The translations under genes were made by a program, and so were the position numbers. Below the pieces are notes generated by a model. The model saw only the letters and a list, made by a program, of their open reading frames with translations, was not told the DNA's origin and made no database searches. Shown piece by piece: positions 1 to 64,000 of a stretch of 64,000 bases of DNA (positions within the stretch are counted from its first letter, which is position 1; every line of letters begins with the position of its first letter). This DNA comes from Planctomycetota bacterium (GTDB lineage: Bacteria; Planctomycetota; B15-G4): assembly GCA_038212275.1 (NCBI GenBank), contig JBBQUR010000014.1:64001-128000 (forward strand), read 5' to 3'.

Positions 1-511
1 GCTGCACGAGCAGGTGCGTCTCACGCGCCTGCTGCTCACGGCCTCCGTGATGGACGCCTTGCGGCCGCGCCTCACGGACATCGCCGCCGCGGGCACGCGC
101 GACGTGACCGACCTCGACGGCGCCCGGCACGCAACGGACGTCGTCAGCGCACGCATCGTCGACGACTTCTACCCGCCGCCGACCGGCGGGCCCCCACCGA
201 TGCCCGGCGCACCGCCGCGGCAGCTCGAGCTGCTCTTCGCCATCGACCACGAGACGGGCGCGCTGCGCGAGCTGAAGGTGACGGCGCTCGGCCGTACGGA
301 TGTCGCACCCCAGCGGCTCAGCTTCGACTTCCACGGGCCGACCAGTTCCGGCCTGCGCGTGCCCGGCAACATCCGCGTCTTCACGGAGGGAGAGACGCAG
401 GAGTCTCTCAACCTCGGTGTCGAGGAGCGCGACGGCCTGCTGCTCTTCGACATCAACGCGCCGATCGACGCCGCGATCTTCGACCCGCCCGCGCCCGAGC
501 CCGCGAAATAG
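1..511 (+). CDS. Hypothetical protein, C-terminal part (5' end outside the window); possibly LolA-like beta-rich fold
   Basis: Frame is open from the window start to TAG at 509-511. The ending FDINAPIDAAIFDPP resembles the C-termini of LolA-like proteins (weak). Confidence 0.6.
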   Translation, partial: LHEQVRLTRLLLTASVMDALRPRLTDIAAAGTRDVTDLDGARHATDVVSARIVDDFYPPPTGGPPPMPGAPPRQLELLFAIDHETGALRELKVTALGRTDVAPQRLSFDFHGPTSSGLRVPGNIRVFTEGETQESLNLGVEERDGLLLFDINAPIDAAIFDPPAPEPAK

Positions 512-518
512 CGGCGAC

Positions 519-2327
519 TCAGAATCCGCTGCGCTTGAAGAGGCGCTCGAGTTCCGTGCGGCCGATCGCGAGGCGCGTCGGCCGCCCGTGTGGGCAGGTC
601 GCGTCGTGCTCGAGTTCCTCGCCCTGGCGCAGCAGCGCCTGCATGTCGGGAGCGGACAGCGGATCACCGGCCTTGATCGCGGCATGGCAGGCCATCGTGA
701 ACAGGCGGCGATCGAGACCGTGCGGGATGCCGCCATGCACGTCGGGCGGCTCGACGAGCGCCATGAGCAGGTCGCCGAGCGACTCCTGGCGCAGCACCGC
801 CGGGATGGCGTGGATGGCGAGCGTGTCCGGCCCGAACTCGGCGATGGACAGGCCCAGCGACTCCAGCGTGTCGCTTAGCTCAAGCGCGCGCGCGTGCAGC
901 GCGGGCGGCAGCCGCACGGTCTCGGGCAGCAGCAGGCGCTGGCTCGGAAGGCGCCCTTCGGCGAGCGCCGCCTGCAGGCGCGAGTAGAGGATGCGCTCGT
1001 GCAGCGCGTGCTGGTCCACCAGCACGAGGCCGGTGTCGCTGGCGTGCACGATGTACGTGTCGAGGACCTGCACGCACGGCACGGCGCTGCGCCCCGCGCC
1101 CAGTGAGGGCAGGACCTGCGTCTCGGCAACCGCGCTGGAGCCGACCGGCGCGGAGCCGGCATGCAGGCCGTCGTGCCGTCCGTCCTGCGGAGCGACGTGC
1201 GCCTCGTCGCCCACCGCGCGCTCGTCTTCCGCGGCGGGCCACGGGCGCTCCTTGCGAGGCAGCTGGCCGAAGGGGACGGCGCCTGCCGCGGCTCCGTCCA
1301 GCGTGACGCGCGGCGTCAGGTCGCAGGCAAGCAGCGCACTGCGGCACGCGCCGCGCACCAGGGAGAACAATGCATCGCCGTCGCGGAAGCGCACTTCGGC
1401 CTTGGTCGGATGCACGTTCACGTCGACGCGCTGCGGATCGACCGTGAGCGAGAGCACCCAGCTCGGCTGCAGCGAACCGGGCAGGAAGTCCTTGCAGCCG
1501 GAGCGCACGGCAGCCATCACGGCGCGGTCGCGCACGAGCCGCCCGTTCACGAAGAGCTGCTGGCAGCGCGGCCGCGGACGCGCGAACGACGGCAGCGAGA
1601 GCAGACCCTCGACGGCCAGGCCTTCGACGCGGCCTGCGAGCGGCACCAGCTCGCGCCGGAAGTCGTCGCCCCAGACGACGGCGACGCGGTCGGCCAGCGT
1701 GCCCGTGCCGGTGGCGGTGAAGCGCACGCGCCCGTCGTTCTCGAAGCGCAGCCGCAGGCCCGGATGCACGAGCGAGAGCGCCGCGCAGACCTCGCGACAG
1801 CGCGCGGCCTCCGTCATGGCGGCGCCCAGGAAGCGCCGGCGCGCGGGCGTGTTGAAGAAAAGGTCCCGCACCTCCACGACGGTGCCGCGGGCGAGCGATG
1901 CCGCGACCGGTTCCTCGGGCACGCCGGCCGTCACGTCGAGTCGGCGGCCGGCAGGCTCCTCCGCGGTGCGTGAAAGCACGCGCAGGCGGGACACGGCCGC
2001 GATGCTGGAGAGCGCCTCGCCGCGGAAGCCGAAGCTCGCGATGTGGAAGAGGTCGTCGACATCGTGCAGCTTGCTCGTGGCGTGCGCAGCCACCGCGAGC
2101 GGCAGCTCTGCCGGCGTGATGCCGCCGCCGTTGTCGGCAACGCGAATGAGTGACAGGCCCCCGCCGTCCACCGTGACCGAGATCTCGGTGGCCCCCGCAT
2201 CGAGTGCGTTCTCGAGCAGTTCCTTGACCACGGAAGCCGGCCGCTCCACGACCTCGCCCGCGGCAATGCGGTCGATGACGTCCTTGGGCAGGCTGCGGAT
2301 GCGCGAGGCCTCGCCGGGCGACGTCAT
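519..2327 (-). CDS. mutL: DNA mismatch repair endonuclease MutL
   Basis: IAAGEVVERPASVVKELLENALDAGA, GFRGEAL, VDVNVHPTKAEVRF, C-terminal DQHALHE, QRLLLP and CPHGRP. ATG at 2327 overlaps the holA stop (ATGA). Confidence 0.97.
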   Translation of the reverse strand: MTSPGEASRIRSLPKDVIDRIAAGEVVERPASVVKELLENALDAGATEISVTVDGGGLSLIRVADNGGGITPAELPLAVAAHATSKLHDVDDLFHIASFGFRGEALSSIAAVSRLRVLSRTAEEPAGRRLDVTAGVPEEPVAASLARGTVVEVRDLFFNTPARRRFLGAAMTEAARCREVCAALSLVHPGLRLRFENDGRVRFTATGTGTLADRVAVVWGDDFRRELVPLAGRVEGLAVEGLLSLPSFARPRPRCQQLFVNGRLVRDRAVMAAVRSGCKDFLPGSLQPSWVLSLTVDPQRVDVNVHPTKAEVRFRDGDALFSLVRGACRSALLACDLTPRVTLDGAAAGAVPFGQLPRKERPWPAAEDERAVGDEAHVAPQDGRHDGLHAGSAPVGSSAVAETQVLPSLGAGRSAVPCVQVLDTYIVHASDTGLVLVDQHALHERILYSRLQAALAEGRLPSQRLLLPETVRLPPALHARALELSDTLESLGLSIAEFGPDTLAIHAIPAVLRQESLGDLLMALVEPPDVHGGIPHGLDRRLFTMACHAAIKAGDPLSAPDMQALLRQGEELEHDATCPHGRPTRLAIGRTELERLFKRSGF

Positions 2328-3511
2328 CGCGGGCGGCCCGACGTCGCGCGGTCCGGTCGCCGGCCGGCGGCGGCCGCCGGCGCGAGCACCCGGCACAGCC
2401 GCACGGTGAGCGCATGCAGCGACAGCCCCGTGCCATCGCGCAGCGCACGCATCCCGGTCAGCGCAAGGTCGAAGGCCGCTCGCGCGCCGTCGGGCGACAG
2501 GGCCTTGGCGTCGCGCTCGAGGAAGACGCGCGCCCCGCCGCCGCCGAAGATGGCCGACAACGCCTCGGCGTGCTCGGCACGGCGTTCCCACGGCTTGGCG
2601 AGCAGCGCCGCGCGGAGCTCGGGGTTCAGCTTCTCGTGCACCTCGAGCACGCGCGCGAGGTTCGCGGTGACGCGTCGCAGGATGCTGTCCACGGCCAGGT
2701 CGCCCGACACCAGGCGTCCGCCGTGATCCATGACGCCGATGAGCAGCATCTGATCGAGCCTGTCGAGCGCGTGCGTGACGTCGCCGGCGCGCAACGCGTC
2801 CTCGTAGAGCGAGAGCAGGCGCGCACTGGTGCGACGCACGTGGTCGCGCACGTCGGCGAGCGTGAGCGTGCGGTCGCGTCCGAGCAGCACGACGAGCTGC
2901 TCCAGCTTGCGCGAGAGCGCTGCGGGCTCGTTGCCGATGCGCTGGCCCAGCTCGTCGGCGACGGCGAGGTCCACGCGCAGGCCGAAGTTCGCGGCCTCCG
3001 CGCGGATCCACTGGTTCAGCTCGGTGTCGTTGGTCGCGGGACCGCTCTGCCAAGGGGGCGGGCTGTCGCGCAGGGGCGGCAGGCTGATGACGCCGCCGAC
3101 CTCCTTGAGGCGCTTCGCGAGTCGCGAGCGGCCATCGAGGGCGTCCACCGTGAGCAGCAGGCGATGCGGCGGCGCGGGGCCGTCGAGGATCGCCTCGCAG
3201 GTCGTGCCGCGCGTACCACCGAGCAAGCCGTCCGCGCCGCGCGCCACGATGAGCCGTTGACCGCCGAAAAGCGTCGCGGTGCGCCAGAGGTCGAGCAGCC
3301 GAAGCCCGGCGGCCGCGTCGGATTCTCCGGCACGCGGAGCGAAGGACTCGCCCTGGCCGCCCGCGGCGGCGAGCGCCGTGTCGATCAGGCGTTCCTTCAG
3401 GAAGCCATCCTCGCCCGCGATGACGAGCAGCACCGGCAGCGGACCGCTGCGCAGCCGCTCCTGCGCGGCCGCCGCGATCTCGAGGAAACTCGATGGCCCC
3501 TTGCCCTTCAT
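2324..3511 (-). CDS. holA: DNA polymerase III delta subunit (HolA)-like
   Basis: LLVIAGEDGFL, TATLFGGQRLIVAR, LDGRSRLAKRLKE and IGNEPAALSRKLEQL match HolA architecture. ATGA overlap with the upstream gene. Confidence 0.75.
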   Translation of the reverse strand: MKGKGPSSFLEIAAAAQERLRSGPLPVLLVIAGEDGFLKERLIDTALAAAGGQGESFAPRAGESDAAAGLRLLDLWRTATLFGGQRLIVARGADGLLGGTRGTTCEAILDGPAPPHRLLLTVDALDGRSRLAKRLKEVGGVISLPPLRDSPPPWQSGPATNDTELNQWIRAEAANFGLRVDLAVADELGQRIGNEPAALSRKLEQLVVLLGRDRTLTLADVRDHVRRTSARLLSLYEDALRAGDVTHALDRLDQMLLIGVMDHGGRLVSGDLAVDSILRRVTANLARVLEVHEKLNPELRAALLAKPWERRAEHAEALSAIFGGGGARVFLERDAKALSPDGARAAFDLALTGMRALRDGTGLSLHALTVRLCRVLAPAAAAGRRPDRATSGRPR

Positions 3512-4380
3512 CGCCACAGCATGTCCGCTCCGACGAGTGCCGCGAAGGCCAGGCTCACGACGCCATTGAGCGTGAAGAAGGCTGCATTCACGCGCGAGAG
3601 GTCGCCGCCGCGCACCAGCCCGTGCTCGACGCACAACAAGGTCGCGACGAGGGCGATGGCCAGCCACGTCATCGCGCCGAGGCCGGCCATCGCGGCAAGC
3701 ACGCACAGAGCCAGCAGCATGCCGGCGTGCAGGCCGCGGGCCAGCAGCAGCGCGCGCCCGACGCCCCAGCGCGCGGGCAGCGAGTGAAGTCCCTCGCGGC
3801 GGTCGTGGTCCACGTCCTGGCAGGCGTAGATCACGTCGAAGCCCGAGACCCAGCAGAGCACGGCGAGGCCGAGCAGCAGCACGAGCCGCGCATCGGCATC
3901 GACGGAGCCGCGCGAGGCGAGATAGGCGGCCGGCGGCGCGAGCGCGAGCGCGAGTCCGAGGGCAAGGTGCGAGAGATTCGAGAAGCGCTTGACGAGCGAG
4001 TAGCCGAGCAGCACGACGAGCACCGCGGGCGCGACCAGCAGGCAGGCGCGGTTGAGGCTGGCGGCCACGCCCAGGAAGCCGAGCGCGCACACCGCCGTGA
4101 ACACGGCCATGCCGCGGGGTGAGGCTCGCCCTGCCGGCAGTGCCCGACCGCGTGTGCGCGGATTGGTCGCGTCGAAGCGCGCGTCGACGAGGCGGTTCCA
4201 GCCCATCGCCGCCGAGCGCGCGAACACCATCGCGAGCACCACCTTGAGGAGCAGCAGGCCGTCGGGCAGCGTGCCGCGCGTGCCGATGAGCAGGCCCAGC
4301 ATCGCGAAGGGCAGCGCGAAGATCGAGTGACCCAGGCGGATGTCGCCGAGGATCGCCGGCAGCTGTGCCAGCGCGTTCAC
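3508..4380 (-). CDS. mqnP: UbiA-family prenyltransferase (MqnP-like, futalosine menaquinone pathway)
   Basis: HSIFALPFA, ARSAAMGWNRLVDARFDATNPRT and GFDVIYACQDVDHD, with multiple TM segments. GTGA overlap with ubiX. Confidence 0.85.
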   Translation of the reverse strand: MNALAQLPAILGDIRLGHSIFALPFAMLGLLIGTRGTLPDGLLLLKVVLAMVFARSAAMGWNRLVDARFDATNPRTRGRALPAGRASPRGMAVFTAVCALGFLGVAASLNRACLLVAPAVLVVLLGYSLVKRFSNLSHLALGLALALAPPAAYLASRGSVDADARLVLLLGLAVLCWVSGFDVIYACQDVDHDRREGLHSLPARWGVGRALLLARGLHAGMLLALCVLAAMAGLGAMTWLAIALVATLLCVEHGLVRGGDLSRVNAAFFTLNGVVSLAFAALVGADMLWR

Positions 4381-4979
4381 GAGGCGTCCCCTTCGTCGCC
4401 GGGCGGTCCGCGCCAGGGATGTCGCAGCGGCAGGTCGATACGGGCCGCCTGCAGCGCCCGGTCCACGACGAACTCGATCAGATCCTCCACGCCCGTCGGA
4501 CGGAAGTAGAACGCAGGCATCGCGGGCACGATGGAGACGCCGAGTTCGGAGAGCTTGTACAGGTTGCGCAGGTGCAGCGTGGAGCACGGCGTCTCGCGCG
4601 GCACGAGCACGAGAGGACGGCGCTCCTTCAGCATGACGTCGGCGGCGCGCTCGATGAGCACGCTCGACACGCCCGCCAGGATCCGCGCCGCGGTCCCCAT
4701 CGAGCAAGGCACGACGAGCATCGCGTCGGCCGCGCTGCTCCCGCTGGCAGGAAGCGCCGCCAGATCCCGGTTGTCGAAGAAACGCGGGAGCCGGCCGCCC
4801 TTGCCGCGCAGGTATTCCGCAGGCTCGCCCGACAGGTCGTTTTCGATGGCGAGCACCCGCCGCGCCGCCGCGGAGAGGATGACCTGCGTCTCCACCTCGT
4901 GATCGAGCAGGCGTTGCACGAGCCGGACGCCGTAGATGGCGCCGGAGGCTCCCGTGATCGCGACGAGCACCGCGGTCAT
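4377..4979 (-). CDS. ubiX: Flavin prenyltransferase UbiX
   Basis: VAITGASGAIYG, ASGS, PCSMGT, LIERAADVMLKERRPLVLVPRETP, PAMPAFY. Confidence 0.95.
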   Translation of the reverse strand: MTAVLVAITGASGAIYGVRLVQRLLDHEVETQVILSAAARRVLAIENDLSGEPAEYLRGKGGRLPRFFDNRDLAALPASGSSAADAMLVVPCSMGTAARILAGVSSVLIERAADVMLKERRPLVLVPRETPCSTLHLRNLYKLSELGVSIVPAMPAFYFRPTGVEDLIEFVVDRALQAARIDLPLRHPWRGPPGDEGDAS

Positions 4980-4986
4980 TGCCGGC

Positions 4987-5835
4987 TCACCCGTGCCACG
5001 TGCGCAGGTCGCACAGGACGTCGTAGAAGACGTGCATGTAGACCACCACGGCCAGACCTCGTGCCACGAACAGGAGACCGAGGATTGTACCGGCAAGTGC
5101 GCGGAACACGAACCGGTCCGCCGTGAGCGGCTCCCCCATCTCGCCCACGTGGTGATAGAGCGCGAAGGCCAGCGACGACACGATGATGGCGCAGGCCAGT
5201 GCCGCGCGTCGGTGGACACCGAAGGCCCGCACAAGCAGCCACGTGATGCCACCGAGCAGCGCCAGCCGGAAGACGATCTCCTCCCAGAGACCCGCGCCCA
5301 CGCTGAGCAGGAACGGCAGCCAGGCCGGCATCGATCCTGTGCTCACGGGCGACTCCACCGAGAGCCCCAGTCCTCCGACCATGAGCCCCAGCATCGGCCC
5401 GAGGAGCAGCGCGAAGAGCAGCGACTCCGCCAGAATCCAGTGGGCGCGGACATGCCTCGGCGGCGCGGCTCGCAGGAGCACCAGCGCCACCACCATGAGC
5501 AGCAGCAGCAGTCCCCGGCGGAGCACGACGAGCGTGTCCGGCGTCAGTCGCGAGAAGAGCTGGCTGACCACCATCTCCGCGCCGTTGCGCAGCGGAGCGT
5601 GCGCAGCCAGCATCGCGATCTCGTAGGCCAGCAGCAGCGGCAGCACGAGCAGGAGCGAGAGCCCGATGTCCCGCGACTCGCGCAGATAGGAGCCGATCGT
5701 GAAGCCCGCCTCCGGTTCGACGTCCGTCGGGCGGCGCACCGGGCGCAGCGCGGCCTTCGCACCCGAGGACCTCGCGGTCGCGACGCGTCTGCCGGTGCCG
5801 CGCGCCGCGCGCCCCCGGCCTCGGCGGCCCGTCAC
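4987..5835 (-). CDS. CPBP (Abi/CAAX type II) intramembrane protease
   Basis: AGLWEEIVFR, FALYHH and HVFYD motifs; hydrophobic. Start chosen at the GTG overlapping the menG stop (uncertain). Confidence 0.85.
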   Translation of the reverse strand: MTGRRGRGRAARGTGRRVATARSSGAKAALRPVRRPTDVEPEAGFTIGSYLRESRDIGLSLLLVLPLLLAYEIAMLAAHAPLRNGAEMVVSQLFSRLTPDTLVVLRRGLLLLLMVVALVLLRAAPPRHVRAHWILAESLLFALLLGPMLGLMVGGLGLSVESPVSTGSMPAWLPFLLSVGAGLWEEIVFRLALLGGITWLLVRAFGVHRRAALACAIIVSSLAFALYHHVGEMGEPLTADRFVFRALAGTILGLLFVARGLAVVVYMHVFYDVLCDLRTWHG

Positions 5836-6572
5836 GAGCCCGGCCGCTCCGCGACGTGCAGCATCACGGCGCCGAGCAGATAGCTGCGCTGCTCGAGCAC
5901 CTTCAAGCCCGCACGCTGCAGCGCGGAGGCAAGTTCCACGGCACCCGGAAAGGCCCACACGGATTCAGGCAGATAGCGGTAGGCATCGATTTCGCTCCCG
6001 GACAGGAGCTTGCCGATCCGCGGCAGGACATGGAAGAAATAGGTGCGGTACATGCGAGCGAAGGCGGGGTTGGCGGGCTTGCTGAACTCGAGGATCAGCA
6101 GGCGCCCCCCCGGCGCGAGGACGCGCGCCATCTCGCAAAGCGCCGCCTGAGGGTCCTGGATGTTGCGCAAGCCGAAGGCCACGCTCACGGCGCGGAATCG
6201 GCCCGGGCCATACGGCAGCGCCAGGGCGTCCGCGACGAGGAAGGCCGGCGGCTGGTCGAGTGCGGCTGCCTTTGCCGGGGCACGCGCCACCATCTCCTCG
6301 CAGAAGTCGCTGGCGTGCACGCGGACGTCATGCCGGCAGGCATGCCCGGCCATCGCCAGCGCCACGTCGCCGGTGCCGGTGCACAGGTCGAGGATGCGGT
6401 CACCCGCACGCAGCGCCGGCAGGCGCGCGACGAGCGCACGCCGCCAGCGCTGGTCCTGACCGGCCGAGAGCAGCCTGTTGAGCAGGTCGTAGCGCGGCGC
6501 GATCGAGGCGAACATGCCGCGCACGTCCCGCCCCTTGTCGGGGGCGGTCGGATCCGGCGCGGTAGCGGTCAT
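5832..6572 (-). CDS. menG: Demethylmenaquinone methyltransferase (UbiE/MenG)
   Basis: MFASIAPRYDLLNRLLS, LDLCTGTGD, AFGLRNI, AYRYLPES. Confidence 0.93.
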   Translation of the reverse strand: MTATAPDPTAPDKGRDVRGMFASIAPRYDLLNRLLSAGQDQRWRRALVARLPALRAGDRILDLCTGTGDVALAMAGHACRHDVRVHASDFCEEMVARAPAKAAALDQPPAFLVADALALPYGPGRFRAVSVAFGLRNIQDPQAALCEMARVLAPGGRLLILEFSKPANPAFARMYRTYFFHVLPRIGKLLSGSEIDAYRYLPESVWAFPGAVELASALQRAGLKVLEQRSYLLGAVMLHVAERPGS

Positions 6573-6576
6573 CAGG

Positions 6577-9500
6577 TCACTGGCTGAAGAAACTGGTCAT
6601 CACCGCGACATCGCGCGGTGTCGTGATCGTCTTCAGGTGCGTGCCGTTGGCGACATCGAAGACCTCGATGATCTTGCCGCTGATGGACAGGTACAGACGA
6701 TCGGCATCCCAGCGTGGCCCGTTGGTGAACGTCGGCAGGATGTTGTCCGCGAGCGGGAACTTGCTGTTGCGCGGGAAGAGCGGCACCTGCTTGGGTGTGG
6801 CACCCGCGTTCAGCAGGTTGAAGTAGCTGGCGAAGTCCTCCTGCTCGAAGCGCTTGCGGTTGTAGTCGGGCAAGGCCACTGCGTAGGCCGCCGCAGCCGG
6901 GAAGCTGGACAGGTACTGCGCCTTCGTCTGGAAGACGGTCGTGCCGAAGCCGATCGTCGTGTTGAAGATGTTGAAGGTCTGCGCACCAGGCTGGGTGTCC
7001 GCGGTGTAGGCGATGCGCGTGACCAGCGCCTTGCCGTTCTCGTCCTTGTGCGCGACGAAGCATCCGACCGTCGCCGAGAAGCCGTCGAGCGGCACGTTCG
7101 GGTCGTAGGTGATGCCGCGCGGCTCGAACATGTTCTTCCACTTCTGACCAGTCACCGGCTCGTTCGGGCGAACCTTGCCGACGATGGTGTCGAAGCCGAT
7201 ACCGGCGGTGCCATCCGGCCCCGACTGATACACGAGCACGTTGTTGCCGCCGTAGTTCGAGATGTAGCCGTGGTAGGTGCCGCTCTGGAAAGCCGGGCCG
7301 TTGGTCGCCTCGCGCATGCCGCAGGCCATTTCGTACGGCCGGTTCAGTCCGGAGTCGGTCAGCGTCTTGCGCACGGTGCCGCTGTTCACGTCCACGATCG
7401 TCACCGTGTTCGAGAGGTAGTTGAGGACAAAGACGTCCTCGTTGTCCGGATCGACGCAGACGGCCCGGGGGCCGGTGCCGACCTGGATGCGCTTCAACTC
7501 GGTCATGAACGTGGCGCTGGTCGGGTCCGCATCCACGACGGACAGGCTGTTGTCGCCCTCGTTGCTGACGTAGAGCCGATCGAGCTCGGGCGACATGCCG
7601 AGACCGTATGGATCAGGCAGCGTGAGCGACTGGATGACCTGCATCGTGTTGGAGTTGATCGCGTGCAGCTTCCGGTTCACGCCATCGGCGGCGAACAGGA
7701 AGTTGCCGATCTGCTGGCGCGCCTCGTAGATCGGAGGCACGAGTCCGCCGCTTCCCGAAGATCCGGGAGCAGCCGCGTTGCGCGTGGCCAAGATCACGGC
7801 GCCGGCCGTCGCGGTCTTGGGCAGCGGTCCGGTCTGGACGAACTTCGGCGACGTGGCGACGCCCGTGGCGAAGTTGAAGGTGCTCTGGAAACCCGCCCGC
7901 GGCAGCGGAGCGATGTCGAAGGCGTTCTTGTTGCTGGTGTTCGTCGTCGGGTTGAGCTGGATGAGTCCGTTGCTGGCCTGCGGCGACTGCACGCCGACGC
8001 CCGAGCTGTCGTCGAAGTAGGCGAACCCGTCTCCGGGGAAAACTTCGTTGCCCTGGATCAACGTCGGCGCGGCAGCAACGTCGGACTGGTCGAAGATGAC
8101 GGCCGTGTGCGGCAGTCCGACCGGGAAGCGCAGTGGAGGCGGGTTGGGGAACGGGGGATCGGCAATCGTGTTCGTCGCGATCGCGCCCTGACCCGGCGTG
8201 TTGTAGGTGCGGTGGCGCTGCGGATTGGCGTTCGAGTTCTCCGGGTCGAAGAAGGGCGCCACGGAGTCGAGGAAGTCTCCCACCTGCATGTCGCGCACGA
8301 TGCTCACCTTGCTGTCGTCGGTGAGAATCGCGCTGGCCGTCGCGGGGTTGTTCTGGGTGATGCCGCTGAACACCAGCGTTTCGTAACCCGAGGAGCCTTC
8401 GTTGATGCCGGGGGTCGGCGTGAGCGAACCGGTGCTGATGGCCTTGCCGATCGCATATTCGGACTCGGTGCCGGACGGACTGCCCTGCGAACCACCGGAC
8501 GTGTAGCGACCGAAGATGCCGAAGGCCCGGAAATGATCACCGTTCTTGAACTGTCCGCTCGCCGTGAAGTTGAACTTGCTGGGCGAACCGCTGAGCGTCG
8601 GCGGCAGGAAGCGCGAGACCTCGACGTAGTTCTGGAAGGTGGTGTTGAGCGCAGCACCGCCGGGAATGTTGGTGTTGTAGCCGGTGCCGGACAGATCGAG
8701 CACGCCCGCGCCACCACTGCTGTAGCCGAGGTACAGCGCCTGCGGCGACACCGGAGCATTCACGTAACGGTAGGTGTTGTCGTGGCCGACCCGGAAGGTG
8801 CGGCACACGTTGGTCCCGCCCGTGGTCAAGTCATTGGTCATGACGCCATCCACCAGCGTGTCGACGGCCACGGAGGTTCCGCCGTAGGCCAGCAGTCCCT
8901 GCAGGTCCATCGGTCCCGCATTGACCTTGATGACGGTCTGGTTGCCGAGGATGGCCGTCTTGAATGCCGTGCCCGAATCGCCGAGACCGACGGCATTGAT
9001 GCCCTGGAAGCCCGTGAAGACGGTACCGGAGCGGCTCTGGTTGCCCCGGTTGGTGCGCGAGAGGAAGGACATGCCGAGTCCGGGCAGGCAGACGCCCACG
9101 GTCACGACGACGTCCGGCGGCATCTCGACCAGGGTCTCGACGACGTAGGCCTGACGATTGTTCTGGTTGAGCGGATAGATGTCGCAGGGAACGACACCGC
9201 GCGGCAGCGTGGCGAGCGTGTTCATCAACGTGGGCACGAGGCCGTTGCCCGACTTTTCGGTACTGGTGAACAGCTGGCCATTGTCCTTGGTCGACGTCGA
9301 GGTGCCGCCGGCCTTGGCGAAGGGCGAGTTGACCTTCTGCGTGAAGCCGCTCGTCGGGCTGATGCCCGCCGGCTGATTGACGGCCACGTAGATGCTGGAA
9401 GCCAGCGGGCTGCCCAGGTGGGCCGTCGCGATCGAGCTTGCCGGGCTGCCGACGGGACGCGAGTTGCCGTTGAACGGGAACAGGACACCCAGGCTCGGCG

Positions 9501-11076
9501 TCGCATGAATGGTGTAACGACGCGAGAAACCAACCGAGTTCGGAACGACCTCCTTGTCGAAATCGATCCGGAAGTTGGCGCGTGTGGAGATCAGGTTCGG
9601 GCTGGTCGGGTCGTTGTCCCCGTTCGGCGTCTTGTTGTAGTTGGCCGGATCGATCGCATCCTTGCCCGGGTCGAGGATGTCGATCGAGGGGAGCGACGTG
9701 GTGGTCCCGATCGGAATCGCCGCACCGCGATTGAAGGTCATGTCTGCGGCGCGCGGATCTGCGCCGACCTTGCTCTGGTTGAGCGGGAAGGTGTGGAAGT
9801 ACGGGTTGCTGACCGTCTCGCTCTTGCTGCGGAGACGCGTGAGGTTGAAGGACACGAAGCCCATCGGCGCCGCGAGCGTGTTGCCCGTGGCGGCGAAGTC
9901 GTTCACGGAACCCGGCACCGTGACGTTCGCGCCGAAAACGCGACCGCCGCCGGGCGACAGCGTCGGACTCGGCAGGATGAGCACGCCCGAACTGTCGATC
10001 ACGCCGTTGACGAGCACGGAGCCCGTCGTGGTGATCGAAGCCGGGTCCTCGTTCGCGATGTAGGTGAACACGTTCGGCTTGTTGATCAGCGACCGCGCAC
10101 CGACAGGCACGTTGCTTCCCAGCGGATCGATGGTCGCCAGCGCCGTGCCGGTGAGAGAGATGTACGGCACCGCCGTCACGCCACCGATGACGGCAACACC
10201 GCTCACGTGCCGGTGCACGAAGGTCTCGTCGATGGTGTTGTTCATGTCCCCGCCGGGATGCTGAATCCAGCGCGCCTCGATGAACACGTTGGCGGGCAGA
10301 CTCGTGTCGCTGTCACCGAGGAACGACGTGCTCGCGTTGAAGGCGTTGAAGAGACTCTCGCGATCAAGATCGTACGGGAACACGATCTGGATGAACTGGT
10401 GTTCGTCGGACGAGGAGGGACCGACACCGCTGCCCATGCCGTTGAGCGCGCCCATCGTGTAGGGCAGCGTCGGCAGCTTGGGGACCTGGTTGCCCGGGAT
10501 GTTCGAGAAGAGGCCCGGGCCGCCATCGCCGATGCCGTCGTTGTCGAGGTCACCGGCCGTGTAGCCGTTGAACACGAATCCCATGGGAGGCGCGACGACC
10601 AGCGACACGTTGGGCTGGCCCGAGGTGGTCTGGAAGAGGTCGTAGATGTTGTTGGACGCGAAGATGAGCTCGCCGTTCTTGCCCGGGTCGACTCCGGTGG
10701 TGTAACCGTCGAAGCCCGAGGCCTGCAGCGAACCGCTCGACGGCAGGTTGCCCCAGTCGTTGGTGATGTCCGTACCGCCCGGCTTGCTGATGGCAGCGAG
10801 GAAGTTGCGCTCGGCCACATCGATCGGCGCGACGCTGTCCGGGTTGCCGCCGTTCACCACGTCGACGCGGGCCCAGTCCCCGTTGGTCGCGACCGTCGCA
10901 TACGTGACGACCTCGAGATTGGCCTTCGAGGAGCCGTTGGCGGGCGGTGGCGGCGGCGGCTTCGGACCGCCGCCTCCTGAGCTCCCTCCCCCACCGCCTC
11001 CGCCGCAACTGGTCATGGAGGCCACCGAGATGGCCAGGGCGAAGCCGATGAGCGCGCGCGGAATGCTTCGGGTCAT
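6577..11076 (-). CDS. Giant (1499 aa) lipoprotein with Ig-like segments and a C-terminal YVTN/YncE-type beta-propeller
   Basis: Signal ending MTS-C followed by poly-Gly/poly-Pro. C-terminal repeats LYVSNEGDNSLSVVD, VGTGPRAVCVDPD and VFVLNYLSNTVTIVD. Confidence 0.85.
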   Translation of the reverse strand: MTRSIPRALIGFALAISVASMTSCGGGGGGGSSGGGGPKPPPPPPANGSSKANLEVVTYATVATNGDWARVDVVNGGNPDSVAPIDVAERNFLAAISKPGGTDITNDWGNLPSSGSLQASGFDGYTTGVDPGKNGELIFASNNIYDLFQTTSGQPNVSLVVAPPMGFVFNGYTAGDLDNDGIGDGGPGLFSNIPGNQVPKLPTLPYTMGALNGMGSGVGPSSSDEHQFIQIVFPYDLDRESLFNAFNASTSFLGDSDTSLPANVFIEARWIQHPGGDMNNTIDETFVHRHVSGVAVIGGVTAVPYISLTGTALATIDPLGSNVPVGARSLINKPNVFTYIANEDPASITTTGSVLVNGVIDSSGVLILPSPTLSPGGGRVFGANVTVPGSVNDFAATGNTLAAPMGFVSFNLTRLRSKSETVSNPYFHTFPLNQSKVGADPRAADMTFNRGAAIPIGTTTSLPSIDILDPGKDAIDPANYNKTPNGDNDPTSPNLISTRANFRIDFDKEVVPNSVGFSRRYTIHATPSLGVLFPFNGNSRPVGSPASSIATAHLGSPLASSIYVAVNQPAGISPTSGFTQKVNSPFAKAGGTSTSTKDNGQLFTSTEKSGNGLVPTLMNTLATLPRGVVPCDIYPLNQNNRQAYVVETLVEMPPDVVVTVGVCLPGLGMSFLSRTNRGNQSRSGTVFTGFQGINAVGLGDSGTAFKTAILGNQTVIKVNAGPMDLQGLLAYGGTSVAVDTLVDGVMTNDLTTGGTNVCRTFRVGHDNTYRYVNAPVSPQALYLGYSSGGAGVLDLSGTGYNTNIPGGAALNTTFQNYVEVSRFLPPTLSGSPSKFNFTASGQFKNGDHFRAFGIFGRYTSGGSQGSPSGTESEYAIGKAISTGSLTPTPGINEGSSGYETLVFSGITQNNPATASAILTDDSKVSIVRDMQVGDFLDSVAPFFDPENSNANPQRHRTYNTPGQGAIATNTIADPPFPNPPPLRFPVGLPHTAVIFDQSDVAAAPTLIQGNEVFPGDGFAYFDDSSGVGVQSPQASNGLIQLNPTTNTSNKNAFDIAPLPRAGFQSTFNFATGVATSPKFVQTGPLPKTATAGAVILATRNAAAPGSSGSGGLVPPIYEARQQIGNFLFAADGVNRKLHAINSNTMQVIQSLTLPDPYGLGMSPELDRLYVSNEGDNSLSVVDADPTSATFMTELKRIQVGTGPRAVCVDPDNEDVFVLNYLSNTVTIVDVNSGTVRKTLTDSGLNRPYEMACGMREATNGPAFQSGTYHGYISNYGGNNVLVYQSGPDGTAGIGFDTIVGKVRPNEPVTGQKWKNMFEPRGITYDPNVPLDGFSATVGCFVAHKDENGKALVTRIAYTADTQPGAQTFNIFNTTIGFGTTVFQTKAQYLSSFPAAAAYAVALPDYNRKRFEQEDFASYFNLLNAGATPKQVPLFPRNSKFPLADNILPTFTNGPRWDADRLYLSISGKIIEVFDVANGTHLKTITTPRDVAVMTSFFSQ

Positions 11077-11197
11077 GATTCAGGTCCTTGACGGGTGACG
11101 TGGGATCAAGGCTTCGGGACTCTGTCCCACGAGGGCCGGGGTTGCCCAAGGTGCGCGTGCGGAATGAGGCCTTCCCGCAGCACGGACACTTTAGTCG

Positions 11198-11226
11198 ATT
11201 CTCGTGGTCGCCGTCAGACGAGTCAA
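11198..11226 (-). promoter_or_regulatory. Putative sigma70-type promoter for the lipoprotein operon
   Basis: Minus strand TTGACT-N17-GAGAAT in the divergent intergenic region. Confidence 0.45.
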
Positions 11227-11288
11227 GCCGCGATTGACCCTTGGCGCCGTGATGTAGTCGGCCATCTGCCACCGGTATCATGCGCCCC

Positions 11289-12305
11289 ATGAGCGAGTCT
11301 TCCGGCATCTTTCGCACGCTGAGCACGACGGCGGAGGATGCCGACGGCCCCTTGCGGCCCCGGAGTTTCGAGGAATTCGTGGGACAGGCGCGCGTGGTCG
11401 CCAACCTGCGGACCTGGATCGACGCGGCTCGACAGAGGGGCAAGAGCCTGGACCACGTCCTGCTCTCGGGGCCGCCCGGCCTCGGCAAGACGACGCTGGC
11501 CAACCTCGTGGCCAGCACGCTCGGCTGCCCGCTCAAGCAGACGTCGGGCCCCGCGCTGGAGCGTCCGGGTGATCTCGTCGGACTGCTCACCGGCCTGGCC
11601 GCCGGTGACGTGCTCTTCGTGGACGAGATCCACCGCATGCCGCGCAGCGTCGAGGAATACCTTTACGCCGCGATGGAGGACCTCGCGGTGGACGTGGTCA
11701 TCGACCAGGGCCCCGCGGCGCGCTCCGTCCGCCTGACCGTCGCGCCGTTCACGCTCATCGGTGCGACGACTCGCGAAGGGCTGCTGACGCACGCCTTCCG
11801 CTCGCGCTTCGGAGTCGTCGAGAAACTCGTGCCGTATCCGGCGCAGGACATCGAGGCCATTCTCAAGCGCTCCGCAGCGCGCCTCGGTTGCCGCCTCGAC
11901 GACGACGCCGCCGGACTCGTGAGCGAACGCAGCCGCGGTGTGCCACGTGTCGCCAATCGACTCCTGCGCCGTCTTCGCGACGTCGCCGACCTCGAGAACG
12001 AGGGGCACGTCACGCGCGCCGTGGTCGAGCGCGGTCTCGGCATGCTCGGCATCGACGCCCTGGGTCTGGAGGACATGGATCGCCGCCTGCTGACCGCACT
12101 GCTGACGCTCGGCGGCGGCCCCGCCGGCCTCAAGACGCTGGCCGTCGCGGTCGGAGAGGAAGAGGACACGCTCGAGCAGGTCTACGAGCCGCATCTCATC
12201 CGCCTCGGCTTCCTCAAGCGCACGCCCCGAGGCCGCCAGCTCACGGACGCCGCGCGCCTCCACCTCGGCGCCGCAGGCGCGGCATCCGGACTCTTCCCCG
12301 CGTGA
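11289..12305 (+). CDS. ruvB: Holliday junction branch migration helicase RuvB
   Basis: LRPRSFEEFVGQ, GPPGLGKTTLA, FVDEIHR, GATTR, YEPHLI..TPRGR. ATG 11289 is preferred over 11280 because TATCAT lies 7 nt upstream. Confidence 0.97.
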   Translation: MSESSGIFRTLSTTAEDADGPLRPRSFEEFVGQARVVANLRTWIDAARQRGKSLDHVLLSGPPGLGKTTLANLVASTLGCPLKQTSGPALERPGDLVGLLTGLAAGDVLFVDEIHRMPRSVEEYLYAAMEDLAVDVVIDQGPAARSVRLTVAPFTLIGATTREGLLTHAFRSRFGVVEKLVPYPAQDIEAILKRSAARLGCRLDDDAAGLVSERSRGVPRVANRLLRRLRDVADLENEGHVTRAVVERGLGMLGIDALGLEDMDRRLLTALLTLGGGPAGLKTLAVAVGEEEDTLEQVYEPHLIRLGFLKRTPRGRQLTDAARLHLGAAGAASGLFPA

Positions 12306-13516
12306 GCATCACGGGCTCCGTGCACGGGCCCTGCGCGATGGCGCTTGCGCTGCTGCTTGCGGCATCGCTGCCCGCATGCGTCGACACATCGGCGGCGCGG
12401 GCGGCCTCGACGACGGCCTCGACTTCTGCCGTCAACGACTCCATCGACGTCGAGTTCGGCCGCGGGACTCCGCTGCCCGCGATCGCGTGCGCCGGTCGCT
12501 GGCGCGCGCTCGACGGCAAGGGCGCCGAGATCGCCCGCGGCGACAGCCTGCCTGACGGCACCGTGCCCGTGGTCAGCCGCACGTCGGTGCGACTCGGCGA
12601 CGTGGACTGCGGCCCGCCGCCCGTGGACATCGTGCCGGCGCGCACCGTGCGCGTGCAGATCAATGGCAAGACGTACCGCGGCGCGCTGCGCCTCGATCTG
12701 GTCGGCGGCCAGCCGCGCCTGCTCAATCGCGTCGCGCTCGAAGACTACCTGCTTGGCGTGCTGCCCGGCGAGATGCCCGAGCGCTTCGGACTCGAGGCGC
12801 TCAAGGCCCAGGCCGTCGCGGCGCGCAGCTACGCGCTGGCCGAATACGCGCAGCTCGGGCGAGTCTATGCCGACACGCGCAGCCAGGTCTACGCGGGTCG
12901 CGATGCCGAATCGGCGCTGACCTCGCGGGCCGTGCGCGAAACGCGCGGCGAGGTCCTTCTCGCGCCGAACAAGCGCGTGGTCAAGGCCTTCTACTGCTCC
13001 ACGTGCGGCGGTCTCACGGCCGTCGGCCGCACGGTCTTCGATGACGTGCCGGCCGGCGTCATGACCGCGCCGGTCACGTGTCCGGACTGCCGCACGTCCC
13101 CCAACTACTCCTGGCAGCGACGGATCTCCGCCGAACGCATCTGCCTCGCTGCGGAACTGCCGGTCGCACCCCTGGAGAGTGTCCGCCTCTCGCCCGGAAC
13201 GCTGAAGGACAGGACGCAGACGGTGACCGTGCGCGCGGGGGGCCGCGAGGCCACGCTCAGTGCGACGACCTTCCGCGAGCGGCTCTCCGCGGGCCGTCCC
13301 AAGACCGAGCAACTGCTGTCGACGCTCTTCATCGAACAGCCGCGCATCGAGGGCGACGAGCTCGTCGTCGCGGGTCGCGGCTGGGGCCACGGCGTCGGCC
13401 TGTGCCAGTACGGCGCCGCGGGCTTCGCGGCGCGCGGTGCGACCTACGCGGCCATCCTCGGCCGGTACTATCCGGGCGCGGAACTCTCCAGGCGGAGTGC
13501 GGCGGACAGCCCGTGA
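12302..13516 (+). CDS. SpoIID/LytB-domain lytic transglycosylase, probable lipoprotein
   Basis: LEDYLLGVLPGEM, EALKAQAVAARSYA, SQVY, STCGG, GRGWGHGVGLCQYGA, ILGRYYPG; lipobox-like LPAC. Alternative ATG at 12338. Confidence 0.92.
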   Translation: MSITGSVHGPCAMALALLLAASLPACVDTSAARAASTTASTSAVNDSIDVEFGRGTPLPAIACAGRWRALDGKGAEIARGDSLPDGTVPVVSRTSVRLGDVDCGPPPVDIVPARTVRVQINGKTYRGALRLDLVGGQPRLLNRVALEDYLLGVLPGEMPERFGLEALKAQAVAARSYALAEYAQLGRVYADTRSQVYAGRDAESALTSRAVRETRGEVLLAPNKRVVKAFYCSTCGGLTAVGRTVFDDVPAGVMTAPVTCPDCRTSPNYSWQRRISAERICLAAELPVAPLESVRLSPGTLKDRTQTVTVRAGGREATLSATTFRERLSAGRPKTEQLLSTLFIEQPRIEGDELVVAGRGWGHGVGLCQYGAAGFAARGATYAAILGRYYPGAELSRRSAADSP

Positions 13517-14676
13517 CGGAACGCTCGCGCGCCGCGCAGTTCACGCTTCACGGGACGTGCGGCTCCGCGCGCGCCGGCGTGCTCACGGTGCGGGGTCGCA
13601 CGCTCGACACGCCCGCCTTCCTGCCGGTGGGCACCTACGGCGCGGTCAAGGGCGTGCCGCCGTCGATGCTCGCGGAGCAGGGCGCCGGCATGCTGCTCGC
13701 CAACGCCTGCCACCTGCACGACCGCCCCGGCGCGGACGTGGTGGCAGGACTCGGCGGCCTGCACCGCTTCATGAACTGGAACGGACTGCTGCTCACCGAC
13801 AGCGGCGGCTTCCAGGTCTTCTCGCTGCTCGACATCTCCCGCCTCGACGAGGACGGCGTCACCTTCCGCTCGCCCGTGGACGGCCGGCCGCTTCGCCTCG
13901 GTCCGCAGGAGGCCGTCGACGTGCAGCTGCTGCTCGACAGCGACATCGCCATGGTCTTCGACGACTGCCCGCCGCTTCCGTGCGAGCATTCCCGGCTGGT
14001 GCAGTCCGTCGAGCGCACCACGCGCTGGGCCACCATCGCACAGGCGGCTCACCGGGAACGCAGCGCAGCCGGCCAGGCGCTGTTTGCCATCGTGCAGGGC
14101 GGGCTCGACGACGCATTGCGCGCCACCTCGGCACGCGAACTCGTCGCGCTCGACTTCGACGGCTACGCACTCGGCGGCCTTTCCGTCGGCGAGGAGAACA
14201 GCGACCTGCGCGCCGCGATGACACGCTACGCCCCGCTGCTGCCGGAGGATCGCGTGCGCTATCTGATGGGCGTCGGCACGCCCGGCGACGTGCTTGCCGC
14301 GATCGCCTCGGGCATCGACATGTTCGATTGCGTGCTGCCCACGCGGAACGCCCGCCACGGCACGCTGTTCACCCGCTCGCGCGAGGGCAGCGGCTCGATC
14401 AACCTGCGCAATCAGCGCTGGCGCAACGAACGCCGGCCGCTTGATCCGGACTGCGACTGCCCGGCGTGCCGCGACTGGTCCGCCGGCACGCTGCGGCACC
14501 TGCTGACGAATGGTGATCCGCTCGGCAGTCTGCTCTGTTCGCTGCACAATCTGCGCTTCATGCACAGGCTCGTCGCTGCGGCGCGGGCCGCGATTCTCGC
14601 CGGCACGCTGCCGGAACTGCTCGCCGAGTGGGCTCCGCCGGACGCAGCGGAGAGTCCGTCAGCGCGGCCGGTATGA
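13513..14676 (+). CDS. tgt: tRNA-guanine transglycosylase (queuosine)
   Basis: TPAFLPVGT, TDSGGFQVFS, GGLSVGE, RYLMGVG, DMFDCVLPTRNAR, and the CDCPAC..HN Zn site. Confidence 0.96.
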   Translation: MTERSRAAQFTLHGTCGSARAGVLTVRGRTLDTPAFLPVGTYGAVKGVPPSMLAEQGAGMLLANACHLHDRPGADVVAGLGGLHRFMNWNGLLLTDSGGFQVFSLLDISRLDEDGVTFRSPVDGRPLRLGPQEAVDVQLLLDSDIAMVFDDCPPLPCEHSRLVQSVERTTRWATIAQAAHRERSAAGQALFAIVQGGLDDALRATSARELVALDFDGYALGGLSVGEENSDLRAAMTRYAPLLPEDRVRYLMGVGTPGDVLAAIASGIDMFDCVLPTRNARHGTLFTRSREGSGSINLRNQRWRNERRPLDPDCDCPACRDWSAGTLRHLLTNGDPLGSLLCSLHNLRFMHRLVAAARAAILAGTLPELLAEWAPPDAAESPSARPV

Positions 14677-15795
14677 GACGACCTTGTCGATGACCAGCAC
14701 CGGGCCGTCCACCGTGGTGAGGAAGAGGCGACGACCGCCGAGTTCGACCTGCTTGCCGACGAGCGCCTCGAGCGTGGCCACCTCGGCCGGCGCTGTCAGC
14801 TTGAGGATCTCGCCGTCCTTGCCGTGGAGCGTGTAGACCGGCGAGCCCTCGATGCCTTCCTTGTGCACCGAGCCGCTGCGCGTGACGGCATCACCCTTGC
14901 CGCGGAAAGTGAAGCCGATGGCCAGCATCCGCGACTCCTTCTTCAGCGTGGCGACATCGATGCTGCTGGTCGGCGACGGGGCCACCGGCTGCGCGCGAGC
15001 GTCCTGGCGCACCTTCTCCGTCGCGGCGCTGCCCGCAGCAGACAGCTTGTCTGCGGCATCGAGGTCCGAGCGAAGCGTGCCGAGAATGGTGCGCGTGCGC
15101 TCCCATTCCGCGGCAGCCCACAGCTCCGCGAGGCGCGCACGGCGCGAGGCGCGCGCCGCGGCATCCAGCGTCGCGAGGTTCGTGTCGGCAAGCGCCTCGA
15201 CCTCGTCGAGCAGCGCGGCTTCGCGCTGGAAGAGCGGATCCGTGGCGCGCCAGCCGGCGACGGCGGCCTGACGCTGCTGCTCGCGCGTCGCGACCTGATC
15301 CGCCCACGCGACGGCGGCCGCCGGGTCGGTGACCGCGGGCAGCAAATCATCCGGGGCGTAGAGCGGCGTGTTGACGGGCGCGATCACGCGGGCCCAGCCG
15401 TCCACGACTCCGAGCGCTACGATCGGCCCGGCGCCGGCGGCACACTGCGCGATCGGCAGCAGGCCGTCGGCCGTCGGCAACAGGCGCATGTTCACGCGGT
15501 CGCCTCGCACCATGAGCGTCGCATCCGACGGCGACATGTCGAGGAAGTCCGTGTGCAGGTACACGGTGAAGCCCTGCGGCACGAAGACCTCGCGGAAGGC
15601 GCCGCGCAACTCGCCGGTGCGGACGACCGTGTTGCCGTCGAGCGTGACGACACCGGGAAAGTCCGCGCCAGGTCCGGCCCGCAGGACGGCGCCTGCGGTC
15701 GGCTTCGCGAAGGCCGCGCCGGGAAGACTGTCGCCGGCCGCGGGAACGGGGGAAAGTTGAAGCATCAAGGAGACAATCAGGATCATCGCGTTCAT
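14659..15795 (-). CDS. Exported protein with two SH3b-like domains, a helical middle and a C-terminal OB-like domain
   Basis: Signal peptide; VLRAGPGADF and VRGDRVNMRLLP SH3b-type starts; C-terminal LEALVGKQVELGG. Confidence 0.7.
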   Translation of the reverse strand: MNAMILIVSLMLQLSPVPAAGDSLPGAAFAKPTAGAVLRAGPGADFPGVVTLDGNTVVRTGELRGAFREVFVPQGFTVYLHTDFLDMSPSDATLMVRGDRVNMRLLPTADGLLPIAQCAAGAGPIVALGVVDGWARVIAPVNTPLYAPDDLLPAVTDPAAAVAWADQVATREQQRQAAVAGWRATDPLFQREAALLDEVEALADTNLATLDAAARASRRARLAELWAAAEWERTRTILGTLRSDLDAADKLSAAGSAATEKVRQDARAQPVAPSPTSSIDVATLKKESRMLAIGFTFRGKGDAVTRSGSVHKEGIEGSPVYTLHGKDGEILKLTAPAEVATLEALVGKQVELGGRRLFLTTVDGPVLVIDKVVSYRPR

Positions 15796-15849
15796 GTCTG
15801 GAAATCTTAGCGTAGAGGGGACGAAGTCCATGCCGATAAGGTGGCCAAC

Positions 15850-17535
15850 ATGCTCGCACTCTTCGCGCTGATTCCGATGTTCTTCTGCGCGCCCCACGGC
15901 GGGCAGTACATTCCTCCGGTGTCCGATGCCGAGAACCCGACGGTTCTGGACGGCGTGGTGGCGCAGCCCGGCCTCGGGCCGGAACTCGCCTTCTCGCCCA
16001 GCCGCTGGGAGTGGTGGTTCGACTTCAACCAGGAGCCGCTCCTGGACCTTCGGCGGCGGATGCCGGCCCGGGCACGACTGTCGGGATCCGGCTCCTATGA
16101 GCCACTGACCGCCGACGACCGGACCAGCGTCGTGCTCCCCGCCCTCGTGGCCGCCCTCCGCAAGCGGCCGCCCCCCGTCGGGGAGATCCGTCGCGAGATC
16201 AACAACCGGGACGTGCGCGGCGCCGCAGTCCTCGCCATGGGCCGCCTGGCCCTCCCCGAGGCGGTGCCCTACATCCAGGTCATCGTGGAGTCCGATCCGG
16301 ACCTCTTCGTCCGGACCCAGGGCGTGCTGGCGCTGGGCTACTCGGCCAGCCCGCAGGCCGTCGAGGGCCTCGTCGCGCTCTACCGCGACACCGCCGAGAG
16401 CGAGGAGATCCGGACCTACGCGGCGGTGGGCCTGGCCCTCGTCGGCAACGGACAGGCTGTGGACACGCTGCTGGCGTCGCTCAGCGAGAAGGCTCTCAAG
16501 GGCATGACCAACCAGCTCCGGGCGGCCACGATCTACGCGGCGGGGATCTCCGGCCAACCCAGCCTCGCGGTGGCGCTGCGCGCGCTGGGCGACTCGTTCC
16601 TGTTCGGCCAGGACCCGACCGTCCGGGCGCTCACCGCGGTCGCGCTCGGCCGCCTCGACGACCCGTCCTCCGTCCCGTTCCTGCTGCAGCTCCTCGGTGA
16701 CCCGGACAACCAGGTGCGGCGTTCGGTGGCGGTCGCCTTGCAGGCCAGTTCCGCCCGTCTCGACGCGGCCTCGGTCGCCACGATGATCGCGCATTACCGC
16801 AAGGACTCCGACCAGCTCACGCGCCTCAACCTGCTGCGCGCGCTGGGCTCGGCCCGGTTGCCCGAGTCGCGCGCCTTCCTGCACGAGACGCTGCAGACCG
16901 CCACGTACGAGTACCGTCCGCACATCGCCATGGCCCTTGCGCTCGACGGAGACGCTTCCAACGTCGCGCCGCTGCTCGTGGCGCTCGAGGCGGAAAAGGA
17001 TCTGTCGACGCTCTCGGCCTTCGCGGTGTCACTCGGCCTGCTGCAGGCCGGCGAAGCGACTCCTCCGCTGCTCAAGCTCTTCGAGACCCAGAACGATCCG
17101 ACGACGCTCGGCTACCTGTGCCTCGCGCTCGGACTCATCGATCCCTCGCAGCCGGAACTCTCGACACGCATCGCCTCGATCGCGTCGACGAGCCATGACA
17201 TCGAGGAGGTGCGGTCGGCGATCATCGCGCTCGGACTGCTCGGCGCGCGCAGTCAGCTCGACACGCTCGCGGCCGGCGTACCTGCCGTGAAGAGCTCGGT
17301 GGAGCGCGCCACGCAGTTGCACGGCCTGGGCCTTGTCGGCGACCGCAAGACGCTCAAGTCCCTGCTCGCGATGCTGAGCGACGAGTTGCAGCCCATCTAC
17401 GTGCGCACCTACACGCTGCAGGCACTCGGCGAACTGTCGGACCCCCGCGAGCTCTCGCCGAACTGGAAGCTCTCGAGCAACGTCGAGATGAGCCACGAGG
17501 TGGGCTTCCTCTTCGAGCTCTACCGCGTGCTCTGA
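15850..17535 (+). CDS. HEAT-repeat (PBS-lyase-like) protein, probably exported
   Basis: Repeated VRxxAxxALGxL units (VRGAAVLAMGRL, VRALTAVALGRL, VRTYTLQALGEL); N-terminal hydrophobic stretch then HGGQY. Confidence 0.85.
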   Translation: MLALFALIPMFFCAPHGGQYIPPVSDAENPTVLDGVVAQPGLGPELAFSPSRWEWWFDFNQEPLLDLRRRMPARARLSGSGSYEPLTADDRTSVVLPALVAALRKRPPPVGEIRREINNRDVRGAAVLAMGRLALPEAVPYIQVIVESDPDLFVRTQGVLALGYSASPQAVEGLVALYRDTAESEEIRTYAAVGLALVGNGQAVDTLLASLSEKALKGMTNQLRAATIYAAGISGQPSLAVALRALGDSFLFGQDPTVRALTAVALGRLDDPSSVPFLLQLLGDPDNQVRRSVAVALQASSARLDAASVATMIAHYRKDSDQLTRLNLLRALGSARLPESRAFLHETLQTATYEYRPHIAMALALDGDASNVAPLLVALEAEKDLSTLSAFAVSLGLLQAGEATPPLLKLFETQNDPTTLGYLCLALGLIDPSQPELSTRIASIASTSHDIEEVRSAIIALGLLGARSQLDTLAAGVPAVKSSVERATQLHGLGLVGDRKTLKSLLAMLSDELQPIYVRTYTLQALGELSDPRELSPNWKLSSNVEMSHEVGFLFELYRVL

Positions 17536-17557
17536 CGGAGAGGCGCGAGCAGCGGGC

Positions 17558-20500
17558 TCAGCTCTGCGTGCGATAGGCCTCGTCCACCGGTCGCAGCGGG
17601 CGATTGAACCAGAGCGGGCGGCGCAGCCCGGACGGCCCCTTGCCGGGCCGCGTCCACGAGAGCCACTCGCGATAGACGGCCTGGCTCTTGTCCATGTCCA
17701 CGACCACGTCGCCGTAGGCATCGTCGGGGCCGGCCTTCACGACGCGCACCTTCTGGTGCCAGCAGTGCATGCCCGACACGGGGTCGGGATGCACGGCGTG
17801 CGTGATGTTCTGGTGCACGCCGCCGTCCTTCCACCAGATGCGGCGCGTGTCGGGGTCGGTGGTCTCGCCGGGCTGGGGCCCGGTCAGCGTGCGCATGCGC
17901 CAGCTCGAACCTTCCTTCGTGAACGCCACGGTGTTGACCGCCCAGCGATTCGCCTTCGGGTCCTGCTCGCGGCGCCAGCGCCCGATGTGGTGGCTGCAGC
18001 ACACGACGCCTGGCCGCACCGCCTCCGTCACCCAGACGCGATCCACGAAGTGACCGATCTCGGTCTCCACGCGCAGCAGATCGTCGGTGATCACGCCGAC
18101 GCGCGCGGCGTCCGACGTGTGCATCCAGATCGGGTTGCGGTGGCTGATCTCCGTGAGCCACTTGCTGTTGCTCGAGCGGCTGTGGATCAGATTGGGCAGG
18201 CGGAACGTCGGCAGCAGGCACATCTCGCCGCGTTCGCGGTCCAGGTTCTTCGGGTGCACGTGGCTGCGGATGTACGTCGGCACTGCGTACTCGGGCCAGC
18301 CCCACTCGGTCATCGTCGCCGAGAAGACCTCCTGGCGACCGGACGGCGTCGGGAAGCCCTTGCACGCGACGCCGTCCACCATGATGCCGAGCGTCGCGCC
18401 GTCGGCGCCGACGACGCGGCCGTCGTCCTCGGTGCGCGCCGCAGCCTGCACCGCTGCAGCGAGAGGCGTCTGGTGCTGCAGCAGCGCCGTCGTCTTCACC
18501 GCGAAGGCGCCGAAGCGCTTCATGTAGTCCAGCGGCGAGAGCTGCTCCTTGCGCGCGGCTTCCGGCAGGCCCGGCACGCGGTCGAAAATGTGGCCGTAGT
18601 AGTCGTCCACGCTGAGGCGCTGGCCCTTGCGCGCCGGGTCGGTGCTCTCGAAGTGCTTGCGGATGCCGAGCGAGCCGTCGGGATCGATCGCCCACGAGAG
18701 CGCGATCCAGAACTCGTCTTCCTCCCAGACCTCGCCGGGGTTGGCCTGCCACGTGAACTCGACGGGCCTGCCGAGGCGGCGCATGGCTTCGCGCAGCACG
18801 GGTTGGCGGAAGGCGATCCACACGCCATCGTGCGTCTCGTAGCTGTTGAGGTCATGGCGCTCGGGGCCGTGGCCCATCGGCAGCACGTAATCGGCGAGGA
18901 ATGCCGTCTCGTTCCAAGTGGGCGTGAGGGCGATGTGGCAGCCCACCTTCGCCTCGTCCGACAGCATCTCGATCCACGAGAAGCCGTCGGGATACGTCCA
19001 CACCGGGTTGAAGACGCGCGTGAAGTAGGTGTCCAGCTTCCCGCGGCCCTCGCGCAGGAAGTGCGGCAGCAGAAAGGACATCTCGTAGTGGCAGAGCGGC
19101 CATTCCTTCGGGAAGTGCAGCTCGTTCCACAGGCGCTGCGCCGGCGGATTGTTGGGCAGCTCGGGCACGAACTTGTTCCAGCCCGCGGGCGAAGTGCCGC
19201 CCTCCGTGCCGACGCTTCCGGTGAGCACGGACAGGAAGTGCAACGCGCGCGCGACCGCCCAGCCGCCGAGGTTGCCGCTGCCCGCCGCGCGCCAGGTGTG
19301 CGCCGCGAAGTGGCTGCCGGCCGCGCCGATGCGCCGCGCGACCGATGCGATCATCGCCGCATCGACGCCCGCCTCCGCCGCCGCAAACTCCGGCGTGTAC
19401 GCCGCGTAGTCCTCGATCAGCAGCGCGATGAAGTCCTCGAAGCGGGGTGCGTCGCCGCTGCTGCCGGCGGATGCGCCGGTCGTGGCGCCGGTCGTGGCGC
19501 CGGTCGAGGCGCCCGTCGCGGCACCGGTCGCGGCACCGGTCGTGGCGCCGGTCGCGGCGCCGAGCGAGCCGTCGCGAGTTGCACTGCGTGCTGCGGCCGG
19601 CGCGGCGCGGGATGCCGCGTGCCCGGTTGCGTCGGCGGTCGCAGAGTGCACTGCGCCATGGCCGGCGCCGTGCTGCGCCGCGGCGCCGAGCGTGCCGTCA
19701 GCCTGCTGCGCGCGGCGGTACCGCAGATAGTCGCGCCAGTTCACCCAGTTCTCGACGAAATGGCGGTCGTAGAGCCCTTCGGACAGCAGCACGCGCGCCA
19801 TCGCGAGCAGCACCGCGGCCTCGCTCCCGGGCATCGTCGGCAGCCAGTACGTGGCCATGCTCGCGGTGTTGCTGAGGCGCGGATCCATGACGGCCATCTC
19901 GGCGCCGGACTGCAGGCCCTCCATGATCCGCTGCGCGTGCGGATTGAAGTAGTGACCGGACTCCAGGTGCGCGGAGATGAGCAGGATGAAGCGCGCCTTG
20001 CTGTAGTCGGGCGAGGGGCGGTCGTACTTCTGCCAGAGCCCGTAACCGAAGCGCGCTGCGCCCGAGCAGACGTTCGTGTGGCTGTTGTGACCGTCGATGC
20101 CCCAGGCCTTGAGCACGCGGTCCATGTAGCCCTCGTGGCCCGGACGGCCGACGTGATACACGACCTCGTTGCGCCGCTCCTCGCGCAGCGCCTTCGCGAT
20201 GCGCCCGCCGATGTCGGCCAGCGCATCGGCCCAGCTCACGCGCTCCCACTGCCCGCTGCCGCGCGGCCCTTTGCGCTTGAGCGGATACAGGATGCGGTCG
20301 GGGTCCTTGACCTGGTTGATCGTGGCCGGACCCTTGGCGCAGGTGCGGCCGCGGCTCGCCGGGTGGCGCGGATTGCCCTCGAAGCGCGCGACGTCGAGCG
20401 TGTCCTTGTCCACGTAGGCGAGCAGGCCGCAGGCGCTCTCGCAGTTGAAGCACGTCGTCGGCACGAGCATGCGGCGACGGCGCACGCGCTCGGGCCAGCG

Positions 20501-20671
20501 GCCCGCGGCGTTCTCGAGCCAGTCGTCCCATTGCGACTCGGGCGGGAACGCGACGAGCCCGTTCGCGCCGGCGATGGACGGCAGGTCGGCCTCGCCACCG
20601 CCGAGGCGCGGTATGAGGCCGATGGATTCGGCCAGGCGTTCGACGAAGCGGCGCCGGTCCTTGAAGCTCAT
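17558..20671 (-). CDS. Molybdopterin (bis-MGD) oxidoreductase catalytic subunit, DMSO reductase superfamily
   Basis: TTCFNCESACG...CAKG Fe-S motif, RILYPLKR, HNSHTNVCS, NETAFLADYVLP, and a C-terminal MopB_CT-like IHSRS..WMHTSDA. ATGA overlap with the upstream gene. Confidence 0.92.
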   Translation of the reverse strand: MSFKDRRRFVERLAESIGLIPRLGGGEADLPSIAGANGLVAFPPESQWDDWLENAAGRWPERVRRRRMLVPTTCFNCESACGLLAYVDKDTLDVARFEGNPRHPASRGRTCAKGPATINQVKDPDRILYPLKRKGPRGSGQWERVSWADALADIGGRIAKALREERRNEVVYHVGRPGHEGYMDRVLKAWGIDGHNSHTNVCSGAARFGYGLWQKYDRPSPDYSKARFILLISAHLESGHYFNPHAQRIMEGLQSGAEMAVMDPRLSNTASMATYWLPTMPGSEAAVLLAMARVLLSEGLYDRHFVENWVNWRDYLRYRRAQQADGTLGAAAQHGAGHGAVHSATADATGHAASRAAPAAARSATRDGSLGAATGATTGAATGAATGASTGATTGATTGASAGSSGDAPRFEDFIALLIEDYAAYTPEFAAAEAGVDAAMIASVARRIGAAGSHFAAHTWRAAGSGNLGGWAVARALHFLSVLTGSVGTEGGTSPAGWNKFVPELPNNPPAQRLWNELHFPKEWPLCHYEMSFLLPHFLREGRGKLDTYFTRVFNPVWTYPDGFSWIEMLSDEAKVGCHIALTPTWNETAFLADYVLPMGHGPERHDLNSYETHDGVWIAFRQPVLREAMRRLGRPVEFTWQANPGEVWEEDEFWIALSWAIDPDGSLGIRKHFESTDPARKGQRLSVDDYYGHIFDRVPGLPEAARKEQLSPLDYMKRFGAFAVKTTALLQHQTPLAAAVQAAARTEDDGRVVGADGATLGIMVDGVACKGFPTPSGRQEVFSATMTEWGWPEYAVPTYIRSHVHPKNLDRERGEMCLLPTFRLPNLIHSRSSNSKWLTEISHRNPIWMHTSDAARVGVITDDLLRVETEIGHFVDRVWVTEAVRPGVVCCSHHIGRWRREQDPKANRWAVNTVAFTKEGSSWRMRTLTGPQPGETTDPDTRRIWWKDGGVHQNITHAVHPDPVSGMHCWHQKVRVVKAGPDDAYGDVVVDMDKSQAVYREWLSWTRPGKGPSGLRRPLWFNRPLRPVDEAYRTQS
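19473..19562. repeat. 12-bp tandem repeat (about 7.5 units, consensus gcRccggtcgYg) inside the Mo-enzyme gene
   Basis: gcgccggtcgtg x2, gcgccggtcgag, gcgcccgtcgcg, gcaccggtcgcg, gcaccggtcgtg, gcgccggtcgcg; encodes GA(A/T/S)T repeats. Confidence 0.9.
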
Positions 20672-22299
20672 GACATCGGCACCATCTGCGGCGCGCGCAC
20701 CCAGACGTCGTTGCGCATCACGAGCGACACGAGCGCGGCCAGCACAGCCACCCACCAGAATCCGAGCGAGCCCGGCAGCGGCCCCATCGGCAGCAACAGC
20801 AGCGCCAACAGGAGCACTGCAAGCGCCGCGCAGCCGACGAAGCCGATCCAGAAGCGCTTCGCGAGCGCGCCGGTGTGCATGAGCTGCGCGGCGCGCCCCG
20901 CCGCTGCGGTGCTGTGCGGCAGCGCGATCTCGGCCCACGCGAGCAGCAGGTCCGCCAGCAGCCCGGCGATGAGCAGGCCCGACGCCGTGAACATCAGGAG
21001 AGTGCGCGGATCGAGTTTGTCCGGGCCCGGCGTCACGAGTGGCAGCATGCACAGCAGGTACGTGGCCGCGCCGCCCGCGACGGCCGCGTGCACGAGCATG
21101 TGCAGCGGCGCGAGCGGGCTCTGCCACAGGTCACGGCCCTTGGCCTGCGCGAAGAGGAAGGCCGTGTAGATCGCCGTCGGGAAGCACAGCGCCAGCGTGA
21201 CCCACGCCAGCACGGCCTGCGCGGTTCCCCAGTTCATCCACACCGACAGCAGCCACGCGGAACTCGTCGCGCCCAGCGCGGAGAGAATCCACGCGCCGCG
21301 CACGAGCCAGCTCCGCGGATTGCCGCGCAGCAGCACGTAGAGGAAACGGTCGGGGCGATCGAGATCCGCGACGAGCAGCGCGCCGGTCGCGGCCTGCATG
21401 AGGAGCGAGAGCAGGCCGGCGGCGATCAGGGTCTCGCGCGGCACCTCCACGCCCAGCACGAGCAGCGCGAGCAGCGGCACGAGCAGCACGCCAGCCGCGA
21501 CGGCCTTCGTGGAGAGATAGGCGGACACCTCCCAGCCCCACAGCGTGCCGTTCTTCGGCGCGTCGTAGACCTTGCGCGGAATGCCCTTGCCGGCGCCCGC
21601 ACCGTCGGCGCCGAGGAAGCCCGCAACGCCGAGACCCGCGAGCGGGCGTTCTTCGGCCGTGCTCGTCGCGCAGCCGTGCCGGTCCGGCTTGCTCTCCACC
21701 GCGATGCTGCGCGGCTGGTTGTCGGTGGCCAGCGGCTCGAGCGCGGAGCGGTCGCCGTCGATGTAGTAGAGCGACGGCGAGGTGCCTTTCTCCGGGCGCC
21801 GCACCTGCACGGGTTGCGTGGCGAGCAGCTGGCTGATGAAGCTGCCCGCGTCCATCACGTCGCCGGAGACGATGGCCTGCTCGGGGCACGCCACGACGCA
21901 CGCCGGCTGCAGGCCGCGGTCCACGCGGTGGCTGCAGAAGTTGCACTTGGCCGCCGTGTGGCTGTTCGGGTCGATGTACAGCGCGTCGTAAGGGCAGGCC
22001 TGCATGCAGCCCTTGCAGCCGATGCAGCGCCGGTTGTCGAAGTCCACGATGCCGTCGTCGCGCGTGTAGAGCGCGGAGGTCGGGCAGATCTCCGTGCACG
22101 GCGCATCCGCGCAATGGTTGCAGCGCATGACGTGAAAGGAGCGGCGCACGTCCGGGAAGTCGCCGGTCTCCACCTGCTTGACCCAGGTGCGGTTCACGCC
22201 GATGGGCACGTCGTGCTCGGACTTGCAGGCCACGGTGCACGCGTGGCAGCCGATGCACTTGCGATTGTCGATCAGGAAGCCGAAACGAATGGGAGGCAC
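20668..22299 (-). CDS. Fused 4Fe-4S ferredoxin subunit and NrfD/PsrC-type membrane anchor
   Basis: CIGCHACTVAC, CNHCADAPCTEICP, CIGCKGCMQACPY and KCNFC..PACVVACP, then WGWEVSAYL and DLDRPDRF..SWLVRGAW with many TMs. Confidence 0.92.
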   Translation of the reverse strand: MPPIRFGFLIDNRKCIGCHACTVACKSEHDVPIGVNRTWVKQVETGDFPDVRRSFHVMRCNHCADAPCTEICPTSALYTRDDGIVDFDNRRCIGCKGCMQACPYDALYIDPNSHTAAKCNFCSHRVDRGLQPACVVACPEQAIVSGDVMDAGSFISQLLATQPVQVRRPEKGTSPSLYYIDGDRSALEPLATDNQPRSIAVESKPDRHGCATSTAEERPLAGLGVAGFLGADGAGAGKGIPRKVYDAPKNGTLWGWEVSAYLSTKAVAAGVLLVPLLALLVLGVEVPRETLIAAGLLSLLMQAATGALLVADLDRPDRFLYVLLRGNPRSWLVRGAWILSALGATSSAWLLSVWMNWGTAQAVLAWVTLALCFPTAIYTAFLFAQAKGRDLWQSPLAPLHMLVHAAVAGGAATYLLCMLPLVTPGPDKLDPRTLLMFTASGLLIAGLLADLLLAWAEIALPHSTAAAGRAAQLMHTGALAKRFWIGFVGCAALAVLLLALLLLPMGPLPGSLGFWWVAVLAALVSLVMRNDVWVRAPQMVPMS

Positions 22300-22444
22300 T
22301 CCGCGACGCGACGGACTCTGGCCACCGGCTCGCCCGAGTGGTCGGTGATGGCGAGCCGGAACTCTATCAAGCGGAGGCGCCTGACAGCGCGATCGTGTTT
22401 GCGCCCCGCACCGCCTCCGCGGTCAGCTTGGGCGGGTGCTGCGC

Positions 22445-23620
22445 TCAGGCCTTCGCCTTCGCGGACTCCAGGAAGCCGGCGAAACGCTTGAGCGCCTCGC
22501 GGATGTTCTCGACCGAGTTGGCGTACGAGAAACGCAGGAAGCCGTCGCCGTGCGCGCCGAAGGCCGTGCCGGAGAGGCACGCGACGCCGGCCTCGTCCAG
22601 CAGACGTGACGCGAGCACCTTGCTGGAGAAGCCCGTGCCGCGGATCTCGGGGAAGGCGTAGAAAGCGCCCTCGGGCTCGACGCAGTGCACGCCGTCCAGC
22701 GCGTTGAGCCCCGCGACGATCACGTCGCGCCGCTTGCGGAATTCGCCGACCATGTGATCCACGCTGCCCTGCGGGCCGTTCAGCGCCTCGACGCCGGCCA
22801 TCTGCGTCATCGCGGCCGTGCAGCTCGTCGCGTTGGTCTGCAGGCGCGCCATGACCGGCACGAACTCCGTCGGCATGATGCCGTAACCGAGACGCCAGCC
22901 TGTCATGGCGAAGGTCTTGGAGAAGCCGTCGAGCACGACCGTGCGCTCGGGGTCGGACCACTTGAGCAGCGTGTGGTGTTCGAAGCCGTAGGTGATCCGG
23001 CTGTAGATCTCGTCGGAGAGCACCCAGAGGCCGTGCTTCGCCGCGAGCTTGCCCACGGCCGCCAGGTCGTCGGCCGTCAGCATGCCGCCGGTCGGGTTCG
23101 CCGGCGAGTTGACGATGAGCAGCCTGGTGCGCGGCGTGATGAGCGACTCCAGCTCCGCAATGTCCACGCGGAAGTGGCGGTCGACGCGCAAGGGCAGCGG
23201 CACCGCCTTGGCGCCGCAGTAGTTGATCATCGATTCGTAGATCGGAAAGCCCGGATTCGGATAGATGGCCTCGTCGCCGGCCTCGAGCAGGGCCAGGCAC
23301 ATGAAGAACATGCACGGCTTGCCGCCGGGGAAGACGACGACCTGCTCGCCCTTTACGGGGACGCCGCGACGACGCGTGAAGTCCGCCGCGATCGCCTCGC
23401 GCAGCGCCGGCAGGCCTGCGGACGGTCCGTAGTGCGTGAAGCCCTTGCCGAGCGCATCCTGGCCAGCCTTCACGATGTTGGCCGGCGTGTCGAAATCGGG
23501 CTCGCCGATCTCGAGGTGCACGACGTTCCTGCCCTGGGCCTCGAGGGCGCGGGCGCGGGCGAGAACTTCAAAGGCCGTCTCGGTGCCGAGACGGGACATG
23601 CGGCTTGCGAGCTTCATCAT
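22445..23620 (-). CDS. PLP-dependent class I aminotransferase (aspartate aminotransferase-like)
   Basis: IGEPDF, NSPANPTG, SDEIY, GFSKTFAMTGWRLG, RFSYA. Confidence 0.95.
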   Translation of the reverse strand: MMKLASRMSRLGTETAFEVLARARALEAQGRNVVHLEIGEPDFDTPANIVKAGQDALGKGFTHYGPSAGLPALREAIAADFTRRRGVPVKGEQVVVFPGGKPCMFFMCLALLEAGDEAIYPNPGFPIYESMINYCGAKAVPLPLRVDRHFRVDIAELESLITPRTRLLIVNSPANPTGGMLTADDLAAVGKLAAKHGLWVLSDEIYSRITYGFEHHTLLKWSDPERTVVLDGFSKTFAMTGWRLGYGIMPTEFVPVMARLQTNATSCTAAMTQMAGVEALNGPQGSVDHMVGEFRKRRDVIVAGLNALDGVHCVEPEGAFYAFPEIRGTGFSSKVLASRLLDEAGVACLSGTAFGAHGDGFLRFSYANSVENIREALKRFAGFLESAKAKA

Positions 23621-23627
23621 CCCGGCA

Positions 23628-23657
23628 AGGATAGGTGGCCCCTTTGCGGGCGGTCAA
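23628..23657 (-). promoter_or_regulatory. Putative sigma70-type promoter, probably giving a leaderless mRNA
   Basis: Minus strand TTGACC-N18-TATCCT-N7-ATG. Confidence 0.6.
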
Positions 23658-23676
23658 CACGTCAGCTGGCTGGCGC

Positions 23677-23760
23677 GCTGGCCGACACGCCGGCCTGCAC
23701 GCCTGCCGACGCGCTTGCCGACACGCTGGTCGACTCGCTGGCCTGCACGCTGGCCGACTC
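23677..23760. repeat. Intergenic degenerate 12-bp tandem repeat, 7 units
   Basis: gctggccgacac gccggcctgcac gcctgccgacgc gcttgccgacac gctggtcgactc gctggcctgcac gctggccgactc. Confidence 0.85.
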
Positions 23761-23826
23761 CCAGGAATGGCAGTCGGGAGCGGCATGCTGGATCGGCGTC
23801 CGGCGGCGCTCCAGAATCGCGGACGC

Positions 23827-25080
23827 ATGCCGTCGCCCGAGAGTCCCGCCGCGCCGCATGCTGCCGCCGGCGCACACGCGGCGTCGCTGCGCCTGTTCCG
23901 CGCCTACGTCGCGCTGACCTTCGCCTTCGCCTGGGTGCCGGTCATGTACACGGCCTTCACCGTGGACAAGGGCTTCTCGCCGGCGCAGTACCTGCAACTC
24001 TGGTCGCTGTACTACGCGACCATGGTGCTGGCCGAGGTGCCCTTCGGCTGGGCCGCGGACCGCTGGGGCTGCCGGAGGCTGCTGCTCGCGGGGCCGTGCG
24101 TGCTGGCCGGCAGCTTCGTGCTGCTGGACGCCGCGCACAGCTTCACCGCGGCCGCCGTGGCGATGGTCGTCATCGGCGTGGGCCACGCGATGATCTCGGG
24201 CGCCGACTCGGCCTGGCTCTACGACCACCTCGTGGCGACCGGCCGGCGAGACCAGGCGCTGCACGAAGAGACCGTCGCCCACCGCTGGCGCCTGCTGGGC
24301 GTCTCGGTGCTGGACGTCGCGGGCGGTTCGATCGCTTTCTGGTTCGGAACCTCGGCCGCCTTCCGCCTGAGCGTCGCCGTCATGGTGGGGGCGGCTTTCC
24401 TCGCCTGGCGGCTGCCCTCCCCCGGCTCCCTGCCCGCCACGCATGCAGGGCCCCTCGCACTGCGGACGCTGCCTTCATGGGGCGGCACGCGGCGCGCCCT
24501 GAGTCAGCGGGGCGTCGGCTGGATCCTCGGCTGGTATCTGGCTGTCTTCGTGCTGCTGCGCCTGGGCTTCCAGCTCTACCAGCCCACGCTGCTGGCACTC
24601 GGCGAGCGCGACCTGCGGCTGCACGGTCTGCTGCTCGGCGGGCTCAACCTCGTGGCCGGACTGGCCGCGCTCTTCGTCGTGCGCGTGCACGCCCGGCTCG
24701 GCGAACGCGCCACGGCCGTCCTCGTGCTGCTCATGCTGGCGGCGTCCTTCAGCGGCCTTTCGTGGAACGTGGCCCTCGCGATGCCCTGGTTGTGCTGCCT
24801 GCAGCAGGTGGCCTTCGCGTTTCTCCAGCCTGTCGGGCGCACCGCTCTCAACCGCCGCATCGCCGGTGGTGAACGCGCCACCCTGCTCTCGGTGCAGAGC
24901 ATGCTCGCCCGCCTGGCCACCGCGGCGGCGCTTGCCTTCGGTCCGTGGCATGCCGCGCTCGACCAGAAGCTGCCGACCACGTACCGCACCCTCGCGCTGC
25001 TCTCGCTGCTGGGCGCGCTGCTCTTCCACGCAACGCACAAGCCGCGCGCCTCCGCACTTGAAACCGCCCCACCCGGCTGA
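23827..25080 (+). CDS. MFS transporter
   Basis: EVPFGWAADRWGCRRLL motif A, SGADSAWLYD, RATLLS; about 12 hydrophobic segments. Confidence 0.88.
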   Translation: MPSPESPAAPHAAAGAHAASLRLFRAYVALTFAFAWVPVMYTAFTVDKGFSPAQYLQLWSLYYATMVLAEVPFGWAADRWGCRRLLLAGPCVLAGSFVLLDAAHSFTAAAVAMVVIGVGHAMISGADSAWLYDHLVATGRRDQALHEETVAHRWRLLGVSVLDVAGGSIAFWFGTSAAFRLSVAVMVGAAFLAWRLPSPGSLPATHAGPLALRTLPSWGGTRRALSQRGVGWILGWYLAVFVLLRLGFQLYQPTLLALGERDLRLHGLLLGGLNLVAGLAALFVVRVHARLGERATAVLVLLMLAASFSGLSWNVALAMPWLCCLQQVAFAFLQPVGRTALNRRIAGGERATLLSVQSMLARLATAAALAFGPWHAALDQKLPTTYRTLALLSLLGALLFHATHKPRASALETAPPG

Positions 25081-25094
25081 AACCATCAGCCGGA

Positions 25095-26285
25095 ATGAGC
25101 ACACACCGCTTCCTGCCCGCGCTGATCGCCGCGCTCCTCATCGTGGCGATGGGTGGATGCTCGGCGCCTTCGAGCTCCAGGAGCAGCGCCTCGACGCCCT
25201 CCAGCAAGACGGTTGCCGCGATGGAGAAGCTGCTCGGCTCCGGCCGGCACGCGGAGGTCATCGACGGCGTCGAAGCCAGGCTGCCCGAGACGCGCGACCC
25301 GGTGCAGCGCGCGCAACTGGAAACACTGCGCGCCCGTGCGTTGCTCGCCGATGGCCGCGCGCGCTCAGCCCTGCTGTCGTTCCAGCGCGCCGAGCGCGAG
25401 CTGACGCGCCCCGACGCCGACGTGCTCCGGCAGATTCTGCAGGGCGAGGGTGATGCGGAGATGGCGTTGTCGCACTGGCGCGTCGCCATTCAGAACTACA
25501 GCAAGGCGCTCAAGATCGACGGGTTGTCGACTCGCCAGCGCGATGACCTCGCCTACTCGGCTTACATCGCGGCCTATCAGGCGGGCGACTCCTCGGTCTC
25601 CACGTGGCGCTCGCGCGTCAGGCTCTTCTCGGCCGATCGCGTCGCGACGCTCGAGAAGCGGCTCCTGCGCCTGCCGGAGCCGCCGCCGCCCGCGCCGCTC
25701 CTGGTGGTCGCGCCGGTCGTGGCTCCCGGGCAGATTCCCTCGGACCCGCAGGTGCTGCTCAAGGAGATTCACCGTCGCGGCGAATGGGGCGCCCGTCCGA
25801 TCACCGGCTCGTTCGACCCGATGAAGCCGATCACGCGCATCACGGTGCACCATTCCGCGGAGGTGACCAACGCCGAGTCGAACGCCGCGGTCGGCAGCGA
25901 CCTGCGCAACATGCAGGCCAGTCACCAGACCGGCAACAAGTGGGCCGACCTCGGCTATCACTTCGTGATCGATCCGAGCGGCGGCATCTGGGAAGGCCGC
26001 GCGCTCAAGTGGCAGGGCGCGCACGAAGGCGCTGGACTCAACCAGGGCGCCATCGGCATCTGCCTCATGGGCAACTTCGAGACGCAGCCGCTGCCGAGCG
26101 CACAGACCGCGGGCCTCGCGCGCCTGCTCGACGTGCTGTGCAAGCACTTCCGTGTCGATGCCGCGCACATCAAGACGCACCGCGAGGTGCGTCAGGAGCC
26201 GACCGACTGTCCCGGCGCGCCGCTGCAACGCTGGGTCGACGACTACCGTCGCGCGCATTCCTCGGCGGCCGTCGCGCGGAAGTAA
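25095..26285 (+). CDS. Lipoprotein with a TPR-like N-terminus and an Amidase_2 (PGRP/T7-lysozyme type) N-acetylmuramoyl-L-alanine amidase domain
   Basis: Lipobox MGG-C; ITVHHSA, WADLGYHFVID..IWEGR, GAH, IGICLMGNF, THREV, TDCPG. Confidence 0.9.
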   Translation: MSTHRFLPALIAALLIVAMGGCSAPSSSRSSASTPSSKTVAAMEKLLGSGRHAEVIDGVEARLPETRDPVQRAQLETLRARALLADGRARSALLSFQRAERELTRPDADVLRQILQGEGDAEMALSHWRVAIQNYSKALKIDGLSTRQRDDLAYSAYIAAYQAGDSSVSTWRSRVRLFSADRVATLEKRLLRLPEPPPPAPLLVVAPVVAPGQIPSDPQVLLKEIHRRGEWGARPITGSFDPMKPITRITVHHSAEVTNAESNAAVGSDLRNMQASHQTGNKWADLGYHFVIDPSGGIWEGRALKWQGAHEGAGLNQGAIGICLMGNFETQPLPSAQTAGLARLLDVLCKHFRVDAAHIKTHREVRQEPTDCPGAPLQRWVDDYRRAHSSAAVARK

Positions 26286-27196
26286 TCCAGCACGTCGCGC
26301 AGCGTGTCGCGCAGCACGCGCTGCGGAACGAAGCCGGTGTCGCGACGCAGCGTCTCCCCGCTTCCCAGGAAGACGGGCATGTCGAGCGCGCGCATCCGCG
26401 AGGGATCCTGCTCCACGCGCACATCCACCGTGCTGAGAGAGAGCAGCGTGTCCAGGATGTCCCTCATCACGACCGCGCGCCCGCTGCACACGTTGTAGGT
26501 CGCGTCGGGGCGCCCTGCCTGCGCAGCCAGCACGTAGCCGACGACCGTGTCGCGCACGTCGAGCAGGTCGCGCCGCGCCTCCAGATTGCCGACGCGCAGC
26601 ACCGGCTCCTGCAGCCCTTGCTCGATGCGTGCGACCTGCTGCGCAAAGGCGCTGGCCACGAAGTCAGGCGACTGCCCCGGCCCCACGTGATTGAAGGGCC
26701 GCAGGATCACGACGGACACGCCGCGGGCGCGGGCGTGGTGACCGGCCATCTCCGCGGCGGCCTTGCTCACGGCGTAGACCGTGGTCGGCGCAAGCGGCGC
26801 GTCTTCGGTGACGGGCAGCGCGGCCTCCGTCACGCGTCCGTAGACCTCGGCGCTGGAGACGAGCAGCACGCGCGTGGCCGGCGAAGCCGAGACGCAGGCC
26901 TCGAGCACGGCGCGCGTGCCGCCGAAGTTGACCGCGAGGCACGCGTCCGGCGCCTGCTCGGCCTTGCCCACGTGCGCGAAACCCGCAAGGTGGAACAACC
27001 AGTCGGGTCGCAGCTGCCCGATGAGCGCGCGACACGCGGCCGCGTCGGTCACGTCGAGGAGATGATGCCGCGCCGCGTCGGTCGGCTTCTCCACGGAGTG
27101 CAGGTCCGCGGCGTGCGCCTCGTGGCCCGCCGCACGCAGCGCGTCGAGCAGGTGGCGGCCGGCGAATCCGGCGCCCCCGGTGACGAGCGCGCGCAC
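26243..27196 (-). CDS. GDP-4-keto-6-deoxy-D-mannose reductase-like extended SDR (Rmd-like)
   Basis: TGGAGFAG, SSAEVYG, YAVSK, RPFNHVGPGQS, VGNLEARRD; directly downstream of gmd. Confidence 0.85.
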   Translation of the reverse strand: MRALVTGGAGFAGRHLLDALRAAGHEAHAADLHSVEKPTDAARHHLLDVTDAAACRALIGQLRPDWLFHLAGFAHVGKAEQAPDACLAVNFGGTRAVLEACVSASPATRVLLVSSAEVYGRVTEAALPVTEDAPLAPTTVYAVSKAAAEMAGHHARARGVSVVILRPFNHVGPGQSPDFVASAFAQQVARIEQGLQEPVLRVGNLEARRDLLDVRDTVVGYVLAAQAGRPDATYNVCSGRAVVMRDILDTLLSLSTVDVRVEQDPSRMRALDMPVFLGSGETLRRDTGFVPQRVLRDTLRDVLDYFRATAAEECARR

Positions 27197-27197
27197 G

Positions 27198-29108
<1,911 letters not shown>

Positions 29109-29120
29109 TCACGCTTCGGT

Positions 29121-29759
29121 TCAGGGCGGCCAGGGCAGGCAGGTCCGGCATGGCGAGCAACCGGCCGCAAGCAGTCCCGCCACGTCCCAGGTGCATTCGT
29201 GCCGCGCTGCATCCCGCGCCACCCACGGACAATCGGCTCGATGGAAGCGTCCGGTGCTCCGCAGAAACGGGAGCGGACCGGCGGCCGAAAGCCGCGCGTG
29301 CACGCCACGTCGCGCGGCCACGGCCTGCGCCTGGAGTGCACGGAGCGCCGCGCTCTCGTCGATGTACGTCCACGCGAGTCCGGCCTGCACGAGTCCTGCC
29401 GAGAGGCTCTCGCCGTCCACTTCGAGATCCGCCAGCAGCCGCCCGTAGTGATCGCGAGGCGCTCGTGCGGGCCGCAGCACGAACGCGCGAGCTTCCAGAA
29501 AAGCCGCCGTGAATCGAGCGGCTTCCTTCGCAAGCGGTCGGCCGGTCTCGGGGCAGTCCACTCCCGGCAGGCGGACGCGCGTGCCGTCGGCGAGGCGCAC
29601 GGTGTCGCCGTCGAGCACGGACACCGGGCCCGACAACGTGGCGAGCGCCGCCGCTGCGGAAGTCCGCGGCGGCGGCGCCCGCAGGCCGGCGAGAACCACG
29701 CCGACCAGCACCAGCAGTGCCAGCCAGCGGCGCCGGGCCGCGAGGAAACGCGGGATCAG
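29121..29759 (-). CDS. Membrane-anchored thermonuclease (SNase-like) with a C-terminal Ada-like Cys/His metal-binding domain
   Basis: VLDGDT, VRLPGVDCPE, DHYGRLLA, LVQAGLAW; C-terminal FHRADC...SPCRTCLP. Start uncertain (CTG 29759 or GTG 29711). Confidence 0.8.
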   Translation of the reverse strand: MIPRFLAARRRWLALLVLVGVVLAGLRAPPPRTSAAAALATLSGPVSVLDGDTVRLADGTRVRLPGVDCPETGRPLAKEAARFTAAFLEARAFVLRPARAPRDHYGRLLADLEVDGESLSAGLVQAGLAWTYIDESAALRALQAQAVAARRGVHARLSAAGPLPFLRSTGRFHRADCPWVARDAARHECTWDVAGLLAAGCSPCRTCLPWPP

Positions 29760-30868
29760 CCCAGCGCGGCGGCGAGCGGCACGAGCTGCCGGTCGAAGGC
29801 CTTCGCCACGCCTTCGTGCGTGATGGCGCCGCCCATGACGTTGGCGCCGTGCGCCAGCGACGCATCCGAGTTGAGCGCCTTGCGCACGCCGTCGCGCGCG
29901 AGGATGCGGGCGTAGGGCAGCGTCACGTTCGTCAGCGCGAAGGTGGACGTCCGCGGCACGGCACCCGGCATGTTGGCCACCGCGTAGTGCAGGATGCCAT
30001 CCACCATGTAGGTCGGGTCCAGGTGCGTGGTCGGGTGGATGGTCTCCACGCAACCGCCCTGGTCCACGGCCACGTCCACGATGACGGCGCCCGGCGGAAG
30101 CAGCGAGAGGTCCGCGCGCGTGATGAGCTTGGGGGCCTTGTAGCCCGTGATCAGCACGGCGCCGATGACCAGATCCGCAGACGGCAGTTCCTCCAGGATG
30201 GCCAGACGGCTGCTGTGCCGCGTGATCACATTGGCAGGCATGACGTCATCGAGGTAGCGCAGGCGATCCATGGACGTGTCCATGATGGTGACGCGCGCGC
30301 CGAGTCCCGCAGCCATCTTCGCCGCATTGATGCCGACGATGCCGCCGCCCAGGATGAGCACATTGCCCGGCTTGACGCCCGGCACGCCGCCGAGCAGCAC
30401 GCCGCGACCACCCATCGGCTTCTCGAGGTACTTCGCGCCCTCCTGCACGGCCATGCGGCCCGCGACCTCGGACATGGGCGTGAGCAGCGGCAGCGTGCCG
30501 CCGACCTGCACGGTCTCGTACGCGATGCAGTGCGAACCCGACTTCAGCATGGCGTCGGTGAGCGTCTCGCTCGCGGCAAAATGGAAGTAGGTGAAGAGCA
30601 CCTGGCCCTTCTTGATGCGCTTGTACTCGACCTCGATCGGCTCCTTGACCTTCACGATCATGTCCGCCTCGCCGTAAACGGCGTCGGCATCGGGCAGCAG
30701 CTTCGCGCCGGCCCGGACGTACTCGGCGTCGGGGATGCCGCTGCCGAGACCGGCGCCCATCTGGACGCAGACCTGATGCCCGTCGCGCACCAGGACATCG
30801 GCGCCTGCGGGGGTCATGCCCACGCGGTTCTCACTGGGCTTGATCTCGGACGGGACCCCGATCTTCAT
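29756..30868 (-). CDS. ald: Alanine dehydrogenase
   Basis: MKIGVPSEIK..ENRV, KVKEP, LFTYFH, PMSEVAGR, DVAVDQGG, VANMPGAVPRTST. Confidence 0.97.
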   Translation of the reverse strand: MKIGVPSEIKPSENRVGMTPAGADVLVRDGHQVCVQMGAGLGSGIPDAEYVRAGAKLLPDADAVYGEADMIVKVKEPIEVEYKRIKKGQVLFTYFHFAASETLTDAMLKSGSHCIAYETVQVGGTLPLLTPMSEVAGRMAVQEGAKYLEKPMGGRGVLLGGVPGVKPGNVLILGGGIVGINAAKMAAGLGARVTIMDTSMDRLRYLDDVMPANVITRHSSRLAILEELPSADLVIGAVLITGYKAPKLITRADLSLLPPGAVIVDVAVDQGGCVETIHPTTHLDPTYMVDGILHYAVANMPGAVPRTSTFALTNVTLPYARILARDGVRKALNSDASLAHGANVMGGAITHEGVAKAFDRQLVPLAAALG

Positions 30869-31091
30869 GGCGGCTTCCTTGGCGTGGCGGGCAGGGAGTG
30901 GACGGCCACGCTGCGCCGGGAGGGCGCCACGGGACCGGTGGACAAACGCCCGCAGAGTTTATGGAAGCGCCGGCACCGGCGACAAGCCGCCCGCGCGGAG
31001 CGCGGGCCGGCGCGACGAGCCTCCGCACCCTGAACGTCCTCCCCGCCGGCTCGTCGGGAGAGGGCTGCGCAGATCTCCCGCAGGCCACTCG

Positions 31092-31120
31092 TTGATCGCG
31101 CACGCCGATCCGCGTATGAC
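31092..31120 (+). promoter_or_regulatory. Putative sigma70-type promoter of the tRNA
   Basis: TTGATC-N17-TATGAC, 35 nt upstream of the tRNA 5' end. Confidence 0.5.
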
Positions 31121-31155
31121 ATGCGCCCTCGCGCCACGCGCGAACCCCATCCCGG

Positions 31156-31232
31156 GGGCGCATAGCTCAGTTGGTTAGAGCACCAGCTCGACAAGCTGGG
31201 GGTCGCAGGTTCGAATCCTGCTGCGCCCACCA
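31156..31232 (+). tRNA. tRNA-Val (GAC)
   Basis: Acceptor gggcgca/tgcgccc, D arm agctcagttggttagagc, anticodon stem ccagc/gctgg with GAC at 31190-31192, T arm gcaggttcgaatcctgc, encoded CCA. Confidence 0.95.
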
Positions 31233-31264
31233 TGCTGGGTGGCCCGCAGACCCGCGAGGATCGC

Positions 31265-32512
31265 ATGCCCGTAGACCTCTCGGTCGCCGTGCCGCTGGCG
31301 TGGGTCATCCCCTTCGTGCTTCTCCTGCTGGCGATCGCGGTCTTCCCGCTGTTCGCGCCGCATTTCTGGGAGCACAACAGGAACAAGGGCATCGTCGCGG
31401 CAGTCCTCGGACTGCCGGTGGCCCTCTGGGCCTGGCAGACCCAGCCGCACGCGCTGATGGAGACGGCGCACGACTACGGGGCGTTCATGCTCCTGCTCGG
31501 CTCGCTCTTCGTGGTCGCCGGCGGCCTGTATCTGGACGGCGACCTGCGTGCCACGCCCAAGGTGAACTGCGTGTTCATGCTGATCGGCGCCGTGCTGGCC
31601 AATTTCGTGGGCACCACCGGCGCCGCGATGCTGCTCATCCGGCCGCTGCTGCGCACCAACAGCGAGCGCAAACACGTACGGCACACGGTGATCTTCTTCA
31701 TCTTCATCGTGTGCAACGTCGGCGGCTGCCTCACGCCGCTGGGCGATCCCCCGCTCTTCGTCGGCTACCTGCGCGGCGTGCCCTTCCTGTGGACGTTGAG
31801 GCTGTGGCCCGAGTGGCTCGCGATGAATCTCGCGCTGCTGGCGATCTACTACGTCTGGGACTCGCGGGCCATCCGCAAGGAAACGGCCAAGGCGCTGAAG
31901 GCCGACATCACGAACTTCGTGCCGCTGAGCCTTCAGGGCAAGGTGAACCTGCTGCTCCTGGCCGGAATCGTCCCGGCCGTCGCGCTTGCTCCCATGGGCA
32001 CGCGCGAAGCCATCATGGCCGGCATCGCGCTGCTGTCCCTGGCGCTCACGCCCAGGGGCGTGCGCGCGCGCAACAGCTTCGCCTGGGGCCCGATCATCGA
32101 GGTCGCGGTGCTCTTCGCGGGAATCTTCGTGACGATGCTGCCGGCGCTCGAGTACCTGCGCGAGCACGGGCCGGAACTCGGCGTGAAGACTCCGCTGCAT
32201 TTCTTCTGGATCACAGGCTCGTTGTCGAGCTTCCTCGACAACACGCCCACGTACCTCACGCTGCTCGCGCTGGCGCAGAGTCTCGACATGCCGCGCCAGG
32301 TGGCCGGCGTCAGTCACGAGATCCTCACCGCCATTTCGCTCGGCGCCGTCTTCATGGGTGCGATGACGTACATCGGCAACGGCCCGAACTTCATGGTGAA
32401 GGCCATCGCCGACAGCAGCGGCGTGAAGATGCCTACCTTCTTCGGATTCCTGCTCTACAGCGTGGCGATCCTGCTGCCGCTCCTGGCCGTGCTGAGCCTG
32501 GTGACCTTCTAG
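31265..32512 (+). CDS. Putative sodium:proton antiporter (ion transporter superfamily, CitMHS-like)
   Basis: GTTGAAMLLIRP, NVGGCLTPLGDPPLF, SSFLDNTPTY, TYIGNGPNFMVK; GAGGA RBS before ATG 31265. Confidence 0.88.
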   Translation: MPVDLSVAVPLAWVIPFVLLLLAIAVFPLFAPHFWEHNRNKGIVAAVLGLPVALWAWQTQPHALMETAHDYGAFMLLLGSLFVVAGGLYLDGDLRATPKVNCVFMLIGAVLANFVGTTGAAMLLIRPLLRTNSERKHVRHTVIFFIFIVCNVGGCLTPLGDPPLFVGYLRGVPFLWTLRLWPEWLAMNLALLAIYYVWDSRAIRKETAKALKADITNFVPLSLQGKVNLLLLAGIVPAVALAPMGTREAIMAGIALLSLALTPRGVRARNSFAWGPIIEVAVLFAGIFVTMLPALEYLREHGPELGVKTPLHFFWITGSLSSFLDNTPTYLTLLALAQSLDMPRQVAGVSHEILTAISLGAVFMGAMTYIGNGPNFMVKAIADSSGVKMPTFFGFLLYSVAILLPLLAVLSLVTF

Positions 32513-32806
32513 CGGGCGGCCCGCGCCGGACATGTCCGGCTCCGGTCAGGCCCGCTCCGGGCCGGTCCCGGGCGGCCCCGCGCGGCCGGTCGATCCAGCG
32601 AGAGGGCCATGTACGCGGCCGCAGACCCCTCCCCGCGCCTCCCGCCGGCCGGAAGCCGCCGCCATGCACCCCGCTGGTTTCGTGCCGCCACGGCTTCCCC
32701 CGCAGATCGCTTTCGTGCGGCGCCTCAAGCCACGCGGAGCATGCAACCGATGAACACCTCCGATTCGAGCCTGGCCGCGGGTGGCCGGGGGGCAGCGAGG
32801 TAGTGC

Positions 32807-33322
32807 GTGGGCAACACGACAAGAAGCGAGACCGGGCTGGCGGCTCTCGAGTTCGTCATCGTGGTGAGCGTGCTCGTGCTGCTCACGGGTGTGCTCGTGC
32901 CGTCCATCGACCGAGCCGTGCTCGAGAGTCAGCGCAAGGACGCAGCCGCCGCCATGTCGGGCCTCGCGGAAGGCATCCGGCAGTACCACCGAGACACCGG
33001 TGCCTGGCCGAGCGCGGGCACGCCCGAGACCGTCAAGGCGTCGTTTGAAGTGGCCGAAGCCTTCACCTGCCTGCGCGAGAACATCCACGGCCTCTCCGGC
33101 TGGAGCGGGCCGTACGTGGGCCCCACCGTCGCGGCCCTGCGCGACCCATGGGGTCAGCCCTTCGTGATCTACACGTTTGCTGCGGACTATCTGCACTCCG
33201 GCGGCGGCATCTGCATCGTCAGCGGCGGTCCCGACGGCAGCGTGCTGACGCATCGCGCCGCCATCCTCGTCGGCACCGCGACGCAGGACGACCTCGTCGC
33301 GGTCGTCACTCCCGGCCTCTGA
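32807..33322 (+). CDS. Type II secretion pseudopilin (GspG-like)
   Basis: Prepilin site G|LAALE followed by a hydrophobic helix, QYHRDTGAWP, WSGPY, DPWGQPF, SGGPDG. Confidence 0.82.
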   Translation: MGNTTRSETGLAALEFVIVVSVLVLLTGVLVPSIDRAVLESQRKDAAAAMSGLAEGIRQYHRDTGAWPSAGTPETVKASFEVAEAFTCLRENIHGLSGWSGPYVGPTVAALRDPWGQPFVIYTFAADYLHSGGGICIVSGGPDGSVLTHRAAILVGTATQDDLVAVVTPGL

Positions 33323-33432
33323 GGTCCCGGATCCGCGGGCGCGATCCAGCCACTCGCCCAACGGCCCCCGGCCCGGCACAGTAGTGAGCCCGGACGTCCG
33401 TTCCGCTGCTCCTGTCGACCTCGAGGTGGCCC

Positions 33433-34779
33433 ATGCCTTTCGCGCTGCTCGCGTTGCTGCTCCTGATCTGCTGCCCCTCGGTCGTCGCGCAGGCGAGCGG
33501 CGGCCCGACGCCTGAACGACTGATCTCCGAGCGCACCACGCCGGTCGTGGTCGTGGTGCGCGACGTCGGCCCCTCGGTGGTCAACGTCTATCAGGAACTC
33601 GTGCAGGAAGTCGAGCGCCCCTATCCCTACAACCTGCTGTACGGACCGCAGCGCTCCACGTACTCCAGTCTCGGGTCCGGCTTCGTCATCGATCGCGACG
33701 GCTACATCCTGACCAACGCGCACGTCATCCAGGGCGGCGACAAGGGCATCAAGATCAGCCTCTCCGACGGCACCACGTATCCGGCCGAACGCGTGGCCGT
33801 GGATCCCGACAGCGACGTGGCGCTGCTGCACATCGTGCCCGATGCCGACCACCCGCTGCAGCCCGCGCCGATCGGCACGTCGTCGGATCTCATGGTCGGC
33901 GAGACCGTCATCGCGATCGGCAACCCGCTGGGCAAGGAGAACAGCGTCGCGACCGGCATCGTCAGCTCGCTCTTTCGCGACGTGCGCGTGCCGCTGTCGG
34001 CCCGTGGCGCGCGAGGCCAGCTCTCGCCGGCCTTCAAGGACTTCATCCAGATCGACGCACCCATCAATCCGGGCAACAGCGGCGGACCGCTGCTCAATAT
34101 CCACGGCGAGGTCATCGGCATCAACTTCGCCATCGCGAGCGACGCGCAGGGCATCGGCTTCGCGATCCCGATCGATCGCGTGCGCAGGAGCCTCATCGGC
34201 AATCTGCTCAACCCGCGCCTCAATCGCACCGTGGTGACGGGACTCGAGGTCGCCGGCGATCGCACCGGCAAGCACGTCACGCTCACGCAGGTCACGCCCG
34301 ACGGCCCCGCCGCGAAGGCCGGCCTGCAGGTCGGCGATGAGCTGGTCGACGTGCTCGCGCAACCGATCACCTGGGAATTCGATTTCAGCAAGGCGCTGCT
34401 CGAGACGCGACCGGGCGACCGCATTCCCGTGACCGTCCAGCGCGGCGAGCACACGATCCGCGCCAGCATCGAGCTGGCGCGCGACAACTCGCCGCTGCTC
34501 ACCATCTGGCGCATGCTCGGGCTCGCGGTCGTCGACCACCCGAAGTTCAAGGGCGTGCTCGTGGAGCGCGTGGACCCCGCGGGCCCCGGCGCGCAGATCG
34601 GCATCCAGGCCGGCGACCTCATCGACGGACTCGGCGATCAGCTCGCGGACTCGGCCCTCGACCTCTACTCGGCCATCGCCGAGCAGGCGCCCGGCACCCT
34701 CGTCACCATTCATGTCTGGCGCGCCAACGTGGCCTCCGCAGGCCAGCTCCGGCTGGCGCCCGCCACGGACACGCGCTGA
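33433..34779 (+). CDS. HtrA/DegQ-like periplasmic serine protease with two PDZ domains
   Basis: GSGFVI, LTNAHVI, DVALL, IQIDAPINPGNSGGPL; PDZ segments GPAAKAGLQVGD and GPGAQIGIQAGD. Confidence 0.93.
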   Translation: MPFALLALLLLICCPSVVAQASGGPTPERLISERTTPVVVVVRDVGPSVVNVYQELVQEVERPYPYNLLYGPQRSTYSSLGSGFVIDRDGYILTNAHVIQGGDKGIKISLSDGTTYPAERVAVDPDSDVALLHIVPDADHPLQPAPIGTSSDLMVGETVIAIGNPLGKENSVATGIVSSLFRDVRVPLSARGARGQLSPAFKDFIQIDAPINPGNSGGPLLNIHGEVIGINFAIASDAQGIGFAIPIDRVRRSLIGNLLNPRLNRTVVTGLEVAGDRTGKHVTLTQVTPDGPAAKAGLQVGDELVDVLAQPITWEFDFSKALLETRPGDRIPVTVQRGEHTIRASIELARDNSPLLTIWRMLGLAVVDHPKFKGVLVERVDPAGPGAQIGIQAGDLIDGLGDQLADSALDLYSAIAEQAPGTLVTIHVWRANVASAGQLRLAPATDTR

Positions 34780-34873
34780 ACGGCGCCCTGCGCCATTCGT
34801 CGTCGCCTGTCCGGGAACGTGCGGCACGCGAACTCGCCCGGGCGGAGGCCTGCCCGGGAGCGCGTGGCGCACG

Positions 34874-34902
34874 TTGGCCATCGTCGGGTCGCGGGGTATT
34901 CT
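34874..34902 (+). promoter_or_regulatory. Putative sigma70-type promoter for the small protein-nadD unit
   Basis: TTGGCC-N17-TATTCT, 37 nt before ATG 34940. Confidence 0.5.
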
Positions 34903-34939
34903 GCGTCCGACCCAGTCACTTCCCGCGGGCGCCCCGTCG

Positions 34940-35092
34940 ATGAGTTCCTTCAAGCAGTTCCTGGCCGAGAACAAGCTCTGGTGGATCATCCCCATCGTGA
35001 TCGTGCTGGGGCTCGTGGCGTGGATGCTGTTCGCCGACACGGACGCGGACAAGGCCGAAGCCGCCTCGCCCTTCATCTACGACTCGTACTGA
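34940..35092 (+). CDS. 50-aa single-TM small protein, DUF5989-like
   Basis: MSSFKQFLAENKLWWIIPIVIVLGLVAWMLF...ASPFIYDSY matches the KxWWxxP..PFIY pattern. Confidence 0.8.
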   Translation: MSSFKQFLAENKLWWIIPIVIVLGLVAWMLFADTDADKAEAASPFIYDSY

Positions 35093-35108
35093 GCGGCGGA
35101 CGCCGCTG

Positions 35109-35810
35109 GTGTCGCCGCTGACCCCGGAGGACGCGGCCACCCGGGCTTCCGTCGCACAGCGCATCGGGTGGCTCGGCGGCAGCTTCGACCCGGTGCACAC
35201 CGGGCACCTTCACATCGCGCGACTCGCGGCCGACGCCTTCGCCCTGCAGAGCGTGCTCTTCGTGCCGGCCAGCCGGCCGCCGCACAAGCAGGAGCTCCGG
35301 CTGGCCCCGGCCGCAGATCGTCTCGCGCTGCTGGCCATCGCCTGCAGGGTCGACAGCCGGTTCAGGCCGCTCGATCTCGAGTTGCGCCGCGACGGACTCT
35401 CGTACAGCTACGACACGGCGCGCGAGTTGCTCGGGCTGCTGCCTCCGGGGAGCCGGCTGTACGCCATCATCGGCGCGGACACGCTGGCGGACCTGGCCTC
35501 CTGGCATCGCATCCGGGAGCTGGCGGCTCTCGTCCAGTTCTGCCCCGTCACGCGGGCCGGCCAGTCGCTGCAGCAGCCGGCGCTCGCGCAGGTGCTTGGC
35601 CCCGATGCTGCGGCGGATGTGGCGCGCCACGCCCTGCCTGCACCGCCGCACCCGGCTTCCTCCACGACCATCCGCGAGGCCCTGGCGCGCGGCGAGCATC
35701 CCGCCTGGCTGCCGCCCGGTGTCGAGGAGGAGATCCGGAGGCGTGGCCTTTACGGAGCCGGCGGCGCCTCGTCCAGCGACAGTTCGGGCGCGCTGCGCTC
35801 GAGGCCGTAG
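35109..35810 (+). CDS. nadD: Nicotinate-nucleotide adenylyltransferase
   Basis: GGSFDPVHTGH, PPHK, IIGAD, SSTTIR, GLY. Confidence 0.93.
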   Translation: MSPLTPEDAATRASVAQRIGWLGGSFDPVHTGHLHIARLAADAFALQSVLFVPASRPPHKQELRLAPAADRLALLAIACRVDSRFRPLDLELRRDGLSYSYDTARELLGLLPPGSRLYAIIGADTLADLASWHRIRELAALVQFCPVTRAGQSLQQPALAQVLGPDAAADVARHALPAPPHPASSTTIREALARGEHPAWLPPGVEEEIRRRGLYGAGGASSSDSSGALRSRP

Positions 35811-37267
35811 GCGTAGATCAGCCGGCCCTGCGCCGCCAGCAATCCGGCGCGCGCGACCTCGAGGTCGAGCTTGGCGCGCGTCTCGTTGTCGATGGCGGTC
35901 AGCAGATCGCGCTGCGTCTGGCGCACCTGGAAGGGCGTCGAGAGGTCGTTTTCCAGGCGCCGCTTCTCGCCCTCGTAGACCTCGCGATTCAGGCGCGTGG
36001 TCTCGGATGTGGCCGCGACGCGCTCGATCTGCAGCTGCACCTCGCGGCTTGCGTTGCGGACCTCGAAGACCGTCGTGAGCTCCGACTCGGCGAGGTCCAC
36101 GCCGGCGCGCGCGCGCGCGATCTGCGCCTGACGCAGCGCGTAACCTGCGGTGCGATTGCCGAGCGGCATCTCGAAGCCGACGGTGATGCGCTGCTCGTTG
36201 AAGGTCGTGTCGTCAAGCGCGGAGAAGGTGTCGCCGTAGCTCGCCTGGTTGGCGTTCAGGCCGTAGCTGCCCGTGAGGTCGAGGCGCGGGCGCGTCTGGT
36301 TCAGCGCACGGCGTTCCTCCACCTCCGAGCGCTGCAGGCGCTGCTGCGCCGAGGCCACGTCGGCGCGGTACTGCAGGGCGACGTCGAGCGCCGCGTCCTC
36401 GTCGATCTCCACCGCCTGCGCCGGCGCGGGCGCCGTGACGGGGCGCAGTTCGGCATGCCAGCTGTCGCGGTCCGCCGGCGCGAAGATCAGTCTGCGCAAC
36501 TCGTCTTCCGCGGTCTGCGACTGGTTGCGCGCGGTCAGCAGCTCTTCCTGTCGCTGGGCGAGCTCGGCATCCACCTCGGTCACGTTGATGCGGTTCTGGA
36601 GACCCTGCTCGAACTTGCGCTTGGTGATGTCGCGCAGCTCGGTGGCCAGACTCACTGACTCGATGCGCGTCTTGAGGTTCTGCCGCGCGAAGACCAGGTT
36701 CCAGTAGGACACCGTGACCGTCTGGAGCGTGCTGGTCGCGATGGTCTCCGCGTTCAGCGCGGCGATCGTGGCGTCGGCCCTGGCCAGCTCGAGACCGCTG
36801 ATCGGGTAGTCGTCCGCGCCGTTGCGCAACAGTGGTTGCGTGAGCGCAAGGCTCCACGCGCCGGTGAAGACCTCCGATTCGAAGTCAGTCGACGTGGTCT
36901 TGCTCGCGCGCGGTCCGCCGCTCAGTTCCCACTGCGTGCCGGTGAGCCACTGCCCGCGAAACCCGGTCAGAAAGTTGAGCGAGTCCGTCTTGGTCGCGGC
37001 GCTGCCGCCGACGTCGACACCACCCACGAAGTTGGAAGGCGAAGGTGCGGTCGTGCGCCGGTCCACGGTGCCGTCCAAGAAGAAGGTCGTGTCGAAAGCT
37101 CCCCACGCGGAGTTGAAGTTGGCGATGGCGCCCTCGGCATCCAGGCGCGTGGCCTTCAGCGGCAGGTTGTTCACGAGCGCCAGGTGGATGCAGTCATCCA
37201 GCGTGAGGTCGATGGGCTGCGGATCGGTGCCGGCAACGAGCATCAGGAGCAACGGAGCGATGATCAT
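35750..37267 (-). CDS. TolC-family outer membrane protein
   Basis: LTLDDCIHLALVNN, LTQPLLRNG, YWNLV, PRLDLTGSY, coiled helical repeats; signal peptide; ATGA overlap. Confidence 0.88.
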   Translation of the reverse strand: MIIAPLLLMLVAGTDPQPIDLTLDDCIHLALVNNLPLKATRLDAEGAIANFNSAWGAFDTTFFLDGTVDRRTTAPSPSNFVGGVDVGGSAATKTDSLNFLTGFRGQWLTGTQWELSGGPRASKTTSTDFESEVFTGAWSLALTQPLLRNGADDYPISGLELARADATIAALNAETIATSTLQTVTVSYWNLVFARQNLKTRIESVSLATELRDITKRKFEQGLQNRINVTEVDAELAQRQEELLTARNQSQTAEDELRRLIFAPADRDSWHAELRPVTAPAPAQAVEIDEDAALDVALQYRADVASAQQRLQRSEVEERRALNQTRPRLDLTGSYGLNANQASYGDTFSALDDTTFNEQRITVGFEMPLGNRTAGYALRQAQIARARAGVDLAESELTTVFEVRNASREVQLQIERVAATSETTRLNREVYEGEKRRLENDLSTPFQVRQTQRDLLTAIDNETRAKLDLEVARAGLLAAQGRLIYAYGLERSAPELSLDEAPPAP

Positions 37268-37971
37268 GGCCGGGATTGTCCCTTGTCGCGGCTGCTGGCC
37301 GCACGATCGGCCCGGGACGTTAGCAAAGTTGCCACGTTCTCGACACCTGCAGCGATCTCCTTGCGCAGGCAGATGCGACCCGCGGCGCGCAGCCTCTGCG
37401 TCCGGCCCGGCGTGAAGCAATCGGGGACCTCGTTCGCCATCCAGCGCAACTCGTCCAGCGCCTGCGTCGAGGTCCACTCGTCGGCCGATTGCAGCAGCGA
37501 GAGCAGCATGGTCAGCGTGGCGTCGATGCGCTCTTCGGTGTCGCGGATCTCCATCAGCCAGACATTGCGACGCGCGTAGGAAAGCTTGGCGGCGTAGTGC
37601 GGGTCGCGCGACGAGACGCGCTCCACGACCTCGTAGCGGCCGGCGCTGCGATAGGGCCTCAGGAAGAGGAGATCCTCATCGCCGAACTGGAATTCCTGAC
37701 TCACGCTGAAGACGGACACGTCGTCGTCCGCGTGCACCGTGCTGCCGACCATGCGTTCCAGCACGCGGACGTGCAGCAGGGACGAGCCGAGGCCGGCGTC
37801 GCGCACCGAGATCGTCCGCCCGACTACCACCAGCGGGCAGCGCGCGAGCATCTCGATGCCGAGCCGCGTGGGCGGCACGGCGGTCTGCCGTGCCGATTGC
37901 AGTGGCGCGGCGGCCGCGCTTCCCGCCATGCAGGCGACGAGCAGCAGCAGCAAGCAGGGCAGGCGTCGCAT
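37264..37971 (-). CDS. Hypothetical exported protein
   Basis: Signal peptide MRRLPCLLLLLVACMAGSAAA; TGATG-coupled to tsaE and ATGA-coupled to the TolC gene. Confidence 0.75.
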   Translation of the reverse strand: MRRLPCLLLLLVACMAGSAAAAPLQSARQTAVPPTRLGIEMLARCPLVVVGRTISVRDAGLGSSLLHVRVLERMVGSTVHADDDVSVFSVSQEFQFGDEDLLFLRPYRSAGRYEVVERVSSRDPHYAAKLSYARRNVWLMEIRDTEERIDATLTMLLSLLQSADEWTSTQALDELRWMANEVPDCFTPGRTQRLRAAGRICLRKEIAAGVENVATLLTSRADRAASSRDKGQSRP

Positions 37972-38480
37972 CAGAGGGCTTCCCCGTCGGGTGGCGCGCC
38001 GCGGCGCCAGTGCGCCCGCCGCGCGGTCTCGTGAGGCCCGGCGCCCTCGGGCAGCGTGAGCTCCAGCCACAGCGTGTCGGCGGGCAGTGCTCCGCTGACG
38101 CGGTCGGCCCACTCCACCACCGCGATGGCGCCCTGCCGGCGCACGTCGGGCAGCCCGGCGCGCTGCAGGTCGTCCGCATCGCCCAGGAAGTAGGCGTCGA
38201 AGTGTGCGAGCGTCACCCGGCCGCCGAGATAGACGTTCAGCCCGAGATAGCTGGGCGAGCACACGCCGGCTTCGGCCGGAACGCCGAGCGCCGCAGCCAG
38301 CCCGCGCGTGAACTCGGTCTTCCCGGCGCCGAGGTCGCCGACGAGTGCGAGCACGTCGCCGGCGACGAGTCGCCGCGCGAGGTCGGCGGCCAGCGCATGC
38401 GTCGCCGCCGTGTCGGGCAGGAGGCGTGTGCCGGAGAGTCCGGCAGGCGCAGCCGTCGTCGCGTCGAGCTCAGAACTCAT
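37971..38480 (-). CDS. tsaE: tRNA threonylcarbamoyladenosine biosynthesis ATPase TsaE
   Basis: LVGDLGAGKTEFTRG, SPSY, HFDAY, VVEWA. Confidence 0.93.
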   Translation of the reverse strand: MSSELDATTAAPAGLSGTRLLPDTAATHALAADLARRLVAGDVLALVGDLGAGKTEFTRGLAAALGVPAEAGVCSPSYLGLNVYLGGRVTLAHFDAYFLGDADDLQRAGLPDVRRQGAIAVVEWADRVSGALPADTLWLELTLPEGAGPHETARRAHWRRGAPPDGEAL

Positions 38481-39345
38481 GTTCGAATCCGCCGGCTGGC
38501 CAGGGACTCTGCACGCCGTCGCGCAGCAGCCACAGGGACAGAGCTTGCGTGAGCGTGCCGATCTCGCAAAGTCCCGCGGGGGATGAAATTCCGGAGGGCA
38601 GCGCGAGCAGCAATTCGAAGTCCTCGCCATCGCCCAGCGCCGCCTTCAGGCGGTCCCCGTCGGCGGGCACGTCGGCATGGATGGGGATGGCTGCGGCCTC
38701 CACCACGGCGCCGCAGCCGCTTGCAGCGCAGAGCTGGCGCAGATTGCGGGACAGCCCGTCCGAGAGATCGAGGCAGGCATGCACCGGCACGCCGGACGCG
38801 CGCAACTCCGCGACGACGTCGGTGCGCGGCTGCACCGCGAGATGCCGCCCGAGCCCCGCGCCGCCCAGCGGCCCGCTGACCCAGAGCCTGTCGCCGGGCC
38901 GACCGCCCGAGCGCAGCCAGGGCGGCCCGCCGTGACAGCGCCCCCGGGCGGCGACGGCAAAGGCCAGGCAGCCTGGCGGGCTGCGCTTGGTGTCGCCGCC
39001 GGCGATCACGACGCCGAAACGCTCGGCCCAGCGGACGAGTGCGGCGGCCAGAGCGCGGCCGTCGCTGCCCGGCGGCAGCAGCGCGCCGACGTGCACCGTC
39101 TCCGGCAACGCCCCCATCGCGCAGAGGTCCGACAGGGGCCGCCCGAGCGCCTTGCGCACGACAAGGTCGGGGTCGGTGCCCGCAAGGAAGTGGCTGCCTT
39201 CGACGGTCGCGTCGAGACACAGCACGGTGCCGTCCGCGAACACGGCCGCGTCGTCGCCGGGGCCGACGCGCACGTCGCCCGTCGGCCCGCCCCTGCCTGC
39301 GGTGAGCCATGCGATGAACTCGCTCTCGCGGAAGGGCCGGCTCAT
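38470..39345 (-). CDS. thiL: Thiamine-monophosphate kinase
   Basis: ESEFI, GPGDDAAV, SDLCAMGA, GGDT, DLSDGL, GEDFELL, GFEH. Confidence 0.92.
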   Translation of the reverse strand: MSRPFRESEFIAWLTAGRGGPTGDVRVGPGDDAAVFADGTVLCLDATVEGSHFLAGTDPDLVVRKALGRPLSDLCAMGALPETVHVGALLPPGSDGRALAAALVRWAERFGVVIAGGDTKRSPPGCLAFAVAARGRCHGGPPWLRSGGRPGDRLWVSGPLGGAGLGRHLAVQPRTDVVAELRASGVPVHACLDLSDGLSRNLRQLCAASGCGAVVEAAAIPIHADVPADGDRLKAALGDGEDFELLLALPSGISSPAGLCEIGTLTQALSLWLLRDGVQSPWPAGGFEHEF

Positions 39346-39977
39346 CGCAGGCGCCCGCTGGCAGGGTCGGTGCGGGCGTCGAGCGCCGCGCGCAGGTCGG
39401 CCGCGGCCGTGCGCGGATCGTGCGCGTCGGCGATCGCGCGGATGACGGCGACGCCGGCGAGGCCCGCAGGCAGCGCCGGCACGTCGGCCGCGCTCAGGCC
39501 GCCGAGCGCGAACACCGGCGTGGAGGCGCAGCGAGCGAGCACCGAGCGCACTTGATCGTCGCGCAGCAGCGGCCGGGGCCGGCTGAGATGCGTCCCGCGG
39601 AAGGGCGAGAGCAGCAGCAGGTCGGCGGCCAGGTCCTGCTCCTGCAACGGCCAGTGCGCCGAGCGGCCGATGACAAGCCGCGGCGCGCGTTCCCGCACCT
39701 CGGTGACGGGCGCGCCGTCGAAGCCGAGATGCACGCCGTCGGCGCGGCAGGCGAGCGCCAGGGCCGTGTCGGTGTGGATGAACAGCCGGGCGCCGCTGCG
39801 GCGCACCGCGGCCGCCAGTGCATGAGCGAGTCCGGCGCGTGCTGCCTTGTCGAGCTGCCGCTCGCGCAGCAGCAGCAGCTTCGCGCCGCCATCGAGGGCA
39901 GCCCCGGCCAGCCGCAGCGTCTCCGTGGGCGCCCGCGTGCCGGGCGTGATGAACAGCAGCCCGGCCGGCGCCGTCAG
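39342..39977 (-). CDS. Thiamine-phosphate synthase/TenI-like TIM-barrel protein (probable CTG start)
   Basis: LLFITPG, ALDGGAKLLLLRER, ADGVHLG, IGRSAH, PVFALGGL, GVAVIRAI. Homology extends upstream of the GTG at 39806. Confidence 0.78.
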   Translation of the reverse strand: MTAPAGLLFITPGTRAPTETLRLAGAALDGGAKLLLLRERQLDKAARAGLAHALAAAVRRSGARLFIHTDTALALACRADGVHLGFDGAPVTEVRERAPRLVIGRSAHWPLQEQDLAADLLLLSPFRGTHLSRPRPLLRDDQVRSVLARCASTPVFALGGLSAADVPALPAGLAGVAVIRAIADAHDPRTAAADLRAALDARTDPASGRLR

Positions 39978-42145
39978 GACGGTTCGCCTTCAAGGAACAC
40001 GCCGAGCGGTTCGAGCAGAGCGGCGAGCCGCGCGCGCGGCAGTTCGGGGGACATGAGCAGCGCCGTCGGCGACAGGCGCTCGATCACGAAGGGCCGCAGG
40101 GCGGGGTCGTGCAGCACGCGGTCGAGGACTTCCTTGTTGCGGCCGCGCACGAGCGACACTGTGGCCTGCGTGACGAACTTGACCTTTCCGGCCCACTGGC
40201 CGATGGAGTAGATCACGTTCTGCGGCACTTCCACGCGGCTGTGCTCGGACAGCGTGCGCAGGATGGAGGCGGGATCGAGTCCCTCCGCGACGGCCTTCTC
40301 GACCGACGCGACGGTGATGCGGTAGCGATAGACGGAGTCGCTGGCCGTGCGCTCCGCGAACCGGTCAAGTTCCGTGACGAGGTCGTAGGTGCTGCCGTCC
40401 GGGAACAGCATGATCTCGAAGTCGGGGTTGACGATCAGCGGCGAGCTGCGGTCGAACTCCGACTCCGGAACGACCATGCCCAGCGCCTTGGCGCCGAGAG
40501 CCGTGAGCCGCAGCAGGCCCGGATTGCCGTCCACGTCGGCGATGTCGATCAGCCCGAAGAGGAAAAGGCGCTCCCGCGCCCACGTCGTGAGCGCCTGAGC
40601 AAGCTGATGCGGGTCGCGCATGCCGGTCTGCTGCGCGAACTGGTAGCGGCTCTGGAAGCGGTCGCGCACGCCGAAGAGGTCGAGGTTGGCGAGATAGCGA
40701 TTGCGCGCGGCGAAGGCCGGTGCGTGGATGTCCACCCAGGTGTTGATCTTCAGCTCGCGCAGCCGGTCCAGATACAGCGCGAGCAGGCGTTCGCCGTGGA
40801 AGGGCTCGACCTCCAACACCCAGTGCCGGTCCGCGAATTTCAGCAGCCGCGAAAGCTTCTTCTCGAGCGGCGTGCGGTCCCAGCTGCGGCCCTTCACCGT
40901 GAGCACCACGCTGCGGTCCGGGCCGCGCTCGAGCATCGACTGCGCCTGGCTGAACTCGAACAGGTATTCGAAGAGCCACGCGCCGGTGAAGCCCGAGCTG
41001 TGACCCAGGATGAAGGACTCCTCCAGCTTGCGAACCGCCGTGCGGTAGACCTTGCCGGACAGCGTGAGCCGGATCGGGTTGTGCTCGACGTAGGAGAGGA
41101 AGGCCGACACGTCGGAGATGAGGTCCACGCCGAGGCTGTGCGCCGCGGAGATGCGCGGCTGTTCCGGCGCAAGGCAGGCGCGCATGGCGCCGACCAGCTC
41201 TTCGAAGACCACGACGACCTCATCGAACTGGTGCACGCCGTATTCGCCGAGCGAGACGTGGCGCACGGTGCCGAGCAGGTTGCTCTCGAGCGCATCCTGG
41301 AGCAGCTTGCGATTCCAGCGCCCGAGACTCTTGTGATTCTTCTCGAGCATCGTGCGACCGGCGACGCCGCCATAGGAGCACACCACCAGCTTGAGCAGCT
41401 CGAGGTGCCGCGGGTTGTCGATGCGCGCGAGGCGCTGCGCCACCGAGGCAGGCTCGGCCAGCCGCAGCGCCGCCTGCGCGTGCTCATCGAGATGCGATGA
41501 GGTGGCGGAACGCGGCACGTCGTCGCCGGCGCTGCCGAGGTGCAGCGTCAGCAGGGCCGACAATTCCTTGCGGTCCACCAGTCGCGTGAGCTGTCCGAGC
41601 AGAGTGAAGGTTTCCTCCACCGTGCGATCGTCGTCCCAGATGAACGCCTGCAGCAGGTCGCCCAGCTCGCACGGAACGAGGTAGCTGTCGCCGCCCGGGC
41701 CGCCGGAGGGGTCGGTGTGGGCTGGCGGGCGCGGCCCGGGCTGGCCGTTGGCGTCACCGTTCGAGGTCGTCGAGACGAAGAGGAAGCCGCGCTTGAGCAG
41801 CGCGTTGATCGCGGCCTTCAGCTCGAAGGGCGACAGGTAGCCGAAGGAGCGGCTGCCTGTCACGTTGACGAGGTCCGCGCGGTAGCCCTCGCCACGCAGG
41901 AAGAACTTCAGCAGGTCCACCAGCTTCTTGGACAGGAACTTGACGCGCTTGCGGACCGACTTCTCGGACGACATGCGCCTCTGGAGTTCGCCGATGAGGC
42001 GCTCCGTGGTGTCGGGCTCCGGGCCGTGCCCGTCCCAGAACGAGAGCAGCTCGCGCAGCTCCTGCGGCGCCCGGTTCTGGAGCGCTGCCTGCAAGGCGAC
42101 GCCCCTCACGGCCGCATGCACTGTCGTGATGTCCCGCTCGACCAC
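39974..42145 (-). CDS. Helicase-associated protein with a C-terminal XPB/Ssl2 N-terminal-like (Helicase_C_3) domain; p52/Tfb2-like
   Basis: PLIVNPDFEI...LDRFAE...YRYRITVASV..AVAEGL...LSEHSRVEVPQNV aligns with the N-terminus of the neighbouring XPB. No Walker motifs seen. Confidence 0.82.
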   Translation of the reverse strand: MVERDITTVHAAVRGVALQAALQNRAPQELRELLSFWDGHGPEPDTTERLIGELQRRMSSEKSVRKRVKFLSKKLVDLLKFFLRGEGYRADLVNVTGSRSFGYLSPFELKAAINALLKRGFLFVSTTSNGDANGQPGPRPPAHTDPSGGPGGDSYLVPCELGDLLQAFIWDDDRTVEETFTLLGQLTRLVDRKELSALLTLHLGSAGDDVPRSATSSHLDEHAQAALRLAEPASVAQRLARIDNPRHLELLKLVVCSYGGVAGRTMLEKNHKSLGRWNRKLLQDALESNLLGTVRHVSLGEYGVHQFDEVVVVFEELVGAMRACLAPEQPRISAAHSLGVDLISDVSAFLSYVEHNPIRLTLSGKVYRTAVRKLEESFILGHSSGFTGAWLFEYLFEFSQAQSMLERGPDRSVVLTVKGRSWDRTPLEKKLSRLLKFADRHWVLEVEPFHGERLLALYLDRLRELKINTWVDIHAPAFAARNRYLANLDLFGVRDRFQSRYQFAQQTGMRDPHQLAQALTTWARERLFLFGLIDIADVDGNPGLLRLTALGAKALGMVVPESEFDRSSPLIVNPDFEIMLFPDGSTYDLVTELDRFAERTASDSVYRYRITVASVEKAVAEGLDPASILRTLSEHSRVEVPQNVIYSIGQWAGKVKFVTQATVSLVRGRNKEVLDRVLHDPALRPFVIERLSPTALLMSPELPRARLAALLEPLGVFLEGEPS

Positions 42146-42504
42146 ATATTGATCCCGGGGTGCAGAATCTGAGGAGTCTAAGAGATCCTCGGGCCCAGCG
42201 GGAGGGGTTACCGGCCGGATCGCGGAGCCTGTTCCGCAGCGAGCCCTGCCCTCGCGTCCCGATCATCGCTGAGCGACCCGGGCTGTCCGCGGCCGGAATC
42301 CCGGCCCGCACCCGAGGTCGGCCTCAGCAGCGAGCAGCGCCCGAGATCTCCTCGAACCGTGGCCCCGGGGCCCACTCCCGGCCCCGCCGGCCCGGCCGCA
42401 CCGGGCCCTCTCATGCGGGCGCAGCCTGCCAGCCCTCGCAACAGCCCCCACGCCGCGCGCCCCGTGCGCTGACGACGCCGAACTCCCGCAGAGCCCGCCC
42501 ACCT

Positions 42505-42584
42505 CGCAGCCTTCGGCGGCGCCCCGCCGCCGAAGGCTGCGGGCTCTCGCGACATCGCCCGGCTACAGCCGGGCGATGTCGCGA
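42505..42584. terminator. Two adjacent perfect hairpins at the XPB 3' end (possible terminator or processing signal)
   Basis: 17-bp arms at 42505-42521/42525-42541 and 18-bp arms at 42547-42564/42567-42584. No U-tract, so the function is uncertain. Confidence 0.5.
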
Positions 42585-44242
42585 ATCTCGTACGTATATC
42601 CCTGCTCGGTGAGGAAGAGCTGGCGGTTGTTCGCGAAGTGTTCCTCGCGGCTGTCGCGGGTCACGATGGAATAGAAGATCGCCGGGCGCTTGTCGGACTT
42701 GGGGCGCAGGATGCGGCCGAGGCGCTGAGCTTCCTCCTGCCGGCTGCCGAAGGTGCCCGAGACCTGGATGGCCACGTTGGCATCGGGCAGGTCCACCGCG
42801 AAGTTGCCGACCTTGCTCACCGCGAGCAGCTTCAGGTCCCCGTCGCGAAAGCGTTTGTAGAGGTCCTCGCGCTCTTTCGTCGGCGTGCGTCCCGAGATGA
42901 GCGGGCAGCCCAGTTCGCGCGCCAGCTCGTCGAGCTGGTCGAGGTACTGGCCGATGATGAGCACGCGGTCGTCCTTGTGGCGTTCGACGAGCTGGCGCAC
43001 GGTCGTGAGCTTGTCGGGGTTCTCGCTCGCGATGCGGAACTTGTCGCGGCTGCCGGCCTGCTGGTAGGTGAAGCTCGCCTCGGTCACCAGCGGCAGGCGC
43101 ACCTCCACGCAATGCGCCGTGGCGATCCAGCCCTGCCGCTCCAGGATCTTCCACGGCACGTCGTACTTCTTGGGGCCGATGAGCGAGAAGACCTCGTCCT
43201 CGTGGCCGTCCTCGCGCACGAGCGTGGCCGTGAGCCCGAGCCGTCGCCGCGCCTGGATTTCCGCCGTCACGCGGAACACCGGTGCGGGCAGCAGGTGCAC
43301 TTCGTCGTAGATGACCAGGCCCCAGTCGCGCGCGGAGAAAAGCGCGAAGTGACCGAACTCGCCGGTCTGGCGGCGGCGATACGTGAGCATCTGGTAGGTG
43401 GAGATGGTCACGGGGCAGACGGCCTTGCTGTCGCCTGTGTACTCGCCGATCTGATCCTCGCCGAGCGTGGTCTTGTCGAGCAGCTCCGTGCGCCACTGCC
43501 GGACGGCGATCGTGTTCGTCGTGAGGATGAGGCACTGCGTCTGCAGCCGGTGCAGGCAGCCGATGCCGACGACGGTCTTGCCCGCGCCGCACGGCAGCAC
43601 CACGACGCCGCTGCCGCCCTTCTCGGTGCCGCCCGCGTGGAAGACGTCCGCGGCCTCCGCCTGGTACGGGCGCAGGCCGAAGGGGCCGCCCGAGCCGAGG
43701 CAGGTCTCGCGCAGCGCGAAGGGCAGCGCGGCGCCCGAGGTGTAGCCGGCGAGATCCTCGACCGGATAGCCGATGCGGATGAGCGCCTGCTTGACCTCGC
43801 CGCGCAACGCCTCGTGCACCGTCAGGCCGCCCGGCACCGGTCGCCCGCGATCGAAGAAGCGCTTGAGCTGCGTGTCGCCGCCGATGCGCGCGAGCAGCGC
43901 GCTGTCCGGCGACACGAGCACGAGCGCCTCGTCCTGCCGCTGCAGGCGCAGGAGGCCGAAGCGCCGGATGTTGTCCTCGATGTCGCGCTCGACGTTGGGC
44001 GGCACCGGATAGCGCGATTGCTCGGTGAGGAAGCGGATGATGCGCTCGGCCGACAGTCCCGCCGCGGCGGCATTCCAGATGGAGAGCGGCGTGATGCGGT
44101 AGGTGTGCACGTGCTCGGGACTCTTCTCGAGCTCCGCGAACAGCGCGAGCATGTCGCGCGCCTCGACGTAGCCGTCGGCGTGCACCTCGGCGAGGATGGT
44201 GCGGTCCCCCTGGACCGTGAGCGGACGTCCGCTGCCGTTCAC
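42563..44242 (-). CDS. Bacterial XPB/Rad25 (ERCC3-like) SF2 DNA helicase
   Basis: SGVVVLPCGAGKT, DEVH, GLTATLVREDG (RED motif), LIGPKKY, QRLGRILRPK. GTGA overlap with the uvrA stop. Confidence 0.95.
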   Translation of the reverse strand: MNGSGRPLTVQGDRTILAEVHADGYVEARDMLALFAELEKSPEHVHTYRITPLSIWNAAAAGLSAERIIRFLTEQSRYPVPPNVERDIEDNIRRFGLLRLQRQDEALVLVSPDSALLARIGGDTQLKRFFDRGRPVPGGLTVHEALRGEVKQALIRIGYPVEDLAGYTSGAALPFALRETCLGSGGPFGLRPYQAEAADVFHAGGTEKGGSGVVVLPCGAGKTVVGIGCLHRLQTQCLILTTNTIAVRQWRTELLDKTTLGEDQIGEYTGDSKAVCPVTISTYQMLTYRRRQTGEFGHFALFSARDWGLVIYDEVHLLPAPVFRVTAEIQARRRLGLTATLVREDGHEDEVFSLIGPKKYDVPWKILERQGWIATAHCVEVRLPLVTEASFTYQQAGSRDKFRIASENPDKLTTVRQLVERHKDDRVLIIGQYLDQLDELARELGCPLISGRTPTKEREDLYKRFRDGDLKLLAVSKVGNFAVDLPDANVAIQVSGTFGSRQEEAQRLGRILRPKSDKRPAIFYSIVTRDSREEHFANNRQLFLTEQGYTYEIRDIARL

Positions 44243-47200
44243 GTGCGTGCTCCGCGCCGGCCGCGCGGCCTGCCTTTGCCGAGGCCCGCTGCCGCGTCGA
44301 CTCCGCCCGGGAGCACCGGCGCCGCGCGAAGGAAGCGGCCGGTGTGGCTCTGCGCGCAGGCCGCCACGGTCTCGGGTGAACCCGCGACGACGAGCTGTCC
44401 GCCTCCGGCCCCGCCCTCGGGACCGAGGTCGATGACCCAGTCGGCCGACTTGATGACGTCGATGTTGTGCTCGATGACGACCACCGTGTTGCCCTGCTCC
44501 ACCATGCGCTGAAGCACGACCAGCAGGCGCGCGACGTCAGACATGTGCAGGCCCGTCGTGGGCTCGTCAAGCACGATCAGGGCACGCCCCGTGCCGGGGC
44601 GACCGAGCTCGGCCGCGAGCTTGACCCGCTGGGCCTCGCCGCCCGACAGCGTCGTCGCCGGCTGCCCGAGCTTCAAGTACCCGAGCCCCACTTCGTCGAA
44701 GAGCGCGAGCTTGCGATGGATGCCCGTGTGGCCCTCGAAGACTCCCAGCGCCTGGTCCACCTCGAGGTCCAGCACGTCGGCGATCGAGAGCCCCTTCCAG
44801 CGCACCTCGAGCGTCTGGCGGTTGAAGCGCCGCCCGTTGCAGCTCTCGCACGGCAGCTGCACGTCCGAGAGGAAGTGCATCTCGATGATCTCGACGCCGC
44901 GGCCCTGGCAGGTTTCGCAGCGGCCGCCCGCGACGTTGGAGGAGAAACGCCCGGCGAGGAAGCCGCGCATGCGCGCCTCGGGCGTCGACGCGAAGAGCGC
45001 GCGGATGTCGTCGAAGGCCCCGCAGTACGTGGCGGCATTGCTCGTCGGCGAGCGCCCGAGCGGCGACTGGTCGATCTCGAGCAGCCGGTCGAAGCAGCTC
45101 GCCCCGTCGATGCCGTCGAGCTTGATCGCGCCCTCGCCAAGGCCCTCGAGCTGCGCGCGCACCGCCGGCACGAGCAGCCCGGACACGAGGCTGGACTTGC
45201 CCGAGCCGGACACGCCGGTCACCACCGTGAAGAGCCCGGCGGGGAAGCGCACGTCGAGCCCTGCGAGGTTGTGCAGGCGCGCGCCACGCAGCTCGATCCC
45301 CTGCGCTCCCGGCTCGCGGCGGGCGCGCGGCTCCACGCGCAATGCCCCGGACAGCCAGCCGCCCGTCACCGAGTCGGGGTTGGAGAGCAGCGCGGACGGC
45401 GTGCCCTGCGCCACGATGCGTCCGCCCCGCGTGCCCGCGCCGGGCCCCACGTCGATGACGTGGTCCGCGGCTTCGATCGTCTGCTGGTCGTGCTCGACGA
45501 CGAGGATGGTGTTGCCCAGGTCGCGCAGCTCGCGCAGCGTGTCGAGCAGGCGCCCCTGGTCGCGCGGATGCAGGCCGATGGACGGCTCGTCCAGCACGTA
45601 GAGCACGCCGACGAGGCGGTTGCCGAGCTGACTGGCGAGGCGGATGCGCTGCGCCTCGCCACCCGAGAGAGTGGACGCGGGCCGGTCGAGCGACAGGTAG
45701 TTCAGACCCACGTTCACGAGGAAGCCGAGGCGATTGCCGATCTCGCGCAGCACATCCACGGCGATGTGGCGCTCGTGGGCGGGCAGGTCCAGCGCATCGA
45801 ACCATGCGCGCGCGTCTCCTACCGTGAGCTCGGCGACCTGCCGGATGTTGAGGCCGCCGACGGTGGTCGCGAGCGCCGCGGGCCGCAGGCGTCCGCCCTT
45901 GCAGCTCGGGCATGGCCCGACGTGCAGCAGCTCCGTGAGCGCGGCCTGCCACCAGCCGTCATTGCCCGCGCTGCGCCACCAGCCCTCCACCGTGGTGAGC
46001 AGGCCATCCCACTCCACGCGGTACTCGTAGCTGCGCGACTGGCCGGCGCTCTTGCGCGCATAACTGACCTCCACCGGGGCGCGCACGCCCGTGCCGCGCA
46101 GCGCGGCGGCGCGGAACTTGGCCGGCAGCGATTTCCACGGATCACGCAGTTCGACGTCCATGGACTCCGCGAGGCGCACCAGCACCTGGCGCTGCAGGCT
46201 GTCGGGCCGCGCCAGGAATTTCCCGACGCGCGAATTCATCGCGCCGCCGAACAGAGGCCGGCCCGGGCTGTCGATGAGCCGCTTCTCGTCCGCGACCTGC
46301 TTGCTTCCCAGTCCCTCGCAGGTCTCGCACGCGCCGGCGTGGCTGTTGAACGAGAACATGCGCGGCGAGAGCTCGCCTTCCAGCGCCGTGCCGCAGCGCG
46401 CACAGGCGGCGCGCGCCTCGTAATCGATCGTGCTGCCGTCGGCGAGGTGGGCGCGCGCGAGGCCAAGTCCGCGCTGCTGCGCCGAGGCCAGCGCCTCGGC
46501 GAGGCGCGCGCGGTGTGCGGCATCCGCACTCGTGCGATCGATGATCAGTTCGACGCTGCGCTGCGCCGACACCTCGGGCAAGGCGTCGAGCCGCACCTCG
46601 ACGCCGTCCAGTCGCGCGCGCACGAAACCGTCCTTGCGCAGCTCGGCGGACAGCGCCGCGATCTCGTCGGGGCGCGTGAGCGCCGTGCGGTGGTTGTGCT
46701 CGGCGCTCCACAGCGGCGCGGCGATGACCACCTTGGCGCCGCCCGCACGCGCGACGAGGTCCGCGGCCGCCGCCGAGGCACTCCAGGCCTTCAGCTCGCG
46801 TCCGCAGGTCCAGCAGTGCGGATGACCGACGCGCCCGAAGAGCAGGCGCAGATAGTCGTGCACCTCCGTGGTGGTCGCGACCGTCGAGCGGGGATTGCGC
46901 GTGGAGGTCTTCTGGTCGATGGCGATGGCTGGCGCCAGTCCGTCGATGGAGTCCACCGGCGGGCGGTCCATGCGCTCGAGGAAACGCCGCGCATACGTGG
47001 AGAGGCTCTCGACGAAGCGCCGCTGCCCCTCGGCGAAGATCGTGTCGAAGGCGAGGCTGGTCTTGCCCGAACCCGACGGCCCGGTGACCACCGTGAGCTT
47101 GCCGTGCGGCACGGTGACGTCCACGGACTGCAGGTTGTGCAGCGAGGCCCCGCGCACGACGAGGTCATGGCCGACCACCGCCGCCTCGGGCGACTTGCGC

Positions 47201-50058
47201 TTCGGGCGGATGGACGCCTTGCGCGGCAGCAGCACGGAAGCCAGCGCGCGCCCGGTGTGCGAGGCCTCCACCGCGAGCACCTGCTCCGGCGTGCCCACGG
47301 CCACGATGTGGCCGCCATCGCGGCCGCCCTCGGGGCCGAGATCCACGATCCAGTCCGCCACCTTCATCACGTCGAGGTTGTGCTCGACGACGATCATCGA
47401 GTTGCCGGCGTCGATGAGCCTCTGCAGCGCGGACAGCAGCACGGCGACATCCTCGAAGTGCAGGCCCGTCGTCGGCTCGTCGAGGATGTAGAGCGTGCGC
47501 CCGGTGCTCGGCCGCGCGAGTTCGCTGGCCAGCTTCATGCGCTGCGCCTCGCCGCCGGACAGCGTCGTGGACGGCTGCCCGAGCTGCACGTAGCCGAGGC
47601 CGACGTCGAGCAGGGCGTCGAGGACGCGCCGGATGCGCTTGTGATGCTCGAAGAAGGCGGCCGCCTCGGTGACGGTCATCGCCAGCACGTGGTCGATCGC
47701 CCGGCCGCGGTACAGGACCTCCAGCGTCTCGGTGTTGTAGCGGCGCCCCAGGCACTGCTCGCACGGCACCTCGACGTCCGCGAGGAACTGCATCTCGATG
47801 GTGTTCACGCCCGCGCCCTGGCAGGCCTCGCAGCGTCCGCCGGACACGTTGAACGAGAAGCGCCCCTTCGGATAGCCGCGCACCTGCGCTTCGGGCGTGC
47901 CGGCGAACACGTCGCGGATCAGGTCCATGAGGCCGGTGTAGGTGGCCGGGTTGCTGCGCGGCGTGCGGCCGATCGGCAGCTGGTCGATCTCCACGACCTT
48001 GTCGATGGCTTCGATGCCGGTCAGCGAGGAGAAGCTGCCCGGTGCGTCTTCCGCGTGGTGAAGCTTGCGCGCCAGCTCGCGCTTGAGCACGTGGTCCACC
48101 AGCGTGGACTTGCCCGAGCCCGACACCCCCGTGACCACCACGAGGCAGCCCAGCGGGAACTCGACGCTGATGTTCTTGAGGTTGAACTGATCCACGCCCG
48201 CGAGCGTCAGGAATTTGCCGTTGCCCGGGCGCCGCTGCGTCGGCACTTCGATGCGCCGGCGGCCGAGCAGGTAGTCGGTGGTCGGCGTGGGCGGACCGGC
48301 GAGCACATCGTCGATCGGGCCGCAGGCGAGCACGTGGCCGCCGAGGCTGCCGGCGCCCGGCCCGAGATCCACGATGGAGTCGCTCGCGCGGATCGTCTCC
48401 TCGTCGTGTTCGACGACGAGCACCGTGTTGCCGCGATCGCGCAGCGCGTGCAGCGTGTCGATGAGCCGGCCATTGTCGCGCGGATGCAGGCCGATGGACG
48501 GTTCGTCGAGCACGTAGAGCACGCCCTGCAGGCCCGAGCCCACCTGGCTGGCCAGGCGCACGCGCTGGCTCTCGCCGCCCGAGAGCGAGCGTGCCTCGCG
48601 GTCGAGGCGCAGATACGGCAGCCCCACCGCCTGCAGAAAGCCGAGCCGGCTCCCGATCTCCTTGACGAGCTGGCGTCCGATGGCGGTCTCGCGCGGATTG
48701 AGTTCCAGCGCTGCGAACCACGCGACGGCATCCTCGACGGAAAGCGCGGCGAGCTCCGTGATGGGCACGTCGCGGAAAGTCACCGCGCGCGCCGCGGCAT
48801 TCATGCGGCTGCCCTTGCACTCCGGACAGACGGCCGCGGAAAGAAAACGCTCCGCGGCCGCATGGCCGGGCGTGCTCGCTGCGCGTGCGATCGCGGGCAG
48901 GATGCCTTCGAAGGGCTTCGTGTCCTTGCCGCGCACCTCCTTGCCGCCGTCCTGCGACTTCCAGCTCCACTCGAGCGTGACCTCGCGCGTGCCCGATCCG
49001 TGCAGCAGCACGTGGCGCGCGCGCGCCGGCAGGTCCTTCCACGCCTTGTCCAGGTCGATGTCGAAGGCGGCGGCCACGGCCGCGAGGCTCTTCGGTCCCA
49101 GTCGCACGTAGCCGAGGTAGCCGCTGCGATCCATGATCTTCAGCGCGCCGTTGCGGATGGACAGCCGGTCGTCGGCGATGAGCTTGTGCGCGTCGGGCTG
49201 CTGCGTGCTGCCGAGGCCGTCGCAGTCGGGACACGCGCCGTGAGGCGAGTTGAACGAGAACAGCCGGGGTTCCAGCTCCGGGAAGTCGCCGTGGCCGTCG
49301 GGGCAGGTGTTGGCGGTGGAGAAAGTCTCCGCGCTGCCGTCGTCGCCGCGCACGACCAGGAAGCCGTCGCCCAGCACGGCGGCGGATTCGATGGCCTCGG
49401 CGAGGCGCGCGCGGCGCTCGAGGTCGGGCTTGAGGCGGTCCACGACGAGCTCGATCGTGTGGCGGCTGTTGCGGGCCAGTTCGATCGGTTCGTCGAGGCG
49501 GCGCTCGGTGCCGTCGATCCACGCGCGCGTGAAGCCCTTGAGCAGCCAGCCCTGAAGATCCTTGCGGTACTCGCCCTTGCGATCGCGCACCACCGGCGCC
49601 AGCACGGCGATGCGCCGGCCGGCGTGCTTATGGAGGACGGTGTCCACGATCTGGTCGAGCGTCTGGCCCGAGACGCGCGCACCGCACTCGGGACAGTGCG
49701 GCGTGCCGAGTCGCGCATAGAGCAGGCGCAGGTGATCCCACACCTCGGTGATGGTGCCCACGGTCGAGCGCGGGTTCCTGTTCACCGTCTTCTGGTCGAT
49801 GAGCAGCGTCGGCGAGAGGCCGTCGATGCGGTCGACCTTGGGCTTCTCCATGCGCCCGAGGAACTGCCGCGCGTAGGACGAGAGGCTCTCGACGTAGCGG
49901 CGCTGGCCCTCCTGGTAGATCGTGTCGAAGGCGAGACTGCTCTTGCCCGACCCGGACACGCCGGTGATGGTCGTGAGCGCGAGGCGCGGGATGGTCACGT
50001 CCACGTGCTGCAGGTTGTGCTCGCTCGCGCCGCGCACGACGATGTCGTTGAGCGTCAT
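44239..50058 (-). CDS. uvrA: Excinuclease ABC subunit A, tandem-fused double-length form (1939 aa)
   Basis: Four Walker A motifs (GVSGSGKSS, GVSGSGKST, GPSGSGKTS, GVSGSGKSS), four LSGGExQR signatures, Zn fingers in both halves; junction near 47170-47230. Confidence 0.97.
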   Translation of the reverse strand: MTLNDIVVRGASEHNLQHVDVTIPRLALTTITGVSGSGKSSLAFDTIYQEGQRRYVESLSSYARQFLGRMEKPKVDRIDGLSPTLLIDQKTVNRNPRSTVGTITEVWDHLRLLYARLGTPHCPECGARVSGQTLDQIVDTVLHKHAGRRIAVLAPVVRDRKGEYRKDLQGWLLKGFTRAWIDGTERRLDEPIELARNSRHTIELVVDRLKPDLERRARLAEAIESAAVLGDGFLVVRGDDGSAETFSTANTCPDGHGDFPELEPRLFSFNSPHGACPDCDGLGSTQQPDAHKLIADDRLSIRNGALKIMDRSGYLGYVRLGPKSLAAVAAAFDIDLDKAWKDLPARARHVLLHGSGTREVTLEWSWKSQDGGKEVRGKDTKPFEGILPAIARAASTPGHAAAERFLSAAVCPECKGSRMNAAARAVTFRDVPITELAALSVEDAVAWFAALELNPRETAIGRQLVKEIGSRLGFLQAVGLPYLRLDREARSLSGGESQRVRLASQVGSGLQGVLYVLDEPSIGLHPRDNGRLIDTLHALRDRGNTVLVVEHDEETIRASDSIVDLGPGAGSLGGHVLACGPIDDVLAGPPTPTTDYLLGRRRIEVPTQRRPGNGKFLTLAGVDQFNLKNISVEFPLGCLVVVTGVSGSGKSTLVDHVLKRELARKLHHAEDAPGSFSSLTGIEAIDKVVEIDQLPIGRTPRSNPATYTGLMDLIRDVFAGTPEAQVRGYPKGRFSFNVSGGRCEACQGAGVNTIEMQFLADVEVPCEQCLGRRYNTETLEVLYRGRAIDHVLAMTVTEAAAFFEHHKRIRRVLDALLDVGLGYVQLGQPSTTLSGGEAQRMKLASELARPSTGRTLYILDEPTTGLHFEDVAVLLSALQRLIDAGNSMIVVEHNLDVMKVADWIVDLGPEGGRDGGHIVAVGTPEQVLAVEASHTGRALASVLLPRKASIRPKRKSPEAAVVGHDLVVRGASLHNLQSVDVTVPHGKLTVVTGPSGSGKTSLAFDTIFAEGQRRFVESLSTYARRFLERMDRPPVDSIDGLAPAIAIDQKTSTRNPRSTVATTTEVHDYLRLLFGRVGHPHCWTCGRELKAWSASAAAADLVARAGGAKVVIAAPLWSAEHNHRTALTRPDEIAALSAELRKDGFVRARLDGVEVRLDALPEVSAQRSVELIIDRTSADAAHRARLAEALASAQQRGLGLARAHLADGSTIDYEARAACARCGTALEGELSPRMFSFNSHAGACETCEGLGSKQVADEKRLIDSPGRPLFGGAMNSRVGKFLARPDSLQRQVLVRLAESMDVELRDPWKSLPAKFRAAALRGTGVRAPVEVSYARKSAGQSRSYEYRVEWDGLLTTVEGWWRSAGNDGWWQAALTELLHVGPCPSCKGGRLRPAALATTVGGLNIRQVAELTVGDARAWFDALDLPAHERHIAVDVLREIGNRLGFLVNVGLNYLSLDRPASTLSGGEAQRIRLASQLGNRLVGVLYVLDEPSIGLHPRDQGRLLDTLRELRDLGNTILVVEHDQQTIEAADHVIDVGPGAGTRGGRIVAQGTPSALLSNPDSVTGGWLSGALRVEPRARREPGAQGIELRGARLHNLAGLDVRFPAGLFTVVTGVSGSGKSSLVSGLLVPAVRAQLEGLGEGAIKLDGIDGASCFDRLLEIDQSPLGRSPTSNAATYCGAFDDIRALFASTPEARMRGFLAGRFSSNVAGGRCETCQGRGVEIIEMHFLSDVQLPCESCNGRRFNRQTLEVRWKGLSIADVLDLEVDQALGVFEGHTGIHRKLALFDEVGLGYLKLGQPATTLSGGEAQRVKLAAELGRPGTGRALIVLDEPTTGLHMSDVARLLVVLQRMVEQGNTVVVIEHNIDVIKSADWVIDLGPEGGAGGGQLVVAGSPETVAACAQSHTGRFLRAAPVLPGGVDAAAGLGKGRPRGRRGART

Positions 50059-50879
50059 GACGGCGTCCCCTGCGCGGGGGATCCGGCGGGCTGCCGGCCC
50101 GCGAGCACCGCGAGGATGTCCGCGTGCAGGCCGGGTCCGCAGGCCACGGCCGAGCGACCGTGCAACCAGTCGTCGCCACCGGTCATGTCGGTCACGAGGC
50201 CGCCGGCCTCGCGCACGAGCAGCGCTCCCGCCGCGACGTCCCAGGGCGAAAGGTGCGGCTCCCACAGGCCATCGAGCCGACCCGCGGCCACGTAGGCCAG
50301 GTCCAGCGCCGCGCTGCCGCAACGGCGCATGCCGCGCACGCGCAGCACCATGTCGGCGAAGTGCCCCACGTTGTTGTCGGCCAGTTCGCGGCGCTTGTAG
50401 GCGAAGCCCGTCGCGAGCACGCTCTCGATGAGCGTGCTCTTGCGCGAGACCGCGAGGCGACGGCCGTCCAGAGTCGCGCCAAGGCCTGCTGCCGCCGCGA
50501 AGGTCTCACGCAGGCGCGGCGCGTGGACGACCGCGGCCAACGGACGCGGCCCGTCGTAGCAGGCGATGGAGACCGCGAAGAAGGGGTGCGCCTGGCTGAA
50601 GTTCACCGTGCCGTCGAGCGGGTCGATGTACCAGGTCGGGCCGGCGAGCGCCGTGTCGTGCACTTCCTCCTCGGCGCAGATCGCGTGACCGGGCCAGCGG
50701 GCCCGCACGCGCTCCACGATGAGCCGCTCGGACGCGACGTCCGCGTCGGTCACGGGATCGATCGCGCCCTTCATCCGCGGCGGCCGCGGAAAGGGAGCGT
50801 CGTGCGCCAGGAGCACCTCGCCCGCGGCGTGCGCCGTGTCGACGGCAAAGGCGAGAAGGGCTGCAGGATCGAGGCTCAC
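50055..50879 (-). CDS. suhB: Inositol monophosphatase family protein
   Basis: VTDAD, AEE, WYIDPLDGTVNF, RRCGSAALDLAYVAAGR, PWDVAAG. Confidence 0.9.
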   Translation of the reverse strand: MSLDPAALLAFAVDTAHAAGEVLLAHDAPFPRPPRMKGAIDPVTDADVASERLIVERVRARWPGHAICAEEEVHDTALAGPTWYIDPLDGTVNFSQAHPFFAVSIACYDGPRPLAAVVHAPRLRETFAAAAGLGATLDGRRLAVSRKSTLIESVLATGFAYKRRELADNNVGHFADMVLRVRGMRRCGSAALDLAYVAAGRLDGLWEPHLSPWDVAAGALLVREAGGLVTDMTGGDDWLHGRSAVACGPGLHADILAVLAGRQPAGSPAQGTPS

Positions 50880-50886
50880 GGCGGTC

Positions 50887-52308
50887 TCAGGATCGATCGA
50901 AGAGGGCGCGACAGATCGAATCCTGGATCGCCTTCATCTGTCCGTTGTCGTACTTCGACTGGTAGTCGTTGATGAGGATGGAGAACGCATAGGTGCGTCC
51001 CGAGCGCGAACGCACATAGCCCGAAAGCGTCGACACGCCATGGATGAAGCCGGTCTTTGCGCGGACCGCACCTCGGTAGGGTTCGTCGGTGAGGCGATTT
51101 TCGAGCGATCCGTCGCTGCCCGAGACGGGCAGCGCGCGCAGGTAGGTGTCGCGCACCGCCGCCGGCGCGTGCTCCATCGCCACCAGCGTGTCGGTGAGCA
51201 GCCGGGCCGTGACGCGATTGCCCGGCGAGAGTCCCGAGCCATCGCGCAGCACGACGCCCCCGAGCGGCGTGCCCACCTGCCGCGCCAGGAAGTCAGCCAC
51301 CGCCGCCGTGCCGCTGGCGAACGAACCGACCTGACCGCCGCGCGCCCCGAGCAACTTCACCAGATGATCGCTGATCGAGTTGTCGCTTTCCTTGAGCGCG
51401 ACCACGACCGCGTTGCCCAGCGGCGTCTCGAGCGACTGCAGCTGCACCGGATCCCGCAGCGCGGCCGCCGCGCCAGGACCGAAGGCCAGCCCGCCATCGA
51501 TGACCAGGCCGCGTGCAGCCGCCTGCGCCAGCAGGCAACGCCCGGCGAAGTCCGACGGGTCATGCACCGGCACGCCGAAGTTGCGCAGACCCACGGAGCG
51601 CCCGATCTCGCCTTGCACGCGCACGACGCCCTGCTCGTCGGGAATCACCGCTCCGACCTTGCACAAGGTCGACTTGTCGGCGAGACGCAGCTCGTTGCGG
51701 ATGCGGTACCCGCTCGCCTCCGTGATGAAGCGCACCGTCGGCGAGGCGCCGCCGTCCACCTGATATTCGAGCACGTTGCCGTGCAGCGACAGTGCCCCGA
51801 TGGGAGCGCCGTACGTGGACTGCACGTCACCCGCCGGCCAGTCGGGGTGCACCCATTCGTGATCCATGAGACCGTCGTCGATGACCAGCCTGCCGGTGAT
51901 GCGGCGCACGCCCGACAATTGCGCGAGATCGATGAGCAGCGCGGCCGGATCCTTGACGCGTTCATGCGCCAGCAGGTCGGCGCGCAGGCACGGGTCACCG
52001 CCGCCGACGACGATGAGGTCGCCGTGCAGCACCCCGTCCGCATCGGGGCGACTGGCGGCCACGAGGCGCGTCGTGAAGTGGTAGTCGGGTCCGAGCAGCG
52101 TGAGCGCGGCCGCCGTGGTGAGCAGCTTCATGTTGCTCGCCGGTGCCAGCGGCTCGTCGATGTGCCGCGCGAAGACGCGCTCTCCGGTGCTCGTGTCCAC
52201 CACGGCGATCGCGACGTGGGCGCCCTTGAGCTCGGGCCGTCCGAGTGCCGCCTCGATGCTGTCTCCGGGAGCCGTCAGCGTGAGGCAGGTGAAGAGCAGC
52301 GCGAGCAT
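50887..52308 (-). CDS. dacB: D-alanyl-D-alanine carboxypeptidase/endopeptidase PBP4 (peptidase S13)
   Basis: PASNMK (SxxK), GGGDP, SDN (SxN), DGSGLS, AKTG (KTG). Confidence 0.95.
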   Translation of the reverse strand: MLALLFTCLTLTAPGDSIEAALGRPELKGAHVAIAVVDTSTGERVFARHIDEPLAPASNMKLLTTAAALTLLGPDYHFTTRLVAASRPDADGVLHGDLIVVGGGDPCLRADLLAHERVKDPAALLIDLAQLSGVRRITGRLVIDDGLMDHEWVHPDWPAGDVQSTYGAPIGALSLHGNVLEYQVDGGASPTVRFITEASGYRIRNELRLADKSTLCKVGAVIPDEQGVVRVQGEIGRSVGLRNFGVPVHDPSDFAGRCLLAQAAARGLVIDGGLAFGPGAAAALRDPVQLQSLETPLGNAVVVALKESDNSISDHLVKLLGARGGQVGSFASGTAAVADFLARQVGTPLGGVVLRDGSGLSPGNRVTARLLTDTLVAMEHAPAAVRDTYLRALPVSGSDGSLENRLTDEPYRGAVRAKTGFIHGVSTLSGYVRSRSGRTYAFSILINDYQSKYDNGQMKAIQDSICRALFDRS

Positions 52309-52364
52309 CGAACGTGTCCCCTGGCCGGAGGCGGGTCAATCGGCGAGCAGTGCCGGACGGCCCT

Positions 52365-53156
52365 TCAGCGGACCAGCGGCACGATCAGGCCATCTTCTGC
52401 CAGTGTCAGCCGTCCTTCAAATGCTGTCCGTGCCTGAAGCTCGATCGGTTCGGACAGAACCGGAGGGTAGAAGTGCGTGAGCAGCAGGTGCCGAGCGCCG
52501 CAGGCCCGCGCCACCCGCCCCGCCCGGGTGGGCGTCAGGTGCCCGTCGATCGGGCGATCGTCGGGCGCGGCGGCCTCAAGCACGAACAGGTCCGCCTCCC
52601 GTCCCAGAGCCTCCAGCGCCGCGCCCTCCGTGGCGTCCCCCGAGAAAGCGACGACAAGGCCGTCCGGCAGCGTGATCCGGTAGCCAAGCGAGCCGGCCGT
52701 GTGGGCGACCGCGAAGGCCTCCACGCGCGTGGCCGATGGCGAAGGCAGCGGCAGCGCCAGCGGCCCGGGGCCGACCGACCTGACGAGCAACTGGCGCTCG
52801 TCGAGTCCCAGCCGGCCGGGCCAGGCATTCCGCAGGCGCGACACGAGCAGTGCCACCGACGCATCACCCGCCACCACGAACGGATGCGGTCGCGACGCCA
52901 GCATCGGGTTGCGCAGCGCGAACTGCAGCGCGACGAGGTCCGAGCAATGGTCCGGGTGCGTGTGCGTGATGAGGGCGGCATCCATGCTGTCCAGCGGATA
53001 ACCGGCCTGCGCCGCGCGGTGCAGCGCGCCGGGCCCGAGGTCCACGAGCAGCACGAGGCCTGCGCCGTCGTCCACGAGGTAGCAACTCGTCGCGCGGTCG
53101 GCGCGTGGCAGCGCCGTGCCCGAGCCGAGGACGATCAGCCGCGCCGTGCTGCCCAT
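52365..53156 (-). CDS. MBL-fold metallo-hydrolase (RNase Z/phosphodiesterase-like)
   Basis: LGSGT, DLGPG, THTHPDH (HxHxDH), SGD, GHLT, LLLTHFYP. Confidence 0.88.
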   Translation of the reverse strand: MGSTARLIVLGSGTALPRADRATSCYLVDDGAGLVLLVDLGPGALHRAAQAGYPLDSMDAALITHTHPDHCSDLVALQFALRNPMLASRPHPFVVAGDASVALLVSRLRNAWPGRLGLDERQLLVRSVGPGPLALPLPSPSATRVEAFAVAHTAGSLGYRITLPDGLVVAFSGDATEGAALEALGREADLFVLEAAAPDDRPIDGHLTPTRAGRVARACGARHLLLTHFYPPVLSEPIELQARTAFEGRLTLAEDGLIVPLVR

Positions 53157-54091
53157 GCGTGCGCCACCATGGTGTCGATGTCGGTGAAGCGCGGCTGCCA
53201 GCGCAGTTCGCTGCGGGCACGCTCGGCGCGCGCGTAAAGCTCCGGCGGGTCGCCGGGCCGGCGCGGGCCGGTGCGCGTGGCCAGAGGCAGGCCCGTCACA
53301 CGCCGCACGGCATCCAGCACCTCCTTCACCGAGAAGCCGCGGCCGTAGCCGAGGTTGGCCGTGAGCGACGGGCCGCCCGCGAGCAGCCGGTCCACGGCGA
53401 GCGCATGCGCCGCCGAGAGGTCCTCGACATGCACGTAGTCGCGCACGCAGGTGCCGTCGGGCGTCGGATAGTCGTCGCCGTTGATGACGAGTTCGCTTCC
53501 GTCGCGCGCGGCAGCCAGCGCCAGCGGGATGAGATGGGTCTCGGGATCGTGCCGCTCCGCAAGCACGCCGTCGGCCGAGGCGCCTGCCGCATTGAAGTAG
53601 CGGAAGGTGACGTGCCGAAGCCCGGGCGCCGCCGCGATCTCGCGCTCCATGACGGACTTGGTCTCGCCGTAGACGTTGATCGGACGATGCGGCAGGTCCT
53701 CGTCCATGGGCAGCCGTTCGGGCATGCCGAACACGGCGCAGGTGGAGGAGAAGACGAGCTGTGAGCAGCCCGCCTCCGCCATGGCCGAGAGCAGCGAGCG
53801 CGTGCCGTCGCGATTGACGCGCCAGTAGAGCGCCGGATCCTCCATGGATTCGCCGACGTAGCAGCGCGCGGCGAAATGCAGCACACACTCGGCGTCATGT
53901 CGGCGCAGGCTGTCGGCCAGCAGGCGCGTGTCGAGGATGTCGCCCTGCACAAGCGGCACGTCGAGCAGTGCGTCCGCGTGTCCCTCGGAAAGGTCGTCGT
54001 AGGCGAGCACCGAGTGCCCCGCGCGCCGCAGTGCACGCACGACGTGACTGCCGATGTATCCCGCGCCGCCGGTCGCCAGCAATCTGCCCAC
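53135..54091 (-). CDS. galE: UDP-glucose 4-epimerase
   Basis: TGGAGYIGSH, HFAA..VGES, FSSTCA, YGETK, RYFNAAGA, PETHLIP, DGTCVRDYVHV. Confidence 0.93.
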   Translation of the reverse strand: MGRLLATGGAGYIGSHVVRALRRAGHSVLAYDDLSEGHADALLDVPLVQGDILDTRLLADSLRRHDAECVLHFAARCYVGESMEDPALYWRVNRDGTRSLLSAMAEAGCSQLVFSSTCAVFGMPERLPMDEDLPHRPINVYGETKSVMEREIAAAPGLRHVTFRYFNAAGASADGVLAERHDPETHLIPLALAAARDGSELVINGDDYPTPDGTCVRDYVHVEDLSAAHALAVDRLLAGGPSLTANLGYGRGFSVKEVLDAVRRVTGLPLATRTGPRRPGDPPELYARAERARSELRWQPRFTDIDTMVAHAWAARRG

Positions 54092-54286
54092 GAGCCGAGT
54101 CTAGCGGGCGCATCGCTCGCGGAAAACATTTCTCGCGGAGGTCCGAAGATCGGCCGCCGGCGACACGCCGATGCGTGCCGACAGCAGGCTCTTCCGCGCA
54201 CGCTCATCGTGTACCATTGCCCCGCTTCCGGGCGCCTTTCACCGTGTGGCCCCGGCTCGTGACACGTCGCACCAGCGGAGACAACC

Positions 54287-55195
54287 ATGACCTCTTCCAC
54301 CAGCGAAATACCCACGCTCGAAGGCCACCTCGATGGCCTGCACCGGCTGCACAGCGGCAAGGTGCGGGACATCTTTGCCGTCGACGACCACCGCATGCTG
54401 CTCGTGGCCACGGACCGCGTGTCGGCCTACGACGTTGTGCTCCCGCAGCGCATCGCCGACAAGGGCAAGGTGCTCACGAGCCTCAGCGCCTTCTGGTTCC
54501 GCGAGATCGGCACGCAGGTGCGCAATCACGTCATCGAGACCGACGTGCACAAGATGCCGCCCGCCATCGCCCGCCACGCCGACCTGTTCGCCGGCCGCGC
54601 CATGCTGGTGCACAAGGCCGTGCCGATGAAGGCCGAATTCATCGTGCGCGGCTACCTCGTCGGGTCCGGCTGGACCGAGTACCAGAAGACGGGCTCGGTG
54701 TGCGGCCACGTGCTTCCCAAGGGTCTTGTCGAGGCCTCGCGCCTGCCCGAGCCGATTCTCACGCCCAGCACCAAGGCGCCGGCCGGTCATCACGACGAGA
54801 ACATCACCATCCAGCAGCTGGCGCACATCGTCGGCGTGAAGGAGGCCAGCAAGGCCGGCGCGCTCGCGCTCGCGCTCTACAACCATGCGTCGGCCTACGC
54901 GGCCGAACGCGGCATCATCCTGGCCGACACCAAGCTCGAATTCGGCACCTTCAACGGCGAGGTCATGCTCATCGACGAAGTCTTCACGCCGGATTCCTCG
55001 CGCTACTGGGCGGCAAAGGACTGGAAGCCGGGCAAGACGCCTGCGAGCTACGACAAGCAGATCGTGCGCGACGCCCTGGTGGCCACCGGCTGGAACAAGC
55101 AGCCGCCCGCGCCCCTGCTCGCGCCCACCGTGCTGGAGCACGCCCGCAACCGCTACCTCGAAATTCACCGCCTGCTCACGGGACACGAACTCTGA
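54287..55195 (+). CDS. purC: SAICAR synthetase
   Basis: SGKVRDI, TDRVSAYD, VRGYL, TPSTKA, ADTKLEFG, DEVFTPDSSRYW, DKQ. Confidence 0.96.
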   Translation: MTSSTSEIPTLEGHLDGLHRLHSGKVRDIFAVDDHRMLLVATDRVSAYDVVLPQRIADKGKVLTSLSAFWFREIGTQVRNHVIETDVHKMPPAIARHADLFAGRAMLVHKAVPMKAEFIVRGYLVGSGWTEYQKTGSVCGHVLPKGLVEASRLPEPILTPSTKAPAGHHDENITIQQLAHIVGVKEASKAGALALALYNHASAYAAERGIILADTKLEFGTFNGEVMLIDEVFTPDSSRYWAAKDWKPGKTPASYDKQIVRDALVATGWNKQPPAPLLAPTVLEHARNRYLEIHRLLTGHEL

Positions 55196-55704
55196 TGGCC
55201 ATCCCCGATATCGTCTGGGTCCTCGGCAGCGACAGCGACCTGCCCCACATCAGCGATGGGCTTGCCGCGCTCGCCGAACTCAACATCCTCACCGAAGTGC
55301 GCATCCTCTCGGCGCACCGCTCGCCCGATGCCGTGGATGAGCTGTCCCGCGGCGCACGCGCGCGCGGCGTCAAGGTGCTCATCGGCGTGGCGGGCGGCGC
55401 GGCGCACCTGCCGGGCGTGCTCGCGGCACGCACCACGCTGCCGGTGATCGGCGTGCCCATCCCGACCGACATGGCGGGCGGCCTCGATTCGCTGCTGTCC
55501 ATCGTGCAGATGCCTGCCGGCATCCCCGTGGCCACCGTGGCGGCGGGCAAGTCGGGCGGCCGCAATGCCGCACTGCTGGCGGCGCAGATCATCGGAGTCG
55601 CCGACGCACGCGTGGCGAAGGCGCTGGACTCGGCGCGCGCCGCGATGACGCAGAAAGTGCTTGCCCGCGACAAGGAAAAGGGTCTGCGCCTCGGCGCGGT
55701 CTGA
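55195..55704 (+). CDS. purE: N5-CAIR mutase
   Basis: GSDSD, SAHR, AGGAAHLPG, PVIGVP, SIVQMPAGIPVATV; TGATG overlap with purC. Confidence 0.96.
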   Translation: MAIPDIVWVLGSDSDLPHISDGLAALAELNILTEVRILSAHRSPDAVDELSRGARARGVKVLIGVAGGAAHLPGVLAARTTLPVIGVPIPTDMAGGLDSLLSIVQMPAGIPVATVAAGKSGGRNAALLAAQIIGVADARVAKALDSARAAMTQKVLARDKEKGLRLGAV

Positions 55705-55712
55705 ACGCTTCG

Positions 55713-56828
<1,116 letters not shown>

Positions 56829-56860
56829 GGGCAGCTTCTTGCCCGAAGGAGTTTTTCGTC

Positions 56861-57163
56861 ATGGCCACTTCGCCTCGAAAGAGCAAGCGCGTTCCCGGAA
56901 CGCCCCCCAGCGCACGCGCTGATTCCGAGACGGCATCCACGCGCACCTCGTCGCGCTCGGCCAAACGCCGCAGCCCGAAGGAGCCGCCCGCGGACCCCGA
57001 GGTCCTCGAAGTGGAGCGCGTCGAGTTCCTGCGCGCGATGGACCGCTACAAGCGCAAGACCGGCAAGACCTTCCCCAGCTGGACGGAAGTGCTCGACGTG
57101 CTGCGCTCCATCGGCTGGAGTTCGCCGGCGCGCTTCGACGGCACGAGACACACGACGGGTTGA
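56861..57163 (+). CDS. Small conserved hypothetical protein
   Basis: AAGGAG RBS; basic low-complexity N-terminus then EFLRAMDRYKRKTGKTFPSWTEVLDVLRSIGW, which I recall from planctomycete proteins. Confidence 0.72.
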   Translation: MATSPRKSKRVPGTPPSARADSETASTRTSSRSAKRRSPKEPPADPEVLEVERVEFLRAMDRYKRKTGKTFPSWTEVLDVLRSIGWSSPARFDGTRHTTG

Positions 57164-57233
57164 GCGGCGGTGCGACGGCTTTGTTTCGCGGTCTCACCGG
57201 GGGTGCTGACCGCGCTGGGGCCGAGGAAGATGT

Positions 57234-57363
57234 GAGTCGCTTGGGGCGGGGGGTGCGCGGGGCGGGAGGATTGTCCGGCGCTGCGCCCCTGGGGCAACAG
57301 GACGCGTCATGGTTCCGGGAGCGGCGCCCTTCGCGCCGGACAAACCTCCCGTCCCGCGCACGC
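57234..57363 (+). repeat. 130-bp self-complementary repeat, copy 1
   Basis: 126/130 identical to the reverse complement of 57975-58104; internal 29-bp stem at 57253-57281/57333-57361. Confidence 0.92.
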
Positions 57364-57974
57364 CGACACACGTTTTTCCGTGCCGGGCGAGGCGGTCAGC
57401 ACCCTCGGCGCTTGCGCTTCTCGACGCCGTCGCACGCCCGCTGAGGTTGAACGTCCGGACGGCGAGCGCGCCTGGCCGGTGTCTCGGGCGGAGCGGTGGC
57501 CCGGACGAATGATGAGGCTCTTCCGGAACGCGAGCGCTGCGCATTCGTGAGCCAGCGAACTGCGGGCCGCTTCGGCGGGTGCCTGACGTCTCCGCCGCTG
57601 CGTGACGCGTTCTCTGTGCCTGCCGCGCGCCGTGTTTATCCCGCGCAGAGCAGGACTCGCTGAGACCTGCGCGCCGAGAGGCACGCGCTCACCCTCTCGA
57701 ACCGAGTGTCTCGCGCCGAGAATCCAGCGCTGCGCCGTGCACGCCAAGCATTGCCCGCTCGAGCATGGCGTGCTGAACATTCCGCACCTGAGCATCACGC
57801 GCCAAGCACCGCAATCTCCCCATCCCCGCTCAAGCGATGCCTGACCGCATCACGAGTTCACCACCACCTCATTGCGGAGAATGCGTTCCCCAAAAGCCCA
57901 TGCGTGAGGCTCAGCGAAGCGCCCGCCGGGACCCGCCCCACCCCCGCATGGCGCGGAACCCCGTGCCTCGGCGT

Positions 57975-58104
57975 GCGTGCGCGGGACGGGAGGTTTGTCC
58001 GGCGCGAAGGGCGCCGCTCCCGGAACCGTGACGTGTCCTGTTGCCCCAGGGGCGCAGCGCCGGACAATCCTCCCGCCCCGCGCACTCCCCGCCCCATGCG
58101 ACTC
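57975..58104 (-). repeat. 130-bp self-complementary repeat, copy 2 (inverted)
   Basis: Reverse complement matches 57234-57363 with 4 substitutions. Confidence 0.92.
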
Positions 58105-58236
58105 CCGCGCATCTCGCCACCAGGGGCAGCCCCCGGCCAAGCAAAGCCGCGCCCCAGGCTAGCTCTCCCCAGCTGGAGTAGGCTTTCCAGCAACCGTCTC
58201 TCCCGACCCGATCCGCGACACAGTGAGGCTCCCTCC

Positions 58237-59796
58237 ATGTTCTTTCCGACGCCCATTCGTCCTGGTTCGCTCCTGCGCCCGACCGGCGCCGTGCTTCTGG
58301 TCGCCGCCGCCCTCTCGTCCGTGCCGCTCGTGGCGCAGGCCACGAGCACGAGCCTGGAGAAGTTCAAGCACAGTCCGGCCGTGACCTTCGACAGCTTCGG
58401 CAAGGCGGTCGCCGTGGAGGGCGACAGGGCGCTGATCACCGCCATTGGTGTCGACGGCAAGGGGGCCGCGTTCAGCTACCGGCGCCATGGCGACGCGTGG
58501 GACTTCTCGCAGAAATTCCGCGGCGCCGACACGCTCGCGGGCGACGCTTTCGGGTTCAAGGCGCAGATCGCCGGCGACTACGCCGTGCTCAGCGGGCATC
58601 AGAAGGACAAGGGCGCCCTGTTCGATGCCGGCGCGGCCTATGTCTTCCACGACGACGGCACGACCTGGACGCAGGTGCAGAAGCTGGAGGCCCCCGACCC
58701 CGCGGCCTCGGATTTCTTCGGCTGGTCCGTCTCGATGGGCGGCGACCTCATCGTCGTCGGCGCCATCGACGACGACGACGGCGGCAACCTCACGGGCTCC
58801 GCCTACGTCTTCAGGCGCTCGGGACCGACGTGGGTGTTCGAGCAGAAGCTGCACGCTTCCGACGCCGGTACCGAGGACGAGTTCGGCTTCGACGTCGACA
58901 CCGATGGCCAGACCATCGTCATTTCCACGCCGATGGGCGGTCTCGGCGCGGTGCCGACCGGTTCGGTCTACGTCTTCAAGCACGACGGCACGAGCTGGGT
59001 CGAAGTGCAGCACATCGGGCCGGCGGACGGAGCCGCGACCGACTACTTCGGCTGGGACATCCAGCTCGACGGCAACCGCCTCGCGATCGGCGCGCCCAAG
59101 CGCGACCTCACGAAGCTCGACGGCGGCGCCGTCTACCTCTACCGCGACAACGGCACGCGCTTCGTGCTGGAAGACGAGTTCGCGCCGAGCAAGGTCTCGG
59201 CCTCGGATGTCTTCGGCTGGTCGGTCGCCCTCCAAGGCGATCGTCTCGTGTCGGGAGCTCCGAGCACGACGATCGAAGGCGGATCACCCGACCTGTTCGA
59301 TGGCGCGCTGTACCAGTTCCACTTCAACGGGTCGCGCTGGGTGGAAGCGCACCAGTGGCTCAGCGCCGATGTGGCGGTGGCCGCCTGGCCCGGGCCCAAC
59401 CTCGGTCAGTCCTGTGCGCTCGACGGAACGACGGTCTTCGCCGGCGCGCCGTTCCACGACGGCGGCGCGATCAACTCAGGCGCAGCCTATCGCTTCGAAC
59501 TCACGGACCTCGGCCTCGACGCGCTGCCGGACTCCGTGCCCGCCGGCGGACAGCTGACCCTGACGACGGACGGCGGCCTCGCCGGAGCCAAGGCAGGACT
59601 CCTGGTGACGGCCTTCGGCGGAACGCCGATCAGCTACGTGATCTGGATCAGCGCCTTCGACGCGCAGGGAAAGTCGACGCTGGAGGTCACGGTGCCGGCC
59701 GTCGTGTCGGGCTTCGACGCCGTCATCGTCGCCGCAGGCTTCTGGCACGCCGGCCCCTTCACGCTCTCCAACCCGGTGACGGTGAGCTTCCAGTAG
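58237..59796 (+). CDS. Exported FG-GAP repeat (integrin alpha-like beta-propeller) protein
   Basis: About seven FGxxVxxxGD...GxAYxF repeats; signal peptide; C-terminal beta-rich domain. Confidence 0.9.
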   Translation: MFFPTPIRPGSLLRPTGAVLLVAAALSSVPLVAQATSTSLEKFKHSPAVTFDSFGKAVAVEGDRALITAIGVDGKGAAFSYRRHGDAWDFSQKFRGADTLAGDAFGFKAQIAGDYAVLSGHQKDKGALFDAGAAYVFHDDGTTWTQVQKLEAPDPAASDFFGWSVSMGGDLIVVGAIDDDDGGNLTGSAYVFRRSGPTWVFEQKLHASDAGTEDEFGFDVDTDGQTIVISTPMGGLGAVPTGSVYVFKHDGTSWVEVQHIGPADGAATDYFGWDIQLDGNRLAIGAPKRDLTKLDGGAVYLYRDNGTRFVLEDEFAPSKVSASDVFGWSVALQGDRLVSGAPSTTIEGGSPDLFDGALYQFHFNGSRWVEAHQWLSADVAVAAWPGPNLGQSCALDGTTVFAGAPFHDGGAINSGAAYRFELTDLGLDALPDSVPAGGQLTLTTDGGLAGAKAGLLVTAFGGTPISYVIWISAFDAQGKSTLEVTVPAVVSGFDAVIVAAGFWHAGPFTLSNPVTVSFQ

Positions 59797-59880
59797 GCGT
59801 CACCGGGCACCGCGTCACCGGGCGCCGCGTCACCGGGCGCTGCGTCACGGGGCGCTGCGTCACGGGGCGCCGAGTCACCG
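59797..59880. repeat. 15-bp tandem repeat (about 5.5 units, gcgtcacSgggcgcY)
   Basis: gcgtcaccgggcacc, gcgtcaccgggcgcc, gcgtcaccgggcgct, gcgtcacggggcgct, gcgtcacggggcgcc, starting immediately after the TAG. Confidence 0.9.
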
Positions 59881-59927
59881 AGTCACGGCAGCCACGCCGG
59901 GCGCGCCGGGTGCGCCGGGTGCGCCCG

Positions 59928-61397
59928 TCACTCCGCCGTCGTCACCGCGGGAGGATGCGGGTCGTACCAGCCGCCGACGTTCGCCGTGAGTTCGTCGGCC
60001 TGCTGCGGCCCCCACGTTCCGGGATCGTATTCGATGACCGGCGTGCTGGTGTGCAGGATCGGATCCACGATCTCCCACGCGCGCACGACGGCGTCGGCGC
60101 GCGCAAAGAGCATCGCGTCGCCGTTCATCGCATCGCCGAGCAGCCGTTCGTAGGCATCCATCTCGTCGGCGCTCGGCTGGCGCACGACGGACAGTTCCGT
60201 GGACTGCGCGGCCAGCACCTCGCCTGGTTTCTTGACGCGCGCGCCGAGAGCGATGACCACGTCGGGCGAGAGCCTGAAGCGCACGTGATTCGTGTTGCCG
60301 GTCGCGATGCGCTGCAGCGGCGGCCGCTTGAAGCGCACGAGGATCTCGGTGCACGAGACGGGCAGGCACTTGCCGGCGCGGATCGTGAAGGGCACGCCTT
60401 CCCAGCGCCAGCTGTCCACCGCGAGGCGCACCGCCGCGTAGGTCTCGACGCGGCTGTCCTTCGCGACGCCGGCCTCGTCGCGGTAGCCGCGGAACTGGCC
60501 GCGCACGAGTTGTTCCGGCTGCAGCGGCCTGATCGCGCGGAACACCTTGACCTGCTCGTCGCGCAGGCGCTCCGCCGACGTGCTGCCCGGCGGCTCCATC
60601 GCGAGAAAGCCCACCACCTGCAGCAGGTGATTCTGGATGACGTCGCGGATCGCGCCGGCCTCCTCGTAGAACTTGCCGCGGCCGCTCACGCCGAAGCTCT
60701 CGGCCATGGTGATCTGCACGTTCTCGACGTAGTTGCGGTTCCACACCGGCTCGAGGAAGGTGTTCGCGAAGCGGAAGAACAGGATGTTCTGCACCGCCTC
60801 CTTGCCGAGGTAGTGGTCGATGCGGAAGACCGACTCCTCCGCGAAGACGCCGTGCAGCGTCTCATTGAGCGAGAGCGCCGACGCGAGATCGCGGCCGAAG
60901 GGCTTCTCCACGATGACGCGCGCGTTCTTCGCGCAGCCCGAGCGCCCCAGCCCCTCGACCACCACCGGGAACATGCTCGGCGGGATGGCGAGGTAGTGCG
61001 CCGGCCGCTGCGCGCCGTCCAGCTCGCGGCGCAGCGCCTCGAAGGTGGCGGGCGCGTTGTAGTCGCCGTCGACGTAGCGGAGCTGGGCGACGAGCCTGGC
61101 GAAGAGCGCCTCGTCGAAGGGCTTGCGCCCGTGCAGCTCCAGGCTCTCGCGGGCGCGCGCGCAGAAGCGCGGAAGATCCCAGCCCGCCTTCGCGACGCCG
61201 ATCACCTTCATGTCGAGGTGGCCACGCCGCAGCATCGACGCGAGCGCCGGGAAGATCTTCTTGAACGCGAGATCGCCGGTCGCGCCGAAGAAGACGAGCG
61301 CGTCGCTCTGCGGCCGCGAGCCGACAGCGCCGTTGCCGGCGCGCACGGCGTGGACGGCGTTCACGTCGAACGCCTCGGAGGCGTCGGACGCGCTCAC
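59928..61397 (-). CDS. zwf: Glucose-6-phosphate 1-dehydrogenase
   Basis: [50 protein letters not shown] overlap with gnd. Confidence 0.96.
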
Positions 61398-62422
61398 TTT
61401 GCGCCCTTCTCGAGATGCCCCCCGAACGCGAAGCGCATGGCGGACAGCAGCTTGTGCGCGTACTCGCCCTCGCCGCGCGACGAGAATCGATCGAACAGCG
61501 CGGCCGTGAGCACCGGCGCAGGCACGCCCTCGTCCACCGCCGCCGCGATGGTCCAGCGTCCTTCGCCGGAGTCCGACACTCGGCCCGAATACTCGGAAAG
61601 GTCCGGACTCTTCGCGAGCGCCGCCGCCGTGAGGTCCAGCAGCCACGACGAGATCACGCTGCCGCGGCGCCACACTTCCGTGACGGCGCCGATGTCAAGG
61701 TCGTAGCGATACTGTTCCGGGTGGGAGAGAGGCGTGGTCTCCGCGTCATGCGCGCCGCCCGCCGTGCTGCCGACGTTCGCGTGGCGCAGGATGTTGAGCC
61801 CCTCCGCATAGGCGGCCATGAGTCCGTACTCGATGCCGTTGTGCACCATCTTGACGAAGTGCCCGGCGCCCACGGGCCCGCAATGCAGCCAGCCGCGCTC
61901 GGCGGTGGCCGCCGCACCCGTGCTGCCCTCGCGGCCCGGCGTGCGGGCGATATCGCCCGCGCCCGGCGCGAGCGTCTCGAAGATCGGCGCGAGGCGCTCC
62001 ACGACGGCGCGCTCGCCGCCGACCATCAGGCAGTAACCGCGCTCGCGGCCCCACACGCCGCCGCTCGTTCCGGCGTCCACCCAGTGCAGCTCGCGCTTTC
62101 CGAGCCGCGCGGCGCGCGCGATGTCGTCGTGGTAGCGGGAATTGCCGCCATCGATGATCGTGTCGCCCGGCGACAGCAGCGGGACGAGCTGCTCGAGCAG
62201 GCCGTCCACGGCGCCCGCGGGAATCATGAGCCACACCGCGCGCGGCGCGGCCAGCTTCTGCACGAAGTCCGCCAGCGAGCTGCTGGCGGTTGCGCCCTGC
62301 CTGCCGAGCTCGGCCATGGGTGCCGGCGTCTTGTTGAACACCACGCACGCGTGCCCGCCCGCCATGAGCCGCTGCACCATGTTGGAGCCCATCCGTCCGA
62401 GGCCGATCATCCCGAGTTGCAT
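61394..62422 (-). CDS. gnd: 6-phosphogluconate dehydrogenase (decarboxylating, short type)
   Basis: [44 protein letters not shown]. Confidence 0.96.
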
Positions 62423-62681
62423 CGCCGTCTCCTTGTGTCGCGGACGCGGGCAGGCCGGCTCCCGCGGAGTCTTTCGCGGCCGAGGCGGAAGTGTCCGCCG
62501 TGCCGACGCCGAGTATGCCTGTCACGGGCGCGACGCGACATGCCCGCGTGTCTCTCGAGGCCGCCCCCGAAAGGAATGGCCCGGCTCCTCACCCTGCATG
62601 TCCGACTGGCAGGCCCGGTGCTACTGTCTGAGCACGCTGGATCGGCAGGCGCTCATCACCCGTCGCGCACGGAGCAGGAGA

Positions 62682-64000
62682 ATGGCGGTCGCCGTGACAT
62701 CACGCGGGAAGTCGGGTGCCGAGTCGCTGCTGCTCGCCGTCAACGGCGGGTCCTCCAGCCTGAGGTGCTCGCTCTTCCGCAGCGAGGCCGACGGCGCCGC
62801 AGGCGAGGCGCTCGTGCGCATGCTCGGCGTCCACGTCGAGCGCGTCGGCGCTGACGATCCGGTCCTGACCGGGCGGACCGCGCAAGGTGCGGGCAGTGCC
62901 ACCCGACCCGTGTCGCAGGAAGCGCCGCTGAAGGCTGCGCAGGCCGCCGATCACGTTCGCGCGCTGCAGGCCGCGCTCGACTGGATGGCTGGACATGTCG
63001 CGCTGGACGCCGTGGCCGCCGTGGGGCTTCGCATCGTGCACGGCGGCCCGCGCTGCCTGTCCACGCAGGAGGCCACGCCCGCGCTGCGAGAGGAACTGGA
63101 GCGCATCGCGCCCTTCGCACCCGAGCACGTGCCGGCGCAGATCGCGTTGCTCGACGCCTGCACGCGCCGCTTCCCGGAGGCCGCCCGGGTGCTCTGCTTC
63201 GACACGGCCTTTCACCGGGACCTGCCGCGCGAGGCGCACATCCTGGCCTTGCCGCGCCGCCTGCTGCGCGAAGGCGTGCGGCGTTACGGCTTTCACGGAC
63301 TCTCGTGCGCGTTCCTCATGCACGAGCTGCAGCGCGTCGGCAGCGTGCAGGAGGCCGGCGGCCGGGTGATCCTCGCGCACCTGGGCCACGGCGCCAGCCT
63401 GACCGCCGTGCGCAACGGCGCGAGCCTCGACACCAGCATGGGTTTCACGCCCGCGGCGGGTATCCCGATGAGCACGCGCTCCGGCGACCTCGATCCGGGC
63501 CTCGTGAACTACCTCGCGCGCACCGAAGGACAGACGGCCGACCGATTCGACGACATGGTGAACAGGCGCTCGGGGTTGCTGGGCGTGTCGGAGACCAGCG
63601 GCGACATGCGCGCACTCCTCGCCCTCGAGCCCCGCGATCCGCGCGCGGCCGACGCCGTGGCGCTGTTCTGCTACCAGGCGCGCAAGACCGTCGGTGCGTT
63701 CACGGCCGCGCTCGGCGGGCTGGACACGCTCGTGTTCGCCGGAGGCATCGGCGAAAACGCGCCGACCATCCGCGCGCGGATCTGCGAGGGACTGCAGTGC
63801 CTCGGTCTGGTCCTCGACGAGCAGCGCAACGCCGCCGGTGCCGACATCCTCTCCCGCGACGACAGCCGCGTGCGCGTGCGCCTCATCCGCACCGACGAGG
63901 AGTTGCAGATCGCGCGCGAGGTCGCGCTGCTGCTCGCCCGAACTTCATCAAAGACACATGATCACGTCGTGACATGCGTGCACCCCAAGGAAGCAAAGCG
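62682..64000 (+). CDS. ackA: Acetate/propionate kinase (stop codon lies beyond the window; absent from the ORF track)
   Basis: AGGAG RBS and ATG 62682; NGGSSSL, RIVHGG, FDTAFH, RRYGFHGLS, TSMGFTP..TRSGD, GGIGEN, TDEE. Confidence 0.92.
   Translation, partial: MAVAVTSRGKSGAESLLLAVNGGSSSLRCSLFRSEADGAAGEALVRMLGVHVERVGADDPVLTGRTAQGAGSATRPVSQEAPLKAAQAADHVRALQAALDWMAGHVALDAVAAVGLRIVHGGPRCLSTQEATPALREELERIAPFAPEHVPAQIALLDACTRRFPEAARVLCFDTAFHRDLPREAHILALPRRLLREGVRRYGFHGLSCAFLMHELQRVGSVQEAGGRVILAHLGHGASLTAVRNGASLDTSMGFTPAAGIPMSTRSGDLDPGLVNYLARTEGQTADRFDDMVNRRSGLLGVSETSGDMRALLALEPRDPRAADAVALFCYQARKTVGAFTAALGGLDTLVFAGGIGENAPTIRARICEGLQCLGLVLDEQRNAAGADILSRDDSRVRVRLIRTDEELQIAREVALLLARTSSKTHDHVVTCVHPKEAK

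Follow-up and report, generated by a model that had tools for sequence, protein, structure and literature searches.

In TFIIH, the N-terminal domain of XPB pairs with the 'clutch' of p52 (residues 306-399), which has the same fold, and the resulting pseudo-symmetric heterodimer recruits and tunes XPB (PMC6422496). In archaea, XPB pairs with the nuclease Bax1 (PMC13024598, PMC7672443), and the two genes adjoin each other; one source portrays XPB as a translocase producing torsional strain (PMC13024598). Bacterial XPB, as represented by the Mycobacterium tuberculosis and Kineococcus proteins and by the family NF045503, possesses the N-terminal domain and the helicase core without the eukaryotic C-terminal extension. 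The M. tuberculosis XPB alone is a poor helicase and, to our knowledge, what XPB does in bacteria has been an open question since the 1990s. A 2012 paper on the M. tuberculosis protein states that bacteria had yielded no p52 homologues and that a complex of XPB with a partner had yet to be identified (PMC3353954). In contrast to these earlier bacterial XPBs, the present analysis documents a partner gene that is conserved and, for one clade, an operon with uvrA. Our literature search found no paper on such an operon or on a bacterial p52-like partner of XPB.

The locus lies in a 64,000-nucleotide stretch of a planctomycete contig (hereafter the window), where a suhB-like gene, uvrA, xpb and the xpb-partner gene follow one another among housekeeping genes (Table 1). 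The earlier note had described a UvrA gene overlapping a complete XPB gene through GTGA, and both the coordinates and the junction were confirmed: the stop codon of uvrA and the start codon of XPB share 4 nt in the sequence ...cacGTGAacg.... A second junction of the same kind, absent from the note, was read upstream, where the TGA stop of the suhB-like gene overlaps the ATG of uvrA (ATGA). The co-oriented third gene, said to encode an XPB-N-terminal-like domain, does so (Helicase_C_3, 71 bits), and the window indeed lacks uvrB and uvrC, which lie side by side on another contig.

Table 1. Features of the uvrA-xpb-partner locus (window positions)
Feature	Position	Strand	Basis
suhB-like inositol monophosphatase family gene	50055..50879	-	Pfam Inositol_P, 202.6 bits
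Tandem-fused double UvrA, 1939 aa, ATG start	44239..50058	-	TIGR00630 (twice), PRK00349, Pfam
UvrA unit 1 (approximate)	47164..50058
UvrA unit 2 (approximate)	44239..47163
Bacterial XPB helicase, 559 aa, GTG start	42563..44242	-	NF045503, Pfam
Non-coding spacer between XPB and partner, 417 nt	42146..42562	.	Sequence, fold, Rfam, genome comparison
Perfect GC-rich hairpin in spacer (approximate)	42505..42541		Fold
XPB partner, 723 aa, GTG start	39974..42145	-	Pfam Helicase_C_3, homologues
Putative XPB-NTD/p52-clutch-type C-terminal domain of partner, residues ~565-723	39977..40453	-	Pfam, hhalign

Judged by its sequence, the helicase is a complete, motif-intact bacterial XPB. It matched NF045503 ('DNA repair helicase XPB') at full length and equivalog level, over residues 7-553 of 559, with 842 bits (cut-off 610), and the Pfam domains Helicase_C_3 (residues 8-127), ResIII, Helicase_C and ERCC3_RAD25_C were all found. 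The translation contains LPCGAGKT, YDEVHLL and TLVREDG, which varied little or not at all among 21 aligned XPBs; we take GAGKT and DEVH to be SF2 helicase motifs and RED to be the XPB RED motif. The protein scored higher against eukaryotic XPB chains (281-287 bits) than against archaeal chains (117-152 bits).

The UvrA frame was matched by TIGR00630 at full length twice (1260 and 1117 bits, cut-off 729.8) and by PRK00349 with 2463 bits (cut-off 1147). Its two halves share 48% identity (468/968), and in the translation the Walker A motif GxSGSGKS/T and the LSGGE signature each occur four times. Each half carries one UvrA_inter (PF17760) and one UvrA_DNA-bind (PF17755) domain, the presence of which separates this protein from UvrA2-type paralogues; with full-length family matches, UvrB-binding and insertion domains and two ABC ATPase modules per unit, it belongs with class I UvrA. 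A double-length UvrA is also known as NF001885/PRK00635 (1809 positions), which is presumably chlamydial and likewise combines two UvrA units in one polypeptide; however, the window UvrA reached only 1279 bits against a cut-off of 3054, and is thus not the same lineage-specific equivalog. In a further 10 genomes from the phylum, UvrA was single-length only in five, fully doubled in two, of ~1.5 units in two, and single with a split extra copy in one.

No other UvrA was found in the assembly, and the fused protein, a single-chain tandem 'dimer' of canonical type, is the only such damage sensor of the organism. The location of the remaining excision-repair genes was also determined: uvrB and uvrC, which adjoin each other, mfd and two uvrD-like genes are all present outside the window, completing the canonical set, and the assembly, which is 91% complete, yielded no helicase of the XPD/DinG type. 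Taken together, these findings indicate that the XPB pair replaces nothing. The proposal of an alternative nucleotide excision repair or transcription-coupled pathway mixing Uvr and TFIIH-like parts is therefore not upheld, because the complete UvrA/B/C, Mfd and UvrD set leaves no need for mixing. The same findings bear on the idea that a UvrA-like ATPase and a helicase form an anti-phage defence module. Using PADLOC, UvrA was matched by mad3 (552 bits) and XPB weakly by PbeA (80 bits, in its C-terminal helicase part only). However, this UvrA is the only one in the genome and is a full-length, equivalog-level match, so that the mad3 hit reflects UvrA homology; the partner had no PADLOC match, the neighbours are housekeeping genes, and the locus is a conserved core region rather than a variable island, shared by vertical descent across families. 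A defence function is effectively refuted by these observations.

The partner is annotated in databases as a 'helicase-associated domain-containing protein', and an alignment of 19 homologues supports its GTG start. Pfam recognises a single domain in it, at residues 570-691: Helicase_C_3 (71 bits, cut-off 34), the N-terminal domain of XPB. In hhalign comparisons, the C-terminal domain aligned with residues 3-166 of XPB with a probability of 97.6% (E = 3.6e-12), rising to 98.8% for the isolated segment, and the A1 profile matched the N-terminal domain of human XPB among PDB entries (E = 1e-5). On this evidence, the last ~160 residues of the partner are identified as a paralogue of the XPB N-terminal domain, with the predicted fold of the p52 'clutch'. 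The likeness to TFIIH XPB-p52(-p8) consists of an XPB helicase with this N-terminal domain and a second protein with a copy of predicted same fold.

The label 'p52-like' fits this one domain, whereas membership of the Tfb2 family does not follow: Tfb2 (PF03849) matched 0/20 proteins at E ≤ 1 (the window partner and 19 aligned relatives), and neither the Tfb2_C/p8-binding module nor the N-terminal winged-helix region had a Pfam match in the partner or its relatives. More distant members of the partner family (750-940 aa) did match the clutch region of Tfb2, in 12/17 cases at E ≤ 0.1 and in two above the curated cut-off, and among PDB entries their profile matched p52 of human (330-446) and Tfb2 of yeast (332-405) (E = 2-3e-4). 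The N-terminal ~565 aa of the window partner have no fold that can be recognised from the sequence; segment-wise hhalign detected neither internal repeats nor any further similarity. A language-model look-alike search with residues 1-560 placed Tfb2 clusters at 0.82-0.83, below the lead level of 0.9. In contrast to TFIIH, the partner has an N-terminal region of 565 aa unrelated by sequence to anything tested, the assembly yielded no XPD/DinG-type helicase, and the pair is encoded together with a bacterial UvrA. A fusion of XPB with the partner was not found; the single candidate (P0067) seems to be due to a frameshift.

Because archaeal XPB works with Bax1, and because the N-terminal 565 aa have no fold recognisable by sequence, we also considered whether the partner might be a nuclease forming a Bax1-like helicase-nuclease machine with XPB. 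No nuclease or Bax1-type family was detected in the partner, however (Pfam at E ≤ 0.01, and NCBIfam), or in 20 relatives at E ≤ 1; at E ≤ 0.001, Pfam and NCBIfam gave no family besides Helicase_C_3 and no Bax1-type nuclease domain. Moreover, Bax1 binds the thumb and HD2 regions of XPB (PMC13024598), whereas the window partner carries a paralogue of the N-terminal domain instead. We consider a nuclease role very improbable.

The spacer that separates XPB from its partner, likewise absent from the note, contains a hairpin with an 18-bp stem 20 nt past the XPB stop, and the fold of the whole 417 nt had a z-score of -2.3. Outside the hairpin, the spacer sequence has no second copy in the genome; it was not conserved among close relatives and had no Rfam match. 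A gap of at least 300 nt was found in only 3/70 relatives, the median being a 4-nt overlap (-4). The division of XPB from its partner in the window genome by this spacer and its strong hairpin counts against the explanation that we favour below.

We examined the conservation of the locus at informative XPB loci from a sample of the phylum, uvrA being counted as adjacent when located within 500 bp upstream of XPB on the same strand. The partner adjoined XPB downstream on the same strand at 117 of 126 loci; XPB and its partner thus form a self-contained, near-obligatory gene pair across the phylum. Directly upstream of XPB, uvrA was found at 38/125 loci (37 at ≥500 bits) in 12 of 40 families, on an all-or-none basis per family. 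All 35 uvrA-adjacent loci informative on both sides contained the full trio, and in a second set of species-representative genomes the order uvrA-XPB-partner was seen at 36/36 informative loci. The stop/start overlap of 4 nt between uvrA and XPB occurred at 23/37 and 18/21 loci and was retained down to ~55-60% XPB identity. One large clade has uvrA and xpb, and usually also the partner gene, joined by stop/start overlaps of 4 nt. The linkage of the three genes is real and old, and the adjacency, loss of which in relatives would have spoken against the earlier note, is kept.

These results could nevertheless reflect synteny without shared function, in which case XPB and its partner would be an independent translocase module (serving replication restart, removal of R-loops or protein roadblocks, or other repair) residing in an old housekeeping block. 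At 87 of the 125 loci the pair does not adjoin uvrA, following instead a suhB-like gene (16), gyrA (12) or other genes (59), from which it is evident that the function of XPB does not require the linkage. Distant partner homologues adjoin DnaB or RecO, with uvrA nearby at 0/80 such metagenome loci. Within the uvrA-linked block, unrelated genes are conserved as well: a suhB-like homologue and an S13 peptidase gene upstream (the former at 15 of the 30 uvrA-adjacent loci with room) and a thiL-like gene downstream (19/31 informative loci). The kept neighbours and the alike suhB-like/uvrA overlap imply that inherited synteny explains much of the conservation, and an overlap by itself says little about a common function. 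In addition, the uvrA-linked XPBs occupy a contiguous part of the XPB tree, where the node uniting them has 61 leaves, 13 of them unlinked; the linkage thus goes back to one or two events and not to many separate ones. On the other hand, the trio outlasts its flanks in five families in which no thiL neighbour was found (f14, f48, f72, f5 and f44), the uvrA/XPB overlap persists over the divergence given above, and the chance of uvrA lying within 500 bp of XPB in a genome of 3-9 Mb is negligible. We regard synteny without shared function as a serious possibility, at clearly less than even odds.

The loci at which gyrA precedes XPB suggest yet another function, in which XPB and its partner would be a torsion-generating dsDNA translocase tied mainly to supercoiling, the uvrA linkage being secondary. 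At these 12/125 loci (families f25, f51, f75, f82 and f87), gyrA is directly upstream on the same strand; a Pfam-confirmed GyrA occupied this position in 6/20 family representatives, and the order gyrB-gyrA-XPB-partner was seen at three loci (L049, L076 and L123). The torsional strain ascribed to the XPB translocase (PMC13024598) would be in keeping with such a role. However, linkage to gyrase is rarer than linkage to uvrA and is absent at the window locus, and gyrBA is itself a housekeeping operon, to which the same caveat of synteny applies. We consider this function quite improbable.

As a whole, the observations are best explained, with a probability of roughly 55%, by a conserved housekeeping operon on the chromosome of a Phycisphaerae-type planctomycete, the XPB-partner translocase of which aids ordinary excision repair. 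By analogy with TFIIH, the partner would dock on the N-terminal domain of XPB, and the two proteins may constitute a two-subunit dsDNA translocase. Given its presumed co-production from the UvrA message, the complex would most likely assist damage processing alongside UvrABC, Mfd and UvrD, perhaps by opening the DNA at a lesion or clearing it there, with no Uvr component replaced. Of the original proposal, the conserved order and the XPB-NTD-type partner have thus held, whereas the mixed pathway is not supported, and the frequent occurrence of the pair without uvrA and the unrelated neighbours in the block also weigh against it. A more specific and rather doubtful version is that the heterodimer of XPB and the clutch protein is an accessory dedicated to the single-chain UvrA of Phycisphaerae-type planctomycetes, a bacterial 'mini-TFIIH' recruited at UvrA-marked lesions that would open or remodel DNA for UvrB.

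The locus hints at a bacterial forerunner of the XPB-p52 part of TFIIH beside ordinary excision repair. A near-obligatory partner gene with a putative copy of the XPB docking domain is a concrete candidate for the missing XPB activator and suggests a bacterial counterpart of the XPB-p52 'clutch' arrangement. The conserved, overlap-packed operon, which contains the only UvrA of the cell, provides a first genomic hint of the pathway served by bacterial XPB in this lineage. Should the linkage be no more than synteny, the finding would amount to a useful annotation of a protein family that is widespread and uncharacterised; if the 'mini-TFIIH' exists, the XPB-p52 docking principle would predate eukaryotes or be common to bacteria, and a bacterial operon of three genes would allow its study.

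The trio of genes described in the earlier note, in which uvrA is followed by xpb and a partner gene, was confirmed by gene positions, family matches and the junction sequence, and the claimed overlap between the uvrA stop and the xpb start was also found. The trio lies among six housekeeping genes that run in one direction within a window of approximately 70% G+C, as listed in the following table.

Positions of the six co-oriented genes in the window
Feature	Position	Strand	Remark
S13 D-Ala-D-Ala carboxypeptidase	50887-52308	-	
suhB-like inositol monophosphatase	50055-50879	-	stop overlaps uvrA ATG (ATGA)
uvrA, double-length	44239-50058	-	
xpb	42563-44242	-	GTG start overlaps uvrA TGA stop
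partner gene	39974-42145	-	Helicase_C_3 at residues 570-691
thiL-like AIR-synthase-family gene		-	beyond partner gene; open frame in 39352-39993

The 1939-aa UvrA protein contains two complete UvrA units in one open frame (TIGR00630 matched twice at full length, with 1260 and 1117 bits); UvrB-binding and insertion domains are present in each unit, and the identity between the halves is 48%. XPB matches the bacterial XPB family at full length and equivalog level (842 bits against a cut-off of 610), and its Walker A, DEVH and RED motifs are intact. In the thiL-like frame, an open stretch of approximately 210 codons with high third-position G+C precedes the first recognisable ThiL residues and overlaps the stop of the partner gene. 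Elsewhere in the window, positions 6001–12000 have a lower G+C content (0.65–0.67 versus approximately 0.71) and contain a 1501-codon open frame on the minus strand (6577–11079).

Helicase_C_3 is the only recognisable domain of the 723-aa partner protein. By profile–profile comparison, partner residues 565–723 align with XPB residues 3–166 (97.6% probability, E = 3.6e-12; 98.8% for the isolated segment), and the sole match of the partner family profile among PDB sequences is the N-terminal domain (NTD) of human XPB (E = 1e-5). The remaining 565 residues showed neither internal repeats nor likeness to the XPB NTD or anything else tested; in a language-model look-alike search, this N-terminal region scored 0.94 with TP_0021_N and 0.82–0.83 with Tfb2, the latter under the 0.9 level taken as a lead. 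Pfam Tfb2 (p52) had no match in the partner or in its 19 aligned relatives. The description of the partner as 'p52-like' is therefore justified for its docking domain, which is of the XPB-NTD/clutch type, and not for the rest of the protein. According to PMC6422496, p52 residues 306–399 in human TFIIH have the XPB-NTD fold and pair with the XPB NTD. Because this same-fold domain does so, the partner would be expected to dock on XPB, and we regard it as a credible docking subunit.

Close homologues of the partner are approximately 700 aa long, come from Planctomycetota MAGs and, where named, are called 'helicase-associated domain-containing protein' or 'hypothetical'. An exhaustive profile search over cluster representatives returned 3234 matches at E ≤ 1e-3, 1390 at E ≤ 1e-10 and 157 at E ≤ 1e-30. 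Distant relatives (750–940 aa) are homologous to partner residues 217–715 (hhalign, 100%) and have two clutch-type repeats, often with a C-terminal WYL domain, as in the homologous proteins P0214, P0232, P0233, P0235 and P0237, at least one of which is from Chloroflexota. The last ~110 positions of Tfb2 were matched by 12 of 17 scanned distant relatives at E ≤ 0.1, and the curated cut-off was exceeded by two of the 17. The distant-family alignment retrieved 80 metagenome loci. XPB was adjacent in 12 of them, always downstream of the partner; uvrA and gyrA were each adjacent in none (0/80), and some loci adjoin DnaB or RecO. At one related locus (L182:5696-8407), a homologue with two clutch repeats and WYL lies between an intein-containing dnaB and XPB. 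At another (L199:6552-13153), recO has two clutch-domain proteins in tandem (826 and 795 aa) as neighbours and XPB is absent within 8 kb; the clutch-domain family is therefore wider than the partnership with XPB.

To describe conservation, we used two sets of loci. An evenly drawn sample of the phylum, 301 genomes in all, yielded XPB in 141 (135 over the cut-off). Set 1 comprised XPB with 9 kb on either side at 140 loci from 133 genomes; of the 141 rows scored 'over cut-off', one (G143:C260) was left out, as were eight listed under-cut-off rows, two unlisted rows and the window's own row. Loci were considered informative for the partner with at least 2.5 kb downstream of XPB, and for uvrA with at least 1.5 kb upstream. 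In 117 of 126 informative loci, the partner gene came after XPB in the same orientation (92 detected by tblastn, and 25 only through the family HMM on the clutch region of the next ORF); in one of the nine misses (L130), a Helicase_C_3 protein is encoded on the opposite strand. A neighbourhood survey of the kind proposed in the earlier note found a co-oriented uvrA within 500 bp upstream of XPB in 38 of 125 informative loci, with a match of at least 500 bits in 37 of these (L014 is doubtful), and the full trio was present in all 35 uvrA-linked loci that were also informative downstream. Linkage was all-or-none by family and occurred in 12 of 40 families, being present, for example, in f1 (7/7), f2 (5/5), f3 (2/2), f7 (7/7), f14 (4/4), f45 (3/3), f48 (2/2) and f72 (4/4), and absent in f27 (0/10), f56 (0/11), f57 (0/9) and f51 (0/6). 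Wherever the locus has room, every linked uvrA is double-length. The uvrA stop and XPB start overlapped by exactly 4 nt in 23 of 37 set-1 loci, and the other junctions comprised 10 overlaps of other lengths, for which start assignment is uncertain, and four gaps of 5–68 nt.

Set 2 consisted of 40 loci of species-representative genomes that the partner alignment retrieved. Their labels are Planctomycetota, Phycisphaerales or Phycisphaeraceae, apart from one Pseudohongiellaceae and two marked only 'bacterium'; approximately 15 of the 40 contigs are shared with set 1. The order of double uvrA, XPB and partner was observed in 36 of these loci, and in the other four XPB lies at a contig edge. The exact 4-nt overlap was found in 18 of 21 non-duplicate loci. 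In one planctomycete clade, uvrA, xpb and the partner gene are genuinely linked; the association is old, and the genes are tightly packed.

The spacing between xpb and the partner gene in the window is atypical. Among relatives the median spacing is –4 nt and the two genes overlap in 45 of 70 loci; the 417-nt spacer found here is an outlier (at least 300 nt in 3/70). In this spacer, 20 nt past the XPB stop, lies a GC-rich hairpin (window 42505–42541) whose 18-bp stem is perfect; it lacks a T-tract and so is not a classic intrinsic terminator. Apart from this short hairpin, of which one similar copy occurs on contig 7, the spacer is unique in the genome, and it is not a copy of a dispersed hairpin repeat present elsewhere there; it was unmatched in Rfam and showed no conservation among close relatives, and consensus scans were uninformative, with no promoter-like sites and four terminator-like sites versus 3.2 expected. 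In one close relative (L142:2750-6960), a 4.2-kb insertion with an FG-GAP repeat protein gene parts XPB from the partner gene. A search with the partner for longer proteins revealed no XPB–partner fusion, which is weak evidence. The garbled XPB C-terminus of one candidate, P0067 (1216 aa), points to a frameshifted read-through, and long ORFs in L124, L128 and L135 were artefacts in another frame over XPB.

We also examined the genes around the trio. Directly upstream of XPB in the 125 informative loci were uvrA (38), a suhB-like gene (16), gyrA (12) and other genes (59). The suhB-like gene precedes uvrA in 15 of 30 uvrA-linked loci with room, an S13 peptidase recurs upstream, and 19 of 31 informative uvrA-linked loci have a thiL-like gene after the partner (all of f1, f2, f3, f7 and f21; none of f14, f48, f72, f5 and f44). 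Since these unrelated genes are kept around the trio, much of the conservation is inherited housekeeping synteny; the trio itself outlasts its flanking genes. In f27, f57 and f36 (related loci L015 and L035), the suhB-like gene lies directly upstream of XPB with no uvrA between. Because it adjoins XPB directly in these 16 of 125 loci and overlaps the uvrA start here, the arrangement suggests that an older suhB–xpb order either gained uvrA by insertion or lost it. When 137 XPB sequences were placed in a tree, the leaves with uvrA linked or near were contiguous, and their last common node (support 0.97) contained 61 leaves, 13 of them unlinked, a pattern that fits one or two origins of the linkage. 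Pfam confirmed GyrA directly upstream of XPB in six of 20 representatives of families without uvrA linkage, with the order gyrB-gyrA-XPB-partner in three of the six. By tblastn, gyrA lies directly before XPB and partner in 12 of the 125 informative loci; such co-oriented gyrA or gyrB-gyrA neighbours, seen in several other planctomycete families, include those at L049:3584-13715, L076, L104, L113, L116 and L123. In two loci of family f84 (L090:4245-9146 and L101), an ORF of approximately 1600 aa directly upstream of XPB is only partly UvrA-like (325–345 bits), with approximately 2.2 kb of other sequence between that part and XPB; this ORF may derive from a UvrA by divergence or rearrangement.

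The earlier note proposed that the trio forms a repair module mixing Uvr and TFIIH-like parts. The repair genes of the assembly (4.65 Mb, 40 contigs, 91% complete) weaken this reading. The fused gene is its sole UvrA, uvrB and uvrC are neighbours on contig 4, in agreement with the claim that both lie outside the window, mfd is on contig 3, and two UvrD-type helicases are present together with one AddA-like gene; the genome therefore has the full canonical NER set. No protein other than XPB and the partner has Helicase_C_3, and DEAD_2 (XPD/DinG) had no match in this 91%-complete assembly. The 'TFIIH-like' content of the genome is XPB plus one clutch-type domain, nothing more. Fused UvrA is not tied to XPB. 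Among 10 other genomes of the phylum, UvrA was single-length only in five, fully double in two, of ~1.5 units in two, and single with a split extra copy in one; one of the two with a full double lacks XPB. A 'class III' name for duplicated UvrA was not confirmed by our literature search. UvrA architecture is very variable across the phylum, with singles, tandem doubles and ~1.5-unit forms (G200, G264, G008 and G003), and genome G200 has two separate doubles. From co-encoding, we would put a hybrid Uvr/TFIIH pathway at roughly one in five. A role in defence was rejected, as PADLOC gave no support.

Our searches of the literature outside subscription journals turned up neither a uvrA–XPB operon nor a p52-like partner of bacterial XPB. 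PMC3353954 states that no p52 homologues had been found in bacteria and that no complex of bacterial XPB had been identified, and PMC13024598 describes the archaeal XPB–Bax1 pair. The locus extends known kinds, namely bacterial XPB and fused UvrA. Its main value lies in bringing the long-standing question of what bacterial XPB does within reach of experiment.
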